Source: an uncultured Alphaproteobacteria bacterium (lineage in GTDB: Bacteria > Pseudomonadota > Alphaproteobacteria > Rs-D84). From it: a stretch of 64,000 nt of DNA. The DNA is taken from contig CALXMA010000004.1 of the NCBI GenBank assembly GCA_944389345.1, positions 14,374-78,373 of the forward strand. Direction: 5' to 3'. A program made the position numbers and the translations under genes. Shown here one piece after another: positions 1 through 64,000 of the stretch. Every line of letters begins with the position of its first letter. Position 1 is the first letter of the stretch. The notes beneath the pieces were generated by a model that worked only from the letters and a program-made list of their open reading frames with translations, searched no databases and had not been told where the DNA came from.

Positions 1-163
1 ACGGTACCAACTGGGTTGGTGGCGGAATTAAAAATCCACTGTTAACACCTTGGCCCAGGTGCAGGGCAACCTGGTTCTGGTTATCGCCCATAAACGGATT
101 TGTGTCGGCGAGTGCGGGTGCCGTGCATGCAATTATTAATATGGTCAACGCGATTTTTTTCAT
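1..163 (-). CDS. Partial CDS (N-terminus only; continues beyond window start): secreted protein with Sec signal peptide
   Basis: The reverse complement of 1-163 starts with ATG and reads MKKIALTILIIACTAPALA|DTNPFMGDNQNQVALHLGQGVNSGF. This is a textbook signal peptide with an AxA cleavage site. The ORF runs off the window edge and, being shorter than 60 aa inside the window, is absent from the ORF track. Confidence 0.4.
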   Translation of the reverse strand, partial: MKKIALTILIIACTAPALADTNPFMGDNQNQVALHLGQGVNSGFLIPPPTQLVP

Positions 164-244
164 GTACGAAATAATATAATATATGAGCGTTGTTTGCAAT
201 ATAAATTTATTAAATTTTATAATGAATTTTTGTGATATTCATAC

Positions 245-270
245 GTATAAAAAATCCGGGGTGTACCCGG
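245..270 (-). terminator. Rho-independent terminator downstream of tRNA-Met (minus strand)
   Basis: Hairpin CCGGG-gtgta-CCCGG (256-270). On the minus strand it is followed by a T-run, which is the complement of the A-run at 247-252. Confidence 0.55.
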
Positions 271-278
271 ATATATCT

Positions 279-355
279 TGGTAGCGGGAGAGGGACTTGA
301 ACCCCCGACACGTGGATTATGATTCCACTGCTCTAACCAGCTGAGCTATCCCGCC
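279..355 (-). tRNA. tRNA-Met (anticodon CAT; elongator Met or lysidine-type Ile2 cannot be told apart by eye)
   Basis: Reverse complement GGCGGGATAGCTCAGCTGGTTAGAGCAGTGGAATCATAATCCAC...GGGGGTTCAAGTCCCTCTCCCGCTACCA. It has a 7-bp acceptor stem, a D-arm, the anticodon loop ATCATAA, a canonical T-loop TTCAAGT and an encoded CCA. Length is 77 nt. Confidence 0.85.
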
Positions 356-411
356 AATGCCCCGCATTATATCAAAGAATTTTCAGAAAGCAAGTAAAAC
401 AATTTGCAATA

Positions 412-1080
412 TCAGAATGTATCGCCAACACGGTCATAACGTTTGTGGATGCAACCAATCGTTGTTTTGTGCACCCCCGGGGTTATCGTATAATATACAT
501 ACCGACCGTCACGACGCGAATGTACAAAATCATCGTCTGATAATTTTTTCAAATATTGCGATACCTTGGTCTGGGGGATTTGTGTGCCGTCCGAAATTTG
601 CGATACGCATGATTCACCATTGTATGTCAAAAATTCCAGAATCCGCATTTTATCATAATTTGCAAACAGTTTTATTCGGTTCGCAGACATTGTTGTATAA
701 TCAGTCGGTAAAATTTCTTTGTGGCCGGCGCGCAGAAATTTTAACTGGTCCGTCATGTGGCCGAATAATTTACGCAGGCATACAAAAATACTGGCCGGGT
801 ATTCTTCGCAAATTTCATAGTATACAAATATGCCACGACGGTGTGTGCGGACCAAATTTGCATCGCGCATTTTACGCAAAGATTGGGATACTATCATCTG
901 TTCCGTGCCGACACCGCGCGCAATCGCAGATACAGATGACATTCCGTATACGTCCAAAAATTCCAATATCCGCAGGCGCAACGGGTGGGCAATATATGTC
1001 AGACCACGTGTCGCACGTTCCATGACGGAATCTGGTAACAGGCCAGAAATTTTTACATCTGGTAAAACTTGTTTTGACAT
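412..1080 (-). CDS. Tandem (duplicated) ArsR/SmtB-family winged-helix transcriptional regulator
   Basis: The 222-aa protein contains two copies of the ArsR-type HTH signature, ...HPLRLRILEFL... and ...DKMRILEFLTYNGESCVSQIS... It is transcribed divergently from a membrane-protein gene. The overlapping plus-strand ORF 357-1025 is judged spurious. Confidence 0.7.
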   Translation of the reverse strand: MSKQVLPDVKISGLLPDSVMERATRGLTYIAHPLRLRILEFLDVYGMSSVSAIARGVGTEQMIVSQSLRKMRDANLVRTHRRGIFVYYEICEEYPASIFVCLRKLFGHMTDQLKFLRAGHKEILPTDYTTMSANRIKLFANYDKMRILEFLTYNGESCVSQISDGTQIPQTKVSQYLKKLSDDDFVHSRRDGRYVYYTITPGVHKTTIGCIHKRYDRVGDTF

Positions 1081-1123
1081 ATCATTAATATAACACGATT
1101 TTTTATGTTGGTAAATAAATTAT

Positions 1124-1174
1124 TTGACTTTTTGATATGTATTATAAATAATATGTATGAAAAACAATATGTAT
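1124..1174. promoter_or_regulatory. Divergent promoter/operator region: TTGACT -35-like hexamer followed by three direct repeats of ATATGTAT at 16-bp spacing
   Basis: The hexamer TTGACT lies at 1124-1129. ATATGTAT occurs at 1135-1142, 1151-1158 and 1167-1174 with an exact 16-bp period. The region lies between the ArsR-like gene (minus strand) and the membrane-protein gene (plus strand). Confidence 0.4.
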
Positions 1175-1208
1175 TAAAATTACTTAGTATGAAAGGGGGA
1201 ATTTTTAC

Positions 1209-1715
1209 ATGCGGTTGTTATCGAAATTATTGCCTGTGTGTGGGGCGTTTGTGCCGGGTGCGGTGTTTGCAAATCCGGCGTGTCCGATTTGTACAATTGC
1301 CATTGGTGCGGGTGTTGGGGTCGCAGAATCTTTGGGGGTGCCGACGTCTGTGGTTGGTCTGTGGGCCGGGGCGTTGTTAACATTGTTGGGGTATTGGGCG
1401 ATTAAGTTTTTTGATAAACGCGGGTGGAATTTCCCGGGACGAAATGCGTTATTAATAGGTTTGTCGGTCGCAATGATTGGGTTCGCGTATGTCGGTGATA
1501 TTGACTATACGCCTGTGTGGATATGTGATGTATTGTACATAGACCCGATATTGTTTGGCGCCATTATTGGTATGATTTTATTCATATTGGTTGAAAAACT
1601 GTATGAATGGATGAAGCGTAAAAACGGGGGGCATGCACATTTCCCGTTCGAACGCGTCGTATTGCCTGTCGTCGTGTTGGCGTTGGCCAGTTGGTTGTTC
1701 AGTGTTTGTTTCTAG
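1209..1715 (+). CDS. Hypothetical integral membrane protein (about 4 TM helices) with CPxC motif in first hydrophobic segment
   Basis: 168 aa. It contains hydrophobic stretches, the motif ANPACPICTIAIGAGVG near the N-terminus and a C-terminal hydrophobic helix. A Shine-Dalgarno-like AGGGGGA lies upstream. I do not recognise a family. Confidence 0.55.
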   Translation: MRLLSKLLPVCGAFVPGAVFANPACPICTIAIGAGVGVAESLGVPTSVVGLWAGALLTLLGYWAIKFFDKRGWNFPGRNALLIGLSVAMIGFAYVGDIDYTPVWICDVLYIDPILFGAIIGMILFILVEKLYEWMKRKNGGHAHFPFERVVLPVVVLALASWLFSVCF

Positions 1716-1735
1716 GGTATTACAGGGGGTAAAAA

Positions 1736-2299
1736 ATGGAAAAAATTAAAAACGTCAAAGAATTTGTTGAAAAGTTGGATGCGGCCAAAAAGGTTAATCC
1801 CAAGGATTTATCTTCTGACCAGGATTTAACGATTGGGATTATGAACCTGATTTCTATCGAAGAACATTTAATGTTTTCGGGTGCGAAAACCGGCAAGCAC
1901 GAATTTTATGACTTGATTAATGATGTTCGTGAACAGCGTAAGCAAATGATGCAGAAAATTATACCGTCGTACGAGGGTGAAGTATGGTGTATTTCTAAAC
2001 ATTTGTTGGCCGCGTCTATGCGTTTGTTCGAAGTTGGTACCAAGGCGTTGGCCGCAGGCGACAAAGATGGCGCGTATGATTTATTTGACCGGTCGTATGG
2101 GTTGTACTGTATTTTCTGGGGATTGAATATGGGTATGATTAACGGTGGTGTGGATGTAAAGTGGGTTAAAACAAAAAAATCATCCGAAACCGATAGGTCC
2201 GCACAGGCGGTTGTGGCAACGGATGATATGGCCGATGGTGGAAAGATGTCACGTCTGAAAAAGTGGGTGAAAAATGCGGTAAATTGCTGTATCGAATAA
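1736..2299 (+). CDS. Hypothetical protein (187 aa), probably co-transcribed with the upstream membrane protein
   Basis: GGGGGTAAAAA precedes the ATG. The gene starts 20 bp after the previous stop and is followed by a strong terminator. I recognise no family. Confidence 0.5.
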   Translation: MEKIKNVKEFVEKLDAAKKVNPKDLSSDQDLTIGIMNLISIEEHLMFSGAKTGKHEFYDLINDVREQRKQMMQKIIPSYEGEVWCISKHLLAASMRLFEVGTKALAAGDKDGAYDLFDRSYGLYCIFWGLNMGMINGGVDVKWVKTKKSSETDRSAQAVVATDDMADGGKMSRLKKWVKNAVNCCIE

Positions 2300-2328
2300 C
2301 AAAAAGTATGGTTTTTCTTTGTTGGACA

Positions 2329-2355
2329 AATCCCGCGTTCATGCGGGATTTTTTG
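2329..2355 (+). terminator. Rho-independent terminator
   Basis: Stem ATCCCGC (2330-2336) / GCGGGAT (2343-2349) with loop GTTCAT, followed by TTTTT. Confidence 0.7.
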
Positions 2356-2358
2356 TCC

Positions 2359-2386
2359 TTGATTTTTTGTGCACAGCCTTTATAAT
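2359..2386 (+). promoter_or_regulatory. Sigma70-like promoter for tRNA-Thr
   Basis: The -35-like TTGATT lies at 2359-2364. After a 16-bp spacer comes the -10 TATAAT at 2381-2386. The tRNA 5' end lies 16 bp further downstream. Confidence 0.5.
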
Positions 2387-2401
2387 TGGCGGGTAATGAT
2401 T

Positions 2402-2475
2402 GCCCTAATAGTCTAGTGGTAAAACACGTCCTTGGTAAGGACGAGTCGCAAGTCCGATTCTTGCTTAGGGCACCA
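2402..2475 (+). tRNA. tRNA-Thr (anticodon GGT)
   Basis: GCCCTAATAGTCTAGTGGTAAAACACGTCCTTGGTAAGGACGAGTCGCAAGTCCGATTCTTGCTTAGGGCACCA. The acceptor pairs GCCCTAA/TTAGGGC. The anticodon stem is CGTCC/GGACG with loop TTGGTAA, and CCA is encoded. Two oddities are one mismatch in the D-stem and a T-loop reading TCCGATT, which has C at the usually invariant U55. Confidence 0.75.
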
Positions 2476-2662
2476 GAAGTTTTCTTGTGGGAATGTGGGC
2501 GGTGATGTGATTGACAACCACGGAGTCGGCAGAACCCAATTAAAGTGATAAGCCGGGGTGGCACCGCGCACTGATTTTTTCTTTGCGCCCCCGATATTTC
2601 GAATGTGGGTGCCGTTTCCGAATTTTTTGCAAATTGGCGCCCAGAACATAAAAGGGACCGAT

Positions 2663-4432
2663 ATGTTATCTTTGAAATCTAAGTACAGAACGCATACGTG
2701 TGGCGAACTGAACAAATCCAACGTTGGCGAAACAGTTGTTTTGTCGGGATGGGTTCATCGCAAACGCGACCATGGGTCTTTGCTGTTTATCGACCTGCGC
2801 GATAATTATGGTATTACGCAGTGTGTGTTTGATGGTGGCGATGCCGATTTAGAACGTGTAAGACCGGAATCTGTGATTCAAATTACCGGTACGGTTGTTG
2901 CACGCGCAGATGATGCCGTGAATGATAAAATACCAACCGGCGCAATAGAAGTCCAGGCCAAAGAATGGCATGTTCTGACCAATGCGGATGTTTTGCCGTT
3001 CCAGGTTTTCGGTGATGATGATACTGTGTCCGAAGATTTACGTTTGAAATATCGCTATTTGGATTTGCGTCGTGAAACGTTGCACAACAATATACTGATG
3101 CGTAATCGTATGATTAAATTCATTCGTGATAAAATGTGGGATATGGGATTTTCTGAATTCCAGACACCGGTTCTGACCGCGTCCAGTCCCGAAGGTGCGC
3201 GCGATTTTATCGTGCCGTCGCGTAATCATCACGGTATGTTCTATGCGTTGCCCCAGGCGCCACAGCAATTTAAGCAAATATTGCAAATTGCCGGGTTCGA
3301 TCGGTATTTCCAAATTGCGCCATGTTTCCGAGACGAAGATTTGCGCGCCGACAGATTATTAGAATTTTACCAATTAGATTTGGAAATGTCGTTCGTAGAT
3401 TTGCGCGATATCCAGGCGGTTGGTGATACTTTAATGCCACAGATTATCCGTGAATTTGTCCCAGACGCCAAAATATGCGACGAAATTCCGCATATCCCGT
3501 TTGATGAAGCAATGTTGAAATATGGTTCGGACAAGCCTGATTTGCGTAATCCGATAATTATTCACGATGTGACGGATGTGTTCCGTGGGTCTGATTTTGG
3601 TATATTCGCAAATGCCATAGAAAACGGCAGTATCGTTCGTGCCGTGCCCGCACCAAACAGTGCAGACCGGCCACGTTCTTGGTATGATAAACTGGGCGAT
3701 TGGGCGGTCAAAGAACTGGGCCTGGGCGGATTGGGATATATTGTGTTTGCAGATGAGCCCAAAGGACCTGTTGCCAAGAAATTGGATGCAGACAGAATTG
3801 CAAAATTGCATGAAATTTCTGGGGATAATTCTTCGTTGTTCTTTATCTGTGATGCGCCAGATGTCGCGGCCAAGGCGGCGGGAAAACTGCGCAATAAATT
3901 GGGCACAGATTTGGGATTAATTGATGAAAAAGAATTCCGTTTGTGTTGGATAGAAGAATTCCCGTTCTTTGAAGAAGATCCAGAATCACCCACGGGATTG
4001 GCGTTTACCCATAATCCGTTTTCATACCCGATGGCAACGCTGGACGAATTAAAGACCAAAGACCCATTGTCTATCAAGGCCGCGCAATTCGATATGGTAT
4101 TGAATGGCGCAGAAATTTGCAGTGGTGGGTTGCGCAACTTTAATCCGGACGTTATGTTGCGGTGCTTTGAAATAACCGGGTATGATGAAGAGGTTGTAAA
4201 GCAGAAGTTTGGCGGAATGTATACCGCATTCCAATATGGTGCGCCACCGCACGGTGGATGTGCGTTTGGTTTGGACAGATTGGTTCAAATTATGTTGGCC
4301 GAACCAAATCTGCGTGCGGTTGTTGCGTTCCCGACAAATCAACGTGGACAAGACCTGATGATGGGCAGTCCGGGGCCTGTGACGGAAACACAACTGCGCG
4401 AGGCCCATATCCAGGTTCGCAAAAAAGGATAA
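2663..4432 (+). CDS. aspS: Aspartyl-tRNA synthetase
   Basis: The N-terminal OB-fold reads MLSLKSKYRTHTCGEL...GWVHRKRDHGSLLFIDLRD. Class II motifs include FRDEDLRADR, ...GGLRNFNP... and a C-terminal GLDRLV. The start is moved to the Met at 2663, which has an AAAGGGA ribosome-binding site. The ORF track begins 105 nt earlier. Confidence 0.93.
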   Translation: MLSLKSKYRTHTCGELNKSNVGETVVLSGWVHRKRDHGSLLFIDLRDNYGITQCVFDGGDADLERVRPESVIQITGTVVARADDAVNDKIPTGAIEVQAKEWHVLTNADVLPFQVFGDDDTVSEDLRLKYRYLDLRRETLHNNILMRNRMIKFIRDKMWDMGFSEFQTPVLTASSPEGARDFIVPSRNHHGMFYALPQAPQQFKQILQIAGFDRYFQIAPCFRDEDLRADRLLEFYQLDLEMSFVDLRDIQAVGDTLMPQIIREFVPDAKICDEIPHIPFDEAMLKYGSDKPDLRNPIIIHDVTDVFRGSDFGIFANAIENGSIVRAVPAPNSADRPRSWYDKLGDWAVKELGLGGLGYIVFADEPKGPVAKKLDADRIAKLHEISGDNSSLFFICDAPDVAAKAAGKLRNKLGTDLGLIDEKEFRLCWIEEFPFFEEDPESPTGLAFTHNPFSYPMATLDELKTKDPLSIKAAQFDMVLNGAEICSGGLRNFNPDVMLRCFEITGYDEEVVKQKFGGMYTAFQYGAPPHGGCAFGLDRLVQIMLAEPNLRAVVAFPTNQRGQDLMMGSPGPVTETQLREAHIQVRKKG

Positions 4433-4445
4433 TATTTATCCTATA

Positions 4446-4476
4446 CAAAAGCGGGGCAAAAATTGCCCCGTTTTTA
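4446..4476. terminator. Bidirectional rho-independent terminator between convergent aspS and asmA-like gene
   Basis: Stem CGGGGCAA (4452-4459) / TTGCCCCG (4463-4470) with loop AAA. An A-run lies on one side and a T-run on the other. Confidence 0.75.
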
Positions 4477-4489
4477 TTTGTATGTTTTA

Positions 4490-6967
4490 TTAAAACTTGT
4501 CATGTGTTTTTACAAAATCACGCATAAACGTTGCATCAAAATTATTCATAATTTCTGACAGTGAATATTTGCGTGTCCCGTCGGGGTATATAGATAAATC
4601 TATGGGCGCGGGTACGGGTGATGTGCCACGCAGTACCAGATTGAAATCTGCGGTCATGGAACCGTCGGCGATTTCCAGGTTGCCTGTCGCGTCTGTGTGG
4701 CGCATGCGCAACGTTATTGGTGTTGTTGTTGAAAACACCCCATTGTTATATTTACCGATAATGCGCATATTTTTTAATTCTGATATGCCACCATCCAGTG
4801 CGTATGACAGCGCATATTCCGCGTTAAATGTATTTATCTGGTTCGCGCCTGCAAAGAAATTATCAACACCAAAACCAACGATATATCCACCCTGGAACGT
4901 CAGGTCCAATTGACCAGACATATTATATTCCAGGTCGTGGGCGATGTTGCCGAATGTGTGCATATTTATTTCGCCCGTGATGGTTGTGTCGCCGACGTTT
5001 AACGGCATTTGTGGCCCCAGTAATTCACCGTTTGTTACAAACCTGTTTAACTGGGCAAAGATGTCATATTTGTTGCCTGTGCGTGATATGGTGGATAATA
5101 TATTCCCACGGTCTGCGTCGGTGATAGAAAATGTCTGGGTGTCGGGTTTCAGTGCGTATACAAAATTTCTGAACGCGTTTCCGCCGTATACTATTACGTC
5201 CGCCGATAACGATATGTTCACAGGAAATGTAAACGGAATAGTTATCGGTGCCGGTGTTAAATAGCCCAGTTCTTCGTAATTATCCAAGTAATCCGCATTC
5301 AAAAACGAATCCAGGTTTAATACGGTTGTATGCAGTGTTATGTTTTTATTACTGATACTGCCCGTGAATGTGTGGTCTGCGATTTTTATTTCCAGGTTCG
5401 ATACATTGTTCCCATTATATGTGCCAGATACGACGTATCCCATATTATTAAATGCGCGCATATCTGTGTTGGGAAACCAGTCTTTGGCGTTCGTTCCGGA
5501 TATGTAGAAATATTTATCTGTCAGGTATAATTCCCAACGGCCAGAATTCGGGACAAAGTGCATCATGTTGCCGTCCCAATTAAAATTGCCGACCGCGTTC
5601 TGCATGAACTTTGGTATGCCCGTCATATTCGGGTTTAACCACGATAATGTTTTATCGTTTGCAAATCTGTATGACGGTATTATATCGTCGGGACCGTTTA
5701 TCTGGTACGTGCCAGCAATGTCCGCAAATTCAAAGTCTATGGTTCCACGTGGTGCGAATTTCAGCAAATCGCGTATCGCGTCTGTGCGGTCAGGGGACGG
5801 CGTTTCGGAAAACACCAATAAATCAAATTTTTCGGGTGATACAGATATTGCGCCCGCGTAATTACCGTATGAAAATCTGGTACAATGCCAATCCGTGGGT
5901 GTTCCATAAAACAGGCATGATGCGGGGGCGCCCTGGTACGGCATATTTATCATTAAATCATGCGCGCCAAATGCGTCAATTGTCCCACCCGTGATGGCGA
6001 TGTCGTCCGCGACAATGGATTCTATTTGCAGATTATCGCGTGTGCCGTTGGCATTTACTTTCAAGTGTTCAAATGTACGTGCGCCAAAACGTATCGCGCC
6101 GGTAAAATCTAAATCAAATTTAGTTTGATAAAATATGCGCGATGGTTTGGTTAAAAATGACATATCATAGACTATGTCATGACCGCGCAATTTTACATCC
6201 TTGGTCCCGTCGGGGTTGATTGTTATGTTGCCCGTGATTCTGTCCATATGGATGTCGGTGAATTTCCATCCACGGCCACCGTCCCAATCAAATTTCATTG
6301 CCAGGTTCACGGTTTTATCTATGCGTGGTTCAGAAAAACCAAACCAACGATTTATGTCGTCTGTGCGCATCGATATTTTGCCACGTGCAGAACCGTCCGC
6401 AAATATTTGACCAGATATTTCCAAATCATCGTTTTGGTTCAAAACGTAAAATTCATCGTTTTCAAAATCTATGTCATATTTATGCTGGGCCGTGCGGATT
6501 ACACCGACCAAGTGGCCCGAATTTAACGTCGCGTTAATGATTTCAAATTCACGGTTTTTGAAATTTATATTCGAATTGTGTATTTCCAGTGGAATATCCA
6601 GATTCCACGGTATCAGATTTGATATGGATATATCCGCATCGTATATTGTTATATCATCCGTTAAACGGGCGTTATCCATATTAAATATGCTGGTAAACGG
6701 AACCGTAATCATTAACGCACCAATTGTTCCGTTTTGGATATGAACGTCATGTGCAACAATTGTTGTTCGGCCCAGCAAGCTGAAATGTATGTCCCCGTCT
6801 ATTTTTGCATGAATTCCCGTTTGTTCCGCAATCGTTGCAACGATTTTTGGTTTCAGGTTATTTAGCGTTATCATTGGTGGTACCAATACAACCGCCATAA
6901 CCCCCGCGCCAATTACGCCGACAACGGACCATAGAATTCTGCGTTTATATCTGGGTTTTAATGACAT
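4490..6967 (-). CDS. AsmA-family outer-membrane biogenesis protein
   Basis: 825 aa. There is an N-terminal TM anchor (ILWSVVGVIGAGVMAVVLV) followed by a long beta-rich periplasmic region, which is the typical AsmA/TamB-like architecture. A GAGGA ribosome-binding site sits upstream of the start codon. Confidence 0.7.
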   Translation of the reverse strand: MSLKPRYKRRILWSVVGVIGAGVMAVVLVPPMITLNNLKPKIVATIAEQTGIHAKIDGDIHFSLLGRTTIVAHDVHIQNGTIGALMITVPFTSIFNMDNARLTDDITIYDADISISNLIPWNLDIPLEIHNSNINFKNREFEIINATLNSGHLVGVIRTAQHKYDIDFENDEFYVLNQNDDLEISGQIFADGSARGKISMRTDDINRWFGFSEPRIDKTVNLAMKFDWDGGRGWKFTDIHMDRITGNITINPDGTKDVKLRGHDIVYDMSFLTKPSRIFYQTKFDLDFTGAIRFGARTFEHLKVNANGTRDNLQIESIVADDIAITGGTIDAFGAHDLMINMPYQGAPASCLFYGTPTDWHCTRFSYGNYAGAISVSPEKFDLLVFSETPSPDRTDAIRDLLKFAPRGTIDFEFADIAGTYQINGPDDIIPSYRFANDKTLSWLNPNMTGIPKFMQNAVGNFNWDGNMMHFVPNSGRWELYLTDKYFYISGTNAKDWFPNTDMRAFNNMGYVVSGTYNGNNVSNLEIKIADHTFTGSISNKNITLHTTVLNLDSFLNADYLDNYEELGYLTPAPITIPFTFPVNISLSADVIVYGGNAFRNFVYALKPDTQTFSITDADRGNILSTISRTGNKYDIFAQLNRFVTNGELLGPQMPLNVGDTTITGEINMHTFGNIAHDLEYNMSGQLDLTFQGGYIVGFGVDNFFAGANQINTFNAEYALSYALDGGISELKNMRIIGKYNNGVFSTTTPITLRMRHTDATGNLEIADGSMTADFNLVLRGTSPVPAPIDLSIYPDGTRKYSLSEIMNNFDATFMRDFVKTHDKF

Positions 6968-7014
6968 TCCTCTATTCCCTTGTTTTTTGATTATAATGAA
7001 TTATATTAACCTTT

Positions 7015-9003
7015 GTGAATAAAAAAATATTTGATCTTCAAAGTGATTATAAACCCATGGGGGATCAACCGCAGGCAATTTCCGAATTGGTGGCGGGTGT
7101 TCGTGATGGACGGCGCAGTCAGGTACTGTTGGGGGTGACGGGGTCTGGTAAAACTTTTACCATGGCTAATGTTATTGCGGAACTGGGGCGGCCGGCGATG
7201 ATTATGGCGCCTAATAAAATTCTGGCGGCACAGTTGTATACAGAAATGAAATCTTTTTTCCCGAATAATCACGTGGAATATTTTGTTTCTTACTATGATT
7301 ATTACCAGCCAGAGGCATATTTGCCAACAACCGATACATATATCGATAAAGATGCGTCTATTAATGAACAACTGGACCGTATGCGACACAGTGCAACGCG
7401 CGCCATGTTAGAAGAACGTGATGTTGTGGTGGTGTCTTCGGTGTCGTCTATTTATGGTATGGGGTCCCCAGAACAATATTCTGGGATGAAGGTTGTTTTG
7501 CGCACAGGGGATAAAACCGGTTTGGCCGATGTTGTGCGGTCGTTGGTTGATATTCAATACAAGCGTAATGATGTCGCGTTCGAACGTGGTTGTTTCCGGG
7601 TGCGCGGTGATACGTTGGATTTGTTCCCGTCGCATTCACAGGACCGCGGGTGGAAAATTTCTTTTTGGGGCGATGAAATCGAAGATATATGGGAATTCGA
7701 TACATTGACCGGGGCCAAGTTGCAAAAACTGGATAGGGTGGCGGTGTATCCAAATACGCACTATGCAACGCCTATGCCGTCTATATTACAGGCGATTGGG
7801 CAGATTCGCGCCGATTTAGCAGAACGGTTGAAATATTTTCACGATAATATGAAATATATCGAAGAACAACGTCTGCGCGAACGTGTTAATTTTGATATAG
7901 AAATGATGGAATCAACCGGTACATGTCGCGGAATTGAAAATTATTCACGATATTTATCGGGGCGTGCACCGGGACAGCCACCACCAACATTGTTCGAATA
8001 TTTACCAGATGATGCCGTGCTGTTCATAGACGAAAGTCATGTAACCGTACCACAGATTTCCGCAATGTCGCGCGGGGACAGGGCACGAAAAGAAACGTTG
8101 TCCCAATATGGATTTCGGTTGCCGGCATGTATTGATAACAGACCCCTGACGTTTGAAGAATGGGACGTGTTGCGCCCCCAGACCATATTTGTGTCCGCAA
8201 CGCCGGCGGAATGGGAACTGAATCAATCGGGTGGAATTGTGTCTGAACAGGTTATCAGACCAACGGGGTTGTTGGACCCAGAATGCGAAGTGCGCCCAAC
8301 CGAACACCAGGTGGATGATTTATTGGCCGAGGTCAAGAAAATCAAAGGTCGCGTTTTGGTTACAACATTGACCAAAAAAATGGCGGAACAATTAACGGAC
8401 TATTTCGTGGAAAATGGCGTGCGGGCCAAGTATCTGCACAGTGATATTGAAACACTGGAACGTATTGAATTGTTGCGTGATTTGCGATTGGGTAAATTCG
8501 ATGTGTTGGTGGGAATTAACCTGTTACGCGAAGGTTTGGATGTACCAGAATGTGAACTGGTCGCGATTATGGATGCAGATAAAGAAGGGTTCTTGCGGTC
8601 AACGCGGTCGCTGATTCAGACAATAGGGCGCGCGGCGCGTAATGCAAATGGGCGTGTGATTTTGTATGCGGATGTTATGACGGATTCTATGAAATCTGCG
8701 CTGGGGGAAACGGCGCGCCGTCGGGAAAAACAAATGGCGTATAACCGTGCCCACAATATCACACCGAAAACCGTGACCAAGGCCGTATTTGCCGAAGTTG
8801 GCGATAAAAACGAAAAGACCGATAAAAAACGCAAATTTGTTTATACGTCTGATGGGGTTATGGATGCAGAAACATTGCGTCGTGATATCAAAAAACTGAC
8901 CAAGCAAATGCGCGACGCCGCAGAAGATTTGGATTTTGAACGCGCCGCGGAACTGCGTGATGCTATCCATAAAATGGAAGATGATTTGTTGCTGTTGGAG
9001 TAG
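7015..9003 (+). CDS. uvrB: Excinuclease ABC subunit B
   Basis: 662 aa. Features are the N-terminal ...SDYKPMGDQPQAISEL..., the Walker A motif GVTGSGKTF and helicase motifs, and a C-terminal UvrB/UvrC-interaction domain ending ...AAELRDAIHKMEDDL. It starts with GTG at 7015. Confidence 0.95.
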   Translation: MNKKIFDLQSDYKPMGDQPQAISELVAGVRDGRRSQVLLGVTGSGKTFTMANVIAELGRPAMIMAPNKILAAQLYTEMKSFFPNNHVEYFVSYYDYYQPEAYLPTTDTYIDKDASINEQLDRMRHSATRAMLEERDVVVVSSVSSIYGMGSPEQYSGMKVVLRTGDKTGLADVVRSLVDIQYKRNDVAFERGCFRVRGDTLDLFPSHSQDRGWKISFWGDEIEDIWEFDTLTGAKLQKLDRVAVYPNTHYATPMPSILQAIGQIRADLAERLKYFHDNMKYIEEQRLRERVNFDIEMMESTGTCRGIENYSRYLSGRAPGQPPPTLFEYLPDDAVLFIDESHVTVPQISAMSRGDRARKETLSQYGFRLPACIDNRPLTFEEWDVLRPQTIFVSATPAEWELNQSGGIVSEQVIRPTGLLDPECEVRPTEHQVDDLLAEVKKIKGRVLVTTLTKKMAEQLTDYFVENGVRAKYLHSDIETLERIELLRDLRLGKFDVLVGINLLREGLDVPECELVAIMDADKEGFLRSTRSLIQTIGRAARNANGRVILYADVMTDSMKSALGETARRREKQMAYNRAHNITPKTVTKAVFAEVGDKNEKTDKKRKFVYTSDGVMDAETLRRDIKKLTKQMRDAAEDLDFERAAELRDAIHKMEDDLLLLE

Positions 9004-9006
9004 GAT

Positions 9007-9408
9007 ATGCAAAAAGTATATGAACTGAAAAATATCGATGAAACGCGTGCGTGGGCACGGGATTTTGCAAAAACACTGCGTGCGCCGTGTGTTGTTGCGT
9101 TGCATGGTGATTTGGGTATGGGAAAATCTGAGATTGCACGAACAATAATTCAGACCTTGCGTGGAACCGATACCGTCGTCCCCAGTCCAACATTCACAAT
9201 CGTACAGAACTATGATGGAATATCACATTTTGACCTGTATCGTATAGAAGATAAATCAGAGTTGGTTGAAATCGGTTTGCCGTATGCAATTCAAAACGAT
9301 ATCACGTTAATAGAATGGCCAGAAATTGCATCTGATATTTTACCGGATAATACAATTCATGTGTATTTAACCGGGGATGGCGATATGCGAAAACTGGTTA
9401 TAGAATAA
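9007..9408 (+). CDS. tsaE: tRNA threonylcarbamoyladenosine biosynthesis protein TsaE (P-loop ATPase YjeE)
   Basis: 133 aa with ...VVALHGDLGMGKSEIAR... and TFTIVQNY...HFDLYR. It starts 4 bp after the uvrB stop. Confidence 0.85.
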   Translation: MQKVYELKNIDETRAWARDFAKTLRAPCVVALHGDLGMGKSEIARTIIQTLRGTDTVVPSPTFTIVQNYDGISHFDLYRIEDKSELVEIGLPYAIQNDITLIEWPEIASDILPDNTIHVYLTGDGDMRKLVIE

Positions 9409-9416
9409 GTTAAAAA

Positions 9417-11204
9417 TTATACAGTTTTTGATTTTTTCAGCAGACTTTGTACCGCCAATGGAAAATCAGCACTGTTGGCCAGGTATGAACCACTGACCAA
9501 TAAATCAGCGCCGGCGGCCCAGCATTTCTGGGCCGTTTGTGCATTTATGCCACCGTCCACAGATATCAAGTATTTGAATCCGCCACGTTTGCGTGCCGTA
9601 TTCAAAATCGAAATCTTGCGCAGGCATGATTCTTGGAATTCTTGGCCCGCAGAACCGGGTGCAACCGCCATAATCATAATTTCATCTATTTCACGTAATA
9701 TCGGTTCCAGTATTTTAATCGAAGAATCCGGATTCAGCGCAATCCCGGCACGACGACCAGATGCGTGGATTAATTTTATCGCAGAACGTACCCCGGATGT
9801 ATTTGTCGATATGATAATCGTATTTGCACCGGCGCGTATTGCGTCTGCGGCCCAAAATTCGGGACTTTCCGTCATCAGGTGTACGTGCAAATGTGCCGTT
9901 GTATGTTTTCGTATGTATTGTAATTCTTCGATACTGCCACGTATGTTTTCAACGTACAGGCCGTCCATAATGTCGACGTGTATCATTGAAATTCCGCCCG
10001 ATGCAAACATAGAATATGTTTCCGGGCGCGACATGTCAAAGCACAATGTACTGGGCAAAACAGGAATAAATTTAGCGGTATTGTTCCGGCGACGTTTGCC
10101 AGTAAACAGCGATGTTATGCGCGACGTGATGTTATGTATGCGCTGACTGCGTGCCAGGTATGCATTGATATGGGCGTTTTCGCGCGACCAGATATATTTG
10201 AACAACGATTGTAACGTGCCGTCGCGCGCGATGTTTTTAACCGGCAGTCCAAATTCGTTTTCTATGAATTCGGATATAGTGTCTATTTCCGAACCACCGC
10301 CAGACAGAATTATCTGTGTCGGGCGACGACGTTGGATTTCCGGACCACAGTGAATGCGTATCTGGGAACAGATTTCAACCATAATTGGTAAAATAACATC
10401 GTTTATGTCCGCACGCGAAAAATCATATTCTGTGTCCGCGGGGGTAAAGCGGTCCATGTCTTTGGGCAACATTGTTGCAACGTTATGTTTTATCCGCTGG
10501 GCGTCTGCGAATTCCAGGCCAAATTTATTCGCGATTTCATTCGTTATATTTGTTCCGCCGATTTCCAGTTTTTTATGAAACATAGGGCCACGGTCTGTCC
10601 AAATTGATACCGTGGTAAATTGGGCGCCCAAATCTATGAACAATGCCGTCGTTTTTTCAGGGCGCAGAACAGACTGTTGTAAAAACTGAGAATCATAAAT
10701 CGCCAGTGGTTGAATGTGTGCCTGGTGTAAAATGGATATTATGTTTTCCAGCGCATCTTTGGAATAAAATATTACACCGAACAGTGATGACAACTGGGTA
10801 TCAATGTATCCAACGGGCGAATTTAAATCCGGTGCGCTGGGGATTTTATAGCGCAATGGAAACATATGCATAGGAAAATATCCATCCGGACAAGATATAC
10901 TGGCAATTTGTGCACTGACGTCCGATGCGGTTATTTTATGTTCGCCGGGCCATGTGGTGTTTTTTTGTTGTTTTTCAAATATGGATGGCCCCAGGTTGCC
11001 CGTTATATATGCGCCGTCAAAATGTTCCCCAATTTTATGTTCCAGTTCGTCAATCACAGATTTCAGTGCAGATACCGTATCCGTACTGTCCACCGTGTGG
11101 ATTGCAGAATCTGTAATGCGACCGGATCGTATATGGTATGCCGTGCCACGGACACCACTTGTCCCCAGGTCCAGACATAAAAAAGCAGAATCTAATAAAT
11201 TCAT
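9417..11204 (-). CDS. ftsA-rpe: Apparent in-frame fusion: short actin-like cell-division protein FtsA (N-terminal ~380 aa) + ribulose-phosphate 3-epimerase (C-terminal ~215 aa)
   Basis: The N-terminal part has ASKHA/FtsA-like motifs: LCLDLGTSGVRGTAY, FIDLGAQFTTVSIW...LEIGGTNITNEIANKFGL and IILSGGGSEIDTISEFIENEFGLPV. It lies directly downstream of ftsQ. The C-terminal part is unmistakably Rpe: SGGISMIHVDIMDGLYVENI..., HLHVHLM, ...MAVAPGSAGQEF and ISVDGGINAQTAQKCWAAGADLLVSGSYL. There is no stop codon between the two parts, so the single ORF is 595 aa. Confidence 0.7.
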   Translation of the reverse strand: MNLLDSAFLCLDLGTSGVRGTAYHIRSGRITDSAIHTVDSTDTVSALKSVIDELEHKIGEHFDGAYITGNLGPSIFEKQQKNTTWPGEHKITASDVSAQIASISCPDGYFPMHMFPLRYKIPSAPDLNSPVGYIDTQLSSLFGVIFYSKDALENIISILHQAHIQPLAIYDSQFLQQSVLRPEKTTALFIDLGAQFTTVSIWTDRGPMFHKKLEIGGTNITNEIANKFGLEFADAQRIKHNVATMLPKDMDRFTPADTEYDFSRADINDVILPIMVEICSQIRIHCGPEIQRRRPTQIILSGGGSEIDTISEFIENEFGLPVKNIARDGTLQSLFKYIWSRENAHINAYLARSQRIHNITSRITSLFTGKRRRNNTAKFIPVLPSTLCFDMSRPETYSMFASGGISMIHVDIMDGLYVENIRGSIEELQYIRKHTTAHLHVHLMTESPEFWAADAIRAGANTIIISTNTSGVRSAIKLIHASGRRAGIALNPDSSIKILEPILREIDEIMIMAVAPGSAGQEFQESCLRKISILNTARKRGGFKYLISVDGGINAQTAQKCWAAGADLLVSGSYLANSADFPLAVQSLLKKSKTV

Positions 11205-11213
11205 TTTTGTGTT

Positions 11214-11954
11214 TTATTTTACCAAGATACGGGCGTCATCGCGCATATCTATGATTTCCAGGTCTTTGGATAAAATTTGGTGGTTTTTATCCAATACAAT
11301 CAAACTGGCCATTGCGGTTTCAGGATTCTTTTCCGGCAACATTATCGTTATACCGCCCGTTGTATGAACGTTCCAACGTCTGTGTTCAATCCATTCAATA
11401 TAATCCAGGTCGTCAATAATCCCCATCGCCGCGTTAGTTATTTCCGATACATCTGGGGGTAATTCACCACGAAATACGACCGTGCCAGCCGTGCGTGTAT
11501 CAGATGGGCGATTGACGATTGTCCCGTCCGCAGACAGTGGGTAATACATTTCGCCATCTGTCCATTGGGCAACAGCCTGGTGTAATTGGACGCGTACAGA
11601 CAGGTTGCCGTTCGGCATTCTGCGTACAGATGAATTGCGCACACCCGGTGTGGCCATAATACGCTGGTTAATTTCGTCCAGGCGTGCCTGGTACGAATGT
11701 GTATTTGGGGCAATCGCAATCGCCGTCGCGATTTGGGTTAAATCCTTGTTCGGGGTGTCCGCAGACAATGATATTGTACGTATGTTGGCATTCGGACCAC
11801 GTCCGGTATATGTCAAAATAATACGTGTTGATAAATACACAGCCAAAACAATGGCTATGAAAAAATACAGCCAAAACCAGATAGAACGTTTCATGCGTTC
11901 AATTATATCATAAATTATTTTTGTTGGAAAGTGCGGGCGCAAATTAATTTGCAC
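11214..11954 (-). CDS. ftsQ: Cell division protein FtsQ (POTRA domain)
   Basis: 246 aa. It has an N-terminal TM helix (IWFWLYFFIAIVLAVYL) followed by a POTRA-like region, and it sits immediately upstream of ftsA. Confidence 0.75.
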   Translation of the reverse strand: MQINLRPHFPTKIIYDIIERMKRSIWFWLYFFIAIVLAVYLSTRIILTYTGRGPNANIRTISLSADTPNKDLTQIATAIAIAPNTHSYQARLDEINQRIMATPGVRNSSVRRMPNGNLSVRVQLHQAVAQWTDGEMYYPLSADGTIVNRPSDTRTAGTVVFRGELPPDVSEITNAAMGIIDDLDYIEWIEHRRWNVHTTGGITIMLPEKNPETAMASLIVLDKNHQILSKDLEIIDMRDDARILVK

Positions 11955-12324
11955 GCAACAGGTATCCGCGTCTGAACATACATTTGCGGTACGAACCCAC
12001 GGATTTAGATGTCGTGTTGCGTGGCACGGACAGCAAAGACCGTTGGCCCACGTCGCGATATTCGTTCGATTGGAATGTTACCCATAACCCGTCCCAGTCG
12101 GGCATCATACTGCTTTGGTTCGGGGACAATAATTTTGCAATTCGGGAACGGGGCATGTATGACGGGCGGTCTATGCCCAGGCATGCCTTGTGATCACGGA
12201 CAAATTGTTCCATTGTGACGGATTCGTTTTCCCAATTCAAAATCGTTGCGTCATCAATACTGCCCCGGTTCGCAGATGCGCATGCGGTCAACAATAATAA
12301 TAACGCAATGTATTTAATTCTCAT
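11944..12324 (-). CDS. Hypothetical lipoprotein
   Basis: 126 aa. It has a signal peptide with the lipobox LLTAC (MRIKYIALLLLLTAC|ASAN) and overlaps the ftsQ start by 11 bp. Confidence 0.55.
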   Translation of the reverse strand: MRIKYIALLLLLTACASANRGSIDDATILNWENESVTMEQFVRDHKACLGIDRPSYMPRSRIAKLLSPNQSSMMPDWDGLWVTFQSNEYRDVGQRSLLSVPRNTTSKSVGSYRKCMFRRGYLLRAN

Positions 12325-12407
12325 GTTTTGTATTATAATTTAATTGCCTTTATGGGGCAATAGTTTTTATAATGTATCAGAATGTATCATATTATGGGAA
12401 AGGAATT

Positions 12408-12734
12408 ATGGCACTGACAGTTCAGAATTTTATTAAACTGGCAAACCTGTATAATCAGATGACGATGGTTATGTCTGCGATTTGTGTGCAAAAGGGTGGA
12501 ATCGCAATCGAAAATTATGCCGGACGATATTTCTTGGCCGATGTGTTGGAATATGTTTATGAATATGGACGGCGATTGATGGAATCTGGGCGGGCCAGTG
12601 TTCCGGCGGATGTCGCCGATGTTATTCGGCGGTTTGGTGAACAGTATAATCGGGTCAAGGATTTAACAACACCCACCCAGAAACCAATATATGAAATGAC
12701 ACTGGAAGAATTTGAACGGATTATGAATATTTGA
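12408..12734 (+). CDS. Hypothetical protein (108 aa)
   Basis: The start is taken at MALTVQNF because a GGAAAGGA ribosome-binding site precedes it. I recognise no family. Confidence 0.4.
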   Translation: MALTVQNFIKLANLYNQMTMVMSAICVQKGGIAIENYAGRYFLADVLEYVYEYGRRLMESGRASVPADVADVIRRFGEQYNRVKDLTTPTQKPIYEMTLEEFERIMNI

Positions 12735-12755
12735 ATATAAAACCAAGGGCACAAA

Positions 12756-14099
12756 ATGAAAATAATCAGACACTTGTTTAATCTTTGCGCGCTGGTCGGT
12801 GGCGTCGGGTTGTTGTTTGGTTGCACACCGCGCCAAGAAAACGTCCCACAATATGATACACTGAATGTCGTAGAAAATTTTGTCATAGATGAAAATTCTG
12901 TGCCGATTTTTCCGAAAAAGGCCGCGTTGACAACCGATACCGCGCAACGGTTTTCCATAGAATTACCAAAACGCTGTACGGTCGATTGGAATAACCAGGC
13001 CGTCGTTTCCGTTGTTCCCGAAGAACCTATTGAAATTGTGCGCTTGGGTGTTGGTGATGAATTACCAGAACTGGCCGTGTCGGACTATGAATTTCGTCAA
13101 CTGACCGTGAAAGAGGCGTTGGATAAATTATTAGAAGGCACAAATATTTCGGTAATAGAAGATGGCGAATTAACGGAAACTATATCGGGGTCTATTACGT
13201 CGGGTAATTTGGCGGATTCTGTGGAATTGATGTCAAAAATGGGGCGGGCGTATTATTCGTATGACGCAGAAAACCAGGAAATACATCTGGACCATCGGGC
13301 AAAGTGGTTGTTAAAGATGCCGAAAAATGAAAGTATTATAATGGCGCTGTTGGATGCAATGCATGGCGCAGATATGCGGAACTTGTTGGTGGATTGGCAA
13401 GACAAGACCGTCGTTTTCGAAGGAAATTATCAGACCGAACGCGAAGTCGCGAAAATATTGGCAGATGTGGCGTCTAAGAAATATATGATTGCGTGGGATA
13501 TTGATGTATATCGTGTGTATCCGCGTACGGATAATCCTATTATATGGATGAATTTATTGCCGGCGTTTGGCGATAAAAATGTCAAAATGTCTGTGCCGGG
13601 TGTTGTGGGGCGCGCGTTGGTCGTGGGACCAGAAATTAATACCAAGACGTTGCAAGAATTTTTATCGCAACAATCTAATGTTGTGTTGATTTCCCAGGGT
13701 ACGTTCGTAATTCCAAACGGATGGCAATCGCGGTTTGATATTGGGCAATGCAGTAAAGAAGACAGACTGGAAACAGACCTGGTCATCGGGGCCAAGGCAA
13801 CGTACGGCGATTTCGGTGGCAAGAATAAAATTGATGCGAAAATAGTTTTACGTACCAGCAATGGGGAACTGTCATCGTTTACTATACCGTCCGATGTTGG
13901 TGATAACTATGTGATTATTGGTATACCAACGCATTCATTTGTGACAACGCCAGAAACGTTAATCAGTCCATTCGCGGAACTGGTTGTGTTTATGTCGCCA
14001 CGTATTATTTCTATTGTTGACGCAAATACAACGCCGATTGCAGATGGTACAGAAGTACCACTGGTCGGTGATGCGTTGCGTAGTTTTCTGAGTGAATAA
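12756..14099 (+). CDS. Lipoprotein with secretin-like C-terminal region (uncertain), co-transcribed with lolCD
   Basis: 447 aa. There is a signal peptide with a lipobox (LLFGC|TPRQ). A middle segment, ...LTVKEALDKLLEGTNISVIEDGE..., resembles secretin N-domains. A C-terminal segment, ...GTFVIP...DLVIGAKATYGD...ELVVFMSPRII, resembles the secretin C-domain motif (E-L-l-i-f-i-t-P-r-i) but is shorter than a canonical secretin. Its stop overlaps the lolC start. Confidence 0.5.
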   Translation: MKIIRHLFNLCALVGGVGLLFGCTPRQENVPQYDTLNVVENFVIDENSVPIFPKKAALTTDTAQRFSIELPKRCTVDWNNQAVVSVVPEEPIEIVRLGVGDELPELAVSDYEFRQLTVKEALDKLLEGTNISVIEDGELTETISGSITSGNLADSVELMSKMGRAYYSYDAENQEIHLDHRAKWLLKMPKNESIIMALLDAMHGADMRNLLVDWQDKTVVFEGNYQTEREVAKILADVASKKYMIAWDIDVYRVYPRTDNPIIWMNLLPAFGDKNVKMSVPGVVGRALVVGPEINTKTLQEFLSQQSNVVLISQGTFVIPNGWQSRFDIGQCSKEDRLETDLVIGAKATYGDFGGKNKIDAKIVLRTSNGELSSFTIPSDVGDNYVIIGIPTHSFVTTPETLISPFAELVVFMSPRIISIVDANTTPIADGTEVPLVGDALRSFLSE

Positions 14100-14109
14100 G
14101 GAATCTGTT

Positions 14110-15363
14110 ATGTTTTCAAGGTTGGAACGAAAAATCGCATTCAGATATTTGGCCGCAAAAAAACGCGGTTTTGGTTCTGTTATATCTTGGGTGTCGCTGA
14201 TAGGGATTACGTTGGGGGTGGCGACACTGATTGTGGTTATGTCTGTTATGGGCGGTTTTCATGATACGCTGTTGTCGCGTATCGTTGGTATGAATGGGCA
14301 TGTTGTTGTTTATCACCAGGATGGTGCAATTACGGATTATGACTTTTTAATTGATAAAATGCGCCAAAACAAGGTGGTGGCAGAACACGCAACCGGAATT
14401 GTGCCAATCGCCGAAGGTCAGGTTATGGCCACCGCAAATGGAAATAATACCGGGGCCATGATACGCGGTATACGTATGTCTGATTTGGCGAAAAAGGTTG
14501 ATACTGGTACACGAATTTATGGCAAGCCTTTGGATAAAATTACCGATGGTGAATTGGTTGCGGGGGCGTCATTAACACGGGCGTTGCGTGTTGGTATGGG
14601 GGACAATATTTCATTGGTTTCGGCCAATGGGGCAACCCCAACACCGTTCGGGTCTATGCCACGGATTATGGCGTATCCAGTTATGTCTTCGTTCTTTATG
14701 GGAATGTATGAATATGATTCAGGTTATATTTTTATGCCATTGGATACGGCGCAAAAATATCTGAATATACCAGGGGCCGTAACGCATATTGATTTGTTCT
14801 TGGATAATCCCGAAGAAACGACAGACGTTCGCGAAGCGTTGACACGTCTGTTGCCTGATGGTTTTGTTGTGCGTGATTGGCGCGAATTGAATCGCGGGTT
14901 TGTTGGCGCATTACAGGTTGAATCAAATGTTATGTTCTTGATTTTGATGCTGATTGTTATTGTGGCCGCGTTTAATATTGTGTCCAGTTTGGTTATGTTG
15001 GTCAAAGATAAATCCAAAGATATTGCCGTGTTGCGGACGTTTGGTGTGTCGCGTCGTTCTATGATGAAAATATTTATCTTGTCCGGGACCAGCATCGGAA
15101 TTCTGGGGGCGTTTTTTGGTACGCTGTTTGGTGTTTTAATTGCGATATATATTGAACCTATACGGCAATTTTTCCAGTGGGCAACCGGGCGCGATTTGTT
15201 TCCGGCGGAATTGTATTATTTGTCAGAACTGCCATCGAAATTGGTTTTGACCGATGTTGTTGGAATTGCGTTGATTGCCGTGTTGTTGGCGTTTTTGGCA
15301 ACGCTGTATCCCGCGTGGAAGGCCGCCAGTACAGACCCTGTGGATGTGTTGCGCAATGAATAA
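14110..15363 (+). CDS. lolC: Lipoprotein-releasing system transmembrane permease LolC/E (single-permease type)
   Basis: It reads MFSRLERKIAFRYLAAKKRGFGSVISWVSLIGITLGVATLIVVMSVMGGF, which parallels the E. coli LolC N-terminus. It has the MacB-like periplasmic domain and a C-terminal FtsX helix bundle. The start is chosen at the Met with an AAGGA ribosome-binding site. Confidence 0.85.
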   Translation: MFSRLERKIAFRYLAAKKRGFGSVISWVSLIGITLGVATLIVVMSVMGGFHDTLLSRIVGMNGHVVVYHQDGAITDYDFLIDKMRQNKVVAEHATGIVPIAEGQVMATANGNNTGAMIRGIRMSDLAKKVDTGTRIYGKPLDKITDGELVAGASLTRALRVGMGDNISLVSANGATPTPFGSMPRIMAYPVMSSFFMGMYEYDSGYIFMPLDTAQKYLNIPGAVTHIDLFLDNPEETTDVREALTRLLPDGFVVRDWRELNRGFVGALQVESNVMFLILMLIVIVAAFNIVSSLVMLVKDKSKDIAVLRTFGVSRRSMMKIFILSGTSIGILGAFFGTLFGVLIAIYIEPIRQFFQWATGRDLFPAELYYLSELPSKLVLTDVVGIALIAVLLAFLATLYPAWKAASTDPVDVLRNE

Positions 15364-15379
15364 AGAAAGGAATACAAGA

Positions 15380-16090
15380 ATGGCGAACATATTGAATTCT
15401 TTGTCAAAGGTACCAAAGGGCGACGTTGTGTTGTCTGTGCGCGATATTAAAAAGACTTTTATCGAAGGTGGACAACCGTTGCATATCTTGCGCGGGGGCG
15501 GATTTGATTTACGACGCGGGGAAATTATTGCGCTGGTTGGGCCGTCGGGCAGTGGTAAATCCACGTTGTTGCAATGTGTTGGTTTGTTGGATAAACCAAC
15601 CGGGGGCAGTATTTTGCTGGCGGGGACGCCTGTGCAGAAAATGGATGATGAAATGCGTACCATGATGCGTCGGCGCAAGATAGGATTTGTTTACCAGCGA
15701 CATAATTTACTGGCGGATTTTACGGCGTTGGAAAATGTTGTTTTACCCATGTTGGCAAATGGTGTGGATGAACGTACGGCGTCTGCGCGGGCAATGAAAT
15801 TGTTGCAATCGGCCAATGTTGCACACAGGGCGTCTCATTTGCCGGGGGAAATGTCGGGCGGGGAACAGCAACGTACCGCCGTCGCACGGGCGTTGGCAAA
15901 TGATCCGGAAATATTGCTGGCTGATGAACCAACCGGCAGTTTGGATCCGGCACATGCAACCGCTGTGTTTGATTTGTTGTTGGATTTGGTGCGCAAGAAA
16001 AAAATGGCTATGTTGTTTGTGACGCATGATATGAATTTGGCGTCGCGTGCAGACAGAAAAATTACAATCAATGACGGGATTGTGGAATAA
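15380..16090 (+). CDS. lolD: Lipoprotein-releasing system ATP-binding protein LolD
   Basis: ABC ATPase motifs are present: Walker A GPSGSGKST, the LSGGEQQR signature and Walker B ILLADEPTG. The start is at MANILNS (15380) with an AAAGGA ribosome-binding site. The ORF track begins upstream inside lolC. Confidence 0.9.
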   Translation: MANILNSLSKVPKGDVVLSVRDIKKTFIEGGQPLHILRGGGFDLRRGEIIALVGPSGSGKSTLLQCVGLLDKPTGGSILLAGTPVQKMDDEMRTMMRRRKIGFVYQRHNLLADFTALENVVLPMLANGVDERTASARAMKLLQSANVAHRASHLPGEMSGGEQQRTAVARALANDPEILLADEPTGSLDPAHATAVFDLLLDLVRKKKMAMLFVTHDMNLASRADRKITINDGIVE

Positions 16091-16103
16091 TTAGTTAAAA
16101 AAT

Positions 16104-16111
16104 TGTATAAT
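16104..16111 (+). promoter_or_regulatory. Extended -10 element (TGTATAAT) upstream of the Cys-repeat operon
   Basis: TGTATAAT lies 27 bp upstream of the first ATG of the operon. The ribosome-binding site GGGAGAGGG is at 16127-16135. Confidence 0.4.
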
Positions 16112-16137
16112 GGTATCAACAGGCAAGGGAGAGGGTT

Positions 16138-16848
16138 ATGAAAAAAGCAGGCAAGGCACCTGTGAAAAAGACAGGTAAAAAAGTTCAAGATTGTCCGATT
16201 AATTGTTGCAGTACCGCGCATAAGGTGTGGAGTGCTGTTGCATTGGCGGGGTTGTTTGCGTGCGGTTTGATTTTGGGGTTGACGTATAATCAAACAGATG
16301 CGGTTCAGGCAAAGATGGATGCACAACAGTGTGATGCAATCGCAAATGAAATTGTTAATATAACAACAAACGGCGCAACACCAGAAAATATCGATACGCT
16401 GAATGAATTAAATCAGGCGTATTTGGACGGATGTGCGGGACGGTTGGTCGTTATTGAAAAGCCTGTGGTGAAATCAATTGCGTCGCGCCCAGAAATTGTT
16501 TCTACGTGCGACAGAATTGAACAATTGTTGCAAAAACGTCTGTACCCAGAAGATAACCCAGAATACTGGAAACATTTGGCAAACGCCGATACGTACAGTA
16601 CTTTGGCCGACAGGGGGTGTGCGGAAAATTCAGAAATGTATAAAACGTTGGCGTTGCGGGAATTGGATATTGCAACGGCGTTGAAACCAACGGAATCTAT
16701 GGGAACGCGTGATGCAGAAATTGTTATCGATACGTTCAAGAAATTAGATATGCAACAAGAAGCACGTGAATTCTTGGGCAAAGTAGAAAAACTGATAGAT
16801 CCGGCAACCGATTTTATCTTGCAAATGGAACAGATTATCAATGAATAA
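16138..16848 (+). CDS. Membrane-anchored extracytoplasmic protein with two Cys-bracketed repeat units (unrecognised family); gene A of a 4-gene operon
   Basis: 236 aa. It has a Lys-rich N-terminus (MKKAGKAPVKKTGKK) and one TM helix (WSAVALAGLFACGLILGL). Two repeat units follow: C-DAIANEIV...YLDGCAGR and CDRIEQLLQKRLYPEDNPEYWKHLANADTYSTLADRGCAEN. Gene D is a paralogue. Confidence 0.6.
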   Translation: MKKAGKAPVKKTGKKVQDCPINCCSTAHKVWSAVALAGLFACGLILGLTYNQTDAVQAKMDAQQCDAIANEIVNITTNGATPENIDTLNELNQAYLDGCAGRLVVIEKPVVKSIASRPEIVSTCDRIEQLLQKRLYPEDNPEYWKHLANADTYSTLADRGCAENSEMYKTLALRELDIATALKPTESMGTRDAEIVIDTFKKLDMQQEAREFLGKVEKLIDPATDFILQMEQIINE

Positions 16849-17512
16849 AATAAAATTGAAATTTTTATGTGCCGTGTTGTCTTGTGTTGCGGTTGCGCCC
16901 GCAATGGCGGAAACCACAACGGAATTGCGCACGGACTGTACCGAAATACAATCGCGTATCAGTGAACTGGCCGCAATTACAGAACCAGATGATGCGACAA
17001 AATCTGAACTGGCACAATTACAGGCGGTGTATCGTCGGGATTGTTCAAAGCCCGCCGCAGGTCGCAGAACAATTGGGCGCGTGTCTATGGCGGCGTCGGC
17101 AACACCTGTGGCCGCAACCGCAACTGTGGACACAACCCCAGAAACTGTTGTTGTCACGGTCGCAAATTTGTTGGATGACTATTTGGACCAGCGTCGCGAT
17201 TTGTGTGCCGAATTGGCTGATGATATAGAAATGTTGGCCGATAATAATGCGTCTGATGCGGAATTAGAACCTTTGCAAAATCAGTACAAGGCAGATTGTG
17301 AAGACGTTGATCATTCAAAGACCGTGGATATAGACCCAGAAGTGGCCGCCGCAAATGTGGCACGGGGACTGTGCACAGATGGTTCAAAGCCCAATGAATA
17401 CGGTTGCTGTGATGGGGAACGGTTCACAGATATGGGAAATTTGGTGTTTGCGTGCTGTCCCGAAGATGGGGGCGAATGCTATCCACCTATTAATTCGGGG
17501 ACAAAATTATGA
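16841..17512 (+). CDS. Secreted Cys-rich protein: signal peptide + two Cys-bracketed helical repeats + C-terminal 6-Cys module ending YPPI; gene B
   Basis: 223 aa. The signal peptide is MNKIKLKFLCAVLSCVAVAPAMA|ETT. Two repeats are DCTEIQSRISELAAITEPDDATKSELAQLQAVYRRDC and LCAELADDIEMLADNNASDAELEPLQNQYKADC. The C-terminal module reads CTDGSKPNEYGCCDGERFTDMGNLVFACCPEDGGECYPPI. The gene overlaps gene A by 8 bp. Confidence 0.6.
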   Translation: MNKIKLKFLCAVLSCVAVAPAMAETTTELRTDCTEIQSRISELAAITEPDDATKSELAQLQAVYRRDCSKPAAGRRTIGRVSMAASATPVAATATVDTTPETVVVTVANLLDDYLDQRRDLCAELADDIEMLADNNASDAELEPLQNQYKADCEDVDHSKTVDIDPEVAAANVARGLCTDGSKPNEYGCCDGERFTDMGNLVFACCPEDGGECYPPINSGTKL

Positions 17513-17754
17513 AGAAAATCTATGTGGTTTTAATCGCAATTGCATTGTTTGTGTGTGGTGGAATTACCGGATATGTAATTGCCGTATGTGCCGGAAACAG
17601 TGCACATAGCGCCGATATAGATATTACGTGTATAGATGGCAGTATGCCCGATGAAAATGGTTGTTGCGCGGGCGAGGTTTATACCGATATGGGTGATTTA
17701 GGGTTTAATTGCTGTCCGCCGGGTGATGGGGATTGCTATCCACCAATCAGATAA
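17509..17754 (+). CDS. Small (81 aa) membrane-anchored/secreted Cys-rich protein carrying the same C-terminal 6-Cys module; gene C
   Basis: It has an N-terminal hydrophobic segment (MKKIYVVLIAIALFVCGGITGYVIAVCAG). It then carries CIDGSMPDENGCCAGEVYTDMGDLGFNCCPPGDGDCYPPI, which is co-linear with the C-terminus of gene B (C-x9-CC-x14-CC-x5-C-YPPI). The start overlaps the gene B stop (ATGA). Confidence 0.55.
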   Translation: MKKIYVVLIAIALFVCGGITGYVIAVCAGNSAHSADIDITCIDGSMPDENGCCAGEVYTDMGDLGFNCCPPGDGDCYPPIR

Positions 17755-17775
17755 GTTTTTATAGGAGGAGTCCAG

Positions 17776-18642
17776 ATGAGAGAGAAAGTAAAATCAGAAA
17801 AGGCAGTACGTGCACCACGTCGTCGCCGTGTGTGGCCGTGGGTGTTGGTTTTGTTAATTGTTGTATGTGGGTCTGGGGCCGTGATTCTGCATGAATTGGG
17901 GTATTTGAAATGGCGTGGAATAGATGCCGTAATAAATACCGTTATGCCGAATGACGAAAATATCAATATAGTGGCAACAGATGTTGCGGTTGCGCCCGTT
18001 GATACTGTCCAGGTCGCAGATGCGGAAAGTTCAGATATCGTTATTCGGCCCGCATGTGCCGTTATCGAAGACGCATTGTTGGCGCAAATCGTTGATGATG
18101 ATAACCCAGATTGGCAGGCACAATTTGATTCTTCGCGTGTGTATGCGACGTTGGCCCAGCGGGGATGTGCCCAAAATGCCAAGTTTTTCAGCGATATGTC
18201 TGTGCGTAAACAAACCATAGCCGAAGGATTGCGCGCGGTATATGACCAGGGCAGTGATGAAATGACGTCTGTTGAATATCTGTATTCAGATGAAAAAATA
18301 TGCCAGACAATCGAAAATCGTGTATTGCAAAATATAAACGTGAACGCGTATTCTTATGATGAATTCTTGCGCAATGCGAATACGTATTCTGTGTTGTATG
18401 AATATGGATGTCGCGATAATAAAATGGCGTATTCGCGGGCATCTATTCGTGAACTGGCAATCGCGTTGGCATTGGTGCCGGCAGACAAAATGACCCAAGA
18501 CGAAATCATAACGGTGATAGAGGTGTATAAACGTCTGGGCGCACCGACGTTGGCACATTTGGTTTTGCAACGCTTAAAGGCCCGCGGGTATGATATGGAT
18601 TTCTTGTTAAGCCTGGAAGATATCATTCATGGCATGCGATAG
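17776..18642 (+). CDS. Membrane-anchored extracytoplasmic protein with two Cys-bracketed repeat units (paralogue of gene A); gene D
   Basis: 288 aa. It has an Arg-rich N-terminus and a TM helix (RRRRVWPWVLVLLIVVCGSGAVIL). The two repeats are CAVIEDALLAQIVDDDNPDWQAQFDSSRVYATLAQRGCAQN and CQTIENRVLQNINVNAYSYDEFLRNANTYSVLYEYGCRDN. A GGAGGAG ribosome-binding site is present. Confidence 0.6.
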   Translation: MREKVKSEKAVRAPRRRRVWPWVLVLLIVVCGSGAVILHELGYLKWRGIDAVINTVMPNDENINIVATDVAVAPVDTVQVADAESSDIVIRPACAVIEDALLAQIVDDDNPDWQAQFDSSRVYATLAQRGCAQNAKFFSDMSVRKQTIAEGLRAVYDQGSDEMTSVEYLYSDEKICQTIENRVLQNINVNAYSYDEFLRNANTYSVLYEYGCRDNKMAYSRASIRELAIALALVPADKMTQDEIITVIEVYKRLGAPTLAHLVLQRLKARGYDMDFLLSLEDIIHGMR

Positions 18643-18657
18643 GTGTGTAATAAATAC

Positions 18658-18685
18658 TTGCGTTTGTCGAAAATTAGTATATAAT
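18658..18685 (+). promoter_or_regulatory. Sigma70-like promoter for tRNA-Gly
   Basis: TTGCGT (18658-18663), a 16-bp spacer, then TATAAT (18680-18685). The tRNA starts 20 bp downstream. Confidence 0.5.
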
Positions 18686-18704
18686 CACAGGGCTTTGATT
18701 TGTT

Positions 18705-18779
18705 GCGGGCATAGTACAAAGGCTAGTATGCAAGCCTTCCAAGCTTGAAATGCGGGTTCGATTCCCGCTGCCCGCACCA
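18705..18779 (+). tRNA. tRNA-Gly (anticodon TCC)
   Basis: GCGGGCATAGTACAAAGGCTAGTATGCAAGCCTTCCAAGCTTGAAATGCGGGTTCGATTCCCGCTGCCCGCACCA. The anticodon loop is CTTCCAA, the T-loop is the canonical TTCGATT, and CCA is encoded. Length is 75 nt. Confidence 0.85.
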
Positions 18780-18868
18780 GGAACAGGATAAGGTGCAGTT
18801 GAGTTGGGTAACCTTACGACGCAAACATCAACTCGTTGCTAATAACGCAACTCGTTGTGTTTTTATAC

Positions 18869-18893
18869 GCGCGGTTTCCCGCTGCCCGCACCA
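18869..18893 (+). repeat. Direct repeat of the 3' end of tRNA-Gly (truncated tRNA fragment), 114 bp downstream of the intact copy
   Basis: gcgcggTTTCCCGCTGCCCGCACCA at 18869-18893. Its 18-nt core TTCCCGCTGCCCGCACCA is identical to 18762-18779. This is the att-like duplication typical of integrase-mediated insertion at a tRNA 3' end. Confidence 0.7.
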
Positions 18894-18975
18894 AGGATTT
18901 TCACCGCAGCGAAGCAAGGGCTGAAAATCCATTGCCCACCGAAGCCGCTGGCGCAGGCGGGCGGAACACGAGATT

Positions 18976-19062
18976 GGGCGTGCGCCGGAGTTGGAGAGCC
19001 GGGGCAGACTGTAAATCTGTTGGCTTAAGCCTGAGGTGGTTCGAATCCACCCACTCCCACCA
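18976..19062 (+). tRNA. tRNA-Tyr (anticodon GTA), class II with long variable arm; possibly slightly aberrant
   Basis: GGGCGTGCGCCGGAGTTGGAGAGCCGGGGCAGACTGTAAATCTGTTGGCTTAAGCCTGAGGTGGTTCGAATCCACCCACTCCCACCA. The anticodon loop is CTGTAAA and the long variable arm is typical of Tyr. The T-loop is the canonical TTCGAAT and CCA is encoded. Two oddities are C rather than U at position 8 and a C4:U69 mismatch in the acceptor stem. Confidence 0.65.
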
Positions 19063-19305
19063 AAACACAAACCGACCGAATGGTCGGTTTTTGTTTTGTG
19101 ATGGGGTGGTGAGATGAGAACCACTGGTTCGACAATGAGTAGATTTGACAAGCACCGCGCGGTCAAATCGTTAGGAATGCCCCACAGCCGGCGTGATAAC
19201 GCCGTGCGAGGGAATCCACCCACTCCCACCAAAACACAAACCGACCGAATGGTCGGTTTTTGTTTTGTGATGGAGTGGTGAGATGAGAGCCACTGGTTTG
19301 CAATA
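19043..19305 (+). repeat. Two copies (19043-19136 and 19212-19305; ~94 bp, 3-4 mismatches) of a segment comprising the tRNA-Tyr 3' end + rho-independent terminator + ~45 bp; period 169 bp
   Basis: GAATCCACCCACTCCCACCAAAACACAAACCGACCGAATGGTCGGTTTTTGTTTTGTGATGG(G/A)GTGGTGAGATGAGA(A/G)CCACTGGTT occurs twice. The terminator hairpin is CCGACC-gaat-GGTCGG followed by TTTTT. The second copy lacks the 5' part of the tRNA, so it is an att-like scar or a tandem duplication. Confidence 0.7.
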
Positions 19306-19503
19306 TTTCAAACTAGTTTATTGTAAATACCCCAGTTTTGTAGTAAAATCCAGTAAAAGGATTATTTATGGCGTTATGACATTGGCGCGGGAAAAGGTGA
19401 GTGCTAAATCTGGTGCGTTGGTAAAGCAAAATTCAAATGAAATAGGGGACAGGTAATTGTAAATCCAATAAAACAATTACCACAGATTATAAAAACATCG
19501 CGT

Positions 19504-20038
19504 GTGGAGATGCGACAACTGGATGTGACACGTGAAAATGCAGAAATGATTTTTGATGCAATAAAAGATGAAAATTCATCTGATTTTTATTTTAATCCGA
19601 TTGGCGTTGATAATATTGTTCCAAAATCGGCCGATGAAGTATTGAAATTTATGCAACGTGAATCAGGTTGGACGGCGGATAATGGCGTCGCATTATACTT
19701 GTTTCAAAATAATAAATTTATTGGATATCGGCGGTTGTTTTTTTGATGGCGCGACGCGTACATTGCAAATGGCGACTGTATGGCTGATTCGTTCGGCGTG
19801 GGGACATGGGTTTGCGCGTGAAACGTCTGATGAAATAGAACGTATTGCGTTTGAAAAGTTGGGTGCCAATCGTATAACGCGACAATGTAGCAAGGATAAT
19901 GTGCGTTCAGCCAATTCAATAAAATCATCCGGATTTCATTTGGACGGTATCGCACGCCAAGGTGGTGTGTATCCAGATGGAAAATTATATGATAATATGA
20001 TGTGGTCTAAATTACGTTCGGAATATGTGACGAAATAG
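19504..20038 (+). pseudogene. GNAT-family N-acetyltransferase (RimJ/RimL-like) interrupted by a frameshift at a T7 homopolymer
   Basis: Two overlapping ORFs, 19504-19746 and 19658-20038, together reconstruct one GNAT fold. The upstream half ends ...LFQNNKFIGYRRLFF. The downstream half reads ...DGATRTLQMATVWLIRSAWGHGFARETSDE, which is the acetyl-CoA-binding motif region. The frames switch at GGTTGTTTTTTTGATGG around 19735-19746. Confidence 0.65.
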
Positions 20039-20144
20039 TTGTTTTTATGCGGGTTGTTGATGTGTGTAATGGTATACCCCCCCGTGGGGGATAAAATATC
20101 CGCACAGATTATTTATCTATGAATTTAACCGTGGGTAGGATTTT

Positions 20145-21752
20145 TTATTCTTCTATTTCCACGCTGTCGATGTATGTGCGGCCGACGGTTTCCAGGTTTA
20201 TTGGTTGAAAATCTGGCGATGTCATTACTGGGTCGCGATCGTCTTCGGGTAATATGATTATATTTTGTTCCTGGGTCGGTTGGGACGCCGGGGCGGTTAT
20301 ATGTGTGCCGTATGTTTCCGAACGGTATTTATCACGAAAACGCGCAGGAATATTTATATAATCGTCGGGGTTTATTCCCGGTGTTTCCAGTTCCATTGCG
20401 TCGGCTGGTTCTATTTTACGCTGTTCCAGGTTATAAATAGGGGTTAAGAAGTTTGTTGGCGCAGAACGTACAACCTGTGTCGTGCCGTCACCAGTTAATT
20501 GTACAATCTGTAATGCGCGTTCATTTTCGCCCGTGGGTTTTAATCTGTACAGACCAGATACGCCGGCATAACCACTGGGGTCCAGCAAGTATGATGCATC
20601 TGATTTTGTTGAATATATCATGCCCATTGCCATATTGGTGGCATCGTATCCAAATCCCGCCAGGTGGCCGGGGACTGTGCCAGACATCTGTTCGTACAGG
20701 TTAGAAAACGATGGTGATAGTTCCGGCAGTACCGCGTATTTTGCGCCCGCCATTGTGATGTCTGATACTATGTCAGATCCGTCCCATAATGCCGTTCCGT
20801 AAAAGCGTGCGTCGCGTGTATTCACGCCATAATAACGCAGGAACGATGCCAGGCTTTCTGTGTCGTCGCCGTTACCCAGAAACAGGACCGCGTCGTATGG
20901 TAAATCACCCAGTGTTTCCATTTTTGATAATCTGTCCAGTTGTACCGACAGAGATGATTTTTCAATCGCCCCCAGGTTTTCTTGGGTTAATATGTCGGAC
21001 AACACAGCACGTGCACGGTTATTTGCCTGGGTCCGGGCGTTGTTCATCGATGCGACATAGGTTGCGGATTTGATGGATTCTGAATCTGATTCCGTGTAAT
21101 AAAATATGCCAACAACAGGTATACCATACACGTCAGATGCACCAAGTGCGGTGCCCGCCATCAGACGGCCTGTTTCCGTGTCTGGGGCCAGGATAATAAA
21201 ATTCTGGATGCCATCAGATGACATTTCTTGGACGATTGTTTCAACGCTGTTTGTGGGCAACAGTGCCATTGACATTACGCCATCGCCAATCGCCGTTGCG
21301 TCCGATGTAAATGACAGTACCGGTAATGTTTCGGGTTTGGCATCGCGCAGGGTGCGGGCATCATTCGCAAAAACAGGGCCGATTATAACCTCAGGCTCGG
21401 TTATCAATACATTTGTCAATGTGGTTGGTAAATCAGATGCCGTGTCATAGAACGCAACCGACAGATTTCTTGGCGCGTTTTGTAATACCGCGATTTCCAC
21501 AGATGTTTGTATCGCGCGACCAACCGGCGCCAAATCACCAGACAAAGGCAACATAACGGCCATACGATGTACCGGCGCCCCCAGCAAATTATCTGATGGC
21601 GTTCCCGGTTGCATGTCAGGGGAACCGTATTGCATTTGTATCGGTGTTCCCGTTTGCAGTGTACCGTATTCTGTAAACCAACTGGTTTCGGGCTGGGATT
21701 CCACGCAACCCGCCAAAAATATCAATGTTAAAAATCCAAAAATCTTGTTCAT
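20145..21752 (-). CDS. lpoA: LpoA-like penicillin-binding-protein activator lipoprotein (LppC/YraM family; periplasmic-binding-protein-like fold)
   Basis: It is a lipoprotein with signal MNKIFGFLTLIFLAGC, and the start is moved to this Met. The arrangement is divergent from rsmI, as with yraL/yraM in E. coli. A Pro/Gln-rich linker is followed by a PBP type-1-like region (LAPVGRAIQTSVEIAVLQ). Confidence 0.6.
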   Translation of the reverse strand: MNKIFGFLTLIFLAGCVESQPETSWFTEYGTLQTGTPIQMQYGSPDMQPGTPSDNLLGAPVHRMAVMLPLSGDLAPVGRAIQTSVEIAVLQNAPRNLSVAFYDTASDLPTTLTNVLITEPEVIIGPVFANDARTLRDAKPETLPVLSFTSDATAIGDGVMSMALLPTNSVETIVQEMSSDGIQNFIILAPDTETGRLMAGTALGASDVYGIPVVGIFYYTESDSESIKSATYVASMNNARTQANNRARAVLSDILTQENLGAIEKSSLSVQLDRLSKMETLGDLPYDAVLFLGNGDDTESLASFLRYYGVNTRDARFYGTALWDGSDIVSDITMAGAKYAVLPELSPSFSNLYEQMSGTVPGHLAGFGYDATNMAMGMIYSTKSDASYLLDPSGYAGVSGLYRLKPTGENERALQIVQLTGDGTTQVVRSAPTNFLTPIYNLEQRKIEPADAMELETPGINPDDYINIPARFRDKYRSETYGTHITAPASQPTQEQNIIILPEDDRDPVMTSPDFQPINLETVGRTYIDSVEIEE

Positions 21753-21806
21753 ATACATTGAAAAATCCATTTTATTCTGTATCATTCTACTATAAAAGGA
21801 TTTGTA

Positions 21807-22607
21807 ATGCAATCTGGGCTTTATATTGTCGGAACGCCAATTGGAAACCTGGGGGATATGTCGCCCAGGTCCGTTGATGTATTGCGGAATGTCGATTTAA
21901 TTGCGGTCGAAGATACACGCGTTTTTGCCAAGTTGGCAACGCATTTCGATATTAAAACACCACGCGTTTCGTGTCATGAACATAATGAACGTGATGTTGT
22001 CCCAGATTTAATTCAAAAAATGCAGGCGGGGGCGTCAATCGCGGTTGCGACTGATGCGGGTATGCCGGGGGTCAGTGATCCTGGGTTTCGTTTGGTGCGT
22101 GCGTCGCGTGATGCGCATATTCCCGTATTTGTTGTGCCGGGGCCCGTCGCGGCGATTGCGGGGTTGGTATTGTCAGGATTCCCAACAGACAGGTTTACAT
22201 TCTGTGGCTTTTTTGATGAAAAAAAACTGCGCGATGATAATAAAATTCGTCATACGATTATTTATTATGAGAGTCCAAATCGTGTTATGGCGACAATTTC
22301 TGCAATGGCACGGGTTATGCCCGAACGCCAGATTGCCATAGTACGTGAAATTACCAAAATTCACGAAGAGGCTATCATCGGGTATCCCGCAGATTTGATG
22401 CATATAGAACCGCCACGTGGTGAAATTGTTATCGTTGTTGCACCCGCACCGGAACACAAAATGTCTGATGCGGAAATATCAGAAATTGTTAATGATATTG
22501 TCGCAGATGCGGGAACAAAAGAATCTGCGGCGGAACTGGCACGCAGAACAGGAATTTCCAGAAAAGAAGCGTACAGGCGAATATTGCACAAGGATGGTGA
22601 TGAATGA
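21807..22607 (+). CDS. rsmI: 16S rRNA (cytidine1402-2'-O)-methyltransferase RsmI
   Basis: It reads MQSGLYIVGTPIGNLGDMSPRSVDVLRNVDLIAVEDTR...ATDAGMPGVSDPG, the tetrapyrrole-methylase fold typical of RsmI. Confidence 0.88.
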   Translation: MQSGLYIVGTPIGNLGDMSPRSVDVLRNVDLIAVEDTRVFAKLATHFDIKTPRVSCHEHNERDVVPDLIQKMQAGASIAVATDAGMPGVSDPGFRLVRASRDAHIPVFVVPGPVAAIAGLVLSGFPTDRFTFCGFFDEKKLRDDNKIRHTIIYYESPNRVMATISAMARVMPERQIAIVREITKIHEEAIIGYPADLMHIEPPRGEIVIVVAPAPEHKMSDAEISEIVNDIVADAGTKESAAELARRTGISRKEAYRRILHKDGDE

Positions 22608-23158
22608 TTACGTTTGTTGGGGGATTTGAACGGGTCGCGGATTTACCCAATACGGCGTTCCCAGAATATGCGTTCGTCGGGCGCAGTAATGTTGGTAAAT
22701 CTTCGCTGATAAACGCAATAGTTGGGCGGGTGGTTGCACGTACGTCTAATACGCCGGGGCGTACGCAAACGCTGAATTTGTTTAATATTGACGACCGGGT
22801 TATGTTGGTTGATTTACCCGGATACGGGTATGCGCGGGTATCGCGCGATGATGCGATGCGGTGGTTGCGACGATTAGAAGAATATTTAATAACACGTCGT
22901 CAATTACGCAGATTATTTATATTGATAGATTCACGAATTGGTGCACGGGATTCTGATTTGGATTTAATGGATTTCTGTGATGCGAATGGAATTTCATATC
23001 AAATTGTTTATACCAAGAAAGATAAGCGGGTGCGTGAAAAATCACAATGTGTGTTGAATCATGAAAATCATCCGGCCATGATTCCAGAGATACTGGAAAC
23101 ATCCGCAGAAAAAAAAGTGGGATTGGAACCATTAAGGGCGATTATCGGTGTCAAATAA
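22604..23158 (+). CDS. engB: Ribosome biogenesis GTP-binding protein EngB/YihA
   Basis: It has EYAFVGRSNVGKSSLINAI (G1), DLPGYGYA (G3) and TKKD (G4). The start overlaps the rsmI stop (ATGA). Confidence 0.88.
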   Translation: MITFVGGFERVADLPNTAFPEYAFVGRSNVGKSSLINAIVGRVVARTSNTPGRTQTLNLFNIDDRVMLVDLPGYGYARVSRDDAMRWLRRLEEYLITRRQLRRLFILIDSRIGARDSDLDLMDFCDANGISYQIVYTKKDKRVREKSQCVLNHENHPAMIPEILETSAEKKVGLEPLRAIIGVK

Positions 23159-25667
23159 AAACGTTTTTTATGCAACAAACCCGGGACGCATGATTGATGC
23201 GCTGGGGCGGGTGTTGGATTCTGCGGGTGTGGAATTAAAAGACATGCTGATTTTTCTGCCCAGCAGACGTGCCGTGCGTTCCGTGGAACGATATCTGGTG
23301 AAACGCGCAGGGCACAGTATTATTTTACCACGGCTGGTTGCGTTGGGCGAAGGTGCGGACGATGCAGATGCGACGGATGTGGATGAAGAATGCATCGACG
23401 CGGTGTCTGATACGGAACGCGTGGCGGTGCTGGCCAAATTATTGGCCAAAGATTCTTTGGTTGGCGATGTTGCGTCTGGGTTGCCGTTGGCCCACGATTT
23501 ATTGCGTATGCAGGATTATCTGGAAAACGAAGGCGCGTGGGATAATAACAGGGACTGGACACAACTGGTCGATGAAAAATATGCTAATCATTTTCGGCAC
23601 AAGGCTGAATTATTAAACCTGTTGTCGCGGGTCCAGGCGGAAATTGTTGATAATCGTCCAACCCAGGCCCAGGTCAGAAATCGTGATATTCGGGCGTGGC
23701 GTGGGTTATTAGACAAGTATGGTTTGATTGTTGTTTGTGGGTCTACGGCCAGTGTGCCCGCAACCGCTGATTTGATGGTTGCCGTTGCGTCGCATCCGCG
23801 TGGACGGATAATATTGTCTGGGCATATTTCTGGGGATGTTGCGGATTTTGAATTGGATACAAATCCGTATAATTCCGAATATAAATTATTACAGCGTTTG
23901 GGTATGGCGCCCGGTGATGTTATACCAATCGATGCTGGGGACAGTGCCATAGAATTTATGAACTATGCATTCGGAAATAATCCAGAACGTTTGGGTGGTG
24001 GTGATGCGGTGGCGCATTGTCATTTGGTTGCATGTGCACGCGAAAGCGAAGAGGCCGACGTTGTTGCAGAAATCGCGCATCGTGCGGTGGCGGCGAATAA
24101 ATCTGTGTTGGTAATTACACCCGATGCCGCCGGAAATCAGCGTATTGCCGTTGCACTGGGGCGTCGGGGTATTGATGCGGATTTTTCTGGTGGGGTGCCC
24201 GGAAATATGACACGCGCGGGGCGTGCGCTGTTGAATTTATTTGACGCATGGGTTGATGCCGGGCGTGGCGATGATTTCGATAGAATATACGCAAAATCAG
24301 ATTACAATTTAATGCGTACAATCGAATATATTGTTGATGATGCCGGTTTGGATTTTTCGCCCAGTTTTGATATAGATGACGTGGCATCAATTCAGGTGTG
24401 GCGCGCGATAAAGAAATTGTCTGATTGTTTGGAACGCGAAAAAATCACACTGGATTTGGGCGATGCACGTGCGTTTTTGGCCGATGCGATTTCCAGAACC
24501 CAGGTTCGGAATGTGATGAAAGAAGATGCGTCTGTTATTGTTCTGGGGACCATAGAATCCAGAATGCAGGTTGCAGACGTGGTTATTCTGACCGGATTGA
24601 ATGACGGAATGTTTCCGGCGCGCGGATATGAAAATGCGTGGATTCCGTTGCGGGTCGCCCAAGAAATTGGTTTGCCGTCGCCCGACAGAAAGGTGTCTTT
24701 GCAATCGTTGGATTTTATGAATTTGTCTTGCTGTGGTGAAGTGTATTGGACGCGCAGTGAGGTTTCTGGTGGCGTTAAAACGACACCGTCGCGGTTCTTG
24801 TCACGTGTCAGTGTGCGGGGCGGGGCGTATGATAGTGATGTGGGGCATGATATTTTGCGGGCCGTTCGTGAACGCGATAATGTTGTCGCGGATCCATTGG
24901 ATAAATCGGCGCCAACGCCCGGGCCAGACTGGTCCAAGGTATATGTAACAGAACTGGAATATTTAACGCATAATCCGTATGCGTTCTATGTGCGTCATAT
25001 ATTACGGTTGCGTGTTTTGGATGATTACTGGGTTATGCCAGATGCACGAAAACTGGGGAATATTGTGCACAAGGTTATAGAAAACACACGTGATTTTGAT
25101 GCAACGCGTTTGGTCGCGGATATGCAGGTGTTGGCGCATGAAATATTGGCGCCAGACAGTGTGCTGTTTCATTTCTGGCGTCGGCGATTTGACAGAATGG
25201 CGCCTGTGATTGTTGATGCGATGAAAAATGTGCCAATCACGTCCAAGCCAGAATTAGAAGGCAGTGTCGAAATTGCCGGGCGACGTATCTGTGCAATCGC
25301 GGACAGGGTATGGGACGGTGGTGTGTTGGATATTAAAACGGGGGCCGCACCGTCCAGAGATAAAATGATTAAGGGGACTATGCCACAATTGCCGTTAGAA
25401 GCATATATCTTGCAACAGGGCGGGTTTCCAATAGAAACAACCGTTGCGTCGCAAACGCCACAGATTATGTTTGTTCAATTGCAAAACAAAAACGAAAAGA
25501 CAATCGTGTATTCTGTCGAAGATACCAGGGCAATGATAGATGGATGTGTTGAAAAAACAACCGAACTGGTCAATCAATATTCTGTTGGCCAGGCCCCATA
25601 TGAATATCATGAAACCCAGGATTCACGATACAAAATATACGATGATTTGGCACGCCAGGATGATTAA
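23148..25667 (+). CDS. AddB-like PD-(D/E)XK nuclease family protein (double-strand-break repair AddB homologue), no adjacent addA
   Basis: 839 aa. The N-terminus (MSNKNVFYATNPGRMIDALGRVL...MLIFLPSRRAVRSVERYL) resembles alphaproteobacterial AddB. The C-terminal nuclease motif reads ...ICAIADRVWDGGVLDIKTGAAPS..., which is D...(E/D)xK. Confidence 0.6.
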   Translation: MSNKNVFYATNPGRMIDALGRVLDSAGVELKDMLIFLPSRRAVRSVERYLVKRAGHSIILPRLVALGEGADDADATDVDEECIDAVSDTERVAVLAKLLAKDSLVGDVASGLPLAHDLLRMQDYLENEGAWDNNRDWTQLVDEKYANHFRHKAELLNLLSRVQAEIVDNRPTQAQVRNRDIRAWRGLLDKYGLIVVCGSTASVPATADLMVAVASHPRGRIILSGHISGDVADFELDTNPYNSEYKLLQRLGMAPGDVIPIDAGDSAIEFMNYAFGNNPERLGGGDAVAHCHLVACARESEEADVVAEIAHRAVAANKSVLVITPDAAGNQRIAVALGRRGIDADFSGGVPGNMTRAGRALLNLFDAWVDAGRGDDFDRIYAKSDYNLMRTIEYIVDDAGLDFSPSFDIDDVASIQVWRAIKKLSDCLEREKITLDLGDARAFLADAISRTQVRNVMKEDASVIVLGTIESRMQVADVVILTGLNDGMFPARGYENAWIPLRVAQEIGLPSPDRKVSLQSLDFMNLSCCGEVYWTRSEVSGGVKTTPSRFLSRVSVRGGAYDSDVGHDILRAVRERDNVVADPLDKSAPTPGPDWSKVYVTELEYLTHNPYAFYVRHILRLRVLDDYWVMPDARKLGNIVHKVIENTRDFDATRLVADMQVLAHEILAPDSVLFHFWRRRFDRMAPVIVDAMKNVPITSKPELEGSVEIAGRRICAIADRVWDGGVLDIKTGAAPSRDKMIKGTMPQLPLEAYILQQGGFPIETTVASQTPQIMFVQLQNKNEKTIVYSVEDTRAMIDGCVEKTTELVNQYSVGQAPYEYHETQDSRYKIYDDLARQDD

Positions 25668-26434
25668 TTTATATTAATCATTAATCCACAATGATCTGTT
25701 GGTTTTGGCGCCATGCGTGGTTCCATATCTATTTCGCATGCCGTTATGTTTTTCATTGCAGATGCGTTCGCCAGAAAATAGTCCAGGCGCAGACCTTGTT
25801 TCTTGCCGATTGTATCACCGCCACGGTATCCGTACCATGTGTAATCAATTGTATCGGGGTGCATTTTGCGCCATACGTCCGTCCACCCCATATCCAGCCA
25901 TGATTGCATTATTTTCCGTGCATCCGGGGCCACAATCGCAATGCCAACGTAATTTGCCGGTTTCCATACGTCTGCGTCGGTCAGTGCAACGTTAAAATCG
26001 CCACCAATAATTACAGATTCTGGGGAATTTGTATATTGAGAAATATGGTCCGTGAATGCGCGCATCCATTCCAGTTTGTATGGGAATTTCGGTGAATCAA
26101 CCGTGTCGCCGTTCGGCATATATACGTTTATAACGCGAATACGGCCGTCTATGACGCATTCGATAAAGCGTGCGTTCGGGTCTGAATAGTTGGGCAGGCC
26201 AATTGTTGTATCTTCGATAGAATATTTCGAAAATACGGCAACGCCGTTCCAACTTTTTTGGCCAAAAACCTTTACATTATATCCATATTCATCAAACAGG
26301 TTATGGGGAAAGTTAGCGTTTTCCACCTTTAATTCTTGGACCATGATGACATCGTATTCGCCGCCGCGCAAGATGTCGATGAAACTTTCCGCATGGGCGC
26401 GGATAGAATTGATATTAATTGTCAGTATTTTCAT
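25664..26434 (-). CDS. xthA: Exodeoxyribonuclease III (AP endonuclease, EEP family)
   Basis: It reads MKILTININSIRAH...VIMVQELK...GVAVFSKY...IGGDFNVA... and ends with a C-terminal ...DHCGLMININ. The start is moved to MKILTIN. It is convergent with the AddB-like gene. Confidence 0.9.
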   Translation of the reverse strand: MKILTININSIRAHAESFIDILRGGEYDVIMVQELKVENANFPHNLFDEYGYNVKVFGQKSWNGVAVFSKYSIEDTTIGLPNYSDPNARFIECVIDGRIRVINVYMPNGDTVDSPKFPYKLEWMRAFTDHISQYTNSPESVIIGGDFNVALTDADVWKPANYVGIAIVAPDARKIMQSWLDMGWTDVWRKMHPDTIDYTWYGYRGGDTIGKKQGLRLDYFLANASAMKNITACEIDMEPRMAPKPTDHCGLMININ

Positions 26435-26502
26435 ATTTGCATTCTTTTTTCCTGTGGATATAATAATTCCTGTCCAATATAAAAACAACAAGGAATTTTA
26501 TT

Positions 26503-28083
26503 ATGAATATGTATCAATTGCTGGAACGTACGACGCAGACGTGGCCGGACAATTTGTTCTTGGTGCGTGAAAACGTTACGTTTACAGGATTTATAGAATT
26601 GGTTAAGGCACGGGCAACGTCTTTGCATAATGCGGGGGTGAAGCGTGGTGATGTTGTGGGGGTATTGGCGCACAATATACCAGAATTTCCAATAACGCTG
26701 TTCGCAATTTGGTATTTGGGCGGTGTGGCATTGTTGCTGGATACGAATTTAACGCCGTTTGAATACGACAATATGACCGCAACCACAGATTGTCATATGG
26801 TTTGTGCGGAAAAGTCTTTCTTTTATAAAACTAAAAACTTCAAATTCTATGATATAACCAAGAAAGACGGTAAAATTGACCCGAAACTGAAACCGGCACC
26901 GTTGGAATCAACGGATGTGGCGACACTGTCGTTTACGTCGGGTTCAACCGGTACGCCAAAGGTTGTGCCACTGACGCATTTTAACCTGATAGAATGTTCT
27001 AATTCATTGGAAGATATGCACGAATGGATTAAGCCGGGATTCATTATGTATGGGTTCTTGCCCATGTATCATATCTTTGGATTCGCGGTCGAATTGTTGG
27101 CGACGTTGCATTATGGGGCGGGGGTATTGTTGCAACCCAGCATCAATCCAAAAGAAATTATGGAAGATTTCAAAAAATATCGCCCGCATGTTATTCCCGC
27201 CGTCCCCAGATTGTGGGAGGTTTTACGCAACCGCATAATAGAAAATATTAAATCTCAGCATAAATGGTGGTTGGCGTCGTTCGTGCTGAAATACGGTAAA
27301 GTTTTGCAGAAAATTGGACTGGGGGCGTTGGTGCGCAAGGTTCAAGAACCTGTATTGGCCGTATTTGGTGGACGCGCAAAACTGTTAATCGCAGGTGGGG
27401 CCGCCACCAAGCCAGAGGTTGAAACGTTCTATGAACGGTTGGGGCTGACATTTATTCAGGGGTATGGTTTGACCGAAACCGTGGGACCAATCTGTATTTC
27501 TAAGCCCACTAAAAAACGCTTTCCGTTTGCGTTTGGTGGACCGACAACAAACAACGAATGCGAAATTCGTGATAAAAACGAAGATGGTATCGGGGTTCTG
27601 TGGTTGCGTGGACACCAGGTGTTTGGTGGATATCTGAATAATCCGGCCGTGAACAGCGAAGTGTTCGATGAACGCGGGTTCTTTAATACCGGGGATATGG
27701 TGTCTATGGATAAAAATGGCGAACTGCATTTCGCAGGGCGGAAAAAGCAGGTCATCGTTTTGGATTCTGGGAAAAATGTTTATCCAGATGAATTAGAAGC
27801 CATGTTTATGGAAATCCCAGGGGTCAAAAATGTTGCTGTGTTCGAACACAAGGTTAAAAACAAAACCGTAACGTACGGCGTGTTCAGTGTGGAACCAACA
27901 ATGACAATCGAAAAATTGGCCGCCGCGGTTGCCCAGGCGAATAAAAAGGTTGCTTCGTATAAATGGGTTACCCATTTTGCAATGACAACCGAAGATTTGC
28001 CCACCACCAGTACCCAAAAGGTTAAACATCACGTGGTGCGTCAGAATTTGATTGAGGGCAAATATCCAATTCGGCACGAATAA
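26503..28083 (+). CDS. AMP-dependent synthetase/ligase (long-chain fatty-acid-CoA ligase-like)
   Basis: The AMP-binding motif is LSFTSGSTGTPKVV. Further motifs are ...YGLTET..., ...GDMVSMDKNGELHFAGRKK and a C-terminal ...TSTQKVKHHVV. Confidence 0.8.
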   Translation: MNMYQLLERTTQTWPDNLFLVRENVTFTGFIELVKARATSLHNAGVKRGDVVGVLAHNIPEFPITLFAIWYLGGVALLLDTNLTPFEYDNMTATTDCHMVCAEKSFFYKTKNFKFYDITKKDGKIDPKLKPAPLESTDVATLSFTSGSTGTPKVVPLTHFNLIECSNSLEDMHEWIKPGFIMYGFLPMYHIFGFAVELLATLHYGAGVLLQPSINPKEIMEDFKKYRPHVIPAVPRLWEVLRNRIIENIKSQHKWWLASFVLKYGKVLQKIGLGALVRKVQEPVLAVFGGRAKLLIAGGAATKPEVETFYERLGLTFIQGYGLTETVGPICISKPTKKRFPFAFGGPTTNNECEIRDKNEDGIGVLWLRGHQVFGGYLNNPAVNSEVFDERGFFNTGDMVSMDKNGELHFAGRKKQVIVLDSGKNVYPDELEAMFMEIPGVKNVAVFEHKVKNKTVTYGVFSVEPTMTIEKLAAAVAQANKKVASYKWVTHFAMTTEDLPTTSTQKVKHHVVRQNLIEGKYPIRHE

Positions 28084-28086
28084 AAA

Positions 28087-28116
28087 ATCCCCGGTTTTAT
28101 TCCGGGGATTTTTTTG
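28087..28116 (+). terminator. Rho-independent terminator
   Basis: Stem ATCCCCGG / CCGGGGAT with loop TTTTATT, followed by a run of 7 T. An A-run lies upstream, so it is potentially bidirectional. Confidence 0.75.
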
Positions 28117-28214
28117 GTCTTGGTCCGTGGAGTGGAAATTATTTAGTTAAAGCGTTTTGATAACTTTATAAAAATTATCGTAAAAATAATACGATATTTG
28201 ACAGGGTTAATAAA

Positions 28215-29525
28215 TTACTTTCCCAGACACAGTTGTGAAAATGTCGCGTCCAGAACGTCTGATGCGGTTATGGTTCCCAAGATTTTTCCAATTGCGTCGG
28301 CCGCGCGGTGTGTGTGTTCTGCAAAAATGTCATAGTGTTCGGATGGTGTATCCAACGCCGATTTTAATTCTGTTTTGGCGTTTGTCAGCAATTCGTATGT
28401 GCGGGCGTTTACCGCAACACCCGATTCCGCCGTTTCGGCGATTTTAGATATTTTTTTACGGATTGCGGTCATTAATGCCTTTATCCCCGTGCCGGTTTTA
28501 GTTGATGTGTATATCGCGCCACGTATGTGTGGGGTATCGCCCAGGTCTGATTTATTTATAACATATATTGTATTTGGTGCGGGGCGGGGTGGAATTTTTG
28601 TTGTGTTGTTTGCACATTGTACATTAATAATAATGTCGGCGTTTTTTATTTCTGATTGGGTGCGTGCGATTCCGATTTTTTCAACCGTGTCGGTCGCGTC
28701 GCGCAGGCCCGCCGTATCAGACAAATTCACCATATACCCATCAATGTCCAGGTTCGCAGATACCACGTCGCGTGTTGTGCCGGGGGTGTCGGATACTATC
28801 GCGCGGTTGGTTCCGACAATTGTATTAAACAATGATGATTTACCAACATTTACATCGCCCGTTAAAACAATGTTAATTCCGCCGCGGATAGCGCGCACCG
28901 CCGTATGGCGCGAAAGCGCATTGTCGATTTCGTCGTATAATTTTTTTGTCTTGGTGCGGATTGTTTGGCCGATGTTGGCCGGCAATTCGTCGTCGGCATA
29001 GTCTAATATCGCGGCCGCGTATGCAGAAATTTCTATCATCTGGGTGCGCCAATCGTTGTATGTTTCACTGTCCCCGCCCAACATAGATGCCAGCGCAGAT
29101 TTTCGTTGGGCATCCGTCTGGGCGTCCAGCAATGCGACCAATCCGTCAATATCCGCCAAATCCATTTTATTATTATAAAATGCGCGACGTGAAAATTCAC
29201 CGGGTATCGCCATGCGGGCGCCCATATCACGCAAATATTCAAATACTTTGTTTATCACCGCCGGTGCGCCGTGTGAATATATTTCAATTATGTCTGTACC
29301 GGTAAAAGAGTGGGGCGCAGAAAAATATACGGCAATAACCTGGTCAATTAAATCGCCAGATGTGTCGCGAAAGTTTGCAAAATATGCGTGGCGTGCGTCT
29401 GCCGATTTGCGATTTGTGATTTGCAAAAACAGATTATACAAATCGTCGCCCGATACACGTATGACCGCCACACCGGATTTTCCGTGCCCCGACGACAGCG
29501 CAAAAATTGTTTCGTTATTGTTCAT
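28215..29525 (-). CDS. mnmE: tRNA modification GTPase MnmE (TrmE)
   Basis: It begins MNNNETIFALSSGHGKSGVAVIRVSG. The G-domain has GDVNVGKSSLFN and DTAG, and the C-terminus ends CLGK (the conserved Cys tetrapeptide). Confidence 0.92.
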   Translation of the reverse strand: MNNNETIFALSSGHGKSGVAVIRVSGDDLYNLFLQITNRKSADARHAYFANFRDTSGDLIDQVIAVYFSAPHSFTGTDIIEIYSHGAPAVINKVFEYLRDMGARMAIPGEFSRRAFYNNKMDLADIDGLVALLDAQTDAQRKSALASMLGGDSETYNDWRTQMIEISAYAAAILDYADDELPANIGQTIRTKTKKLYDEIDNALSRHTAVRAIRGGINIVLTGDVNVGKSSLFNTIVGTNRAIVSDTPGTTRDVVSANLDIDGYMVNLSDTAGLRDATDTVEKIGIARTQSEIKNADIIINVQCANNTTKIPPRPAPNTIYVINKSDLGDTPHIRGAIYTSTKTGTGIKALMTAIRKKISKIAETAESGVAVNARTYELLTNAKTELKSALDTPSEHYDIFAEHTHRAADAIGKILGTITASDVLDATFSQLCLGK

Positions 29526-30106
29526 TTTTGTTTATTCCCACTGATTTCTTTTAATGCCATTGGAACCAATTTTGCAACGTCGGCGGTTGGGTTGGCCGAT
29601 ACCAATTTTTGCGCCATATCCACAATGTCCAATCTGCGGTATCCCAATGATTCCAGGGCCGCCAGTAAATCAGGCAATGCACCAGGCGCACCCAATGTAT
29701 CCGGGGTAAACAGTGATGCACCGGCGATTTTGTTCTTTAATTCAACAATGATTTTTTCTGCGACCTTTTTCCCGACGCCCGGCGCAGATGTTATCGTTTT
29801 GGCGTCGCCCGTCGCAATTGCCGACATAATTGTATCTGTTTTTATGGCGCCCATTATTGCCAATGCCAGTTTTGGGCCAACACCCGATACGGCCGTCAAT
29901 TGGTTAAACAGGTTTTGTGCGGCCAGACTGGAAAATCCGAACAGGCGAATTGAATCTTCACGCACAACGGTTTCAATCCATAATGACACCGTTGATTTTG
30001 GTGTCAGGTATTCAGTGGTAAAAACCTTGTACCCGACGGGGCCCGCCATCAAGATGATAAATCCGTCGCCTGTATAGTCAACAATACCTTGCAATTTTCC
30101 AATCAT
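29522..30106 (-). CDS. ruvA: Holliday junction DNA helicase subunit RuvA
   Basis: It begins MIGKLQGIVDYTGDGFIILMAGPVGYKV. A helix-hairpin-helix pair reads ...LFNQLTAVSGVGPKLALAIM...LTSAPGVGKKVAEKII. Its 3' end overlaps the mnmE start by 4 bp. No ruvB lies downstream. Confidence 0.88.
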   Translation of the reverse strand: MIGKLQGIVDYTGDGFIILMAGPVGYKVFTTEYLTPKSTVSLWIETVVREDSIRLFGFSSLAAQNLFNQLTAVSGVGPKLALAIMGAIKTDTIMSAIATGDAKTITSAPGVGKKVAEKIIVELKNKIAGASLFTPDTLGAPGALPDLLAALESLGYRRLDIVDMAQKLVSANPTADVAKLVPMALKEISGNKQK

Positions 30107-30158
30107 TTGTTATCCTTATCCCAGTAATTTTAATTCAATATATATAAAAGGTCAAATT

Positions 30159-30875
30159 ATGAGTGGACACAGCAAGTGGCATAATATTCAGCACAAAAAA
30201 GGGGCCGTCGATGCGGCGCGCAGTGGGTTGTTTACTAAGTTGGCGCGCGAAATAACAATGGCGGCAAAGTTGGGCGATAAAAATCCAGATAATAATCCGC
30301 GGTTGCGTCTGGCGATTCTGAACGCACGCAAGAATTCTATGCCGAATGATAATATCAAGCGCGCAATTGACAAGGCATCGGGCGCAAATACAGAAAACTA
30401 TGTTGCCGTTCGGTATGAAGGATATGGGCCAGGGGCCGTTCCTGTGATTGTCGAAGCGTTGACCGATAACCCACGTCGTACCGTGCCAGAGGTTCGTAAT
30501 ATTTTTGCCAAAAACGGCGGAAATATGGGCGAAGAGGGCAGCGTTGTGTTTATGTTTACACGTGCGGGACAAATTTTCTATCCGGCATCCGTTGGTAAAA
30601 CCGAAGATGAAATGATGGAAATCATTATGGATGTAAATGCCGATAACCTGGAATCAGATGAAGAAGGTTTTATTATCACGACCAAGCCTGATGATTTTAT
30701 GACTATTCAAAAGGCGTTGTCTGATAAACTGGGGGAACCGGAACGTGCGGAATTAACATGGATTCCGAATATGCCAATGGATTTAGATGATGAAGCGTAT
30801 GCCAAGTTGGAAAAATTGGTGGATGCGCTGGACGATAATGACGACGTGCAAAAGGTATTTACCGCCGCCGCATAA
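30159..30875 (+). CDS. YebC/PmpR-family DNA-binding transcriptional regulator
   Basis: It begins MSGHSKWHNIQHKKGAVDAARSGLFTKLAREI, which is canonical for the family. It lies upstream of ruvC as in many bacteria. Confidence 0.9.
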   Translation: MSGHSKWHNIQHKKGAVDAARSGLFTKLAREITMAAKLGDKNPDNNPRLRLAILNARKNSMPNDNIKRAIDKASGANTENYVAVRYEGYGPGAVPVIVEALTDNPRRTVPEVRNIFAKNGGNMGEEGSVVFMFTRAGQIFYPASVGKTEDEMMEIIMDVNADNLESDEEGFIITTKPDDFMTIQKALSDKLGEPERAELTWIPNMPMDLDDEAYAKLEKLVDALDDNDDVQKVFTAAA

Positions 30876-30980
30876 ATCTGTGTCTGGTTTTTAATGCAGG
30901 TCCGCGCCCAGGTGCGCGGATTTTTTGTATTTATTAAAATATGTGGTATCATACATATATTATATAGGTAGAAGTAAAAT

Positions 30981-31457
30981 ATGCGTGTGTTGGGAATTGA
31001 CCCGGGGTTGTTGCATACGGGTTGGGCGGTTGTTGATTCTGTGGGGACGCGACGGCACTATGTCGCCAGTGGGGTTATTTTGCCCAAGACGTCTGCACCG
31101 TTGGCGGAACGGTTGGCGGTAATTTTTCGGGGTGTGTCAGATTTGTGTGAACAGTTTTCACCAGATGTGTGCAGTATCGAAATAACTTTTGTTAATCAAA
31201 ATCCAAGAACAACATTGATTTTAGGACATGCCCGTGCCGCCGCGATTGTGGCGGTGGCGAATCGTGATATTCCCATATACGAATATGAACCGAATAAAAT
31301 TAAAAAGGCATTGACGTCTGCGGGGCATGCCGATAAAGACCAGGTTTATAAAATGGTGCGTATGTTGTTGCCGGGGGCGAATCCAAAAACATCTGATGAA
31401 AGCGATGCAATCGCAATTGCGTTGGCGCATACCAATATGGCCAGATTTGGGTTATAA
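30981..31457 (+). CDS. ruvC: Crossover junction endodeoxyribonuclease RuvC
   Basis: It begins MRVLGIDPGLLHTGWAVVD. A catalytic acidic residue sits in ...SIEITFVNQNPRTTL... and the C-terminus reads ...SDAIAIALAH. Confidence 0.9.
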   Translation: MRVLGIDPGLLHTGWAVVDSVGTRRHYVASGVILPKTSAPLAERLAVIFRGVSDLCEQFSPDVCSIEITFVNQNPRTTLILGHARAAAIVAVANRDIPIYEYEPNKIKKALTSAGHADKDQVYKMVRMLLPGANPKTSDESDAIAIALAHTNMARFGL

Positions 31458-31506
31458 TGTTTTGCTTTTTCTGGTATAATTACACTGTATCCAAAGGAGC
31501 CCCAAA

Positions 31507-31785
31507 ATGAAAAAAGAATATGAAGAAGTCCATCGGGCGAAAATGTTGTCTGTGCAACGTGTGTTGTTTCGGGCGTTTGTTATAAACTTTGCGCTGGTTT
31601 TTGCGGTTTGGTTGCTGACGTTTTGGCCAACGTTTATGTATTTGCTGGTCGGTATTACGGGGGTGTCTTTGCCGACAATGTATATTTCTGTGATAGGGTG
31701 TTTGGCCATTTGGAAATTGGCGGGCGTCGTTTTATTCTTGGTGCCGGCTGTTGCCATTTGGTGGGAACGCAAGGTTATGAAATAG
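31507..31785 (+). CDS. Small hypothetical membrane protein (92 aa, ~3 TM)
   Basis: It contains hydrophobic helices and a GGAG ribosome-binding site. I recognise no family. Confidence 0.4.
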   Translation: MKKEYEEVHRAKMLSVQRVLFRAFVINFALVFAVWLLTFWPTFMYLLVGITGVSLPTMYISVIGCLAIWKLAGVVLFLVPAVAIWWERKVMK

Positions 31786-31837
31786 CAATCGCCCCGTTGG
31801 GGCGATTTTTTATATATCGTTTTTTATTGTTTGATTT

Positions 31838-32167
31838 TTATTTTCTGAAACTGATTTTTGCAACCGCGTCATGACCAAAGTATTTGTTTATCTTGTTCGT
31901 GATTTCGTCGGACATATATGATAACTGTAATGTGAATGCCGGGTTGGCCGGGCGCAATGTTATATTAAACTTGCCATCGCGGGTTTTCTTTATCGCAACA
32001 ATTTTTGCAATCGATGAAATTTCTGGGCCCATAATTGTATCCCACCGTGCAACCAGGTCTGCATCAGATGCGCGTACGCCAAATATTCGCAACAGTCCGC
32101 CCATCGCACCCGCAATTGTTTGCGGGCGGGCAATGCGATGCGTGAATTTATTTTGTGGGTTCGACAT
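31838..32167 (-). CDS. DUF721 (DciA-like) small protein
   Basis: 109 aa. The pattern ...LRIFGVRASDADLVARWDTIMGPEISSIAKIVAIKKTRDGKFNITLRPANPAFTLQLSYMSDEITNKINKYFG...ISFR matches the DUF721 architecture (an E/W-x-I-VG-P...V-V...S-W...EL...I...N). Confidence 0.55.
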   Translation of the reverse strand: MSNPQNKFTHRIARPQTIAGAMGGLLRIFGVRASDADLVARWDTIMGPEISSIAKIVAIKKTRDGKFNITLRPANPAFTLQLSYMSDEITNKINKYFGHDAVAKISFRK

Positions 32168-33251
32168 AACTGTATTCTTTGGGCATTAATATGAACATTT
32201 GACCCTGGGCGTGTTGGCCGTGGGCGAATTGATATGCTTCTTCACCCTTGCCAAAGAATATGTCCGCACGAATCCAACCGCGAATTGCACTGCCGGTGTC
32301 TTGGGCAATCATCAGACGTGAAAATCTGCGCCCGTCGGACAGGTTGGTGTCAATGTACACCGGCATCCCCAGTGTGTATATGTCGTCGTCCATTGCAATC
32401 GAACGTATCTTTGACAACGGGGTGCCCAATTTGCCAATTACATCCGGTGGGACAGATTCATAGAAATATACATAGCGCGGATTGTTATATATAACTTCGC
32501 GGGCCAGGGTGGGGTTCTGTTTCAGGTATGACCACACCGCGTCCGCAGAATATCCGTTCGGTGGACGGATACCACGTGAACGCAACTGTTCCCCGATTGA
32601 TTTGAACGGCAAATCATTTACCGCCGCAAAGTTTAATTTTACCATGGTGCCATCGTCCAGTTGTAACATACCACTGCCTTGGATTTGGATGTTTTGGACA
32701 TCGACAATGTTGGCCCAGTACAGTACGCGTCCGATTTGTTGGTCTACGATTTGTTGTTTGGGGACACCCTTGTAATTACGACCGTCGGTTGGTACGCCCA
32801 TCAGTGGTTCGTTGCATGTGGCCGTTTTGGTTCGGCATGCCGGTATAATCGGTGAATAGTACCCAGTATACAGTCCGCGTTTTGACCCGTTGTCGTCAAT
32901 AACCTGGTACGGTTGGAAATTAGATTCAAACCATGCGCGAACCGTTGCAACGTCCGCCGATGCAGACGGCAACATACGGCATTTTTCCGCAAACAGTTCC
33001 GCATCTGGGACAACGCGTCCGCCAAACTGAATTCGTGCACGACATGAATTACGAAATGCCTGTAATGCATAACGAACGTCATCATTTCGCCATCCGGGTA
33101 AATCATTATATGATACACGGCGTAAATTGGATGGAATCACAGAATTATCACCACGGTGGGTTGGGGTTGATAAATCACAAGATGTTAATGCCAATGCGCA
33201 TATACCCAATGTAAATCCGCGCAACAGTACACGTTTTATCCAATTGGCCAT
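32148..33251 (-). CDS. mltA: Membrane-bound lytic murein transglycosylase A
   Basis: 367 aa. It is a lipoprotein (LTSC|DLS). The MltA-specific region ...YTGYYSPII... is followed by a 3D domain (...DTGSAIRGWIRADIFFGKGEEA...). Confidence 0.85.
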   Translation of the reverse strand: MANWIKRVLLRGFTLGICALALTSCDLSTPTHRGDNSVIPSNLRRVSYNDLPGWRNDDVRYALQAFRNSCRARIQFGGRVVPDAELFAEKCRMLPSASADVATVRAWFESNFQPYQVIDDNGSKRGLYTGYYSPIIPACRTKTATCNEPLMGVPTDGRNYKGVPKQQIVDQQIGRVLYWANIVDVQNIQIQGSGMLQLDDGTMVKLNFAAVNDLPFKSIGEQLRSRGIRPPNGYSADAVWSYLKQNPTLAREVIYNNPRYVYFYESVPPDVIGKLGTPLSKIRSIAMDDDIYTLGMPVYIDTNLSDGRRFSRLMIAQDTGSAIRGWIRADIFFGKGEEAYQFAHGQHAQGQMFILMPKEYSYVEPTK

Positions 33252-33335
33252 TTTTATTTATCCCCCCCACTTGTAAAACAATATCACTAGTGTTATATTA
33301 TCATAAAATGATGCGTAAAAAAAGGAGTAAACGCA

Positions 33336-33770
33336 ATGGCAAAATTTAAGATTATTTCGCAATTCTTGAAAGATTTTTCTTTCGAAAGCCCGAATGTACC
33401 AGAATTGTTCTTTAAGCGCGAAAATACCCAGGCGAAATTGGAAATAAATATCGATTTGCAAATCAAGGGTGCCGAAAATAATTTGTTTATGGTTGATTTG
33501 ATTACCAAGGTTCATTCTAAGTTGGATGAGGGTGAAAAATCTATATTCTTGATTGAATCCACGTATTCGGGTCTGGTTCAGATGGACGAATCCAAGGATG
33601 AAGAAGACAAAAAACGTGCATTGTTGATAGATGTGCCGACATTGTTGTTCCCGTCTGTACGTGCGTTGGTTGTACGCGCAACGGCGGAATCAGGGTTCCC
33701 GGCATTTGTTATGCAACCCGTGGATTTCAAAAAATTGTACGAAGATAAACAGAAAGAAGCATCTAAATAA
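33336..33770 (+). CDS. secB: Protein-export chaperone SecB
   Basis: It begins MAKFKIISQFLKDFSFESPNVPELFFK. A SecB-like beta-sheet is followed by a C-terminal acidic helix. Length is 144 aa. Confidence 0.85.
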   Translation: MAKFKIISQFLKDFSFESPNVPELFFKRENTQAKLEINIDLQIKGAENNLFMVDLITKVHSKLDEGEKSIFLIESTYSGLVQMDESKDEEDKKRALLIDVPTLLFPSVRALVVRATAESGFPAFVMQPVDFKKLYEDKQKEASK

Positions 33771-33799
33771 CATCATACATATTATATATATGTGTATTG

Positions 33800-33834
33800 G
33801 GGTTCGTGCAGAAATGCACGGACCTTTTTATTTT
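33800..33834 (+). terminator. Rho-independent terminator after secB
   Basis: Stem GGTTCGTGCA / TGCACGGACC (one G-U pair) with loop GAAA, followed by TTTTT. Confidence 0.7.
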
Positions 33835-33862
33835 CGTATTTTTATGATAGAATAATAGGGCT

Positions 33863-35047
33863 ATGGCCAAGGACAAGTATATTTCTGTGAAAAATGGTGT
33901 CAGCGGGTTTTCTTTTGCAAACCTGGGGTTGTTTACTGGGTTCGCAGATGGTATTTATAATGCCGTATATTCTTTGGTGTTGATGGAAATATTCACTAAT
34001 TCCGCGGTCGTTGGTGTCTATGTCGCAATATATGCGTTCTTTTGCATGATAGTTGGTTTGTTCGCAAATGAGGTGTTCAGACGGTTTTCCAAGGTGCGGG
34101 TGTTCTATTTCGCAATGCTGATGATGGCGATATGCTATGCGATGATGAGTTTTTCTATCCGGCCCAGCACGTTCGTTATACTGGATTTTACAACCGGGGT
34201 GGCGATTACGTTGGTCGGGGTGTTGATTCCGCTGTTTATGTCTGATTTTTCCAAGAACATAGGTATGGCCCGATTGAATTCACGGTATCATTTGTGGATG
34301 AATGTCGGTGCGTTGTTTGCGCCAATGATTGCCGTCGCCATCGCAGACCAATTTACAAATCGCAGTGCGTTTTTTGCGTCTGCGTTGATTTACTTCGCGG
34401 GGTGGTTGTCGTTCAAGTTTTTCCATGTTGTCCAAGAAGATAAACGGATTACACCGGTAAATCCGCGCAAGACCGTGCGGGCGTTGGTGAAAAATGCCGT
34501 CGCGTTTTTCAAGCGTCCCGGTATGCCACGGGCATACGCTGTTAATTTTGGGTATTATTCTTTGCGGGCAATGCGATACTTGTATGTGCCGATTGTCGTT
34601 ATGGAAAACGGTTTTTCCAAAGATACGTTGGGGTGGGTGTTAACGTTGGGGATTATTCCGTATCTGGTGTTGTCGGAAATGATGGCCGGATTGGTTCGGC
34701 GGTACGGCAAGAAAAAATGGCTGTTTGTTGGATTTTCTTCGTTTGCGGTGTTTTCTGCGCTGGCCACGTTTGTTGGGGGATGGCCGTTGTTGGCTATATT
34801 TGTTATGTGGCAGGTGTCTGGGGCGTTGATGGAATCTGTGCATGATTTGTTATTCTTTGATACCGCAAAAAAGACCGAACAAACAAGGTATTATGGAATC
34901 TTTCGTACCAGTGTCAATTTGCCAAACGTTGTTGCACCAATTTTGGGCGCGGTGTGTATAACTGTGTTCGGCGGAACGTCGGCCGTTTGGGTTGTGACCG
35001 CCGTTATTGGGGCAATATCGGCGTTGTTGGTTATGGCCAAGAAATAG
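33863..35047 (+). CDS. MFS-family transporter
   Basis: 394 aa with about 12 predicted hydrophobic helices, short loops and MFS-like spacing. Confidence 0.7.
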   Translation: MAKDKYISVKNGVSGFSFANLGLFTGFADGIYNAVYSLVLMEIFTNSAVVGVYVAIYAFFCMIVGLFANEVFRRFSKVRVFYFAMLMMAICYAMMSFSIRPSTFVILDFTTGVAITLVGVLIPLFMSDFSKNIGMARLNSRYHLWMNVGALFAPMIAVAIADQFTNRSAFFASALIYFAGWLSFKFFHVVQEDKRITPVNPRKTVRALVKNAVAFFKRPGMPRAYAVNFGYYSLRAMRYLYVPIVVMENGFSKDTLGWVLTLGIIPYLVLSEMMAGLVRRYGKKKWLFVGFSSFAVFSALATFVGGWPLLAIFVMWQVSGALMESVHDLLFFDTAKKTEQTRYYGIFRTSVNLPNVVAPILGAVCITVFGGTSAVWVVTAVIGAISALLVMAKK

Positions 35048-35136
35048 GGGACGCAACAGGGAAAATACCGCAAATTTTATTGCGAAGTGGGTAAATAAAT
35101 TGTATTATTTTCCTGATAAGAAAAGGGGAAATGTTT

Positions 35137-36234
35137 ATGGCAAAAAAAGAAGTCGCAAAAGATGTTTCGGCACCGGCAAAAAATCCGGCGTTGGAATCTG
35201 CGTTGGCACAAATTCAAAAGCAATTCGGTAAAGACGCAATTATGAAAATGGGCGATGGGTCCCAGCAGGGGATTGAGGCTATTTCGTCCGGGTCTTTGGG
35301 ATTGGATATCGCGTTGGGAATTGGTGGGTATCCGCGCGGGCGAATTGTTGAAATTTATGGTCCGGAAAGCAGTGGTAAAACCACACTGGCATTGCATGCC
35401 GTGGCCGAAGCGCAAAAAAAAGGTGGGACTTGCGCATATATTGATGCGGAAAATGCGTTGGATCCGTCGTATGCAAAAAAACTGGGTGTTGATGTCGCAA
35501 ATTTAATTATATCCCAGCCGGATTCCGGGGAACAGGCGTTGGAAATTGCCGATACGCTGATTAAATCTGGGGCGGTTGATGTTGTTGTTATCGATTCGGT
35601 TGCGGCACTGGTGCCCAAGGCGGAATTAGAGGGTAATATTGGTGATTCTTTTGTTGGAACAACCGCGCGGTTGATGTCGCAGAGTTTGAAAAAATTGGCG
35701 GGGTCTGTGTCGCGCAGTAATACGCTGTTAATCTTTATTAATCAAATCCGTATGAAGATTGGGGTTATGTTTGGAAACCCGGAAACGACATCTGGGGGGA
35801 ATGCGTTAAAGTTCTATGCGTCGGTGCGTCTGGATATTCGTCGCACGGGTCAGATTAAGGATAAAGAAAACGTTATCGGTAATGAAACGCGTGTTAAAAT
35901 TGTTAAAAACAAGGTTGCGCCACCATTCCGTACCGTCGATTTCAAAATTATGTATGGCGAAGGTATTTCCCGTATCAGTGAAATTCTGGACATGGGGGTA
36001 AAGTACGATTTTATCGAAAAAGCCGGCAGTTTTTATTCTTATAATAATGAACGTATGGGCCAGGGTGAAAATAATGCGCGTCAATGGTTGCGCGATCACC
36101 CAGATGTTCAACAGGAATTGTTAGATAAAATTATGGCGCGCGCAAATGGTATCGCCGAAGAAATGACAACGGGGCCGGCCGATGACGATGATGTTGTCGG
36201 ACAGGATGTGGCGCCGGTTGAAGGGGATTTATAA
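35137..36234 (+). CDS. recA: Recombinase RecA
   Basis: Walker A is GPESSGKTT. Further motifs are ...[17 protein letters not shown]..., the L2 loop region ...[35 protein letters not shown] and an acidic C-terminal tail. The start is taken at MAKKEV (AAGGGGAA lies 6 nt upstream). Confidence 0.97.
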
Positions 36235-36247
36235 AAAAGGGGTAAAT

Positions 36248-37153
36248 ATGAATTTGGCCAGAATTTGGACTCTGTCGGGTGTGGTTTTGCGTGGGCATGT
36301 GTTGAATTGGTTTTGGCGGGACCGTGCCGTGCGTCATGATATTCGTGGCGATGTAATAGGAACGGCGTTGCCAAAATATTTTCGGCGCTATTTATCAGCA
36401 GTTGAACGTATGCCCGTCAGAAGTGTGGTCAAAGACGATGCAAACGAAAAAATATTTACCATCTGGTTACAGGGCGAAGACAATGCGCCACCGTTGGTCA
36501 AGGCCTGCTATCGCAGTGTGCGAAAGCATTGCAAGCAAGAATTGGTGGTGTTGGACGAAAAAACGTTGCCACAATATATTACTCTGCCAGATGTAATTAT
36601 GAAAAAACGCGCCCAGGGAAAAATTAAAAACGCGCATTTCGCGGATATTTGTAGGGTGGAATTATTATATAAGTATGGCGGTTTTTGGTTGGATTCAACC
36701 GGATTTGTTACCGCACCAATTCCTGATTGGATTGTGAATGAAGATTTCTTTGTGTTCATGGCGGGGCACGCGGGCAGTCCGTACAGTTTTATACAAAACT
36801 GTTTCATTCGGGCGCGTCGGGGTGCGTATTTGCTGGATGCGTGGCGGGCAATGATTCTGGATTACTGGACCCATGAAAACAGCAACTTTGATTATTTTAT
36901 GCACCAATTAATGTTCAAGACATTGGTCATGTATGACGAACGTGCAAAAAAAGAATTCGCCAAAATGCCACATGTCGACCAAGATCCGACCCATGCGCTG
37001 TGGTGGGAATATTGTGATAAGCCGTTTAATCAAAAAACATTTGATTCTGTTGTGGCGCCCGTGTTCTTTCAAAAGACTACGTATGCCCAGGCTAAAAATC
37101 CAATCCCGGGCAGTTTCGCAGATGTTATGATTAATAAAATGAACCAAGACTGA
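36248..37153 (+). CDS. Capsular-polysaccharide-synthesis-like glycosyltransferase (DxD sugar-binding type)
   Basis: It has ...IFTIWLQGEDNAPPLVKACYRSVRKH... and ...YKYGGFWLDSTGF..., which resemble the Caps_synth/Gly_transf_sug family. The start is at MNLARIW (AAGGGG ribosome-binding site). The ORF track start lies inside recA. Confidence 0.6.
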   Translation: MNLARIWTLSGVVLRGHVLNWFWRDRAVRHDIRGDVIGTALPKYFRRYLSAVERMPVRSVVKDDANEKIFTIWLQGEDNAPPLVKACYRSVRKHCKQELVVLDEKTLPQYITLPDVIMKKRAQGKIKNAHFADICRVELLYKYGGFWLDSTGFVTAPIPDWIVNEDFFVFMAGHAGSPYSFIQNCFIRARRGAYLLDAWRAMILDYWTHENSNFDYFMHQLMFKTLVMYDERAKKEFAKMPHVDQDPTHALWWEYCDKPFNQKTFDSVVAPVFFQKTTYAQAKNPIPGSFADVMINKMNQD

Positions 37154-37170
37154 TGCGGGGGGAAATAGGT

Positions 37171-38205
37171 ATGCCGGAAATTTCTGTGATTATCCCTGTG
37201 TACAATGTGGAAAAGTATCTGCGTCGTTGTTTGGACAGTTTGTTGGCCCAGACATTTACCGATTGGCATGCGATATGTGTAAATGACGGCAGTGTGGATA
37301 AATCTGGGGAAATTTTGGCCGAATACGCACAACGCGATTCGCGTTTTACCGTGGTGAATATTCCAAATTCTGGGCCCGCATGTGCGCGAAATGTTGGTAT
37401 AGAACGGGCCCAGGGAAAATACGTAATGTGTGTTGATGGGGATGATTTTATTCATCCCCAGACAATGGAAATCGCGCATTTCTTGGCCGTGCGGGATGGG
37501 TCTGATATTGTGTCTTTTACATATGACAGATCGTATCGTCCTTATTTAATGGTGCGATATAAATTGGGGTTGGGGATAGAAAATATCGAACCGCTGGGGA
37601 TTCGGCGTCGGTATCGGCCCGCGGCGGTGCGGACGTTGGTGACGGATGATATTTTTGCCTATGCGACAGAACAGACGCATAATGCATTTAATCCAAAGCG
37701 CAGGTGGCTGATTAAGCATACGCAGGTTTGGAAAAATTTGTATAGGCGCGATTTAATTGCAGATGTAAAATTTATTGATGGAATTTTGTACGAAGATTTC
37801 CCGTGGTGGTCGGCGGTCATGCTGAAAAATCCGCGGGTGACAATTGCGCCGTTGCCGTTGTATTATTATGTGCCGAATTTTGGCGGAATATTCTTGTCCG
37901 CCGGCCAGATGCGTGCGTTTGATGGAATGTGTACGGGTGTGCGGGATACTTTTTTGTTGTACCAGGCCAAAGCGAGCCCGTATCAAATGCAACAATGGTC
38001 CAAGAACTTTAAGTGGTATTTTATCAAGTGGGCATTTAATAAAATTAAATATTTTACCAGTGTGGCGGATTTGAACAAGGCGCGCAATTGGTTCAGGGAA
38101 CTGGACAGAATTGGGGCGTTGGATAGTCCGCATAACAAAAAAACAAAAAAACTGCGTCAGAAAATTTGCGCGTTTATAAAGGATTGCCACCAAAATGACA
38201 GATGA
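37171..38205 (+). CDS. Family 2 glycosyltransferase (GT-A), paralogue 1 of 3
   Basis: It has ISVIIPVYNVEKYLRRCLDSLLAQTF...ICVNDGSVD...MCVDGDDFIHP (DxD). The start is at MPEISV. The 3' end contains an A7-C-A7 tract (38138-38152). Confidence 0.85.
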   Translation: MPEISVIIPVYNVEKYLRRCLDSLLAQTFTDWHAICVNDGSVDKSGEILAEYAQRDSRFTVVNIPNSGPACARNVGIERAQGKYVMCVDGDDFIHPQTMEIAHFLAVRDGSDIVSFTYDRSYRPYLMVRYKLGLGIENIEPLGIRRRYRPAAVRTLVTDDIFAYATEQTHNAFNPKRRWLIKHTQVWKNLYRRDLIADVKFIDGILYEDFPWWSAVMLKNPRVTIAPLPLYYYVPNFGGIFLSAGQMRAFDGMCTGVRDTFLLYQAKASPYQMQQWSKNFKWYFIKWAFNKIKYFTSVADLNKARNWFRELDRIGALDSPHNKKTKKLRQKICAFIKDCHQNDR

Positions 38206-39244
38206 CAAACCAAAAATTTCAGTAATAATTCCAATATACAATGTGGAAAAATATTTGCGTCGCTGTTTGGACAGTATGTTGTCCCAAACATTTACCGATT
38301 GGCAGGCGATATGTGTAAATGACGGCAGTCCTGATAACTGTGGTGAAATATTATCAGAATATGCCGGACGTGATGGTCGTTTCAAAATAGTAAACAAAGA
38401 AAACGGTGGGCTGTCTGATGCGCGAAATGCGGGTATGCGTGTTGCAGACGGCGATTTTATTTTATTTTTAGACAGTGATGATTTTATTCATCCGCAAACA
38501 CTGGAAATCGCATATTTTCTGGCCACGCGTGATGGCACAGACATTGTTTCTTTTACCTATGATCGCGCGTTCAGAACGGAACTGATGGTGCGTAATAAAC
38601 TGGGGTTGGCGTGCGATGGGGTTATGCCGAAAAAATATAATCGTCGGTATCAGATTGCACAAATAAAAACGTTGGTTACCGACGACGTTTATGCGTATGC
38701 AACCGAACGCACCCATAATGCATTTAATCCAAAGCGCAGGTGGCTGATTAAGCATTGTCAGGTTTGGAAAAATTTATATCGGCGTGAACTGATTTCAGAT
38801 ATTCCTTTTATTAAGGGGATTTTATTCGAAGATTTCCCGTGGTGGTCGGCGGTCATGCTGAAAAATCCGCGGGTGACAATTGCGCCGTTGCCGTTGTATT
38901 ATTATGTGCCGAATTTTGGCGGGATTGTTTTGTCGGCTAAACAGTTGCGTATTTTGCACAGTTTGTGTGATGGTATGGAATATGCGTACAAGTTATACAG
39001 CACGCAGGCCACAGAATATCAGGCGCGTCAATGGAATTACAATTTTAAGTGGTTCTTTATAAAGAAGATTTTGCGTAAAACAAAATACTTGGATAATCGG
39101 GTGGATTTGAATTCTGCGCGGGAACGTGTTTGTGAATTGGAAAAAATTGGCGCGTTGGATAATCCGCCGTGTCGGTGGGCGCGACGTGTGCGGTGTCGTG
39201 TGTGTCATTTTATAAAGGATTGTTGTAAGCATGTCAAAGCGTAA
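38195..39244 (+). CDS. Family 2 glycosyltransferase, paralogue 2 of 3 (mosaic: 5' third identical to paralogue 3, central block identical to paralogue 1)
   Basis: It has KISVIIPIYNVEKYLRRCLDSMLSQTF...NDGSPD...LFLDSDDFIHP. The DNA at 38207-38511 is identical to 39243-39547, and 38828-38922 is identical to 37792-37886. Confidence 0.85.
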   Translation: MTDDKPKISVIIPIYNVEKYLRRCLDSMLSQTFTDWQAICVNDGSPDNCGEILSEYAGRDGRFKIVNKENGGLSDARNAGMRVADGDFILFLDSDDFIHPQTLEIAYFLATRDGTDIVSFTYDRAFRTELMVRNKLGLACDGVMPKKYNRRYQIAQIKTLVTDDVYAYATERTHNAFNPKRRWLIKHCQVWKNLYRRELISDIPFIKGILFEDFPWWSAVMLKNPRVTIAPLPLYYYVPNFGGIVLSAKQLRILHSLCDGMEYAYKLYSTQATEYQARQWNYNFKWFFIKKILRKTKYLDNRVDLNSARERVCELEKIGALDNPPCRWARRVRCRVCHFIKDCCKHVKA

Positions 39245-40253
39245 ACCAAAAATTTCAGTAATAATTCCAATATACAATGTGGAAAAATATTTGCGTCGCT
39301 GTTTGGACAGTATGTTGTCCCAAACATTTACCGATTGGCAGGCGATATGTGTAAATGACGGCAGTCCTGATAACTGTGGTGAAATATTATCAGAATATGC
39401 CGGACGTGATGGTCGTTTCAAAATAGTAAACAAAGAAAACGGTGGGCTGTCTGATGCGCGAAATGCGGGTATGCGTGTTGCAGACGGCGATTTTATTTTA
39501 TTTTTAGACAGTGATGATTTTATTCATCCGCAAACACTGGAAATCGCGCACAAGTACATTGTACAAAATAACGCAGATGTGTTTTTGTTTGGGTATGATG
39601 AAAAATCGCACCGTAAATTATTACGGTTGATGCGGGGCGGGTTTGATGTGTCGGGGTGTGTGCCGGGGGCGGTGAGCAGAAAATACAATATCGATGGCGT
39701 GCATGTGCACAAGATAAAAAAATTATTGTTTCACTGTACCGAACGAAATCGTACTGTGCGGGTTTTGCATCCTGTGCGTCGGCATTGTTTCCCGGTGTTG
39801 GCATTGTATCGACGTGATTTCATTTCTGATTTGCCGTTCGTGCGTGGAATTATATATGAAGATTTTGTTTGGTGGTCTTTATTGATTCTGCGTCGGCCCA
39901 AGACGGTTATGACAAAATTACCGTTGTATTTTTATATGCCGAATCCGACGTCTATATTAAATGCATCGCGTGCGTTGCGGGTGGTGAAATCATTATGTGA
40001 TGGAATTGGTATTGTTTACGATGCGTATTCTGTGAATGCGACGGGGCGCGAATTAAAGCATTATATGCGGGAGTTTTTGTGGCCGTTTACATTCATCGCA
40101 ATGCAACATGCACGCCAGATTACAGACGAAAAAGACCGGGCCATTGTGGCAGATAATTTGAAAAAATTATACAGCGCGGGTGTGTTTGATAATCCACCGA
40201 ATCGGCGCGCACGGCGGTATCTGGGGCGAATACGGGATTTTATAAATAACTAG
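39231..40253 (+). CDS. Family 2 glycosyltransferase, paralogue 3 of 3
   Basis: The N-terminal 100 aa are identical to paralogue 2. The C-terminal two-thirds have diverged (...VFLFGYDEKSHRKLL...). Confidence 0.85.
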   Translation: MSKRKPKISVIIPIYNVEKYLRRCLDSMLSQTFTDWQAICVNDGSPDNCGEILSEYAGRDGRFKIVNKENGGLSDARNAGMRVADGDFILFLDSDDFIHPQTLEIAHKYIVQNNADVFLFGYDEKSHRKLLRLMRGGFDVSGCVPGAVSRKYNIDGVHVHKIKKLLFHCTERNRTVRVLHPVRRHCFPVLALYRRDFISDLPFVRGIIYEDFVWWSLLILRRPKTVMTKLPLYFYMPNPTSILNASRALRVVKSLCDGIGIVYDAYSVNATGRELKHYMREFLWPFTFIAMQHARQITDEKDRAIVADNLKKLYSAGVFDNPPNRRARRYLGRIRDFINN

Positions 40254-41101
40254 ATTCTGGATTTTTGAAAGCGCGATGGAATTTTTACAACGCGACGCAG
40301 GCCGAACATCCCGGGTTTGTCGAATGCATATATTGGGCGTGCAAAAGTTTGTATGATGCGCGCGTATCGCATCCATTTTTCGTCGCGTACGGGCAGGGTG
40401 GATACCGCATTAATTGTTCCGTTCCCCCGACGGCGCAGGTGATTTACCCAATCGGGACCACGGGATTTGGCCTTGTTCAACAGCATCTGCATATCGACCG
40501 CACCAAAGTGTAACAAGTATAAGTTTTTATCAATGTGAAAATTGTGACCAGATATGCTGTGGAAACCACTGCCCCAATGGGCGGGGGTGGTTTTTACAAC
40601 AGGCTTGGTATATCTGGTGGATAACAGTGCATATTCACGTTGGGCCAGGATGGGTTTGTTGATGTCCAAAGTTTTTTCTGTGTTCGTGTTTTGACCAACG
40701 TCCAGTCCCAATCCCGATACCGATATATTTATGTCCAGGTCAGATAAATATTCGGCCAATGTTTTTTGTGTGTCTGGATCAACAACCAGAAATTCATCAC
40801 AATCGCAACCAATTACTATATCGTATGTTTTCAGCAATTTGTGTGCCAATGTGTTTATCAGTCCTATGCGATATTTGTCGCCATCGGCGCGCGACATTTC
40901 AACGTGCGATAATTTCTTTACATGGGCCGGACCGGCATTTTCAGGAATATTTTGATCCGTTCCATCCAGGTATATGTACAGGTTTTCACGACCAAATTGT
41001 TCCCCGTAATATTTTATCCAACGGGATAAAAAGAAATCGTCATTGCGGGCCATTGTTATGACCGCGATTTTTTTTTGTGTATGGTTTGTTGGATTGGTCA
41101 T
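40250..41101 (-). CDS. Putative GT-A-fold glycosyltransferase with A9 homopolymer at codons 9-12
   Basis: It has ...KKIAVITMARNDDFFLSRWIKYYGEQFG...YDIVIGCDCDEFLVVDPD (DxD-like). The start is taken at MTNPTNHTQKK. Nine consecutive A (minus strand) at 41068-41076 encode QKKI. Confidence 0.55.
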   Translation of the reverse strand: MTNPTNHTQKKIAVITMARNDDFFLSRWIKYYGEQFGRENLYIYLDGTDQNIPENAGPAHVKKLSHVEMSRADGDKYRIGLINTLAHKLLKTYDIVIGCDCDEFLVVDPDTQKTLAEYLSDLDINISVSGLGLDVGQNTNTEKTLDINKPILAQREYALLSTRYTKPVVKTTPAHWGSGFHSISGHNFHIDKNLYLLHFGAVDMQMLLNKAKSRGPDWVNHLRRRGNGTINAVSTLPVRDEKWMRYARIIQTFARPIYAFDKPGMFGLRRVVKIPSRFQKSRI

Positions 41102-41946
41102 ATTCCCTCGCCAAAAAGTTTGTGAAAAAAGTATCTGCAACTTCTGTATAATATTTTAATAGGATTTCGTGTTAAAAGCCAGTCTATATATTCCGTGCCG
41201 TATGCGTCGCGTGCGCTGGTCAGTATTATGTCGCGCAGGTCGGGGGATAAATGCGACAGGATATATGACAACTGGCCACCAAGACGGCCATAGTGGCGGG
41301 TGAACGCGACCTTTTTGAAAAATGGACATTTGGATTTATAGAAATATTTTACGTTGTTGTATATCTTGCGTCCAGGGGCCGTATACAGGTACGAAAATTT
41401 AATGTTGTGTGCAAACAACATACGGGAAAATCCTTGTTCGTAAAAATATGTTATCAGGCCTTTGTTTGGTTGACGTGATACAGATGTTATAAATTTATCA
41501 AACCAGTTTGATGCAAATACCGGTTTGCGCATACCAATAAACCAAGATTGGATATGCGGGTTTTTGCGATTCGCATTATATACCAAACCAAACGCGTCGC
41601 GATTCGTTGATTCCAGTTTTTCCAGCGCGGGTAATAATGGATTTACCGGGCCATATACCGAATCGTTTATCATATATACAAATTCATAATTGCCCAGAAT
41701 TCCCGTGTCCCGGGCATATATGTATGCGCGTTTATATGAACCAAAATCGTATTCACCGTGCCGGTGGGCCGATGCAAAGATTGTGTACGGTGCAACCTTG
41801 TGCATTTCTGTGTCTGGCACATCACTGTCCATAACCAGGATAACATCGCCAAATTCAGACAGGCTTTTTGCCATATAAACCAGCGATGCATCAACCACGT
41901 TTTTTGCATTATAGCCGGCCAATAAAAATAGTCGTCTAGATTTCAC
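41098..41946 (-). CDS. Polysaccharide-biosynthesis protein (rhamnan-synthesis RgpF-like / LPS biosynthesis, uncertain)
   Basis: 282 aa. It is hydrophilic with conserved-looking acidic clusters (...VILVMDSDVPD..., ...YMINDSVYGP...). It sits inside the glycosyltransferase locus, overlapping the upstream typA stop by 11 bp and the downstream glycosyltransferase start by 4 bp. Confidence 0.4.
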   Translation of the reverse strand: MKSRRLFLLAGYNAKNVVDASLVYMAKSLSEFGDVILVMDSDVPDTEMHKVAPYTIFASAHRHGEYDFGSYKRAYIYARDTGILGNYEFVYMINDSVYGPVNPLLPALEKLESTNRDAFGLVYNANRKNPHIQSWFIGMRKPVFASNWFDKFITSVSRQPNKGLITYFYEQGFSRMLFAHNIKFSYLYTAPGRKIYNNVKYFYKSKCPFFKKVAFTRHYGRLGGQLSYILSHLSPDLRDIILTSARDAYGTEYIDWLLTRNPIKILYRSCRYFFHKLFGEGI

Positions 41947-43771
41947 TGTTTTTGCGGGTTTTCTTTCTGATATTGCTGTCCAGTTCTTTTTTGCGCAGAC
42001 GAATTGTTGCGGGTGTTACCTCTACTAATTCATCATCTTGGATGTATGACAACGCTTCTTCCAGCGAAATTTTGCGTGGCGGGGCCAAGAATAATTTTTC
42101 ATCGGCGGTAACCGAACGCACGTTCGTTAATTCTTTGCCACGTACAGGATTAACCTCTAGATCATTTTCTTTGCTGTGTTCGCCGATTATCATACCGGAA
42201 TAAACCTCGGTCTGGGGGCCAACAAACAATGTTCCGCGTGGTTCCAAGTTGTGCAGGGCATACGTCGTCGTAACGCCGTTTTCCATAGATACCAATACGC
42301 CCGGACGATATTGAACAATCGGACCACGATATGGTTCGTACCCAGAAAATACACGGTTCATAACGCCTGTGCCACGTGTGTCTGTTCGGAATTCTGACAG
42401 GTATCCGATTAATCCACGTGATGGCGCAGAAAACACAACGCGCGTTTTGCCATTGCCAGATGATTTCATTTCTGTAATTGTGGCCTTGCGCTTGGTCATC
42501 TTTTCAATAACGACACCAGAAAATTCGTCGTCAACGTCGATAACAACTTCTTCCACTGGTTCCAGTTTTTCACCATTTGGACCGTCTTGCATCACAACAC
42601 GTGGACGTGAAACACTAAGTTCAAAACCTTCGCGACGCATGGTTTCGATTAATATGCCCAGTTGTAATTCGCCACGACCAGAAACCTCGAAAGATTCTTT
42701 GTTTTCGCTTTGTTCTACGCGCAGGGCGATGTTCGTTTCGGCTTCTTTGAACAGGCGTTCGCCAATCATGCGCGATGTTAATTTCTTGCCAGACCGACCC
42801 GCCAGTGGCGATGTGTTAACAAAAAATGTCATGGTCAGGGTTGGTGGGTCAATGGGCAGGGCCGGAATCGGGTCATTAACATCCGGTGCACACAGGGTGT
42901 CCGACACAGTCGCCTTGGAAAATCCGGCAATAACAACAATGTCGCCCGCAGATGCGGATTCCAGTGATACTTTTTCAATTCCACGATGTTCAATGATTTT
43001 TGTAATCTTGGCGTTTTCAACCAATTCGCCATTCATATTTATTGCCTTGACCGATTGACCAACACGAACCGTCCCAGATTCTATTTTCCCGGTCAAAATA
43101 CGACCGACATAGGGATCTGCTTCTAATGTTGTGGCCAGCATAGAAAACGGCGCGTCAATTTGACAGCGTGTGCCATTACAATCAGGGGCAGGTACGTGGT
43201 CTATGATTAACTGGAACAGTGGGGTCAAATCGCGACGTTCATCGTTTAAATCGCGTACGGCCCAACCGTCACGCCCGCATGCGTACAGATACGGGAAATC
43301 CAGTTGAGAATCTGTTGCGCCCAATTTGTCGAATAAATCGAATGTTTCACTTAATACTTCGTCTGGGCGGGCGTCAGAACGGTCAACCTTGTTAATACAT
43401 ACAATTGGACGCAGACCCAGTTTTAATGCCTTGCTTAATACGAATTTTGTTTGGGGCAATGGACCTTCGGCCGCATCAACCAATAAAACAACGCCGTCCA
43501 CCATGGACAAGATACGTTCTACTTCGCCACCAAAGTCTGCGTGGCCCGGTGTGTCAACAATGTTTATCTTGTAATCTTGCCACAGAACAGATGTTGGTTT
43601 CGCAGAAATTGTAATCCCACGTTCACGTTCCAAATCACCGCTGTCCATAACGCGTTCCGCAACGCGTTCGTTTGCGCGGAACGTGCCGGCCTGTTTCAGC
43701 ATGTTATCAACCAATGTAGTTTTGCCGTGGTCAACGTGTGCAATAATCGCAATATTTCGTATCTTCATCAT
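41936..43771 (-). CDS. typA: Translational GTPase TypA/BipA
   Basis: It has MKIRNIAIIAHVDHGKTTLVD (G1), DTPGHADF and NKVD, followed by EF-G-like domains. The start is moved to the Met preceding KIRNIAII. Confidence 0.93.
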   Translation of the reverse strand: MMKIRNIAIIAHVDHGKTTLVDNMLKQAGTFRANERVAERVMDSGDLERERGITISAKPTSVLWQDYKINIVDTPGHADFGGEVERILSMVDGVVLLVDAAEGPLPQTKFVLSKALKLGLRPIVCINKVDRSDARPDEVLSETFDLFDKLGATDSQLDFPYLYACGRDGWAVRDLNDERRDLTPLFQLIIDHVPAPDCNGTRCQIDAPFSMLATTLEADPYVGRILTGKIESGTVRVGQSVKAINMNGELVENAKITKIIEHRGIEKVSLESASAGDIVVIAGFSKATVSDTLCAPDVNDPIPALPIDPPTLTMTFFVNTSPLAGRSGKKLTSRMIGERLFKEAETNIALRVEQSENKESFEVSGRGELQLGILIETMRREGFELSVSRPRVVMQDGPNGEKLEPVEEVVIDVDDEFSGVVIEKMTKRKATITEMKSSGNGKTRVVFSAPSRGLIGYLSEFRTDTRGTGVMNRVFSGYEPYRGPIVQYRPGVLVSMENGVTTTYALHNLEPRGTLFVGPQTEVYSGMIIGEHSKENDLEVNPVRGKELTNVRSVTADEKLFLAPPRKISLEEALSYIQDDELVEVTPATIRLRKKELDSNIRKKTRKNSEI

Positions 43772-43914
43772 AATGTTCGTACCCTTAATATCTCTATTTT
43801 TTCGCAATCAATAGATTATACTATAAATTCGCGTTTTCAACAAATATATGTACAAATATTGACATTTTGTCATATTTGTCTATAATACAGTGTGTAGTAA
43901 TAAAGGGATGTAAA

Positions 43915-44355
43915 ATGATTGATTATGATGCGACATTGCAAAGTTTCTTTGCGGAATGCGTAAAGTTTTTGGAAAACCGCAAGCCATGCGCCCAGGACAA
44001 GGTGGAATTAGGTAAAATAAATATCGCCATTGATACGGTGCGTCGTGTTGCAACCAACCCGGTGAAATATTCTGACTATAATACACGGGTGAAAGAGGGG
44101 CTGGAAAAATTTGAGGTTGCAGATGGTTTCTGTATCAAATCGTCTGGGGTATTTCGTATATATGCAGATGTGTTGCATCACATGGGCGAATTAAACAGCA
44201 CATTCGATTATCGCAGAACATTGGCCCAGCAAACACTGTTAAATTCGTTGAAAAGTATGAAATATCATAACAACAAAAATATGTTCAAGGATTTTTATTT
44301 TCCGTTTATGTCGCCAACAAAATTTGCGGTCAAGGTTCGCCAAAATCAGCGATAA
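43915..44355 (+). CDS. Hypothetical protein (~146 aa)
   Basis: It is transcribed divergently from typA and is followed by a strong terminator. I recognise no family. The start is ambiguous (43867 or 43915). Confidence 0.4.
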   Translation: MIDYDATLQSFFAECVKFLENRKPCAQDKVELGKINIAIDTVRRVATNPVKYSDYNTRVKEGLEKFEVADGFCIKSSGVFRIYADVLHHMGELNSTFDYRRTLAQQTLLNSLKSMKYHNNKNMFKDFYFPFMSPTKFAVKVRQNQR

Positions 44356-44382
44356 AAAAAACCGGCAAATGCCGGTTTTTTA
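44354..44382. terminator. Bidirectional rho-independent terminator between the hypothetical gene and serS
   Basis: A7 run, then stem ACCGGC / GCCGGT with loop AAAT, then T6 run. Confidence 0.8.
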
Positions 44383-44386
44383 TTAC

Positions 44387-45667
44387 TTAGTGCTTTCCAC
44401 CAATTTTTGTACGTCCGCCCATCAACGGTTGCAGTTTTTTAGGAATATTCACACTGCCGTCGGGGTTCTGATGATTTTCCAGCACGGGAACCAATGCACG
44501 TGGAACGGCAATGCCCGTGTTATTTAATGTCGCACAGAATTTTACTTCGTTTGTTTTGTTTTCACGATAGCGTGTGTTTGTGCGACGTGCCTGGAACGTG
44601 CCGATGGACGAACAACTGCCCAGTTCTTTGTATGCGTTTTCAGATGGGACCCACGCTTCGACGTCGTTCATTTTTACCTTGTTAAATCCCATATCGCCCG
44701 TGGAATTGGCAATTACGCGATACGGTAATTCCAGGTCTTCCATAACTTCGCACAGGTTGTTCAATATATGTTCGTGCATTTCGTCGCTTTGTTCGGGTGT
44801 GCAGAATATGTATTGTTCGACCTTGTTAAATTGGTGAAAGCGCGCCAATCCGCGCGTGTCGCGACCGGCGGCACCGGCCTCTTTGCGAAAGCAGGGCGAA
44901 AAACCGGCGTATTTTATCGGCAATTCATTTTCCGACAGAATTTCGCCACTGTGCAGAGAATTCAAAATAATTTCCGCCGTCCCGGCCAGACATCTGTCTG
45001 TCCCGGCCAGCATAAATACGTCGTTGTTCATAATCGACAGGTCCGCACCCATAAAGTGGCCCGCGTCAAATATCGTCTGGGGCTTGGTAATCGATGGGCA
45101 TTCGATAAAGCGAAATCCTTTGGCGATTAATTTTTGAATGACATACGTTTCGATGGCCAATTGTAATTCTGCGGCTTCGCCAACCAGACAGTATGTGCGT
45201 GTTCCGCAAATTTGTGCAATTTTTTCTGGCATCCACCAGCCATTCATGTCCAATAAGTCCCATTGGGCGCGCGGGGTGAATTCAAATTCGCGTGGTGTAC
45301 CGACACGTTTAACTTCTATATTTGCGGTGTCGTCTGGGCCAATTGGCGCAGATGCGTCCGGAATTTGTGGTACGCGGTGCATCAGGTCATTCAATACCGC
45401 TTCTTTATCGGCCAATTCCGCCAGGTTGGCCGCAATTTCTGCACCGATTTCTTTGGAACGTGCAATTAATGGCGCCTTGTCCGTGGCGGTTGGAATTTCG
45501 CGGGTTATTTTATTCTTTTCCGCCGTCATATTTTGTGTGATTGTTTTTAATTCGCGTACGCGTGCGTCCAATGTCAATATTTCATCAACATGGTCTTTGA
45601 ATCCCTTGACACGGCATGCGTTTTTTACAATGTCTGGGTTTTCACGAATAAATCTGATGTCTAGCAT
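44387..45667 (-). CDS. serS: Seryl-tRNA synthetase
   Basis: It begins MLDIRFIRENPDIVKNACRVKGF, followed by an N-terminal coiled coil. Class II motifs include ...FRKEAGAAGRDTRGLARFHQF and ...GRTKIGGKH near the C-terminus. The start is at MLDIRF. Confidence 0.93.
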   Translation of the reverse strand: MLDIRFIRENPDIVKNACRVKGFKDHVDEILTLDARVRELKTITQNMTAEKNKITREIPTATDKAPLIARSKEIGAEIAANLAELADKEAVLNDLMHRVPQIPDASAPIGPDDTANIEVKRVGTPREFEFTPRAQWDLLDMNGWWMPEKIAQICGTRTYCLVGEAAELQLAIETYVIQKLIAKGFRFIECPSITKPQTIFDAGHFMGADLSIMNNDVFMLAGTDRCLAGTAEIILNSLHSGEILSENELPIKYAGFSPCFRKEAGAAGRDTRGLARFHQFNKVEQYIFCTPEQSDEMHEHILNNLCEVMEDLELPYRVIANSTGDMGFNKVKMNDVEAWVPSENAYKELGSCSSIGTFQARRTNTRYRENKTNEVKFCATLNNTGIAVPRALVPVLENHQNPDGSVNIPKKLQPLMGGRTKIGGKH

Positions 45668-45951
45668 AACTGTAATCCCTTGGTATTGTGATGTGTATTG
45701 CACACATATGTAATATATGTTTTATTATAAAACCGAATAAAATTTCAATATACAATTAAAACCGCACCCCAAACGGGGATGAAGACATACTGTAAAATAC
45801 AAAATTATATGTCATAACGTGCTAATTTTATTGCAGATATCTGCAAAATGCAATTAAAAAAGCCCGCATAGGGCGCGGTGCGAAATTATTTGCGCGGGGG
45901 CATCGATTATGTTATCCTGGGGCCGACATAAATCATACATAGGGGTTAAAT

Positions 45952-46857
45952 ATGAACGACATTATTATGCATGATGTTATTATTCTGGGGTCGGGACCGG
46001 CGGGACTGACCGCGGGGTTGTATTGTGCACGTGCAGGTAAAAAAACATTGATTCTGGGTGGCGACAGATTGGGCGGACAGACCGCGGGTATCGCCGTGCT
46101 GGAAAATTATCCTGGATGGGCGGGCAGTGGATTGGAATTGTCCGAATTTATGAAAAAACAGGCCGAATCATTCGGGGCCGAAATTATATTTGTGTCTGCA
46201 AAAAGTATCGATGGTGATGCGGAATCAGGTTTTAATATCTTGGCCGACGATGGCAACCACTATGTCGGGAAAACCGTTATTATCGCAACCGGCGCATCGC
46301 CACGTAAACTGGAAATCGAAGGTGCACGCGAATTATTCGGCAAGGGTGTATCATACTGTGCCACGTGTGACGGGTTCTTTTATTCCGAAAAAGACGTTAT
46401 CGTTATGGGGGGTGGCAATTCCGCATTGAATGATGCGCTGTACCTGGCGGATTTGGCACGCAGTGTAAAAATCGTATATCGCAAGGGTGCATTTACCCGG
46501 GCCGAAGCCGTATTGCGTAATCGTGTGTCAGAACGTGAAAATATTGAATGTTTGTTCAATACTGATTTGAAAAAAATTGCACAAACGGACAACGATCGTT
46601 TGGTTGTCACAACGACTGATGACCAAGAAATTATCTGTGATGGTCTGTTTGTTGCCATCGGGCACGAGGCTAATACCGATTATCTGTCCGAAGATATCCG
46701 TCGCGATAACATGGGGCGTTTAATTCCATCCGAATTGCCCACCGGTATGTTTGTCGCCGGCGACGTCGAATCAGAAATAAAAATGCAAATCGCCACGGCT
46801 GTCGGAACAGGGTGCAGTGCGGCTATGGACGCCATCGCATACCTAAATCAATTATAA
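45952..46857 (+). CDS. trxB: Thioredoxin-disulfide reductase
   Basis: The FAD motif is VIILGSGPAGLTAGLY, the redox-active site is CATCDGFF, and the NADPH motif is GGGNSA. Confidence 0.9.
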   Translation: MNDIIMHDVIILGSGPAGLTAGLYCARAGKKTLILGGDRLGGQTAGIAVLENYPGWAGSGLELSEFMKKQAESFGAEIIFVSAKSIDGDAESGFNILADDGNHYVGKTVIIATGASPRKLEIEGARELFGKGVSYCATCDGFFYSEKDVIVMGGGNSALNDALYLADLARSVKIVYRKGAFTRAEAVLRNRVSERENIECLFNTDLKKIAQTDNDRLVVTTTDDQEIICDGLFVAIGHEANTDYLSEDIRRDNMGRLIPSELPTGMFVAGDVESEIKMQIATAVGTGCSAAMDAIAYLNQL

Positions 46858-47370
46858 TCACGCATCTATACGCGGGGAAACGCCGGTCGTGTAGCGTTTT
46901 GTACACTCCCTTTGTTTTCCCGCGTATATCTGCATGATTCTAATTGATTTATCATTTGCTGAATAATCACGCATCCGTGCGTGGGGAAACGCCGGTCATG
47001 TAGCGTTTTGTACACTCCCTTTGTTTTCCCGCGTATATCTGCATGATTCTAATTGATTTATCATTTGCTGAATAATCACGCATCCGTGCGTGGGGAAACG
47101 CCGGTCGTGTAGCGTTTTGTACACTCCCTGCGTTTTGTCGTGCACATCTGCATGATTCTAATTGATTTGTCATTTGCTGAATAATCACGCATCCGTGCGT
47201 GGGGAAACGCCGGTCGTGTAGCGTTTTGTACACTCCCTGCGTTTTGTCGTGCACATCTGCATGATTCTAATTGATTTGTCATTTGCTGAATAATCACGCA
47301 TCCGTGCGTGGGGAAATGTCGGTCGTGTAGCGTTTTGTACATTCCCTGCGTTTTGTCGTGCACAGATGCA
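46856..47370. repeat. Tandem array of ~4.7 copies of a 109-bp unit (two sub-variants), palindrome-rich, in convergent intergenic region
   Basis: The unit is AATCACGCATCCGTGCGTGGGGAAACGCCGGTCGTGTAGCGTTTTGTACACTCCCTGCGTTTTGTCGTGCACATCTGCATGATTCTAATTGATTTGTCATTTGCTGAAT. Copies start at 46856, 46965, 47074, 47183 and 47292. Each unit contains CACGCA-tccg-TGCGTG and AAACGC...GCGTTT inverted repeats. Confidence 0.85.
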
Positions 47371-47375
47371 TATCA

Positions 47376-47409
47376 TAAAAAAATAGAACGGACATCCGTT
47401 CTATTTTTT
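47376..47409. terminator. Bidirectional rho-independent terminator
   Basis: A7 run, then stem ATAGAACGG (47383-47391) / CCGTTCTAT (47396-47404) with loop ACAT, then T5. It overlaps the stop codon of the J-domain gene. Confidence 0.8.
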
Positions 47410-47910
47410 ATTGAAATAATCTTTTAATGTGTTGTATGCGTCGGTAATTTTTGTAAATTTTTTTGTTGCCGTGGCTTTATCACCCGTTGTGGTGTCGGGG
47501 TGGTGGCGTTTGGCCAATGTACGATATTTCGCAGATATTTCACGCCATGAACTGGTAATTGGCAAATCCAGTGTTGCAAATGCATTAACCGCGTTGGTGG
47601 GCATTGATTTTTTCCGTGGTGGCGTTTTATCAAATGTTGTACGGCCCGTTATAAAATCATTCAAAAAATTTATGTAATCACGGTTGTCTTGTTCGGCCTG
47701 GGCCTTGTCCTTTAATGGGGCGCCAAATGTTTGACGTTCCCAATCTTCTTCTATTTCTTCGGGGCTCATACCCGCATAGAAGTTCCAATTTTTGTTATAT
47801 TCGGCCGCGTGTTCACGACAAAACCACCAGTATTCACGCAAATCGCGCGTTTTTGGCGCACGACATGTACCGGCGCGTGTGCAACCGGGATGATCGCATT
47901 TTTTTATCAT
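47401..47910 (-). CDS. J-domain protein with N-terminal Cys-rich zinc-ribbon-like region (DnaJ-like co-chaperone)
   Basis: The C-terminal J domain reads ...SWREISAKYRTLAKRHHPDTTTGDKATATKKFTKITDAYNTLKD (HPD motif). The N-terminus reads MIKKCDHPGCTRAGTCRAP...WFCREH. The start is moved to MIKKC so that it does not overlap xerD. The ORF track start lies inside xerD. Confidence 0.7.
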   Translation of the reverse strand: MIKKCDHPGCTRAGTCRAPKTRDLREYWWFCREHAAEYNKNWNFYAGMSPEEIEEDWERQTFGAPLKDKAQAEQDNRDYINFLNDFITGRTTFDKTPPRKKSMPTNAVNAFATLDLPITSSWREISAKYRTLAKRHHPDTTTGDKATATKKFTKITDAYNTLKDYFNKK

Positions 47911-48773
47911 TTTTGTTTGTTTCCTATGTGCCCCAGTGGATGGTGCATTTGTACGGTTTGTTTCAATTTGTCTGGTAACACGTGCGTGTATATTTGGGTC
48001 GTGGATATATCTTCGTGTCCCAGCATAGTTTGAATTGCGCGCAGGTTTGCGCCACCCGCCAACAGGTGTGATGCAAACGAATGGCGCAGGACGTGCGGAC
48101 TGACCCGATTGGGGTCCAGCCCCGCCAAAATCGCGCATTTTTTTAATATCTTGTAAAATCCATCGCGTGTTATATGACCCGATTTTCCCGACGATGGAAA
48201 CATATATTTAGAATCCGCAGGCGTGCGAATTTTTAACCATTTTTTCAGGGCGTCTTGGGCCGATGCGTGCATCGGAACGATTCGTTCTTTTGCGCCTTTG
48301 CCGTGGATTAATAATTTATCGCCCAGGTTTGCCGATACCGGTAATTCGCACAATTCTGATACGCGCAGACCAGATGCGTACAATAATTCTATCATTGTGC
48401 GCAGGCGTGTTGAATTTTGTGTGTCGCCCGCCGACGATACCAATAGTTCTATTTCTTGGACCGACAGAAATTTTGGTAATGGACGATTACGCTGGGGCAG
48501 TTCCAGATTCGCAGATGGGTTTTCATCTATGATTTTTTCCAGCATCAGAAATTTATAAAATCCGCGCAGTGCGCTGGCCTTGCGCGCGACAGATGATGGA
48601 CGTTCGTCCAGTTCGTCCAGGTATTTTTGTATGTCTGGGCCACTGGCACCCATTAGTCCGCCAGGAATCGAATCGTTTGCCAGGCGCAAATCAGATGCAT
48701 AACTGGATAATGTGCGTTGACTGCGACCACGTTCGGCAGACAGGGCCTCTAAAAACATATCTATGTAGTTCAT
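47907..48773 (-). CDS. xerD: Tyrosine recombinase XerD (XerC/XerD family)
   Basis: It has ...MFLEALSAERGRSQRTLSSYASDLR... The catalytic region reads ...HVLRHSFASHLLAGGANLRAIQTMLGHEDISTTQIYTHV (R, H-x-x-R, Y). The start is taken at MNYIDMF. Confidence 0.8.
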   Translation of the reverse strand: MNYIDMFLEALSAERGRSQRTLSSYASDLRLANDSIPGGLMGASGPDIQKYLDELDERPSSVARKASALRGFYKFLMLEKIIDENPSANLELPQRNRPLPKFLSVQEIELLVSSAGDTQNSTRLRTMIELLYASGLRVSELCELPVSANLGDKLLIHGKGAKERIVPMHASAQDALKKWLKIRTPADSKYMFPSSGKSGHITRDGFYKILKKCAILAGLDPNRVSPHVLRHSFASHLLAGGANLRAIQTMLGHEDISTTQIYTHVLPDKLKQTVQMHHPLGHIGNKQK

Positions 48774-48921
48774 TGATATAAAACAACCTCGGTAATATGC
48801 TGGGTTGCGGGGAACGATATTATCATCAATATCACCAATACGGCAATCAATGTCCATATTATAATCTGGTTCCGTTTGGTGTTCTTTTTACGCAATGGCA
48901 TAAATGGTCCTTTTGTTATTA

Positions 48922-50001
48922 TTATATGGTATCAAAACTGGTGATAAATACACCGGCACCCGCAATGATTATCAGTGGTGGTGCAACAATTGCCAATAAT
49001 GGCGGTAATACACCCGTCGCGCCCAGGGCACTGAAAATATTAACCAAGAAATACACCGCAAAGCACGTCAGTATCCCAATACCGAATTTTACACCAAAAC
49101 TGTAATTACGACGTTGGCGGGTTTGTGAAAATGCAACCCCCAGTGTCGCCATTGCTATCATCGTTAATGGTAAAAACAGCAGGGTCCAAAACTGGACCAG
49201 GTGTGCGCGCACGGGAACGCCGATTTCGCGCATCTTGGTTATAAATTCTGGTAAATCCCAAAATGAAATTTGGTCCGGTTGCAGGTATCTGTCCAGGACG
49301 GTTTGCGGATTTAATAATGTATTTATGTGCCAATTTTGAATGCGTAATTTACCGTGGTCGTCCCATGTGTGTGCGTTCGTGGCGTTGATGCCCGCGTCAG
49401 ACAGGGTTATTGTGTCGGCCTGGACCCGTTGGGTCAATTTGAATGTTTTGTCTTGGATATATATCGTTGCGTTGTCAAACAGCAATATGTCGCCAGATTT
49501 ATGCATGCTTTTGGCGTTCATTGTTATATATCCCGTATCAGACGATTCGCGCAACCATATCGCATCATCAATCAAGATTAAATGATCGGGGGTGATATCT
49601 TGGGCGTTCATATTTACGGAATATGGATTTATAATCGTTGTTGCAAAGACACCAATTAATATCGCGCCGATTAAAAACGGACGCGCCATTTGGTACGGCG
49701 ACAGGCCCGCACTGGCCACGATTATACTTTCACTGGATTTAGTTAAATTATATGATGCCAGCAATGTGCCCATAAATACCGCCAATGGTAAAAACAGCGG
49801 TACATATTCCATCAGACGGACCCATGAATCAACCAATGCCGCCCATACCGTCGGATTAGATGGCAGACGTTCCACAAACGTCACCGCCAGAATAATTCCG
49901 CACACCACCAATAAAACCAGCCCGACGCCCGAAAAAAAGCGTCGCATTAAAAATCTGGACAAAATACGTGGTCGTGTATGCATAAGATTTATGTCAATCA
50001 C
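48922..50001 (-). CDS. LPS export ABC transporter permease, LptF/LptG (YjgP/YjgQ) family
   Basis: It has ...ILSRFLMRRFFSGVGLVLLVVCGIILAVTFVERL... with 6 TM helices and a periplasmic beta-jellyroll. The true start may be the downstream Met at 49983. Confidence 0.75.
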   Translation of the reverse strand: MIDINLMHTRPRILSRFLMRRFFSGVGLVLLVVCGIILAVTFVERLPSNPTVWAALVDSWVRLMEYVPLFLPLAVFMGTLLASYNLTKSSESIIVASAGLSPYQMARPFLIGAILIGVFATTIINPYSVNMNAQDITPDHLILIDDAIWLRESSDTGYITMNAKSMHKSGDILLFDNATIYIQDKTFKLTQRVQADTITLSDAGINATNAHTWDDHGKLRIQNWHINTLLNPQTVLDRYLQPDQISFWDLPEFITKMREIGVPVRAHLVQFWTLLFLPLTMIAMATLGVAFSQTRQRRNYSFGVKFGIGILTCFAVYFLVNIFSALGATGVLPPLLAIVAPPLIIIAGAGVFITSFDTI

Positions 50002-50082
50002 AAAAGTATAACCCGTAGATTTGACAATTGCAAAATTAAAATGAATGCTTATAATTTCAACGAATTAATTAGGACAGGTAAT

Positions 50083-50553
50083 ATGGAAAAGAAACCAATT
50101 TCACGGGCCGGGTTTGATGGCCTGATTAAAGAACTGAAAGATTTGAAAGAAGTACAACGTCCAGAAATATTGAAAACGGTTCAATGGGCGCGGTCTTTGG
50201 GCGATTTGTCTGAAAACGCTGATTACAGTGCGGCCAAGGAAAAACAACGTCAAATAGACAAGCGGATTCAGTTTATAGAAAACTTTATCGAAAACGCCGA
50301 TGTCATCGATATAGACAGTTTGTCCGGGGACAGGGTTGTTTTTGGTGCGCGCGTCGTTGCCGAAGACGAAGATGGAAATCGTATGCAGTGTCGGATTTTA
50401 TCGGATATCGAATCGGATGGCAAACATGTGATTTCTTGTACGTCGCCGGTGGGGCGGGCATTGATTGGTCGGTGTGTCGGCGATACGTGTATCGTAAAGT
50501 TGCCCAGTGGTGAAAAAGAATATGAAATATTAGAGGTTAAATTCAAGGACTAG
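50083..50553 (+). CDS. greA: Transcription elongation factor GreA
   Basis: It has MEKKPISRAGFDGLIKELKDLKEVQRPEI...DLSENADYSAAKE. The start is at MEKKPIS. The ORF track start lies inside lptF/G. Confidence 0.9.
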   Translation: MEKKPISRAGFDGLIKELKDLKEVQRPEILKTVQWARSLGDLSENADYSAAKEKQRQIDKRIQFIENFIENADVIDIDSLSGDRVVFGARVVAEDEDGNRMQCRILSDIESDGKHVISCTSPVGRALIGRCVGDTCIVKLPSGEKEYEILEVKFKD

Positions 50554-50563
50554 GGCGCAGTAA

Positions 50564-52333
50564 ATGCCAATTCGTGTATTGCCAGATTTCTTGGTGAATC
50601 AAATTGCCGCCGGCGAAGTTGTCGAACGGCCGGCCAGTGTGGTCAAAGAATTGGTGGAAAATGCGCTGGATGCGGGTGCCGATAATATTGTCATAGATGT
50701 TGTTGATGGTGGGCGGACGCTGATATCCGTGATTGATAATGGCGGCGGAATGTCGCGTGATGATTTGGCGCATTGTGTTATGCGTCATGCGACGTCTAAA
50801 TTGCCGTCTGATGATTTGTTAAACATAAACTTTATGGGGTTCCGTGGCGAAGCGTTGCCGTCGATTGCGTCTGTGTCTGATATGGTGATTGATACGTATA
50901 ACGGCGTGGACGAAAATGGTTGGCAGTTGGATTGTGCAACGGGTGAAATTCGGCCGTCTGCGTGGGATTCTGGGACGCGAATTCGGGTCCAAAATTTGTT
51001 TGCTAATACGCCCGCGCGATTAAAATTTTTGCACAGTGACAGGGCAGAATTAATGGCGGTGGTTGACGTGGTAAAGCGTTTGGCCATGGCCAGGTCGGAT
51101 GTTGGGTTCGTGCTGAATAACAAATGGTTCTTTGCCAAAGGACAAGAATTGTCCCAGCGGGTTGTTGCCGTTATGGGCGAAGATGTACGTGGGCAAATGT
51201 TAACTGTTGATGCAAAATCTGAATCAAATGACAAATTGGCGTTGCATGGTTTTATTTCCCAGCCCACATTACGTCGTGCGTCGTCTGTGGATCAATATTT
51301 GTTTGTAAATGGTCGGCCCGTGCGGGATAAAGTATTGGTTGGGGCGTTACGGGCGTCGTATATGGATGTTATGCATGCGCGGGAATTTCCATTGTGTGCG
51401 CTGTATTTGACGTTGGACCCGCGCAGTGTCGATGTTAACGTTTCGCCCGCAAAAACAGATGTGCATTTTTTAGAACCCGCCCATGTGCGTGCGTTTATTA
51501 TCAAGACTGTGCGTAATGCGTTGGCACGGACCGTGGCAGAAAATTTGCATGATAATTCTGTGGCGCGGGCGCAATACGTTGCAAATCCGGTTATGGAATG
51601 CGCGCGCAGTGTGCCTAAATTTAATCCCGCCGATTTTCGTGTATGTGCACCCATCCGGGCGGTTGGCGATGTTTTCAAAAATAATTCGGATAATCGGGCG
51701 GGTGATAGTGTATCAAATATTACCGTGGCCAAGAATGTTGATACAGAACCGCAATTGGTCGCAGATGACAGACCGTTGGGGCGTGTTATCGGGCAAATTG
51801 GTAATAAATATATATTGGCACAAAGTGGTGAAAATTTGGTCATTGTGGACCAGCATGCCGGACATGAACGTATTACGTATGAACGTATGCGACAGCATAA
51901 CATAAAAGTTCAACCGTTATTGACACCAATCGTGGTCAGTTTGCGTCCCGAAGATGCGTTGGCGGTTATGTCTGTGGCCGACCAATTACGTGGTGGTGGA
52001 TTGGTCATAGATGATTTTGGTGATTCATCAATTGCTGTTTTTGAGAAGCCCGCCGATTGGGATTTGGATTGGAACGATTTGTTCCATGCAATCGCGGACG
52101 AGGTTCGGGAATACGGCGCGTCCGCACAACTGGGGGAACGGTTGCATTTGAAACTGGCAAACTATGCGTGTCATCACAGTGTGCGTGCCGGTCAGAAACT
52201 GGACTATAATCAAATGGATACTTTGTTGCGTGATATTGAAAAAACTGTTCGTGGGGGTGAATGCAATCACGGGCGACCAGTTTATAAAATCATTCCATTG
52301 GACGAAATCGATACGTGGTTCGAACGGGCCTGA
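50564..52333 (+). CDS. mutL: DNA mismatch repair protein MutL
   Basis: It has MPIRVLPDFLVNQIAAGEVVERPASVVKELVENALDAGA (GHKL ATPase) and a C-terminal dimerisation domain. Confidence 0.93.
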   Translation: MPIRVLPDFLVNQIAAGEVVERPASVVKELVENALDAGADNIVIDVVDGGRTLISVIDNGGGMSRDDLAHCVMRHATSKLPSDDLLNINFMGFRGEALPSIASVSDMVIDTYNGVDENGWQLDCATGEIRPSAWDSGTRIRVQNLFANTPARLKFLHSDRAELMAVVDVVKRLAMARSDVGFVLNNKWFFAKGQELSQRVVAVMGEDVRGQMLTVDAKSESNDKLALHGFISQPTLRRASSVDQYLFVNGRPVRDKVLVGALRASYMDVMHAREFPLCALYLTLDPRSVDVNVSPAKTDVHFLEPAHVRAFIIKTVRNALARTVAENLHDNSVARAQYVANPVMECARSVPKFNPADFRVCAPIRAVGDVFKNNSDNRAGDSVSNITVAKNVDTEPQLVADDRPLGRVIGQIGNKYILAQSGENLVIVDQHAGHERITYERMRQHNIKVQPLLTPIVVSLRPEDALAVMSVADQLRGGGLVIDDFGDSSIAVFEKPADWDLDWNDLFHAIADEVREYGASAQLGERLHLKLANYACHHSVRAGQKLDYNQMDTLLRDIEKTVRGGECNHGRPVYKIIPLDEIDTWFERA

Positions 52334-52421
52334 GTTTTGGGATATGTGGCGTATTTTTCCTTTACAAATTCGGCTTTTTTTACTATTCTGACACAATAAA
52401 TATTCTATCAAGGAGAAAATT

Positions 52422-52730
52422 ATGAACGATGCAACCGCGGTGGTTGATACGGCCACAACCCAGGCCACAAGTACAACGATAGATGGATGGGGGCTGTTAT
52501 TATATTGTGTAATTATTTTGGCAATAATTTACTTTTTTATGGTTCGACCAAATAAAAAGCGTATGGATGAATACCAAAAAATGCTGGATTCTATTCAGGT
52601 TGGTAATCGCATTATGGCCGCGGGTATTTATGGTACGGTCAAAAAGATTAATGACAAGACAATTGAAATGGAAATTGCAGACGGGGTCGTTATAGAAGTT
52701 AATAAGGGTGCCGTCGCAAGTGTAGAGTAA
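52422..52730 (+). CDS. yajC: Preprotein translocase subunit YajC
   Basis: It has ...LAIIYFFMVRPNKKRMDEYQKMLDSIQVGNRIMAAGIYGTVKKINDKTIEMEIADGVVIEV. Confidence 0.85.
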   Translation: MNDATAVVDTATTQATSTTIDGWGLLLYCVIILAIIYFFMVRPNKKRMDEYQKMLDSIQVGNRIMAAGIYGTVKKINDKTIEMEIADGVVIEVNKGAVASVE

Positions 52731-52745
52731 AAGAAGGGTTGGGTT

Positions 52746-54305
52746 ATGTTTAAGAAACTGGCAATAATTTTTGTCGCGGTGTTTGGCGTGTTGCTGGCGG
52801 TGCCGACAATGGCGCCGAATTTGGCACCGTATTTTCCGTCTTGGATTCAGCCGATTCCACTGGGGTTGGACTTAAAGGGTGGTGCGCAACTGTTGTTAGA
52901 AGTTGATACCGATACCATGTTCCAGGAAAAGGCCGAACAATTATACGAAGATGCACGCAGTGCATTAATTGACCGGGACAAGGGTGTTATTAGATTTTCT
53001 AATATGCGCAATGTGGATGGTGTTGTGTCGTTCGTCGTTCGTGAAGACGATGATGTGTCCAAGGCGCGCGGTCGGTTAAGAAGTGTGTTTGGTGATACGG
53101 TTGATATTTCTGTTGATGGACGGACGATGTCTTTGTCTTATTCGCCGGTTGCCAAAGACGAAATGGTCCAAGATGCGTTATCGCGCAGTATTGAAATCGT
53201 GCGTCGTCGTATTGATGCGCTGGGAACCAAAGAACCGTCTATTCAAAGTCAGGGTGGCAAATACATATTGGTACAATTGCCGGGCGTTGATAACCCAGAA
53301 CGTATCAAAGATTTAATTGGTCAGACCGCAAAAATGACGTTCCATTTGGTGAATGAAAACATTACCGCGGAACAGTTGGCGTCGGGACATGCGCCAAAGG
53401 GTACGGAGTTTTTACCGTATATGGATGCGCCCGATCAATTAATTCCGGTGTATTCACGTGTGGAAGTGTCGGGTGAATCTTTGAAAGATTCCCAGGCTGA
53501 TTTTGATCAAAATAATATGCCGGTGGTGACAACAGTGTTTGATGCGTCTGGGGCGCGCAAGTTTGCACGTCTGACAACAGACCATGTAAACGAACGGTTT
53601 GCAATTGTGTTGGACGATATGGTGTTGTCGGCGCCGACGATTCGTGAACCGATACCCGGTGGTCGTGGTCAGATTTCCGGTGGGTTCACATTACAAGGCG
53701 CCAAAGATTTGGCCGTTCTGTTGCGCAGTGGCGCGTTGCCGGCACCGTTACAGGTTATCGAAGAACGTACTGTTGGTGCGGGGCTGGGGGCGGACACAAT
53801 CGCGGCCGGAAAAATTGCGTCTTTGGTTGGTGTCATATTTATTATGATATTTATGATTGTTTGCTATCGCGGGTTCGGTGTTATCGCCAGTTTCGTGTTA
53901 ATCATCAATTTGGCGATGATTATCGGTATTACGGCGCTGTTGGGTGGTGTATTAACGTTGCCCGGAATTGCCGGTATTGTGTTAACACTGGGGATGGCGG
54001 TGGACGCAAACATTTTACCGTTCGAACGAATACGTGATGAAATTCGTGCGGGGTCGACGCCGTTGCGCGCGGTCGAGGCCGGATTCCATCGGTCTATGAA
54101 GGCCGTGTTGGACGGAAATTTGACTAATTTGATTTGTTCGTTGGTTTTGTTCCAATTTGGTGCCGGTCCGATTCGCGGATTTGCAGTGACGCTGTCTGTG
54201 GGTGTGTTGACGACGCTGTTTACGTGTGTGTCGCTGTCCAAGGTTATCATTGATTGGTACATGAACGGCAAAAATAAAAAAATTAGTTATGTAAAAAGCA
54301 AGTAA
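52746..54305 (+). CDS. secD: Protein translocase subunit SecD
   Basis: 519 aa. It has an N-terminal TM, a large periplasmic domain and a 6-TM C-terminal region (...LGADTIAAGKIASLVGVIFIMIFMIVCYRGFG...). Confidence 0.9.
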   Translation: MFKKLAIIFVAVFGVLLAVPTMAPNLAPYFPSWIQPIPLGLDLKGGAQLLLEVDTDTMFQEKAEQLYEDARSALIDRDKGVIRFSNMRNVDGVVSFVVREDDDVSKARGRLRSVFGDTVDISVDGRTMSLSYSPVAKDEMVQDALSRSIEIVRRRIDALGTKEPSIQSQGGKYILVQLPGVDNPERIKDLIGQTAKMTFHLVNENITAEQLASGHAPKGTEFLPYMDAPDQLIPVYSRVEVSGESLKDSQADFDQNNMPVVTTVFDASGARKFARLTTDHVNERFAIVLDDMVLSAPTIREPIPGGRGQISGGFTLQGAKDLAVLLRSGALPAPLQVIEERTVGAGLGADTIAAGKIASLVGVIFIMIFMIVCYRGFGVIASFVLIINLAMIIGITALLGGVLTLPGIAGIVLTLGMAVDANILPFERIRDEIRAGSTPLRAVEAGFHRSMKAVLDGNLTNLICSLVLFQFGAGPIRGFAVTLSVGVLTTLFTCVSLSKVIIDWYMNGKNKKISYVKSK

Positions 54306-54315
54306 GGGGATTGTA

Positions 54316-55191
54316 ATGAAACTGAGATTTATGAAATATCGCAAGTTATCGTACTGGATTGCGGGCGCGTTCATTGCACTGTCTGTTTTGTCGCTGGTTG
54401 TGCGTGGGTTGAATTATGGTATTGACTTTTCCGGTGGTATTTCGATGGAGGTTAAACCTGTATCTGCCGAATACACTATCGATCAAATGCGTACGGATTT
54501 GGAACAGTTTAACCCAGAATTACAATCCGTGGGAACCGATGGGGCGATTTTGGTGCGTGTTGGTCTGCCCAAGGGGGCAACCGATGCAGAACAGAATCAA
54601 AGGGTAAGTGAAATCAAAGATATTCTGGGTAATAACGTAGAATATTCCCAGGTGCAAATCGTTGGACCGAAAATTGGTGGTGAACTGGTCCGCGGTGGTA
54701 TTCTGGCCATATTGTTTTCATTTATATTAATGTCTGTTTATGTATGGGTGCGTTATCGTGGCGGGTACGCAATAGGGTCGTTTATATCGCTGTGTTTGGA
54801 CTTTGTCATCATGTTCGGATTCTTTTCTTTGACGGGATTGGAATTTAATCAGACGGCGATTGCGGTTATCTTGATGGGTGTTGGATATTCTATTAATGAT
54901 AAAGTCGTGAATTACGACCGAATCGAAGAAAATATCAAAAAGTACCATAAAATGCCTATGGACGATTTAATCGATTTGTCTGTTAATGAAATGATGCGCA
55001 GAACAATTATGACGGGGGTGTCGACCATATTGGCGATGGTTGCGTTGTTCTTGTTCGGTGGGCCTGCGTTGCGCGACTTTTCAATCGCAATGGCGTTCGC
55101 GGTTGTTATGGGGACGTTCACCAGTATTTATATTTCTAATGTGATTTTGTATCACTTTAATTTGCGCGACGAAGACGCAACGAAAAAGTAA
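54316..55191 (+). CDS. secF: Protein translocase subunit SecF
   Basis: 291 aa. It begins MKLRFMKYRKLSYWIAGAFIALSVLSL and has ...GIDFSGG... followed by a 6-TM region. Confidence 0.9.
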   Translation: MKLRFMKYRKLSYWIAGAFIALSVLSLVVRGLNYGIDFSGGISMEVKPVSAEYTIDQMRTDLEQFNPELQSVGTDGAILVRVGLPKGATDAEQNQRVSEIKDILGNNVEYSQVQIVGPKIGGELVRGGILAILFSFILMSVYVWVRYRGGYAIGSFISLCLDFVIMFGFFSLTGLEFNQTAIAVILMGVGYSINDKVVNYDRIEENIKKYHKMPMDDLIDLSVNEMMRRTIMTGVSTILAMVALFLFGGPALRDFSIAMAFAVVMGTFTSIYISNVILYHFNLRDEDATKK

Positions 55192-55228
55192 ATACAAGAC
55201 AGGTGCCAGCCACAGGGGGGAACAATAG

Positions 55229-56734
55229 ATGAGAATCGCAAAATTCTGGGTGTTTTTGTTTTTAATCCTGGGGGTGGTGCCTTGTCGTGCAGACAGTTTG
55301 TTCTTTGAAGATGAACCTGTGCAAGACGGGTTAAATGTTTTTGATGTTTCTGCGACGTTTGCCGATATTTATCAAAAATTAGACAGTGTAAAATGGGGCG
55401 GAAAAAACATAAATGTTGCAATTGAAAGTTTGGAAAAATTAAATCCAAATGCGCATATTGCCGCCACAGATGAACGCGTTGTGTTGGTATGGAAAGACGC
55501 AATTATTGCGAACTATCCACGACCGGAACCCGGTGATTGGAACGGTTTTGGGGAAATTACAACGGCGTTGGTGTTGAAATTACGTGCAAATGATGTGGCG
55601 TTGCATAATGCCAGCGAAAGTCAGATGTACCAGATGGTCGTCGACAGTTTAATGCGCGGAATTGATGAAAATGGTCGATATATTTATTCGCGCCAGGCCG
55701 AAATCAATGAAGATGGGCGGATATTAACCAGTGTCGGATTAGAAGGTGTGCGCGATTCGCGTGGCAATTATCGGGTGGACGGGATATACAAGGGATCGCC
55801 CGCGGACATTGCCGGTATTCGCGAAGGCGATTTGATTGTTGAAATTAACGGTGTGGCCGTGGCGGATATGTCTGATGCGGATTTGTCCGGGGTGATGTCT
55901 GGATTTAATTCGGGGACGGCGAAAATTAAGTTGCTGAATCCCGCCGGGGAAAAAGATGTCGTATTGCGTCGTGCAACAATCGTGTTGGCGGATGCAGATA
56001 TTGTTCATCGCAGTGATCCAGAATTTGGCGGATTATTAGAGATTGTCGTTCACAGAATTACAGATAATGCAACACAAATTGTAAATGAAGCATTGGCGAA
56101 ATATCCAGATGTTTCCGGGATTATATTGGACTTGCGGGCGGCAACCGGTGATGATGAACGGGCCGCCGCAAAGTTTGCGGGTTTGTTTGTTGGTGCACGC
56201 CCAGTTATGCGAATCGTTGAAACCGCCATGGATGAAGTAGAGGTTATCCCCGGGGGCAGTGCGGTTACAGATGCGCCGGTGGTTGTGTTGATGTCTAATA
56301 TGACGCGGGGCACCGCCGAGGCCATAGTTGCCACATTTTATGAAAATGAACGTGGGGTGTTGGTTGGAACGCCAACCGCCGGCAGTGCGCGAATCGCGTC
56401 ACGGGTGAATCTGGAAAATGGCGGGGCGTTAGAGTTATTGAACAAGGCTATTAAAACAGGTTCGGGGCGCGTTATTGATGGACGTGGAATTTTTCCCATT
56501 GTTTGTTTGTCGAATATTCGGTCTGTGAATCAACAAAATGCTTTTTTCTTGAACGTTATAAATAACGATTTTAATTCCAAAGATTTTAACCAAGAACCAG
56601 ATGTTGATGTGGATGCGATTCGTCGGGGGTGTCCGGTTATTACCAGTGGCGCCGATGAAGATGCGTTGTCAACGGCGGTGGCGGTTAAAATACTGACCGA
56701 TGAAAAGGTCTATAATAAATTGGTTGCAGAATAG
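55229..56734 (+). CDS. S41-family C-terminal-processing peptidase homologue with PDZ domain (catalytic residues possibly non-canonical)
   Basis: It has a signal peptide. The PDZ domain reads ...GSPADIAGIREGDLIVEINGVAV. The S41 core reads ...GIILDLRAATGDDERAAAKFAGLFVG... The expected Ser/Lys dyad regions read TRGTAEAIVA and TPTAGSARI. Confidence 0.6.
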   Translation: MRIAKFWVFLFLILGVVPCRADSLFFEDEPVQDGLNVFDVSATFADIYQKLDSVKWGGKNINVAIESLEKLNPNAHIAATDERVVLVWKDAIIANYPRPEPGDWNGFGEITTALVLKLRANDVALHNASESQMYQMVVDSLMRGIDENGRYIYSRQAEINEDGRILTSVGLEGVRDSRGNYRVDGIYKGSPADIAGIREGDLIVEINGVAVADMSDADLSGVMSGFNSGTAKIKLLNPAGEKDVVLRRATIVLADADIVHRSDPEFGGLLEIVVHRITDNATQIVNEALAKYPDVSGIILDLRAATGDDERAAAKFAGLFVGARPVMRIVETAMDEVEVIPGGSAVTDAPVVVLMSNMTRGTAEAIVATFYENERGVLVGTPTAGSARIASRVNLENGGALELLNKAIKTGSGRVIDGRGIFPIVCLSNIRSVNQQNAFFLNVINNDFNSKDFNQEPDVDVDAIRRGCPVITSGADEDALSTAVAVKILTDEKVYNKLVAE

Positions 56735-56755
56735 GGTACAGATACGGGGTTTATA

Positions 56756-57454
56756 ATGTTTCTGACAAAAAATAATAAGATGCGGTGGAATTGGTTGGCG
56801 TGGGGGGCGGTTATAACATGTGCGCTGGTGTTTTTAGGTATTGCATGGTTTGATAAACCCGTGTATTTGTTTATGCGCGAATTTGATTGCGGACTGTGGC
56901 GCGTGTTCGATTTCTTGTTCGATGCGGGAATGTGGGTTGCCGTGTCGGGGATTGTGTTGTTGGTGTTTTATATTAAAAAGGCAATTCATAATAGTATCAG
57001 ATTTAGAAATTCTAAGAACGAACCCAGTTTGCGCGCGCTGGTGCGGGACTGTATTAATAAAGTGCGAAACAGTTATGCGTTCTTTGTGTTTTGTTCCGTT
57101 GTGTCGGCCAGTTTGTTGGGCAAGTTATTAAAGATTTTAATTGGACGTATGCGCCCCATATTTTATGAGGCGTTGGATAAAACGGGCTTTGTGCCGTTTT
57201 CCACAGATTGGGCATTTAATTCTATGCCGTCTGGGCATACGGTGGCAACGTTTGCGGGACTGGTTATGTTGGGAATGTTGGCACCAAAAATTAAATGGTT
57301 TACGTGGTCGTTGGCGATTCTGGTCGGGTTGTCGCGTGTCGCGTATGGCGCGCATTGGCCGTCTGATGTTATTCTGGGGGCGTTTATCGGTATGGCGATG
57401 GCGGATTTGGTCAAATATTGGTTGCGTCGCGATTCAGTGGATGCAGATAAGTAG
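56756..57454 (+). CDS. PAP2-family membrane phosphatase
   Basis: The three PAP2 motifs are present: KILIGRMRP (KX6RP), PSGH, and SRVAYGAHWPSD (SRX5HX3D). The protein is multi-TM. Confidence 0.8.
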   Translation: MFLTKNNKMRWNWLAWGAVITCALVFLGIAWFDKPVYLFMREFDCGLWRVFDFLFDAGMWVAVSGIVLLVFYIKKAIHNSIRFRNSKNEPSLRALVRDCINKVRNSYAFFVFCSVVSASLLGKLLKILIGRMRPIFYEALDKTGFVPFSTDWAFNSMPSGHTVATFAGLVMLGMLAPKIKWFTWSLAILVGLSRVAYGAHWPSDVILGAFIGMAMADLVKYWLRRDSVDADK

Positions 57455-57503
57455 GCGCAGTGGTTTTATTTCGCGCTGATTCACAGGGGGAGGAAAGGTT
57501 ATA

Positions 57504-59771
57504 ATGGCAAAGCAATCTAAATTGTTGCCGGAACGCGTGTCTGGGACTTTGCGGTCGTTGGTAAAGCGTGTCTTGGGCGGGGCGTTATTGTTGGTCGCGT
57601 TATGGGCGTTGGTTAAGTTATTTTTGTTTAATCCGTATTTGGATGGAATTGGTGTCGCCAGTACGTTTGGTAATCAGACAACAATGGGACAGGTTGTCGG
57701 ATTCTTGCGGTATGTGTTCGGTTTTGTGCCGGCAATGTTTTTGATTTTGTGTGTGGCGCGATGGGGCGTGGCGTGGTTGTCTGGGTGGGATTCGGATAAT
57801 GCGCCAGAATACAATTTTATGCGGTGTTTTGTTGCGTTATGTATGGGGTCTGTGGGATTGGGGGCTTTGATGCCATCAGAAACGTTTGGTGGAATGGTCG
57901 GCGCGTTGGTTGCCACGGATATTACCAGTTTGTTGGGAACATGGGGCATTATTGTCGGCATTGTCGCGTTCGGATTGTTTTTATTGTTGGGGGGAAAGTT
58001 ATTACATATCAAGTTAGAACATATACGTGGTGCGATGCGTATGTTGTGGCACGGGGTGCGGTGGATTTTGTCGGTATTTCATTTGGTGCCGGCGAACGCA
58101 GATTCCGAATCGCAAGAATATGAATACGAAGAAGATGAAGAAGCAGAAGTTGATGAAGATTCGGATGCAGAACAGGTTGACGATGTGGCGCCCGCACGTG
58201 GTCGACGTGCGGGGGCGCGACGCAGTGCGCAACAGCGCGCAAAGTCTGTGTCGGGCGGACGCAAAAGTGTCAGTGCGCATGAATATCAATTGCCTGATAC
58301 GGCGTTCTTGGAATATTCTCATTTTGGAAAAAATGTTGTTACGCCCGAATTAAAGCGTAATGCCAGTGCAATGGAAATTCACTTTGCGGAATATGGTGTG
58401 GACGGCAAGGTTGTTGGTATCAGACCGGGGCCGATTGTCACCATGTATGAATTTTTGTTAAAAAGTGGTGTGCGTATCGCCAATGTGAACAAGGTTGTAG
58501 AAGATATGACACGCGCCATGGCCGCAACAAATATTCGAATCGCGCATATCCCCAGTACTCAATTAATCGGTGTTGAAATGGCGAATTTGAAACCACAAAT
58601 TGTGCGGTTTAGATCACTGGTTGAAAATGACGCATTCGTTAATTCCAGTTATAAGATACCGTTGGCGTTGGGGGTCAGTATCGGTGGTGATCCGATGTAT
58701 TATGATTTGGCCAAAATGCCACACATGTTAATCGCAGGGCGCACGGGGTCTGGGAAATCTGTGTTCGTGCAATCTATTATTACGTCTATTGTTTATCATT
58801 TTACGCCCGACAAGTGCAAGTTGATGATTATTGACCCCAAGGGTGTCGATTTTGGATTTTGGGATGATATTCCGCATCTGATAACGCCGATTGTAAAGTT
58901 AGACCCGAATGCCGCGGTAAATGCGCTGAAATGGGTTGTGAACGAAATGGAAAATCGGTACAAGCAATTACAAAAATTGCAGGCGCGAGAAATTGAAACA
59001 TATAATGAAACGGCCGCGAAAAAACGCGCAAATGGCGAACGGTTAACAGAACAGGTCGCCGTGGGTACCGACGAAGAAACGGGTGAATTGTTATTCGAAA
59101 CCCAAGAAGTAGATTTGTCTGATATGCCGTATATTGTTGTGATTATCGACGAAGTGGCTGATTTAATGGTTGTGGCAAAAAAAGAAGTCGAAGCGTATAT
59201 CCAGCGTATCGCGCAAAAGGCCCGTGCCGCCGGTATTCATTTGATTATGGCAACCCAGCGTCCAGATGCGACGGTTATAACCGGTGTGATTAAGGCGAAT
59301 ATCCCGACGCGTATTTCGTTCCAGGCGCGCAGTATTGTCGATTCTATGACCACATTGGGCGAAAAGGGCGCAGAACAATTATTGTCGCGTGGTGATATGT
59401 TGTTCAGCGAAGGTGGGCACAAGGCCGTGCGTATTCATGGGGCATTCATAGATGATAATGAACTGAAACGCGTGGGCGATTTCTTGCGCAGTCAGGGTGC
59501 GCCAGATTACGCCGACGGTGTGACCGATGGTGGTGCCGGGGCGGGCGGTATCGGGGTGCCCGGATTGCCCGGGGCAATTGGTGGCGACAAGGATGATGAT
59601 TTGTACAGCCAGGCCAAAGAAATTGTTTTGCGTGATAAAAAACCGACCATTTCATATCTGCAACGGCGATTGGGAATTGGGTATAACAAGGCCGCCAGTT
59701 TGATGGAACGGATGGAGGCCGACGGTATCGTCAGTGCGCCCGATGCCAAGAACAAACGTCAAATATTATAA
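57504..59771 (+). CDS. ftsK: DNA translocase FtsK
   Basis: It has N-terminal TM helices, an acidic linker (EEDEEAEVDEDSDAEQ), an ATPase domain (GRTGSGKSV, Walker B IVVIIDEVAD), and a C-terminal gamma winged-helix (...YLQRRLGIGYNKAASLMERME). Confidence 0.93.
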   Translation: MAKQSKLLPERVSGTLRSLVKRVLGGALLLVALWALVKLFLFNPYLDGIGVASTFGNQTTMGQVVGFLRYVFGFVPAMFLILCVARWGVAWLSGWDSDNAPEYNFMRCFVALCMGSVGLGALMPSETFGGMVGALVATDITSLLGTWGIIVGIVAFGLFLLLGGKLLHIKLEHIRGAMRMLWHGVRWILSVFHLVPANADSESQEYEYEEDEEAEVDEDSDAEQVDDVAPARGRRAGARRSAQQRAKSVSGGRKSVSAHEYQLPDTAFLEYSHFGKNVVTPELKRNASAMEIHFAEYGVDGKVVGIRPGPIVTMYEFLLKSGVRIANVNKVVEDMTRAMAATNIRIAHIPSTQLIGVEMANLKPQIVRFRSLVENDAFVNSSYKIPLALGVSIGGDPMYYDLAKMPHMLIAGRTGSGKSVFVQSIITSIVYHFTPDKCKLMIIDPKGVDFGFWDDIPHLITPIVKLDPNAAVNALKWVVNEMENRYKQLQKLQAREIETYNETAAKKRANGERLTEQVAVGTDEETGELLFETQEVDLSDMPYIVVIIDEVADLMVVAKKEVEAYIQRIAQKARAAGIHLIMATQRPDATVITGVIKANIPTRISFQARSIVDSMTTLGEKGAEQLLSRGDMLFSEGGHKAVRIHGAFIDDNELKRVGDFLRSQGAPDYADGVTDGGAGAGGIGVPGLPGAIGGDKDDDLYSQAKEIVLRDKKPTISYLQRRLGIGYNKAASLMERMEADGIVSAPDAKNKRQIL

Positions 59772-59794
59772 ATATGTAAAGTACCCAGGAAATC

Positions 59795-59836
59795 GGCGGA
59801 TAAGTGCTTTTATTGCTTTCTTATCCGCCTGTTTTG
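59795..59836 (+). terminator. Putative terminator hairpin after ftsK
   Basis: 10-bp stem GGCGGATAAG / CTTATCCGCC with a 15-nt loop, followed by TGTTTTGTGG. Confidence 0.45.
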
Positions 59837-59868
59837 TGGTATAATTTTCACCAAAAGGAGAATTTATA

Positions 59869-61071
59869 ATGAAAATGCAGTTGTCTTTGTTGGGGTTGGC
59901 GGTGGCGCTGGTTGGTGTAACGCCGGCATTATCTGCGACTAATTATGGTACACGTGCGGGGTCCAGCGTTGATTTGACCAGTGCACCGGCAGTGCGTGAA
60001 CGTACCCAGGTTAATTATGAAAAGTATTCTACGCGTACGTCGACCAGAACGTATGACGAAGCCGATGCAAAAAATATCTATTATACCGCACCGGCCGCGC
60101 GCAGTGATTTGTACAAGCAATATGGTGGCGATGCCCAGACCACGGTGCGTACAACACGTGCAGAAACATATCGCAATGTGTTGCAACGTAAATATTATCT
60201 GGCACATCCGTTCTTTCAACCGTTAAAGGGTAAATTCGGTTCTGTTACAGATTTTTCATATGGTATGAATTCTTATGATTTGGCGTTTACACCAATTGGT
60301 GAAATGTCTGATACGGCGTCCACATGGAATATGAGCAGATTTGCCATCAAGGAAGATTTTAGTTTCGGTATCACCGATCGCGTGGCGATTTTGGCAATGG
60401 CGCAATTTGATGTTTCAGATTACGAGTTCGATTGGTCTAATCCGAATACCCCCGATGATTCCAGTGATGATACCGGGTTTAATCTGTTCGGGTTGGGTTT
60501 CCAGTGGCGCTTTGCTGATACTGAAAAATGGATTGCAACAGCATCTGCGTATTATCAATATCAAAACGATGTTTCCAATAATGTCGTGTTGGACTTAAAA
60601 GCCGGGTACAAGGTTAGTTCTTCGACCATATACGGGTTGGCACGTGGTTGGTATTTGAACTTTGAAGATACTTCATACGGTAATGGTGCGGTCGGTGTAG
60701 ACCCAGATGGAAATCCGACAACATTCTTCTTGGCATATAACACAGATGCAGACAATACGTTCTTTTTAGAAGGCGGATTGGGCGTGTTCAGTGTGCTGGA
60801 TGAAGATTGGACATTGAATATAGAAGCCATTTTGGGTTATTACGATTGGCACAACCAGGCCAGTTTGAAGGCCGCAATCGGTTGGCAACCAAATGATTGG
60901 TTCGCGTTGAATCTGTATGGCAAGATGGCGTTGTGGGATTCTGCAAACGGCGAAGATTTGTCGTTCTGGCAGACGGATTACAAGGATGGCGTGTTCCGTA
61001 AAATGGGAACGGCCAATCTGGATAATTATTCTGACGTGACCATCGGGGTTCAGGCAATATTCTTGTTCTGA
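59869..61071 (+). CDS. Outer-membrane beta-barrel protein (hypothetical)
   Basis: 400 aa. It has a signal peptide (LAVALVGVTPALSA|T), alternating amphipathic beta-strands, and a C-terminal aromatic residue (...AIFLF). Confidence 0.6.
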   Translation: MKMQLSLLGLAVALVGVTPALSATNYGTRAGSSVDLTSAPAVRERTQVNYEKYSTRTSTRTYDEADAKNIYYTAPAARSDLYKQYGGDAQTTVRTTRAETYRNVLQRKYYLAHPFFQPLKGKFGSVTDFSYGMNSYDLAFTPIGEMSDTASTWNMSRFAIKEDFSFGITDRVAILAMAQFDVSDYEFDWSNPNTPDDSSDDTGFNLFGLGFQWRFADTEKWIATASAYYQYQNDVSNNVVLDLKAGYKVSSSTIYGLARGWYLNFEDTSYGNGAVGVDPDGNPTTFFLAYNTDADNTFFLEGGLGVFSVLDEDWTLNIEAILGYYDWHNQASLKAAIGWQPNDWFALNLYGKMALWDSANGEDLSFWQTDYKDGVFRKMGTANLDNYSDVTIGVQAIFLF

Positions 61072-61159
61072 TATAATTATGTGTGATGATGCCGGGTTCT
61101 TTTTGAACCTGGCATCGCGTTTAGTTATAACCGTGTAAATACAGGGGCAGGGAGAGAGA

Positions 61160-61885
61160 ATGCGTAAATTTTTAAGTGCTTTGTTTGGCGTTGTGATTGC
61201 AGGCGCGGGGTGCATTGGTTCCGCGCGGGCGGATGGTTTGCAATATGATACGTCCGACCCATTATATATGTTGGCGACAAATGATGTTTTGTCCCAAACA
61301 ACACTGACGTATTGGGATAATATTTTGCGTGCGGGCCAGACATTATCATACGGTATTAATGACCGTTTAAGCATTGGCGCAAATGTTCATTATCAACAGG
61401 ATTTTGACGGTTCCGAAGACGGATTTTCCAGTATAGATTTGGGGGCGGTGTATCGTGTCGGTACCGCGTCTGGGAACAGTGCGCATATCATATCTGATGT
61501 GATATTTGGATTGAAATTCGGTGGGTCTTCACGGGTGCGTACACCGTATTTTGCGGATTCTACGTATTATGCGGGATACAGATTCGGACGTCAATGGGCC
61601 GGTATGACATTGGCCGCGACAATTAAGTCCAGTTGGGTGTTCGATGATGTTGACGGTATGGCGTATATCGATTTTAAGCCCGAGGCATATTTTAGAATCG
61701 CACCAGATTGGCGATTGGGGGCACACTTTACCCTGCGCAAGGCGACGAATACGCATTTTGATCAAGAATGGCTGGGGGGCAGTTTGATTAGACAATATGG
61801 ACGTACCCAATATGTCGCACATTTGGACTATGAATTCGAAGAAGACGATTTACAGGTCGGCGTCAAGGTTAATATATTATTCTGA
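61160..61885 (+). CDS. Outer-membrane beta-barrel protein (possibly MipA/OmpV-like)
   Basis: 241 aa. It has a signal peptide (GSARA|DG) and a C-terminal ...VGVKVNILF. It is followed by a terminator. Confidence 0.55.
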   Translation: MRKFLSALFGVVIAGAGCIGSARADGLQYDTSDPLYMLATNDVLSQTTLTYWDNILRAGQTLSYGINDRLSIGANVHYQQDFDGSEDGFSSIDLGAVYRVGTASGNSAHIISDVIFGLKFGGSSRVRTPYFADSTYYAGYRFGRQWAGMTLAATIKSSWVFDDVDGMAYIDFKPEAYFRIAPDWRLGAHFTLRKATNTHFDQEWLGGSLIRQYGRTQYVAHLDYEFEEDDLQVGVKVNILF

Positions 61886-61907
61886 TGTCGGCGTGAAAAT
61901 AAAAACA

Positions 61908-61934
61908 GGCCCCGCGTTGTGCGGGGTTTATTTG
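61908..61934 (+). terminator. Rho-independent terminator
   Basis: Stem CCCCGC / GCGGGG with loop GTTGT, followed by TTTATTTG. Confidence 0.65.
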
Positions 61935-61969
61935 TTGACATTTTTATTATTTGTGCAATAATCGCAGAC

Positions 61970-62935
61970 ATGATTACAGAAAAAATAGCATTTGTTTTTC
62001 CGGGCCAAGGTTCCCAATATATTGGGATGGCGCGGGATTTATATGATAATTTTGACGTGGTTCGGCATACGTTCGAACAGGTGTCTGATATTTCACACAA
62101 AAATATTGCGGATGCATGCTTTAACGGGCCGGCGGATGTGTTGAATAAACCAGAATTGACATCGCTGGGGACGTTTGCGCATTCTGTGTCTGTGGCGCGT
62201 ATTGTCGAATCGGCATTTAATATGCCGTTGTACGAAATTGGCTATGCAATTGTTGGGCATTCTATGGGACAATATTCTGCGTTGCAATGTGCGGGCAGTT
62301 TGTCTATGAAAGATGCTGTTCATTTGTTGTCGGCACGGTCAAATTATATGTCTATGGCCGGCAAGGGCGGTGGCGGAATGGCCTGTATCGTCGGTTTGGA
62401 TAAAGAAACGGTGGAAAAATGCTTGTTGGCCGCAACAAACAAAGGATATGCCGCGATATCTAATTTGAATTCACGTACGCAATTTACCATCAGCGGACAG
62501 AACGAGGCGTTGGACGCCGTTGTCGCGCGCGCAAAAACCATGGGGGCCAAATTGGCCAAGCGTTTGAATGTCGCCGTGCCGGCACATTGTGCATTGATGG
62601 AAAACGCAGAAAAATCTTTGCGTAATTTCCTGAATACCATAGATGTCCAGGCGCCAAAAACAAATTGGTTTTCTAATCAAACCGCAATGGTTATGTCTAA
62701 TCCCCAGGACGTTAAAGATGCATTGGCAAATCAGATGAGCCATGGTGTTAACTGGGTCCAGATAATGGAAAATTTCCCAGAATATAATATTACGCGGGCA
62801 TACGAATTTGGCCCGGGGCGCACATTGACCGGGTTAATCAATCGGGCCAATGTCGGATGCCAGGCCAAGAATACCGATAATTTGGGAAATGTTCGGGCGA
62901 TGTTGGGCGAATTGGAACGCTGTATCGTGCGGTAA
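61970..62935 (+). CDS. fabD: Malonyl CoA-acyl carrier protein transacylase
   Basis: It has IAFVFPGQGSQYIGM...GHSMGQYSAL (active-site GHSxG) and ...AFHS... The start is at MITEKIAF. Confidence 0.92.
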   Translation: MITEKIAFVFPGQGSQYIGMARDLYDNFDVVRHTFEQVSDISHKNIADACFNGPADVLNKPELTSLGTFAHSVSVARIVESAFNMPLYEIGYAIVGHSMGQYSALQCAGSLSMKDAVHLLSARSNYMSMAGKGGGGMACIVGLDKETVEKCLLAATNKGYAAISNLNSRTQFTISGQNEALDAVVARAKTMGAKLAKRLNVAVPAHCALMENAEKSLRNFLNTIDVQAPKTNWFSNQTAMVMSNPQDVKDALANQMSHGVNWVQIMENFPEYNITRAYEFGPGRTLTGLINRANVGCQAKNTDNLGNVRAMLGELERCIVR

Positions 62936-62936
62936 A

Positions 62937-64000
62937 TTATTTTGATTTCTTGGCGTTCATTTTTTCGCGCAAAGAATCCCAATATTCCAGACGCTTTTTT
63001 ATATCCCGTTCGAACCCGCGTTCTATGGGGTAATAAAACTTTTGCCGTTCCATAGATTCTGGGAAACAGTTTTGACCACTGAACCCAGATTCTGTGTCCG
63101 GTTCATATATGTACCCGGCGCCATATCCCATTTCACGCATCATTTTTGTTGGTGCATTTAATATGTTTTTTGGTGGCATCAAACTGCCTGTTTCGCGGGC
63201 CGTGCGGTATGCAGATGTTTGTGCACGATAGTTTGCCGTGCTTTTTGGTGCAGTGCCCAGGTATATAACCAATTCGGTCAGTGCCAGGTCGCCTTCGGGA
63301 CTGCCCATGCGTTCATAAACCTGCCATGCGGACAGTGCGATTTGCATCGCGTTCGGATCGGCCAGGCCAATGTCTTCCATTGCAAATCGGGTCAGACGAC
63401 GAAACAGGTACATTGGGTCTTGGCCAGATGTCATCATACGGGCCGTCCAATACAGCGCCGCGTCTGTATCACTGGCGCGCAAAGATTTATGCACGGCAGA
63501 TATTAAATTATAATGTTCGTCCCCGGTTTTATCGGACAGTGGTGCACGCTTTTGTATCGCGGTGTCCAATGCGTCTGGGGTTAATTTCTTTTTGAAATTC
63601 GCGGATACCAGGTATTCAACCGTATTTAATAAAAATCGTGCATCGCCGTCTGACATTTGGGCCAGGTGAGTGCGCGCATCATTATCCAGCGGTAATTTTT
63701 TTCCCAAGAATTCTTCGGCACGCGTCATCAGTGTCATTAAATCTTGGGTCGATAATGGTTGCAATACGCCAACGTGGCATCGCGACAGCAATGCGTTGTT
63801 CAAATTAAAACTGGGGTTTTCGGTGGTGGCGCCCATAAAAACAACGGTGCCATCTTCTAGATATGGTAATAATGTATCCTGTTGCGTTTTGTTAAAACGA
63901 TGGATTTCGTCGATAAACAGTAATGTATTGCGTCCTATATCACGGTTCATTCGGGCCATTTCCATGGCCTTTTTAATATCGGCCGTTCCAGAAAATACCG
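62937..64000 (-). CDS. rarA: Replication-associated recombination protein RarA/MgsA (AAA+ ATPase), partial: N-terminus beyond window end
   Basis: The C-terminal ~340 aa are in the window: ...TLLFIDEIHRFNKTQQDTLLPYLEDGTVVFMGATTENPSFNLNNALLSRC... plus MgsA C-terminal helical domains. It is convergent with fabD with 1-bp spacing. Confidence 0.85.
   Translation of the reverse strand, partial: VFSGTADIKKAMEMARMNRDIGRNTLLFIDEIHRFNKTQQDTLLPYLEDGTVVFMGATTENPSFNLNNALLSRCHVGVLQPLSTQDLMTLMTRAEEFLGKKLPLDNDARTHLAQMSDGDARFLLNTVEYLVSANFKKKLTPDALDTAIQKRAPLSDKTGDEHYNLISAVHKSLRASDTDAALYWTARMMTSGQDPMYLFRRLTRFAMEDIGLADPNAMQIALSAWQVYERMGSPEGDLALTELVIYLGTAPKSTANYRAQTSAYRTARETGSLMPPKNILNAPTKMMREMGYGAGYIYEPDTESGFSGQNCFPESMERQKFYYPIERGFERDIKKRLEYWDSLREKMNAKKSK

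Follow-up and report, generated by a model that had tools for sequence, protein, structure and literature searches.

How a bacterial cell division protein came to share one uninterrupted reading frame with a pentose phosphate enzyme is the question raised by an open reading frame (ORF) in the window, the whole 64,000-nucleotide stretch of alphaproteobacterial DNA analyzed here. The ORF is 595 aa long, begins with ATG, and contains no internal stops; the ORF listing, Pfam, and NCBIfam together bear out its initial description as a single frame carrying FtsA and a complete ribulose-phosphate 3-epimerase (Rpe) with no stop codon between them. The features of the gene are the following.

9417 to 11204, minus strand: the whole ftsA::rpe fusion ORF, 595 aa plus stop (ORF listing, Pfam, NCBIfam, and colinear homologs of 589 to 597 aa)
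10185 to 11204, minus strand: FtsA module, residues 1 to 340, an actin-like fold with ATP-binding motifs (TIGR01174, PF14450, PDB sequence matches, and Foldseek)
10761 to 10985, minus strand: FtsA 1C (SHS2) subdomain, residues ~74 to 148 (AF2 model, phmmer alignment, and PF02491 in fused relatives)
10071 to 10184, minus strand: linker, residues 341 to 378, with an AF2 helix at 343 to 368 that is amphipathic in its C-terminal part, followed by a basic stretch; putative membrane-targeting segment
9417 to 10070, minus strand: Rpe module, residues 379 to 595, a (beta/alpha)8 barrel (PF00834, NF004076, phmmer, and Foldseek)
10032 to 10034, minus strand: codon of Met391, the internal start proposed in the earlier note (phmmer alignment to 2fli and sequence conservation)

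Pfam placed FtsA (PF14450) at residues 189 to 323 with 44.7 bits (cutoff, 31.8) and Ribul_P_3_epim (PF00834) at residues 387 to 575 with 153.2 bits (cutoff, 21.1). Using NCBIfam, Rpe (NF004076) was found at residues 383 to 589 (176.6 bits, above the cutoff of 165), with the equivalog threshold of TIGR01163 missed (155.5 versus 212.6 bits). The ftsA model TIGR01174 matched residues 39 to 332, corresponding to model positions 45 to 351 of 371, at 89.8 bits, under its equivalog cutoff of 175.85; we read this shortfall as divergence of a fast-evolving lineage and not as exclusion from FtsA. The AF2 model of the fusion has a pLDDT of 87.5 against a pTM of 0.59 and does not define how the two domains are placed with respect to each other.

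The Rpe module and its internal methionine

The C-terminal 217 residues make up an entire Rpe barrel that has each of the four metal/catalytic ligands (H409, D411, H442, and D550), and the enzyme is complete, as had been claimed, by Pfam, NCBIfam, phmmer, and Foldseek alike. The phmmer alignment with the Rpe of S. pyogenes (2fli) has an E value of 1e-36 and begins at 2fli residue 7, while Foldseek matched the module to the same structure with a TM score of 0.90 and an rmsd of 1.6 Å, at 34% identity. None of the four ligands varies among 40 Enterousia sequences, and 21 of 23 divergent members have them as well. The fused enzyme most likely remains able to convert ribulose-5-P and xylulose-5-P into each other. 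In two divergent fused lineages the ligands are degenerate (Y, T, H, and C in P0134; N, D, N, and Y in P0131), an assignment that depends on the alignment of fast-evolving sequences. As these lineages keep the fusion without the metal ligands, the predicted active enzyme is not universal, and the Rpe domain may have a role other than catalysis. The literature assigns Enterousia to the GTDB order Rs-D84; genomes of the lineage are smaller than 1 Mb, and its pentose phosphate pathway is reported to be nonoxidative only, lacking transaldolase (PMC12306168). With only that branch reported, ribose-5-P and KDO precursors should be supplied through the fused Rpe.

A housekeeping role could nevertheless be secondary if Rpe has been co-opted chiefly to serve the divisome structurally or as a regulator, either as an oligomerization platform that clusters FtsA or as a pentose phosphate sensor that tunes division. 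Rpe on its own is a dimer or a hexamer, and its solved structures contain many copies of the same chain (12 in 2fli). Even very deeply diverged members retain the fusion, in each case at the division locus, and P0134 and P0131 do so with degenerate ligands. E. coli pentose phosphate mutants, including rpe mutants, are altered in cell size, and in some of them Z-ring frequency no longer follows growth rate (PMC5825171). On the other side, every catalytic ligand is intact in all Enterousia sequences and in the great majority of divergent members, Rpe is the more conserved half of the protein (77% mean identity), as an essential working enzyme would be, the pTM gives no direct support to an FtsA-Rpe contact, and the two degenerate cases come from alignments of fast-evolving sequences. 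Co-option as the chief role of the module is therefore considered unlikely.

A second possibility is that Rpe is made separately, from Met391 or from an internal promoter, and that the full-length protein is a by-product. Met391 is invariant, and a consensus scan of the coding strand identified a promoter-like match, TTGACA-17-TATTCT, at 10039 to 10011. However, Met391 aligns within the Rpe fold, after the beta1 motif PS(I/T)L..D (APSILAADY in 2fli versus LPSTLCFDM), so that a product starting there would be truncated, without beta1 and the conserved Ser385. In the 40-sequence alignment, Met391 is kept as a member of the PSTLCFDM block, and residues just upstream of it (F379, P381, P384, S385, L387, C388, and F389) are also invariant, as expected of parts of the enzyme. 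The promoter-like hexamers are made of conserved F-D-M and T-Y-S codons, a transcript from the site would begin downstream of both Met391 and Met399, and matches of such quality are common in the region (18 found versus 10.3 ± 3.2 expected). No Shine-Dalgarno-like motif was found before Met391 in 86 ORFs; the genuine ftsA start is equally without one, making the test uninformative on Met391 and its outcome no counterargument. Separate production of Rpe is thus very unlikely to be the rule, and the proposed internal start was discarded as the source of the main product on the basis of fold position and conservation; it may at most yield a minor product.

The FtsA module and the linker

The N-terminal 340 residues constitute a complete FtsA, with subdomains 1A, 1C, 2A, and 2B and intact ATP-binding motifs (D12/G14/T15, D191/G193, and G302 to G304) that are kept across the family. 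The hallmarks of the actin/ASKHA fold, namely 1A, 2A, and 2B with the phosphate-1, phosphate-2, and adenosine motifs, are all found in the module. Its top PDB sequence matches were the FtsA entries 7q6g and 3wt0, and the first 19 Foldseek matches were all FtsA (TM scores of 0.63 to 0.74, normalized to the target), above PilM.

In FtsA, subdomain 2B binds the C-terminal peptide of FtsZ, and 1C (SHS2), an FtsA-specific insert in 1A that takes the place of 1B of actin, recruits late divisome proteins. The earlier note had described the module as lacking this insert, but it is present. In the AF2 model it is arranged as strand-strand-helix-strand-strand (strand residues 74 to 90, helix 93 to 101, strand residues 109 to 121/124 to 127, and strand residues 134 to 148), and the phmmer alignment of the fusion to FtsA 7q6g is free of gaps across 7q6g chain residues 86 to 187, which include the 1C region. 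Pfam detected SHS2_FTSA (PF02491) in fused relatives P0127, P0140, P0141, and P0146, with no match in the window protein itself; in P0140, a less-derived fused member, SHS2_FTSA scored 44.4 bits and FtsA 62.8 bits.

Other FtsA-like ASKHA proteins were also considered, either PilM from the T2SS/T4P-like cluster nearby or a partner of Rpe resembling sugar kinases. PilM_2 (PF11104) matches above its cutoff (36.9 versus 27 bits), TIGR01174 falls under its own, and a PilO-like/T2SSE/T2SSF cluster lies ~10 kb past the left end of the window. FtsA, however, ranks above PilM in Pfam, in the PDB sequence search, and in the fold search, and the gene is preceded by ftsQ; in P0140, with its strong SHS2_FTSA and FtsA matches, the order is ftsL-like, ftsI, ftsQ, and then ftsA::rpe. 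The AERIK motif of subdomain 2B, a canonical FtsA motif, is conserved among the 40 aligned Enterousia sequences, and neither Pfam nor NCBIfam returned a sugar-kinase family. The chance that the N-terminal part is anything other than FtsA is therefore very slight, and both the PilM and the sugar-kinase identities were discarded on the FtsA ranking, the ftsQ/ftsI context, and the lack of a sugar-kinase match, leaving the original assignment to FtsA standing.

The linker comprises 38 residues, and its length varies between members, by whole codons every time. A long helix spans residues 343 to 368 of the AF2 model, with low pLDDT at 370 to 377. The amphipathic part of this helix runs from R355 to T368 (RIHNITSRITSLFT), with I356, I359, I363, L366, and F367 sharing a 100-degree arc of the helical wheel, and is followed by the basic stretch GKRRRNNTAK. 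Its hydrophobic moment of 0.65 is within the top 2% of the fusion protein, compared with an approximate 0.78 for the membrane-targeting helix of E. coli FtsA. An amphipathic helix (hydrophobic moment, 0.65 to 0.82) and a polybasic run are thus located internally and not at the C terminus. The same pattern is common to most fused relatives, while the most divergent fused members (P0146, P0147, and P0152) have a Pro/Arg-rich linker in which a clear amphipathic helix is absent. On the strength of hydrophobic moment and charge, the FtsA membrane-targeting helix is probably retained internally as a helix plus basic stretch, and its reported loss or replacement at the C terminus was probably a misreading. 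Cleavage after translation within this poorly conserved, partly disordered linker would yield FtsA and Rpe separately.

Distribution of the fusion and gene order at the division locus

To identify how widely the fusion occurs, protein clusters and genomes were searched. At least 120 protein clusters, derived from NCBI, ENA, JGI, and Logan assemblies, have the same colinear FtsA and Rpe, all of them 589 to 597 aa long and with 57 to 65% identity, and 40 members align colinearly with an invariant junction block. A genome scan matched 260 species-representative genomes, from which 80 loci were kept; 77 of these hold a complete fused ORF of 588 to 597 aa, and the circular long-read chromosome OZ007020.1 is among the genomes carrying the fusion. 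The carriers are gut bacteria with genomes of ~0.9 Mb. When the FtsA part alone was used in an exhaustive search, the best matches (25 to 43% identity) were mostly 542 to 623 aa, the shorter of them including one record marked partial, and FtsA of canonical length (mostly 390 to 440 aa) predominated only lower in the list. Pfam found a C-terminal Rpe in 8 of the 10 such matches tested, the exceptions being P0126 (a partial record) and P0248 (a long FtsA without Rpe), and the fusion reaches members that are ~25 to 30% identical in the FtsA part. Mean pairwise identity was 0.61 for FtsA, 0.77 for Rpe, and 0.36 for the linker, the least conserved segment; this conservation places both domains under purifying selection.

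The architecture is a fixed feature of Candidatus Enterousia and of related gut Alphaproteobacteria with reduced genomes, and its recurrence across clusters, genomes, and divergent members strongly supports a fusion that is genuine and ancient, the first of the options in the earlier note. An assembly or sequencing artifact, or an ftsA stop recently lost, as in a pseudogene, from this genome alone, has nothing specific in its favor beyond the default suspicion due to any unexpected fusion ORF and can practically be dismissed, as the in-frame fusion is conserved across hundreds of independent assemblies, from more than 120 clusters of four sources to members only 25 to 30% identical, in 77 of the 80 species-representative loci and a circular long-read chromosome, with linker lengths that differ by whole codons only. 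Stop codon loss by point change or sequencing error was accordingly rejected as an explanation by artifact; as an ancient event, such a loss may be the origin of the fusion. A literature search found no paper joining FtsA, ribulose-phosphate 3-epimerase, and fusion, and as far as could be found the architecture is unpublished and undescribed. As public databases annotate the protein as "ribulose-phosphate 3-epimerase" only, gene-content surveys of reduced genomes will wrongly score FtsA as absent.

The genes and sites surrounding the fusion are listed here.

11214 to 11954, minus strand: ftsQ, 246 aa (PF03799 FtsQ_DivIB_C, E value of 1e-9), ending 9 nt before the ftsA::rpe start codon
11944 to 12324, minus strand: predicted lipoprotein, 126 aa, at the head of the operon (signal peptide, with LLLTAC as a lipobox-like motif; no Pfam match)
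12332 to 12360, minus strand: TTGCCC-17-TATAAT, a promoter-like site ahead of the lipoprotein-ftsQ-ftsA::rpe operon (agrees with the consensus at 10 of 12 positions; pattern match only)
9007 to 9408, plus strand: tsaE, downstream of the fusion and convergent with it

The order ftsQ-ftsA-rpe on the minus strand, with ftsZ not following, was confirmed by ftsQ (PF03799) upstream, the convergent tsaE downstream, and the lack of a tubulin signature in six frames of the window. The lipoprotein ORF overlaps the ftsQ start by 11 nt, and relatives have an ORF of 117 to 129 aa at the same place. The fusion gene adjoins ftsQ, as does ftsA in a division cluster: ftsQ is directly upstream in the window and in all Pfam-annotated fusion loci examined, and L014 and L015 have an upstream ORF of ftsQ-like size without a Pfam match.

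A tblastn search of the window with an approximate E. coli FtsZ sequence gave nothing convincing (best E value, 2.2), and tblastn with approximate E. coli and Caulobacter FtsZ queries had no match in the 1.69 Mb made up of the window and 95 loci. Pfam placed neither Tubulin nor FtsZ_C in any annotated fusion locus, and ftsZ was absent from the DNA beyond the left end of the window; in the positive control (P0248/L099) the detection methods worked. Overall, none of ~97 fusion loci had ftsZ within 10 kb of the fusion, and as all the DNA searched is fusion neighborhood, this shows only that ftsZ is not adjacent. No paper joining FtsZ and Rs-D84 was found in a literature search.

Proposed explanation and comparison with known systems

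We estimate a probability of roughly three in four that the ORF is the orthologous ftsA of this lineage, with a complete rpe attached in frame at its 3' end, and is made as one polypeptide of ~65 kDa. The FtsA module would still anchor the division machinery to the membrane through the internal helix and basic stretch, and the Rpe barrel would be held at the divisome, ~10 residues away from the membrane. The most plausible origin is that, once ftsZ had left the cluster, the ftsA stop codon and the spacer behind it were lost during genome streamlining. It may have gained a role of its own since then, as oligomerization of Rpe could cross-link FtsA; alternatively, the fusion could couple the amounts of FtsA and Rpe. 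A more radical version, which we regard as quite doubtful, is that the fusion is more than a neutral side effect of genome shrinkage and forms a rewired divisome core in which oligomeric Rpe, held at the membrane by the internal helix of FtsA, scaffolds or regulates FtsA assembly and in which, at the extreme, FtsZ has been lost altogether and division proceeds by FtsA-Rpe, FtsQ, FtsI, and FtsK. The lack of ftsZ within 10 kb of the fusion and the degenerate Rpe active site in two fused lineages allow such a reading.

Few bacterial division proteins have been studied as much as FtsA, whose C terminus is seen as a free membrane-targeting helix and a polymerization switch. With an orthologous ftsA fused to rpe, an entire order-level group of gut bacteria apparently tolerates, and has long retained, a 24-kDa enzyme on that terminus; if the internal helix still binds the membrane, models of FtsA attachment and polymerization are constrained. 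The functional meaning of the architecture is something we infer, and as a natural "Rosetta stone" the fusion ties the divisome to the pentose phosphate pathway, making metabolic control of division directly testable.

Canonical FtsA (TIGR01174; 1e4f/4a2a from T. maritima, 3wqt from S. aureus, and 7q6d from E. coli) shares with the fusion the four-subdomain actin-like fold including 1C/SHS2, the ATP-binding motifs, the position right after ftsQ, and, in most fused members, an amphipathic basic helix that follows the core via a short linker. It ends after that helix, whereas the fusion runs on into a 217-residue enzyme domain, has only 16 to 18% identity to canonical FtsA in structural alignments, misses the TIGR01174 equivalog cutoff, and is not followed by ftsZ. 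Free Rpe (PF00834 and NF004076; 2fli, 1rpx, and 3ovp) has the same complete (beta/alpha)8 barrel, His/Asp/His/Asp metal ligands, Met cushion, and Gly-rich phosphate-binding loops. Unlike free Rpe, the fused module has no start codon of its own, is joined at beta1 to the putative FtsA C-terminal helix by ~10 basic residues, and has degenerate ligands in two divergent lineages. PilM, the FtsA-like ATPase of type IV pili (2ych and 5eox), belongs to the same fold family, has a 1C-like subdomain, and is represented by the PilM_2 match to the fusion, but its structural and sequence scores are below those of FtsA, it binds the N-terminal peptide of PilN and has no membrane helix, and the context of the fusion is ftsQ (and ftsI), not pilNOPQ. 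Moonlighting metabolic enzymes that regulate division include UgtP of B. subtilis, OpgH of E. coli, and GdhZ and KidO of Caulobacter. These bind FtsZ as separate proteins, reversibly and in response to metabolites, whereas the fusion is covalent and involves FtsA, with at most a putative regulatory effect; like them, it links an enzyme of central metabolism to the FtsZ/FtsA machinery, and it would make that coupling permanent.

Conservation and domain structure of the fused ORF

The ORF listing gave a single in-frame ORF of 595 aa, in which Pfam placed FtsA (PF14450) at residues 189-323 with 44.7 bits (cut-off, 31.8) and Ribul_P_3_epim (PF00834) at residues 387-575 with 153 bits. With NCBIfam, the ftsA model TIGR01174 aligned residues 39-332 to positions 45-351 of 371 at 89.8 bits, below its equivalog cut-off, while the Rpe subfamily model NF004076 exceeded its cut-off, scoring 176.6 bits over residues 383-589. 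The uninterrupted FtsA-Rpe ORF described in the earlier note was therefore correct, and it comprises a complete FtsA, a linker consisting of a helix plus basic residues, and a complete ribulose-phosphate 3-epimerase (Rpe).

Features of the window
9417..11204, minus strand: ftsA::rpe, ATG start, 595 aa
10032-10034, minus strand: codon of the internal methionine M391, after strand beta1 of Rpe
11214..11954, minus strand: ftsQ, directly upstream of ftsA::rpe
11944-12324, minus strand: predicted lipoprotein, 126 aa, with lipobox-like LLLTAC; first gene of the ftsQ-ftsA::rpe operon
57504-59771: ftsK
59869-61071, plus strand: 400-aa ORF directly downstream of ftsK

Using the full-length ORF as a query against 5.8 billion proteins, at least 120 clusters were identified at 57 to 65% identity, plus one at 99%, all of them 589 to 597 aa in length with both Pfam domains present. 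They derived from NCBI, ENA, JGI, and Logan assemblies and, where named, are "ribulose-phosphate 3-epimerase" from Candidatus Enterousia or uncultured Alphaproteobacteria; the source organisms are gut bacteria. Forty fused sequences aligned colinearly, with a nearly invariant junction block, F-I-P-[IV]-[LM]-P-S-T-L-C-F-[DN]-M, seven residues of which were strictly conserved. When residues 1-380, the FtsA part, were used alone as the query of an exhaustive HMMER search, the closest relatives, down to approximately 25% identity, were mostly 542 to 623 aa, the shorter ones including a record marked partial, and proteins of ordinary FtsA length (mostly 390 to 440 aa) dominated only lower in the list, at 23 to 28% identity. 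Pfam identified a C-terminal Rpe in 8 of 10 tested matches (P0122, P0127, P0132, P0134, P0140, P0141, P0146, and P0152). Of the other two, P0126 is a partial record, and its cluster includes a 592-aa protein annotated as ribulose-phosphate 3-epimerase; P0248 is a long FtsA without Rpe. With each GTDB species represented by one genome, a scan recovered 260 genomes encoding a relative; among the best 80 loci, 77 carried a complete fused ORF (588 to 597 aa), and one came from a circular chromosome (OZ007020.1; 958,618 bp). As the fused architecture recurs across at least 120 clusters, divergent relatives, and species genomes, a sequencing error removing the ftsA stop codon, one explanation offered previously, is excluded, as is an assembly error. 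Thus, ftsA::rpe is a real fusion, fixed across a deep clade, and both of its halves evolve under purifying selection. Databases label the protein as Rpe only (NCBI/JGI names for P0014, P0072, P0073, P0142, and P0284); FtsA is therefore invisible in annotation and would be scored absent in gene-content surveys.

The FtsA module, linker, and Rpe module

Among solved structures, the best sequence match to the N-terminal module was FtsA 7q6g (E value, 3.5e-9; residues 73-338), followed by 3wt0 and 3wqt, with the FtsA-like ATPase PilM just behind FtsA. An AlphaFold2 model of the fusion, built from the 40-sequence alignment, had a mean pLDDT of 87.5, and the top 19 Foldseek matches in the PDB were all FtsA (S. 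aureus, V. maritimus, T. maritima, X. poinarii, and E. coli), with TM scores of 0.63 to 0.74, normalized to the target, over approximately 350 to 390 columns; those of PilM were lower (0.50 to 0.65). The earlier suggestion that the 1C subdomain is lacking was not supported, as the model contains a strand-strand-helix-strand-strand unit at residues 74-148, the exact place of the FtsA 1C/SHS2 insert, and Pfam found SHS2_FTSA in less-derived fused relatives. Conservation also extends to the phosphate-1, phosphate-2, and adenosine motifs. On sequence and modeled fold, the N-terminal module is FtsA, 1C included. A sugar-kinase-like ASKHA identity was rejected, given that FtsA leads both the sequence and fold matches and the gene follows ftsQ. 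Within subdomain 2B, residues 250-264 (10413-10457, minus strand) hold an invariant MDRFTPAD..Y.FSR in a loop with a pLDDT below 50; strict conservation of a surface loop that appears flexible suggests that a partner binds there.

The linker (residues 341-378) is the least conserved region, with a mean pairwise identity of 36% versus 61% for FtsA and 77% for Rpe, and was modeled as a long helix (343-368) followed by a low-confidence stretch (370-377). R355-T368 form the C-terminal turns of this helix, with I356, I359, I363, L366, and F367 on one face, and GKRRRNNTAK comes next. A window of 11 residues with a hydrophobic moment of 0.6 to 0.8, in the top 1 to 3% within each protein, precedes three to six Lys/Arg residues in most fused relatives, as in IAQITKLFHRHKKIKKKK and, in P0140, WVQIKNWFEKHL; by the same measure the E. 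coli FtsA membrane-targeting helix scores 0.78. In the three most divergent members, the linker is instead rich in Pro and Arg. From this helix and basic stretch we infer that the membrane-targeting sequence, previously thought missing or replaced, was kept and rpe appended behind it.

In the PDB, phmmer matched the Rpe module to S. pyogenes Rpe 2fli (E value, 1e-36), and Foldseek gave a TM score of 0.90 (rmsd, 1.6 Å). The metal/catalytic ligands H409, D411, H442, and D550 and the phosphate-binding glycines do not vary within Enterousia, and 21 of the 23 divergent members with the fusion retain them. Degenerate ligands (Y,T,H,C and N,D,N,Y for H,D,H,D) were observed in P0134 and P0131, respectively, which keep an approximately 589-aa fused ORF and synteny on contigs of up to 198 kb; in P0134 (L012/L013, 10001-11770) the FtsA ATP-binding motifs are degenerate too. 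As the phmmer alignment begins at 2fli residue 7, with APSILAADY opposite LPSTLCFDM, M391 lies after beta1, and a separate rpe product from this internal Met, as had been proposed, would be missing beta1 together with Ser385, which is conserved. In 86 ORFs, M391 is not preceded by a Shine-Dalgarno-like motif, and neither is the true start, making this comparison uninformative on M391. A promoter-like match at 10039-10011 is composed of conserved F-D-M and T-Y-S codons, and transcription from it would start downstream of M391 and M399.

Genomic context and the absence of ftsZ from the fusion loci

The lipoprotein ORF shares 11 nt with the start of ftsQ and matched no Pfam family; an ORF of 117 to 129 aa occupies its position throughout the clade. 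In the window and the annotated fusion loci, ftsA::rpe directly follows ftsQ, and the divergent P0140 (GCA_031549365.1) has the arrangement ftsL-like, ftsI, ftsQ, ftsA::rpe, rpmB. On its 3' side lie convergent tsaE and then uvrB; the stop codons of tsaE (plus strand) and ftsA::rpe are 8 bp apart (9408-9417), with no terminator-like hairpin between them. Back-to-back with the operon is a divergent cluster (12372-16090, plus strand) of an approximately 120-aa ORF, a 447-aa ORF without a Pfam match, a MacB_PCD/FtsX-type permease, and an ABC ATPase. The cluster recurs in most annotated fusion loci (L001-L007 and L010-L014) and is missing from L008 and L015, and could be an FtsEX-like or Lol-like system tied to division.

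No tubulin signature was found in any frame of the 64-kb window, and tblastn with FtsZ returned nothing there, bearing out the reading that ftsZ does not follow ftsA. No Tubulin/FtsZ_C gene lay within 10 kb in any fusion locus with Pfam-annotated genes, and two FtsZ queries had no tblastn match across the 1.69 Mb made up by the window and 95 loci. In the control locus, that of P0248, with a canonical murF..ftsQ-ftsA-ftsZ order, ftsZ was flagged by Pfam and by tblastn (E value, ~1e-48). With ftsZ recovered from the control and from none of the fusion loci searched, the clade conserves an ftsA that is separated from ftsZ. Such separation is not unique to it, given the locus of P0150, the best-scoring FtsA of canonical length in the exhaustive search (412 aa), where ddl-ftsQ-ftsA is followed directly by type VI secretion genes (VasE, DotU, IcmF-like, and ImpA) instead of ftsZ. 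As FtsA, FtsQ, FtsI, and FtsK are strongly conserved, an ordinary FtsZ-based divisome is the default expectation.

Elsewhere, the 400-aa ORF downstream of ftsK matched no Pfam family. A run of six genes for glycosyltransferases or polysaccharide synthesis at 36182-41946 (Caps_synth, three GT2, Glyco_tranf_2_4, and RgpF-like) represents a large surface-polysaccharide investment for a genome below 1 Mb. Approximately 10 kb past the left end of the window (L096, 1-3601), a PilO-like/T2SSE/T2SSF cluster adjoining gyrB encodes, in this reduced genome, a machinery like that for type II secretion or type IV pili.

Possible origin and role of the fusion

The ORF would be translated as a single protein of approximately 65 kDa that does the membrane job of FtsA, while its Rpe barrel, still active, would be held a few residues away from the bilayer. 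Most simply, the fusion would have originated in a genome-reducing lineage from which ftsZ had already been lost to the cluster, when ftsA and the neighboring rpe lost the stop codon and spacer that divided them. Genomes of Candidatus Enterousia and the order Rs-D84 are reported to be below 1 Mb, with incomplete glycolysis and a non-oxidative pentose-phosphate pathway without transaldolase (PMC12306168). Mutations in rpe and other pentose-phosphate genes alter cell size in E. coli, and in some of the mutants the frequency of Z rings is no longer coupled to growth rate (PMC5825171). Rpe could have an additional role, as an oligomerization platform or metabolic sensor, hinted at by P0134 and P0131, which retain the fusion despite degenerate Rpe ligands. 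The significance of the fusion, of which no description was found in the literature, would rise sharply if FtsZ were absent or if the Rpe domain acts in division. Both of its constituent families are well known, and their combination gives FtsA a new domain architecture.

Follow-up and report, generated by a model that had tools for sequence, protein, structure and literature searches.

Among described proteins, the nearest concept to the four genes considered here (A to D) is, by analogy only, that of the disulfide-bridged Sel1-like repeat proteins: HcpA, HcpB and HcpC of Helicobacter and the mitochondrial COA7. Sel1-like repeat proteins have been described as protein- and peptide-binding scaffolds (PMC8892353), and the disulfide bridging of Hcp and COA7 is regarded as unusual for this repeat class (PMC1941758, PMC8892353). 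Another point of comparison is offered by periplasmic TPR proteins such as PilW/PilF, TadD, the TPR domain of BepA and BcsC, whose similarity to A and D is generic and structural only (≤17% sequence identity), and from which these differ by their disulfide staples and their N-terminal membrane anchor. Elsewhere, it is well established that TPR receptors can read C-terminal tags, as exemplified by the pairs PTS1-PEX5 and EEVD-Hop.

The four genes were found in a stretch of 64,000 nucleotides, hereafter the window, from an uncultured gut alphaproteobacterium ascribed to Candidatus Enterousia (order Rs-D84), whose genome spans about 0.9 Mb. They lie directly 3′ of lolC and lolD (Table 1), which together supply the lolCE equivalog permease and the LolD ATPase of a LolCDE-type transporter. 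Further upstream lies a conserved gene for a predicted lipoprotein of 447 residues, present before lolC in every locus with enough flanking sequence, 78-87% identical across the clade and overlapping lolC by 8 bp. This lipoprotein has no Pfam, NCBIfam or PDB match and reaches STN only below threshold (E=0.012); a secretin identity was considered and rejected, hhalign against GspD, HofQ and pIV giving a probability of 0.7% and the PDB no match. As the preliminary description had it, A to D are four reading frames with overlaps of 8 bp (A/B) and 4 bp (B/C); they lie on the plus strand, and 21 bp separate C from D. Its cysteine brackets in A, B and D were likewise recovered, as were the single anchors of A and D, the AxA signal peptide of B (a signal-peptide-like N-terminus) and the hydrophobic N-terminus of C (Kyte-Doolittle 2.5), and hydropathy and the positive-inside rule, on which our topology calls are based, agree that all four products are directed outside the cytoplasm.

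Table 1. Features of the locus, with positions counted from the first nucleotide of the window.
Feature	Position	Strand	Description or basis
447-aa predicted lipoprotein	12756..14099	+	ORF; lipobox LLFG|C23; first large gene of the conserved block
lolC/E-type lipoprotein-release permease	14092..15363	+	TIGR02212 lolCE, 410.8 bits (cut-off 362.45); FtsX and MacB_PCD
lolD ABC ATPase	15380..16090	+	best NCBIfam match TIGR02211 LolD, 247.5 bits (below the 307.75 cut-off); ABC_tran
TATAAT -10-like hexamer, possible internal promoter	16106..16111	+	in the 47-bp lolD-A spacer; TG abuts at 16104-16105
Gene A, 236 aa	16138..16848	+	predicted bitopic inner-membrane protein; two Cys-bracketed periplasmic units, conserved C-terminal helical cap
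A cytoplasmic Cys motif (C19, C23, C24) and anchor (about residues 30-48, embedded C42)	16192..16281	+	alignment
A first Cys bracket, C65-C99	16330..16434	+	conserved in A orthologues
A canonical A/D-type unit, C124-C161 and third helix	16507..16686	+	alignment
Gene B, 223 aa	16841..17512	+	predicted Sec-exported soluble protein; two Cys-closed helical hairpins, disordered linker, C-terminal six-Cys module
B predicted signal peptide, residues 1-23, ending AMA before ET	16841..16909	+	hydropathy; conserved PAxA motif in family alignment
B helical hairpin 1, C33-C68	16937..17044	+	family alignment, AlphaFold
B helical hairpin 2, C122-C153	17204..17299	+	family alignment, AlphaFold
B C-terminal six-Cys mini-domain, C178, C189-190, C205-206, C213	17372..17491	+	65% identity to the C copy
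Gene C, 81 aa	17509..17754	+	predicted membrane anchor, short linker (about 12 residues), six-Cys mini-domain
C six-Cys mini-domain, C41, C52-53, C68-69, C76	17629..17748	+	alignment with the B copy
Gene D, 288 aa	17776..18642	+	predicted bitopic inner-membrane protein; TPR-like all-helical periplasmic solenoid, two Cys-bracketed units, three-helix cap
D membrane anchor, residues 20-40	17833..17895	+	after strongly basic N-terminus
D unit 1, C94-C131 closing helices 93-102 and 113-129, then helix 132-156	18055..18243	+	
D unit 2, C176-C212 closing helices 172-184 and 194-210, then helix 213-233	18301..18474	+	
D C-terminal three-helix cap (LQRLKARGYDMDFLLSLEDIIHGMR)	18496..18639	+	best-conserved D-family segment

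A to D are genuine genes under purifying selection. Their dN/dS lies between 0.08 and 0.31 (0.08-0.23 for A), compared with 0.03-0.07 for lolC and lolD, and homologues are numerous, with more than 80 clusters for D, 48 for B and 157 representative clusters at 50% identity. Spurious or decaying reading frames with chance cysteine patterns might be suspected from the lack of any database annotation and from homologues that are all unnamed or entered as 'hypothetical protein'; this view is nevertheless already refuted by conservation and selection statistics, to which the invariant cysteines, strong Shine-Dalgarno sites and conserved start/stop overlaps may be added, and it retains next to no probability. 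As first proposed, no named family could be assigned to the four products: searches of Pfam, NCBIfam, PADLOC, PHROGs and PDB sequences gave no significant match, those to the anti-phage and phage models of PADLOC and PHROGs staying at noise level (E≥0.0057), and fold searches gave nothing beyond generic helical-repeat matches.

Both the A/D and the B/C families are absent from databases and confined to the order Rs-D84, all 30 of 30 genome loci coming from Enterousia or from uncultured alphaproteobacterial metagenome-assembled genomes. An A/D-type and a module-type reading frame (the latter carrying the six-cysteine module of B and C) occur together in 85 of 86 lolD-containing loci, the sole exception being a truncated contig, and even the weakest profile matches sit immediately behind lolD or the gene for the permease. 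Throughout the order, the conserved core consists of a single A/D-type gene and a single module-type gene following lolD; the window holds an expanded, four-gene version of it. Gene number per locus varies from 2 to 6: C is dispensable, being absent from 9 of the first 30 genome loci, and D was lost in at least one lineage. The placement after lolCD noted in the preliminary description is confirmed, but the layout, taken there as unusual, is conserved across the whole order with variable gene number.

A and D are paralogues, matching each other at E=1e-13, and A matches the family HMM at 7.9e-73. Each carries a basic N-terminus followed by one hydrophobic 19-mer (Kyte-Doolittle 2.2-2.4), and both are predicted to be single-pass inner-membrane proteins with the N-terminus inside. 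The cytoplasmic Cys motif together with the anchor is the best-conserved part of the A family, reading C.(I/V)(N/D)C-CS..HK(I/V)W.A(V/I)ALAGLF(A/V/S)CGL.LGL, and the membrane segment of A is conserved more than its periplasmic domain. Within this segment, a lipobox-like context is found in 49 of 133 family representatives and in none of the D orthologues; in A itself, LFAC42 is followed by GLILGL, so that the entire segment can be read as a membrane helix of 19 residues. AlphaFold models D as all-helical, with pLDDT of 84-96 for most of residues 91-288 and below 70 in the linker 157-171, and from this model the A/D unit can be described as three helices over about 80 residues, with one cysteine at the start of the first helix and the other just after the second. 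The periplasmic part of both proteins is a TPR-like all-helical solenoid. D units 1 and 2 match unit 2 of A at E=7e-12 and E=1e-13, respectively, and a DF(I/L)L..E.II motif is common to the D cap and the A C-terminus. Contrary to the first interpretation, the first bracket of A shows no significant similarity to unit 2, and some relatives have an ASH-like beta domain in its place. Only C124, G160 and C161 (A numbering) are invariant family-wide; G160, E128, Y153 and N164 stand out among the conserved non-cysteine positions.

With its antiparallel helix pairs, the A/D domain qualifies as an alpha/alpha solenoid, and the Cys-Cys spacing (mode 37 residues) is close to the length of a Sel1-like repeat, which is about 36-44 residues. 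It is nevertheless important to stress the differences: the three-helix unit of about 80 residues bears its own signature, C-x2-IE...Y-x2-L-x3-GC-x-EN; A and D are predicted to be membrane-anchored, whereas Hcp-type proteins are soluble and secreted; and, unlike those for Hcp and COA7, A/D genes are always paired with a six-Cys-module gene beside lolCD. No Sel1 (PF08238) match at E≤1 was obtained for A, D or 63 diverse relatives, and a TPR profile (TPR_8) matched only 2 of 63 family members at the level of noise (E≥0.016), a TPR having 34 residues compared with the roughly 80 of the A/D unit.

The second family is built differently. B and C match each other at E=7e-18, and this match is confined to a 40-aa Cys-rich module at the C-terminus, so that the paralogue pairs first described hold for A/D, and for B/C only over this module, which had not been singled out. 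The hallmark of B and C is a new C-terminal mini-domain of about 40 residues, C-x10-CC-x14-CC-x6-C, in which C, GCC, CC and C are invariant. The remainder of B is modelled as two hairpins (pLDDT 80-94 for 33-68 and 107-153) joined by a linker (71-104) below 50; in some relatives the second hairpin is replaced by a second Cys module. The module of B is modelled with small beta elements at modest quality (pLDDT 65-76). Profile-profile comparison of the A/D and B/C families by hhalign gives a probability of 0.9%, pointing to two unrelated families; the single unit of about 40 residues formerly attributed to A, B and D alike does not hold, the hairpins of B having no detectable homology to the A/D unit. 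Small CC-doublet modules such as granulin resemble the mini-domain in being short and Gly-/aromatic-rich, in carrying GCC and CCP doublets and in being predicted to form small beta hairpins. However, its C-CC-CC-C pattern differs from the granulin, hevein and knottin frameworks. Neither a granulin profile nor the 12-Cys or half-domain framework was found, B, C and isolated modules having no Pfam match at E≤1, and Foldseek returned nothing with E<1.

The mini-domain is always the last domain of its carrier: 150 of 173 copies end no more than 10 residues from the stop codon, and the remaining 23 are the first of a tandem pair. Its carriers extend beyond B and C. In related contigs it ends TrbI/VirB10-family proteins (PF03743, 57.5 and 56.5 bits, cut-off 35), adjoined by a gene for a CagX/VirB9 protein (PF03524, 73 and 71 bits, cut-off 34.2) that carries a C-terminal SPOR domain; no such module-bearing VirB10/TrbI or CagX gene occurs in the window. 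It also ends a membrane protein of 713-728 aa with one predicted membrane segment and long acidic flanks, encoded beside GcrA. At one locus (L035), a single protein combines the module with a membrane anchor and a pair of A/D units. In being small, terminal and attached to unrelated carriers, the module recalls SPOR, LysM and OmpA-C-like end-domains, with which it shares no sequence or fold similarity; the likeness concerns how it might work.

Concerning the cysteines, the bracketing residues do not vary among 26 sequences of the D family and 22 of the B family, and the spacing noted at first is conserved in homologues. The number of external cysteines is even in 117 of 123 distant family representatives (binomial p=8e-28), and the distance between consecutive cysteines is 27-43 residues in 69% of pairs, a share that shuffling lowers to 19% (sd 2%); most D orthologues carry a fifth, unpaired periplasmic cysteine. 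Based on their positions at helix starts and helix ends, and on the even-Cys rule, the pairs would be structural disulfides. The disulfide-stapled helical hairpins suggested by the preliminary description agree with the AlphaFold helices and with this rule, but the A/D units form three-helix solenoids instead of isolated hairpins.

The conserved cysteines might instead be functional, forming a periplasmic thiol-redox or metal-handling relay for alternative oxidative folding or metal buffering. CC doublets, a feature of metal-binding proteins, count for such a relay, and so does the tally, as made for this reading, of cysteines as the only invariant residues across the A/D family. COA7 has disulfide-reductase activity and binds haem (PMC8892353), and the lineage is reported to be without respiratory chains, hence without the usual DsbB re-oxidation route (PMC12306168). 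However, no CxxC or other redox-active motif is present, cysteines at one helix start and the next helix end are typical structural staples, their even numbers and spacing of about 37 fit structural pairs, and the conservation of G160, E128, Y153 and N164 is what a fold signature would be expected to show; we consider a relay highly doubtful. CHCH-type proteins and COA7 of the mitochondrial intermembrane space are loose analogies for it. The annotated part of the window yielded no Dsb gene, and, with respiratory chains reported as missing from the lineage, the route of periplasmic disulfide formation is hard to explain; this point and the unpaired fifth cysteine of most D orthologues count against our preferred reading, given below.

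From the overlaps, the short gaps and the lack of a terminator, A to D are predicted to be co-transcribed. Their own extended -10 element was claimed at first; a perfect TATAAT does stand before A, followed by a G-rich Shine-Dalgarno sequence, but its TG abuts the hexamer directly, compared with the canonical TGnTATAAT, and a two-hexamer promoter scan did not pick it up. The hexamer is only partly conserved: in about half of 35 loci an exact TATAAT precedes the start of A by 24-41 nt, and most of the others have a near-match. Where no additional A-like copy lies upstream, lolD and A are separated by just 15-48 bp, which argues for read-through from lolCD, and no terminator-like site occurs on the plus strand between lolD and A. 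The tight coupling behind the proposed four-gene operon stands, but the unit is probably longer, given the overlap between the lipoprotein gene and lolC.

Such coupling to lolCD raises the possibility that A to D are Lol accessory factors, which would receive, sort or insert lipoproteins with LolCD in a lineage devoid of LolB, as Alphaproteobacteria are (PMC9963962). The linkage to lolC-lolD holds in 85 of 86 loci, on the same strand and with short gaps, despite differing downstream neighbours (tRNA-Gly, secB, dnaJ, GNAT); yet upstream synteny (ftsQ, ftsA, uvrB) is conserved equally, so that linkage may reflect vertical inheritance. The strong conservation of the A membrane segment would be expected if A touched a partner such as LolC within the membrane, and the LF(A/G)C context of the embedded cysteine in a subset of the family is identical to the lipobox of the upstream lipoprotein. 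In contrast, the dN of A to D is 4-6 times that of lolCD, which weakens the case for tight functional coupling to Lol, as do the variable gene number, the frequent loss of C and the loss of D. Furthermore, the module is also found on VirB10 homologues and on further proteins encoded outside the lol neighbourhood, the all-helical A to D proteins lack similarity to LolA or LolB folds, and a bifunctional LolA already accounts for trafficking without LolB in Caulobacter (PMC9963962). Overall, a Lol accessory role seems rather unlikely.

Fast evolution, variable copy number and domain make-up, as well as hints of recombination (the dS of C and D falls far below that of lolC in two locus pairs), could alternatively mean that A to D are secreted or surface-exposed and interact with a host or partner cell whose pressure makes them diversify, by analogy with the cysteine-rich Sel1-like proteins of Helicobacter. 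Hcp proteins, with their disulfide-bridged alpha/alpha repeats, raise high antibody titres in infected people (PMC1941758); the lineage, with its reduced genome, may rely on a partner organism, and its many hypothetical membrane proteins have been suggested to mediate cell-cell interactions (PMC12306168); and a type IV secretion component is among the carriers of the module. However, dN/dS does not exceed about 0.3 and reveals no gene-wide positive selection, a Sel1 match is missing from all 63 relatives, a cleavable signal peptide is present in B only, and no outer-membrane export route is evident. The uncleaved N-in anchors and strongly basic N-termini of A, C and D predict retention at the inner membrane, so that the surface-exposed, adhesive or inhibitor roles first suggested find no support, and we regard a host-directed function as unlikely.

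The best explanation, which we advance tentatively as somewhat short of probable, is that A/D scaffolds and the six-Cys module together organise periplasmic complexes. The A/D solenoids would act as membrane-anchored protein-binding scaffolds or receptors, and the mini-domain as a portable binding or anchoring knob, its portability being suggested by its terminal position on unrelated carriers. This knob may dock B and C, and elsewhere the VirB10 homologue and the large bitopic protein, to a common envelope partner, which, as a guess, could be either the A/D solenoids or a ubiquitous component of the wall or outer membrane. A functional link between the two families is indicated by their constant co-occurrence and by the L035 fusion protein. 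The linker of C, with about 12 residues, compared with the long linkers and near-outer-membrane display in B and the VirB10 homologues, makes a single fixed target location hard to define. In this organisation, A to D would make up a network of periplasmic interactions specific to the lineage, with its expression tied to that of LolCD.

Finally, a more far-reaching proposal, to which we give little credence, is that scaffold and module represent a previously undescribed C-terminal-tag sorting or anchoring system in two-membrane bacteria. If true, a disulfide-stapled TPR-like receptor, anchored in the membrane and co-expressed with LolCD, would read a portable Cys-knot tag at the C-terminus of various carriers, including the VirB10 core of a type IV secretion system, and so determine their place in the envelope, and it would do so in a lineage with a minimal genome that may depend on a partner organism.

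The four proteins encoded directly after lolC and lolD (A, B, C and D) fall, on sequence grounds, into two unrelated families, A/D and B/C. None of them gave a meaningful match to any Pfam, NCBIfam, PADLOC or PHROGs model, and the family profiles of D and B found nothing in the PDB, so that the view of the preliminary description that they belong to no recognised family stands. The proposed paralogy of A and D was borne out (BLASTP E=1e-13), with the second unit of A being matched by both D units; the first and second Cys brackets of A are not significantly similar to each other (BLASTP). The idea that A, B and D are built from one repeat unit had to be given up, since the A/D and B profiles lack homology (hhalign probability 0.9%): the shared repeat is therefore true in geometrical terms only, and the B hairpins were rejected as copies of the A/D unit. 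Hairpins 1 and 2 of B showed no significant similarity either (BLASTP). As for the paralogy suggested for B and C, it holds for a cysteine-rich C-terminal stretch of 40 residues (65% identical, E=7e-18, BLASTP), the two proteins being related through nothing else. A defence-system or prophage origin was rejected given the lack of PADLOC and PHROGs matches, as was membership in the Sel1 family (zero matches in the window proteins and 63 diverse relatives) or the TPR family (TPR_8 in two of the 63 relatives, which is noise level). A and D are classified here as cysteine-stapled helical-repeat envelope proteins, and the six-Cys mini-domain accompanying them as new. The closest parallel is offered by Hcp from Helicobacter and human COA7, Sel1-like repeat proteins with disulfide-bridged alpha/alpha repeats, whose intra-repeat disulfide was described as unusual (PMC1941758, PMC8892353); in contrast, the A/D unit comprises three helices and about 80 residues, and has a different signature.

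Cysteine brackets were found at 65/99 and 124/161 in A, 33/68 and 122/153 in B, and 94/131 and 176/212 in D, in agreement with the first description. Aligning 26 D and 22 B sequences shows these cysteines to be fully or almost fully conserved, and their spacing is kept both there and in 123 distant representatives. By word-indexed search, protein clusters with 40-99% identity were recovered for D (84) and for B (48), all of them unnamed and without a Pfam domain, and an exhaustive profile search covering 1.84 billion representative proteins yielded 157 clusters at E≤0.001, in nearly all of which a hydrophobic anchor at the N-terminus precedes Cys pairs. The number of extracytoplasmic cysteines is even in 117 of the 123 full-length distant representatives (p=8e-28), in which Cys-Cys spacing has its mode at 37 residues and 69% of consecutive Cys pairs lie 27-43 residues apart, versus 19±2% after shuffling. 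As a caveat, a fifth periplasmic Cys without a partner is present in the majority of D orthologues (EICKS, residue ~250), which may represent a free thiol or form an intermolecular disulfide; the window D carries a Tyr at this place (EVYKR). A thiol-redox or metal role of the four proteins seems most improbable, given that the CxxC motif is absent. Among the genuine ORFs of the window, which is part of the genome, no Dsb-like CxxC proteins were seen.

All four proteins are predicted to be extracytoplasmic, and the topologies proposed for them are supported by hydropathy and charge: in A and D a strongly basic N-terminus precedes a single hydrophobic 19-mer, that of B resembles a signal peptide with AMA before ET, and that of C is hydrophobic. 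An AlphaFold model of D, built on the 26-sequence alignment, is all-helical, with pLDDT values of 84-96 in the two units and below 70 in the linker (157-171). Unit 1 consists of a helix from C94 (93-102), a second one ending before C131 (113-129) and a third (132-156), whereas unit 2 comprises helices 172-184 (with C176), 194-210, followed by C212, and 213-233, after which comes a three-helix cap. In each modelled unit one Cys marks the start of helix 1 and the other the end of helix 2, so that each pair sits where helix 1 begins alongside the end of the antiparallel helix 2, in the predicted geometry of a staple; A and D are predicted to fold as a TPR-like solenoid. The most conserved segment of the A family is not the periplasmic part but a cytoplasmic C..C-CS motif plus the anchor HK(I/V)W.A(V/I)ALAGLF(A/V/S)CGL.LGL. 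The residues after the embedded Cys are hydrophobic, and among 133 representatives no more than 49 show lipobox-like surroundings at this Cys, so that A appears to be better read as having a membrane helix than as a lipoprotein. In two relatives (L032, 8001-9035; L036, 7001-7855), the first hairpin of the A-type protein gives way to a beta-rich domain that contains a Cys pair of its own, and sub-threshold ASH matches were recorded in two family members (best E=0.0033).

The coordinates initially given for A-D proved exact, with all four ORFs found on the + strand (see the table). A and B overlap by 8 bp, B and C by 4 bp, and C and D are separated by 21 bp. The permease encoded upstream meets the lolCE equivalog cut-off (TIGR02212, 410.8 vs 362.45). 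Co-transcription of A-D with lolCD is likely, because genes of the block overlap, the lolD-A gap measures 15-48 bp where no additional A-like copy lies upstream, and no terminator-like site was detected on the + strand of the lolD-A spacer; A-D are probably included in a longer lipoprotein-lolCD-ABCD transcription unit. In roughly half of the loci a TATAAT sequence lies some 30 nt ahead of A, which points to an extra internal promoter. The dN/dS ratio of A-D (0.08-0.31, pairwise Nei-Gojobori) is 3-5 times higher than that of lolC and lolD (0.03-0.07), and their median dN is 4-6 times that of lolC/lolD; A-D are nonetheless under clear purifying selection, and spurious ORFs are refuted as an explanation. 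These low ratios, together with the N-in anchors, also speak against an Hcp-like role of A-D at the surface or in host interaction, which is distinctly unlikely. In the genome pairs L006/L010 and L026/L028, dS is 0.07-0.15 for C and D versus 0.31-0.62 for lolC, which suggests that the distal part of the block (C-D) recombined or was exchanged between lineages. No further A-D paralogues were found elsewhere in the 64-kb window.

Features of the window considered in the text
Feature	Coordinates	Strand	Remarks
AsmA-like protein, 825 aa	4490-6967	-	annotation
ORF, 595 aa	9417-11204	-	FtsA/PilM-type domain (~186-323) and complete ribulose-phosphate 3-epimerase (387-575)
Lipoprotein-like ORF, 126 aa	11944-12324	-	between ftsQ and lipoprotein gene
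ORF, 120 aa	12372-12734	+	between ftsQ and lipoprotein gene; no Pfam match
Predicted lipoprotein, 447 aa	12756-14099	+	lipobox LLFG/C; overlaps lolC by 8 bp
Gene A	16138-16848	+	ORF
Gene B	16841-17512	+	ORF
Gene C	17509-17754	+	ORF
Gene D	17776-18642	+	ORF
Six glycosyltransferase-type genes	36182-41946		Caps_synth, three Glycos_transf_2, Glyco_tranf_2_4, RgpF-like
Ctp-type protease	55229-56734		annotation
FtsK	57504-59771		annotation

The 447-aa lipoprotein encoded upstream of lolC is highly conserved (1246 homologue clusters, all unnamed), has no Pfam, NCBIfam or PDB relative and contains two invariant cysteines, C74 and C332, in its mature part; a word-indexed search recovered close orthologues only. 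The suspicion that it is a degenerate secretin, raised by its C-terminal 'AELVVFMSPRII', was rejected: the Pfam STN match is sub-threshold (E=0.012), PDB sequence and profile searches were empty, and comparison with GspD, HofQ and pIV gave an hhalign probability of 0.7%. At positions matching those of the two small ORFs downstream of ftsQ, relatives have genes for 107 aa (L032, L034, L036) and for 126 aa (L034, L036; 53 aa in L032), and the FtsA/PilM-epimerase fusion was also called in these three contigs. Downstream of D, the 3' end of tRNA-Gly (18 nt, 18762-18779) has a 100% identical copy 114 nt further on (18876-18893), and a stretch of 87 nt comprising the 3' end of tRNA-Tyr and the hairpin that follows it (19043-19129) has a 98% identical one 169 nt downstream (19212-19298); these duplications could be att-like integration/excision scars or small tandem duplications. 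The glycosyltransferase-type cluster suggests a surface-polysaccharide locus.

The order Rs-D84, to which Enterousia is assigned, comprises widespread gut bacteria with genomes of 0.75-1.0 Mb, without a TCA cycle or respiratory chain and with almost no recognisable transporters, for which the describing authors suggested a partner-dependent lifestyle (PMC12306168). With each species represented by one genome, scanning gave 30 loci. All belong to metagenome-assembled gut genomes of uncultured (alpha)proteobacteria, among them four named Candidatus Enterousia species and one closed chromosome of 958,618 bp. The order 447-aa lipoprotein, lolC, lolD, A, B, (C), D was found in every locus with enough flank, and even the weakest profile matches adjoin lolD or a permease gene directly downstream. 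What follows lolD differs between loci in a modular way: five loci carry additional A-like copies, nine of the 30 lack C, L032 lacks D, B is shortened to a signal peptide plus the six-Cys module in L019, and six genes follow lolD in L036. When all fetched loci are combined, 85 of the 86 containing lolD have both an A/D-type and a module-type ORF, the sole exception being a truncated contig. Since one gene of each type is the commonest configuration after lolD, the four-gene operon of the window is an enlarged version of a conserved two-gene core. Six relatives (L006, L009, L010, L017, L023, L029) have an ORF of about 250 aa without a signal peptide between lolC and lolD, which is not present in the window.

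The stretch common to B and C is a six-Cys module with the consensus GLCxDGxxPDKxGCCxGExYTDMGDLxFACCPxxGGxCFPPIK, of which C, GCC, CC and C are invariant. It has no Pfam match, also when searched alone, and a granulin, hevein or knottin identity was rejected, with neither Pfam nor Foldseek supporting it; to judge from its sequence, it is a new mini-domain without known relative. The module, as well as its occurrence on VirB10 homologues, is an addition to the preliminary description. A metagenome scan with the module found 80 loci, mostly of the lolD type, with seven being otherwise. Five of these contigs (L063, L064, L077, L086, L090) encode a protein of 816-851 aa that ends in the module and combines a membrane anchor with a beta domain, a linker rich in Pro and Glu, and a TrbI/VirB10 domain (PF03743, 57 bits, cut-off 35), preceded by a gene for a CagX/VirB9-family protein with a C-terminal SPOR domain. 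The N-terminal beta domain of these homologues looks similar to the beta-rich domain of some A-type proteins, and in L090 it has a sub-threshold Cep192_D4 match; YidC is encoded nearby in L063 and L090, and LspA also in L090. The two remaining contigs (L089, L094) encode a protein of 713-728 aa with a single predicted membrane segment and the module at its end, adjoining in L094 a homologue of GcrA, an alphaproteobacterial regulator; its N-terminal region appears coiled-coil-like by eye, with very acidic low-complexity regions. The GC content of the non-lolD contigs (0.34-0.41) lies inside the lolD-type range (0.33-0.51). Among module copies in ORFs ending at a stop codon, 150 of 173 lie within 10 residues of the C-terminus, and the remaining 23 each precede a second copy in tandem; the module is portable and always terminal. 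Searches of the window for type IV secretion genes found none, the candidate ORFs being FtsK and the Ctp-type protease.

Co-occurrence of the A/D and module families is obligatory, and in one case they are fused: in L035 the module is joined to a membrane anchor and two A/D-type units in a single protein of 346 aa, which by analogy would link both families as gene fusions tie interacting partners. A composite mechanism is tentatively favoured, with somewhat less than even confidence, in which the Cys pairs would form disulfides, A and D would act as membrane-anchored binding scaffolds, and the module would serve as a binding or anchoring knob by which diverse carriers dock to a common envelope partner. 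The descriptive part is much firmer than this mechanism. The invariable linkage to the lol genes and the conserved A anchor would also suit direct Lol accessory factors; this role is nevertheless unlikely for A-D, as their evolutionary rates do not match those of lolCD, their copy number varies, the module is used by non-Lol proteins, and a bifunctional LolA is already a known solution in Alphaproteobacteria (PMC9963962). Very little likelihood is given to a sorting or anchoring system coupled to Lol in which the module would act as a C-terminal tag.

Because the gene set is retained in every member, adjoining essential lipoprotein-export genes, A-D likely matter for building or using the envelope, despite the minimal genome and their fast evolution. 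What is defined is a new family of Cys-stapled helical-repeat membrane proteins, of a design that was considered unusual when seen in Hcp and COA7, a new six-Cys end-domain common to homologues of type IV secretion VirB10, and a clear, testable pairing of the former with the latter. Should the module be a true sorting or anchoring tag, it would represent a novel organising principle of the envelope; otherwise, A-D would be lineage-specific structural proteins.

Follow-up and report, generated by a model that had tools for sequence, protein, structure and literature searches.

Two adjacent genes, B and C, in a stretch of 64,000 nucleotides from an uncultured alphaproteobacterium of the order Rs-D84 (contig CALXMA010000004.1; the whole stretch is hereafter the window) encode proteins that share a C-terminal module of approximately 41 residues with six cysteines, and comparison with known families indicates that this module is a previously undescribed family. 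In our judgement the chances are about equal for and against its being a new periplasmic docking domain, probably locked by disulfides and shared by envelope proteins, several of which are encoded elsewhere in related genomes. The features discussed are collected in Table 1.

Table 1. Features of the window on which the analysis bears (positions counted from the first nucleotide of the window)
Feature	Coordinates	Strand	Evidence or remark
Genes upstream of A, in one closely packed string with it	12756..16090	+	Pfam FtsX/MacB_PCD and ABC_tran; NCBIfam
Lineage-specific lipoprotein, 447 aa	12756-14099	+	
lolC/E	14092-15363	+	NCBIfam lolCE equivalog, 410.8 bits against a cutoff of 362
lolD	~15356-16090, start uncertain	+	LolD is the best match for the ATPase, 247.6 bits, below the cutoff of 307.75
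Gene A, 236 aa, N-terminally anchored membrane protein, paralogue of D	16138..16848	+	Conserved upstream of B (syntenic loci)
Gene B, 223 aa	16841..17512	+	ORF; Sec-type signal peptide, residues 1-23 (AMA|E)
Six-Cys module of gene B, B-type KPN-x-[FY]GCC...GNLVFACCP, CTDGSKPNEYGCCDGERFTDMGNLVFACCPEDGGECYPPI	17372..17491	+	Residues 178-217
Gene C, 81 aa	17509..17754	+	ORF; ATG and the B stop codon overlap (ATGA)
Six-Cys module of gene C, C-type PD-x-NGCC-x-GE-x-YTDMG-x-x-GFNCCP, CIDGSMPDENGCCAGEVYTDMGDLGFNCCPPGDGDCYPPIR	17629..17751	+	Residues 41-81
Gene D, 288 aa, N-terminally anchored paralogue of A	17776..18642	+	Synteny; closer relatives only
S41 C-terminal processing protease	55229-56734		

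The six-cysteine module

A first-pass annotation of the window had described the two copies of the module as co-linear, and this is borne out by an ungapped BLASTP alignment with 26 identities in 40 positions (E 7e-18), a resemblance far beyond chance; tblastn recovers the B and C copies only, with no third copy in the window. Its description of six cysteines that include two vicinal pairs also stands, but the loops of nine and five residues that it gave are each one residue short, the correct spacing being C-x10-CC-x14-CC-x6-C-[YF]PP[IML] (cysteines 178, 189, 190, 205, 206 and 213 of gene B; 41, 52, 53, 68, 69 and 76 of gene C). The region was likewise placed correctly except at its edge, the B module beginning at 17372, 3 nt before the 17375 proposed, and YPPI does not terminate both proteins as was thought: gene B continues with a six-residue tail, NSGTKL, while the gene C module runs to a C-terminal arginine and the protein ends YPPIR.

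Persistence of the six cysteines among homologues had been anticipated, and it holds throughout. Every complete copy among 277 instances in public data has all six, which are aligned in 246 of them; the other 31 are mostly internal copies, whose first loop is shorter so that the first cysteine is merely shifted, and a few are truncated fragments. The cysteines are invariant in 47 orthologues of B and in 56 of C, and a search for natural variants that had lost a cysteine pair, as a guide to disulfide connectivity, found none. Across 76 homologous modules the codons have a median pN of 0.14 against a pS of 0.84, which places the module under strong purifying selection and shows gene C clearly to be a real coding gene. 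The B and C modules of the window differ from each other at pS 0.80, and the paralogues must therefore be old.

In AF2 models the module is predicted with pLDDT above 90 in gene B and 82-89 in gene C, and in both a beta-hairpin lies between the two CC pairs (residues 193-197/203-207 and 57-60/66-69, respectively). Conservation outside the cysteines is concentrated in aromatic and acidic positions (F/Y18, F26, F/Y37, E16 and D20), of which E16 and D20 are nearly invariant. These last two invite a different reading of the cysteines, namely that together with the conserved Asp and Glu they coordinate Zn, Cu or an Fe-S-like cluster, and that the module is a cap in the periplasm that binds metal or senses redox state instead of a fold locked by disulfides. 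Vicinal CC pairs are indeed common in metallothionein-like sites. Furthermore, Ca. Enterousia (order Rs-D84) are uncultured gut alphaproteobacteria for which both small genomes, of about 0.75-1 Mb, and the lack of a respiratory chain have been reported (PMC12306168), and DsbB-dependent oxidation could therefore be limited, which counts against disulfides and towards metal. We nevertheless consider metal binding quite improbable. The module contains neither CxxC nor His ligand motifs; the AF2 models show a confident hairpin fold with no ligand present; and the signal peptide of gene B is Sec-type rather than twin-arginine, so that B would not be exported prefolded around a cofactor. In addition, genes A, B and D have conserved cysteine pairs around stretches of 30-37 residues, an arrangement typical of structural disulfides and consistent with an oxidising periplasm.

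Genes B and C and their locus

Gene B comprises its signal peptide, two Cys-bracketed helical hairpins separated by a low-complexity linker, and the terminal module; the hairpins, as modelled by AF2, consist of helices 33-44/51-68 and 107-134/139-159 and coincide with the cysteine pairs C33...C68 and C122...C153. It has approximately 60 orthologues at 31-98% identity. Gene A, the end of which overlaps the start of B by 8 nt, has two C-x33-36-C stretches of its own (C65...C99 and C124...C161) and is related to gene D with an E-value of 1e-13. The 84 homologues of gene D, all of 244-342 aa, are lineage-specific and unnamed without exception and none contains a Pfam domain. Searches of Pfam and NCBIfam returned nothing significant for genes A to D, gene B included, or for the 447-aa lipoprotein upstream.

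The gene order lipoprotein-lolC-lolD-A-B-C is kept in 22 related loci, and of the 23 syntenic loci listed 21 have B and C side by side; no convincing terminator was found between lolD and D. Across the order the B-C locus is single-copy and syntenic within a housekeeping region, and the genes flanking B and C are A/D paralogues and tRNAs. A scan of 45 ORFs in the window returned only housekeeping Pfam families or nothing, with no type IV secretion or Dsb genes among them.

Gene C had been described as a stand-alone peptide with a leader. Sequence and model both point instead to an N-terminally anchored membrane protein that is neither a lipoprotein nor a leader peptide, with a basic N-terminus, a transmembrane helix of 24 residues (approximately residues 4-27; in the AF2 model a continuous helix spans residues 2-27), a 13-residue linker and the module. 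The helix contains G17-x3-G21, in which both glycines are at least 90% conserved among 56 orthologues, and 52 of 64 small homologues share the GxxxG motif, as would be expected of helix-helix packing inside a membrane complex; among the N-terminal columns Met1 is the sole invariant one. The lipobox-like LFVC that was read in the leader fares no better. A lipobox would be a conserved [LVI][ASTVI][GAS]C ending a signal peptide, whereas Cys16 of gene C lies in the middle of the helix and is unconserved among 59 small homologues. VirB7-like proteins, which are small lipoproteins encoded inside a virB cluster and usually directly before virB8, were rejected on the same ground and on position, gene C being encoded after lolCD-A-B and outside a virB8-9-10 cluster.

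The likeness to toxins or bacteriocins that was drawn from these features implies that gene C is the precursor of a secreted disulfide-rich toxin, bacteriocin or signalling peptide of 4-5 kDa, and we regard this as extremely improbable. It is true that gene C has a small, Cys-rich product whose vicinal CC pairs recall some animal toxins, that the non-significant Foldseek neighbours of the module include knottin toxins and granulins, and that an A-H-S-like motif after the helix in the closest relatives could be a signal-peptidase site. Against this, the GxxxG motif is conserved within what would have to be the leader, the residues ahead of the first cysteine are unconserved, and neither a conserved cleavage site nor a GG motif precedes the module. 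A class II bacteriocin would combine a GG-type leader with a neighbouring C39-peptidase ABC exporter and an immunity gene; no immunity, C39-type exporter or peptidase, or modification genes occur near B and C, the adjacent ABC transporter being a LolCE equivalog with an ATPase that matches LolD best. The single-copy, syntenic setting of the locus and the presence of the same domain on VirB10 and on large membrane proteins (see below) tell in the same direction, and no viral contig encodes the module, leaving a phage origin unsupported. The other option raised at the outset, a 'ligand-binding knob', is the one closest to the data.

Carriers and distribution beyond the window

In related genomes the module forms the end of a VirB10 protein of about 800 aa encoded in a virB8-virB9-virB10 cluster. 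PF03743 is present in two such carriers (P0099 and P0105), and two more sequences match TrbI with 66.1 bits (P0174) and 65.6 bits (the ORF at locus L010) against a cutoff of 35. VirB8, CagX/VirB9 and TrbI are encoded consecutively at L010, and the same cluster is found again at L082; a carrier outside the window thus has both a TrbI score above the Pfam gathering threshold and the virB8-virB9-virB10 gene order. The NCBIfam VirB10 model also matches a module-bearing carrier, yet below its equivalog cutoff. In a genome scan that used eight C-type modules as the query, virB-type loci made up 55 of the 80 genome loci listed, and among the matches listed at least seven assemblies have a B-C locus together with a VirB10 locus. 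A third type of carrier (P0164, L065) is a protein of 700-850 aa in which a cytoplasmic coiled coil is followed by one transmembrane helix, a PE-rich linker and the module. The coiled-coil domain of P0164 covers approximately 570 residues, and the homologues of this N-terminal domain are all lineage-specific and unnamed.

The module is rare. A search of 5.8 billion proteins yielded 127 homologues, and a profile search of the full library placed the module in 278 clusters among 1.84 billion representatives (138 of them at E<=1e-10). All named sources are gut alphaproteobacterial genomes (Ca. Enterousia, order Rs-D84, reduced genomes), and the source name of every module protein is 'hypothetical protein'. 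A hydrophobic signal or anchor lies N-terminal to the module in 214 of 243 Met-starting carriers, the remainder being mostly fragments, and the last cysteine of the module lies 4-11 residues before the C-terminus in 246 of 248 proteins.

This extreme C-terminal position, on proteins that are otherwise unrelated, could also be that of a sorting or processing tag read by a dedicated machine, for example in the hand-over of periplasmic cargo to type IV secretion, as for pertussis toxin, or in proteolytic maturation. Type IV secretion systems that take up substrates from the periplasm are known, and the window encodes a C-terminal processing protease of the S41 type. We think such a tag very improbable, however, given that VirB10 is a structural subunit and that membrane-anchored carriers are unable to be cargo; moreover, distant orthologues of B contain internal copies of the module, and no dedicated sortase-like gene is conserved beside any carrier.

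A model for the module

In the proposed model of a periplasmic docking domain, gene B is exported by the Sec pathway as a soluble periplasmic protein and gene C is a small inner-membrane protein with its N-terminal GxxxG helix as the anchor, and both thereby present the domain in the periplasm. There the domain would most probably fold as a small beta-hairpin knob, presumably locked by three disulfides, and may dock or anchor the different carriers that have it in common, either to one and the same partner in the envelope or to one another. The most concrete candidate for that partner would be the outer-membrane core of a type IV secretion system. Two observations complicate this part of the model: the B-C locus adjoins lolCD and not virB genes, which counts against a link to the secretion system, and the module is held approximately 13 residues from the inner membrane in gene C but is expected near the outer membrane in VirB10, so that a single fixed location for the partner is not obvious. 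We are rather doubtful of a more specific formulation, in which the module is a lineage-specific assembly tag and the copy on VirB10 and those on C, B and the large coiled-coil protein dock at the type IV secretion core, either copy to copy or through a receptor common to them. If true, this would mean new accessory subunits and a new mode of recruitment in gut bacteria that are uncultured, have reduced genomes and probably rely on other cells.

The partner need not be a protein. The module might be a small lectin-like knob that anchors its carriers to the cell wall or outer membrane through glycan or lipid, tethering envelope proteins to peptidoglycan or to the outer membrane itself. It sits where TonB-, TolA- and PodJ-like architectures put a distal binding domain (past the transmembrane helix and spacer in P0164, and at the distal end of VirB10), its conserved aromatic and acidic positions would suit such a role, and there are weak, sub-threshold matches to carbohydrate-binding and defensin-like Cys domains. 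Even so, we judge a wall anchor unlikely: the module has no significant similarity to carbohydrate- or peptidoglycan-binding families, and the VirB9 encoded beside the VirB10 carrier, in the one locus examined, already has a SPOR-like peptidoglycan-binding C-terminus, which at 21.0 bits is exactly at the cutoff. The short distance of the domain from the inner membrane in gene C is a further difficulty.

To return to the docking domain, the retention of one domain on several envelope proteins under strong constraint, in a genome so reduced, suggests that it is likely to be important for the construction of the envelope and possibly of the type IV secretion machine. The family could be entered as a new domain in curated databases and offers a compact new six-Cys scaffold, and as a core-complex design a VirB10 that ends in a Cys-rich knob would be unusual.

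Comparison with known families

The first-pass annotation could not place the module in a known family, and neither can we. Pfam, NCBIfam, PDB, Foldseek and profile searches gave no significant match of sequence or fold; among solved structures, PDB sequence searches with a B+C profile and with a module profile found nothing significant (the best match was a tetraspanin, E 0.84), and Foldseek found no significant structural neighbour.

The structural features of the carriers have analogues in known systems. The VirB10 carrier is a true TrbI-domain protein (PF03743, NF038091) encoded after virB8 and virB9, with the N-terminal anchor and long periplasmic spacer of that family. Canonical VirB10 proteins stop shortly past the TrbI barrel, whereas the carrier continues with about 200 extra Cys-containing residues, the last of which form the six-Cys module. 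Genes B and C differ from VirB10 in that they lack a TrbI domain, and no VirB protein is encoded in the window. The P0164-type carrier, with its one transmembrane helix, Pro/Glu-rich spacer and small C-terminal domain, resembles TonB and TolA, and by analogy this architecture suggests that contact with a distal partner is made by the module as the 'business end'. TonB_C and TolA domain III nevertheless have no similarity of sequence or fold to the module, and TonB and TolA lack the large cytoplasmic domain of P0164.

Two families of small Cys-rich domains were considered and rejected. With approximately 40 residues, six cysteines, probably three disulfides and a small beta-hairpin core, the module is reminiscent of the knottins, which are defined by a C-C-CC-C-C framework and by knotted I-IV, II-V, III-VI connectivity. 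Its own framework is C-CC-CC-C, a significant structural match is absent, and, unlike knottin toxins, it occurs only as the tail of a protein that is anchored or larger, never as a free peptide with a propeptide. Granulin/epithelin (PF00396) shares with it the vicinal CC pairs, a 'CCP' motif, a 'CPDG'-like start and hairpins between CC pairs, but the stacked beta-hairpin fold with a 12-Cys ladder that characterises granulins is not found in the module. Proteins B and C have no granulin match at E<=0.1, hhalign gives a probability of 0.84%, and the PDB sequence search retrieved no granulin. The comparison had arisen from the CPDG...CC...CCP...C pattern and from the top Foldseek rows, in which granulins are the leading, non-significant neighbours; three of 55 module fragments have a weak Pfam match to granulin, the best with an E-value of 0.085.

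A co-linear pair of six-cysteine modules

The modules that end genes B and C (residues 178-217 and 41-80, respectively) align without gaps in a pairwise protein comparison, with 26 of 40 residues identical (E 7e-18), which bears out the first-pass annotation's description of a co-linear pair; a tblastn search of the window found no third copy. With cysteines at 178/189/190/205/206/213 in B and 41/52/53/68/69/76 in C, both copies read C-x10-CC-x14-CC-x6-C followed by YPPI. The spacing first given was correct in its central x14 loop, but its x9 and x5 were each one residue too small, and neither protein terminates in YPPI as had been stated: B continues for six residues (NSGTKL) and C ends YPPIR.

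An alignment of B with C, searched against 5.8 billion clusters, recovered 127 homologues, while a HMMER profile built from 55 module fragments, passed in full over 1.84 billion representatives, gave 278 matches at E<=1e-3 and 138 at E<=1e-10. Profile re-alignment of all recovered proteins produced 277 module instances, 246 of them with all six cysteines aligned; the remaining 31 are mostly internal copies in which the first loop is shorter and the first cysteine merely shifted, and a few truncated fragments. No variant lacking a cysteine pair was seen among the 277; the six cysteines are indeed conserved in homologues. Other near-invariant positions are P7, G11, E16, D20, G22, F26, P30 and P38-P39. 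Over the module codons, C compared with 76 homologues of its own type has a median pS of 0.84 and pN of 0.14, B compared with 18 B-type homologues has 0.78 and 0.16, and the two copies in the window differ from each other at pS 0.80. The modules diverged long ago as paralogues and have been kept under strong purifying selection; gene C, the reality of which had been queried, is certainly coding (pN 0.14 against pS 0.84).

Comparison with known families

The claim that the module belongs to no known family survived every search, none of which returned a significant match. Genes A-D retrieved nothing from Pfam or NCBIfam; the 55 fragments against Pfam at E<=10 gave only noise (Granulin for 3 of 55, best E 0.085; DUF2650 for 7 of 55); and the module profile against PDB sequences found a lone tetraspanin (E 0.84). 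In AF2 models, a beta-hairpin separates the two CC pairs of B (residues 193-197/203-207; 47 orthologues, mean pLDDT 80, module above 90), and C (56 orthologues, mean pLDDT 85) has an equivalent hairpin at 57-60/66-69. Foldseek found no fold match in the PDB, the best being granulins and knottin toxins (E 2.8, TM ~0.2). The module is reminiscent of granulins in its CPDG start, its CC...CCP...C pattern and the hairpin between CC pairs, but homology was rejected after hhalign comparison with seven human granulins gave a probability of 0.84% over 10 columns. Knottins have a framework different from C-CC-CC-C.

Hosts and gene order

All named sources of the module are gut metagenome-assembled genomes, labelled Candidatus Enterousia, 'Alphaproteobacteria bacterium' or 'uncultured Rickettsiales', a few of them probably mis-binned, and every carrier product is named 'hypothetical protein'. 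Scanning one genome per GTDB species confirmed 298 stretches; no viral contig has the module. Enterousia has been placed in the uncultured order Rs-D84, with genomes reported to be ~0.75-1.0 Mb in size and to lack a TCA cycle or respiratory chain (PMC12306168). The module defines a domain family that is new, confined to this lineage and unexpectedly linked to VirB10, a core subunit of type IV secretion systems.

The window is ordinary chromosome, containing aspS, uvrB, ftsA/ftsQ, lolCD, recA, ruvABC, typA, serS, mutL, secDF, ftsK and lptF/G. Genes A-D are closely spaced on one strand (see table); A and B overlap by 8 nt, and the start codon of C overlaps the stop codon of B in a shared ATGA, so A, B and C are probably translationally coupled. 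No convincing terminator was seen between lolD and D, and tRNA-Gly and tRNA-Tyr mark the end of the string. Its ABC permease is a LolCE equivalog in NCBIfam (410.8 bits, over cutoff), and its ATPase has LolD as top match (247.6 bits, under the 307.75 cutoff). Among the loci listed, the order lipoprotein-lolC-lolD-A-B-C recurs in 22 of 23 B-C-type loci, the 23rd being on a short contig, and this synteny persists down to B orthologues at ~33% identity; D lies 3' of C in closer relatives only. For the predicted 447-aa lipoprotein, Pfam, NCBIfam and the PDB offered no relative, only a weak sub-threshold match to STN (secretin/TonB N-terminal; E 0.012).

Coordinates of features in the window and, where indicated, in loci of related genomes
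Feature	Position	Strand	Description
595-aa single ORF	9417-11204	-	FtsA/PilM-like actin-fold matches 186-323; full ribulose-phosphate 3-epimerase domain 387-575
Predicted lipoprotein	12756-14099		447 aa; LLFGC; first in conserved lolC-lolD-A-B-C string
Gene A	16138-16848	+	236 aa
Gene B	16841-17512	+	223 aa
Cys-bracketed stretches in B	16937-17044, 17204-17299		
Gene C	17509-17754	+	81 aa
Gene D	17776-18642	+	288 aa
tRNA-Tyr	18976-19062		
87-nt direct repeat	19043-19129, 19212-19298		copies 98% identical, 169-nt spacing
Glycosyltransferases	36182-40253		capsule-synthesis-type, then three tandem family-2 paralogues (~340-350 aa each)
Large module-bearing membrane protein	L065:5586-8126 (related genome)		also P0164
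VirB9/CagX	L010:4095-5639 (related genome)		514 aa (long), beside module-bearing VirB10

Carrier proteins

The last module cysteine lies 4-11 residues from the C-terminus in 246 of 248 proteins, and a hydrophobic signal peptide or anchor precedes the module in 214 of 243 Met-starting carriers, the exceptions being mostly gene-call fragments. Four carrier types recur. In the C type (~70-100 aa) a basic N-terminus leads into a single transmembrane helix, to which ~10-15 linker residues join the module. The helix, modelled by AF2 as a single helix over residues 2-27 of gene C, carries a GxxxG motif found in 52 of 64 small homologues, with G17 and G21 at least 90% conserved across 56 sequences; C is therefore not a stand-alone peptide, and the conserved motif suggests that it is itself a subunit of a membrane complex. 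Nor is C a lipoprotein, since the cysteine of the supposed lipobox LFVC is not conserved. Residues preceding the first module cysteine are likewise unconserved, giving no indication of a processing site.

The B type (~170-280 aa) begins with a Sec signal peptide (AMA|E), followed by an invariant C33...C68 helical hairpin, a low-complexity linker, a C122...C153 hairpin and the module. In distant orthologues (P0034, P0049, P0051-P0053, P0056-P0060, P0067) one or two internal short-loop copies, with a first loop of ~C-x4-6-CC, stand in for the second hairpin, which shows that domain shuffling has moved the module around within the family.

The VirB10 type (~770-850 aa) comprises an N-terminal anchor, a long spacer, a TrbI domain (65.6-66.1 bits; cutoff 35) and a ~200-residue cysteine-containing extension ending in the module. 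Its gene lies downstream of virB8 and virB9/CagX, in a cluster between rplKA and yidC. Among the 80 genome loci listed, 55 are of this type, and at least seven assemblies have both a B-C and a VirB10 locus. The fourth type, a large membrane protein (~700-850 aa), has ~570 cytoplasmic residues containing a coiled coil, followed by a single transmembrane helix, and reaches the module through a Pro/Glu-rich spacer in the periplasm; its gene lies just after gcrA and not far from one resembling a prepilin-peptidase gene. The only relatives of the protein's conserved N-terminal cytoplasmic domain (EYNI-GN-FRAYYD...KLVFV-D) are lineage-specific and unnamed. The architecture is similar to that of polar-organising proteins, although no homology was found.

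What the module may do

Four kinds of protein, all retained in very small genomes, thus share a small, extracytoplasmic and nearly always terminal module with invariant cysteines: one is soluble and periplasmic, one tiny and anchored, one a core subunit of a secretion system, and one large and anchored, with a coiled coil. A modular interaction domain best fits this terminal, extracytoplasmic position on four such unlike carriers in genomes of this size. The mechanism we prefer is that the module folds as a beta-hairpin knob, presumably locked by disulfides, by which its carriers would dock either with each other or with a single shared partner in the envelope; the most concrete candidate for that partner is the VirB8-10 core complex. 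Conserved cysteine pairs around 30-37-residue stretches in A, B and D, both stretches in B being modelled by AF2 as helical hairpins, argue that this periplasm makes structural disulfides, but the reported absence of a respiratory chain makes disulfide formation questionable; a metal-binding cysteine cluster is the second most plausible alternative. Docking at the VirB core must also contend with the B-C locus adjoining lolCD and not virB genes, and a single partner with the module lying near the inner membrane in C but being expected near the outer membrane in VirB10. The foremost alternative is that the module anchors its carriers to glycan, the cell wall or the outer membrane; third in plausibility comes a C-terminal sorting or processing tag. 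Least plausible of the four is the original view of gene C as a toxin or bacteriocin peptide, which its anchor, synteny, neighbouring genes and the other carriers all tell against; what endures of that interpretation is a novel, knob-like module. With its putative docking function, the module merits a domain entry and structural or biochemical follow-up.

Other features

Two stretches, each within a conserved cysteine pair (C-x30-37-C) and ending Y/L-x2-4-[DG]C, occur in each of A, B and D. A and D, both held in the membrane by an N-terminal anchor, are paralogous (E 1e-13); the A-B-D cluster appears to have expanded from a single Cys-bracketed hairpin unit of no known family. In the VirB9/CagX protein, the last ~40 residues match the SPOR peptidoglycan-binding domain at exactly the Pfam cutoff (21.0 bits, E 4e-4); a VirB9-SPOR fusion, if such it is, would be unusual. 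The first copy of the 87-nt repeat starts inside the 3' end of tRNA-Tyr, and each copy has a strong 9-bp hairpin and then a T-run; the repeat may have arisen by duplication of a tRNA 3' end and its terminator, of the kind left by an integrating element. The 595-aa ORF looks like an ftsA-rpe gene fusion, or the loss of a stop codon between the two.
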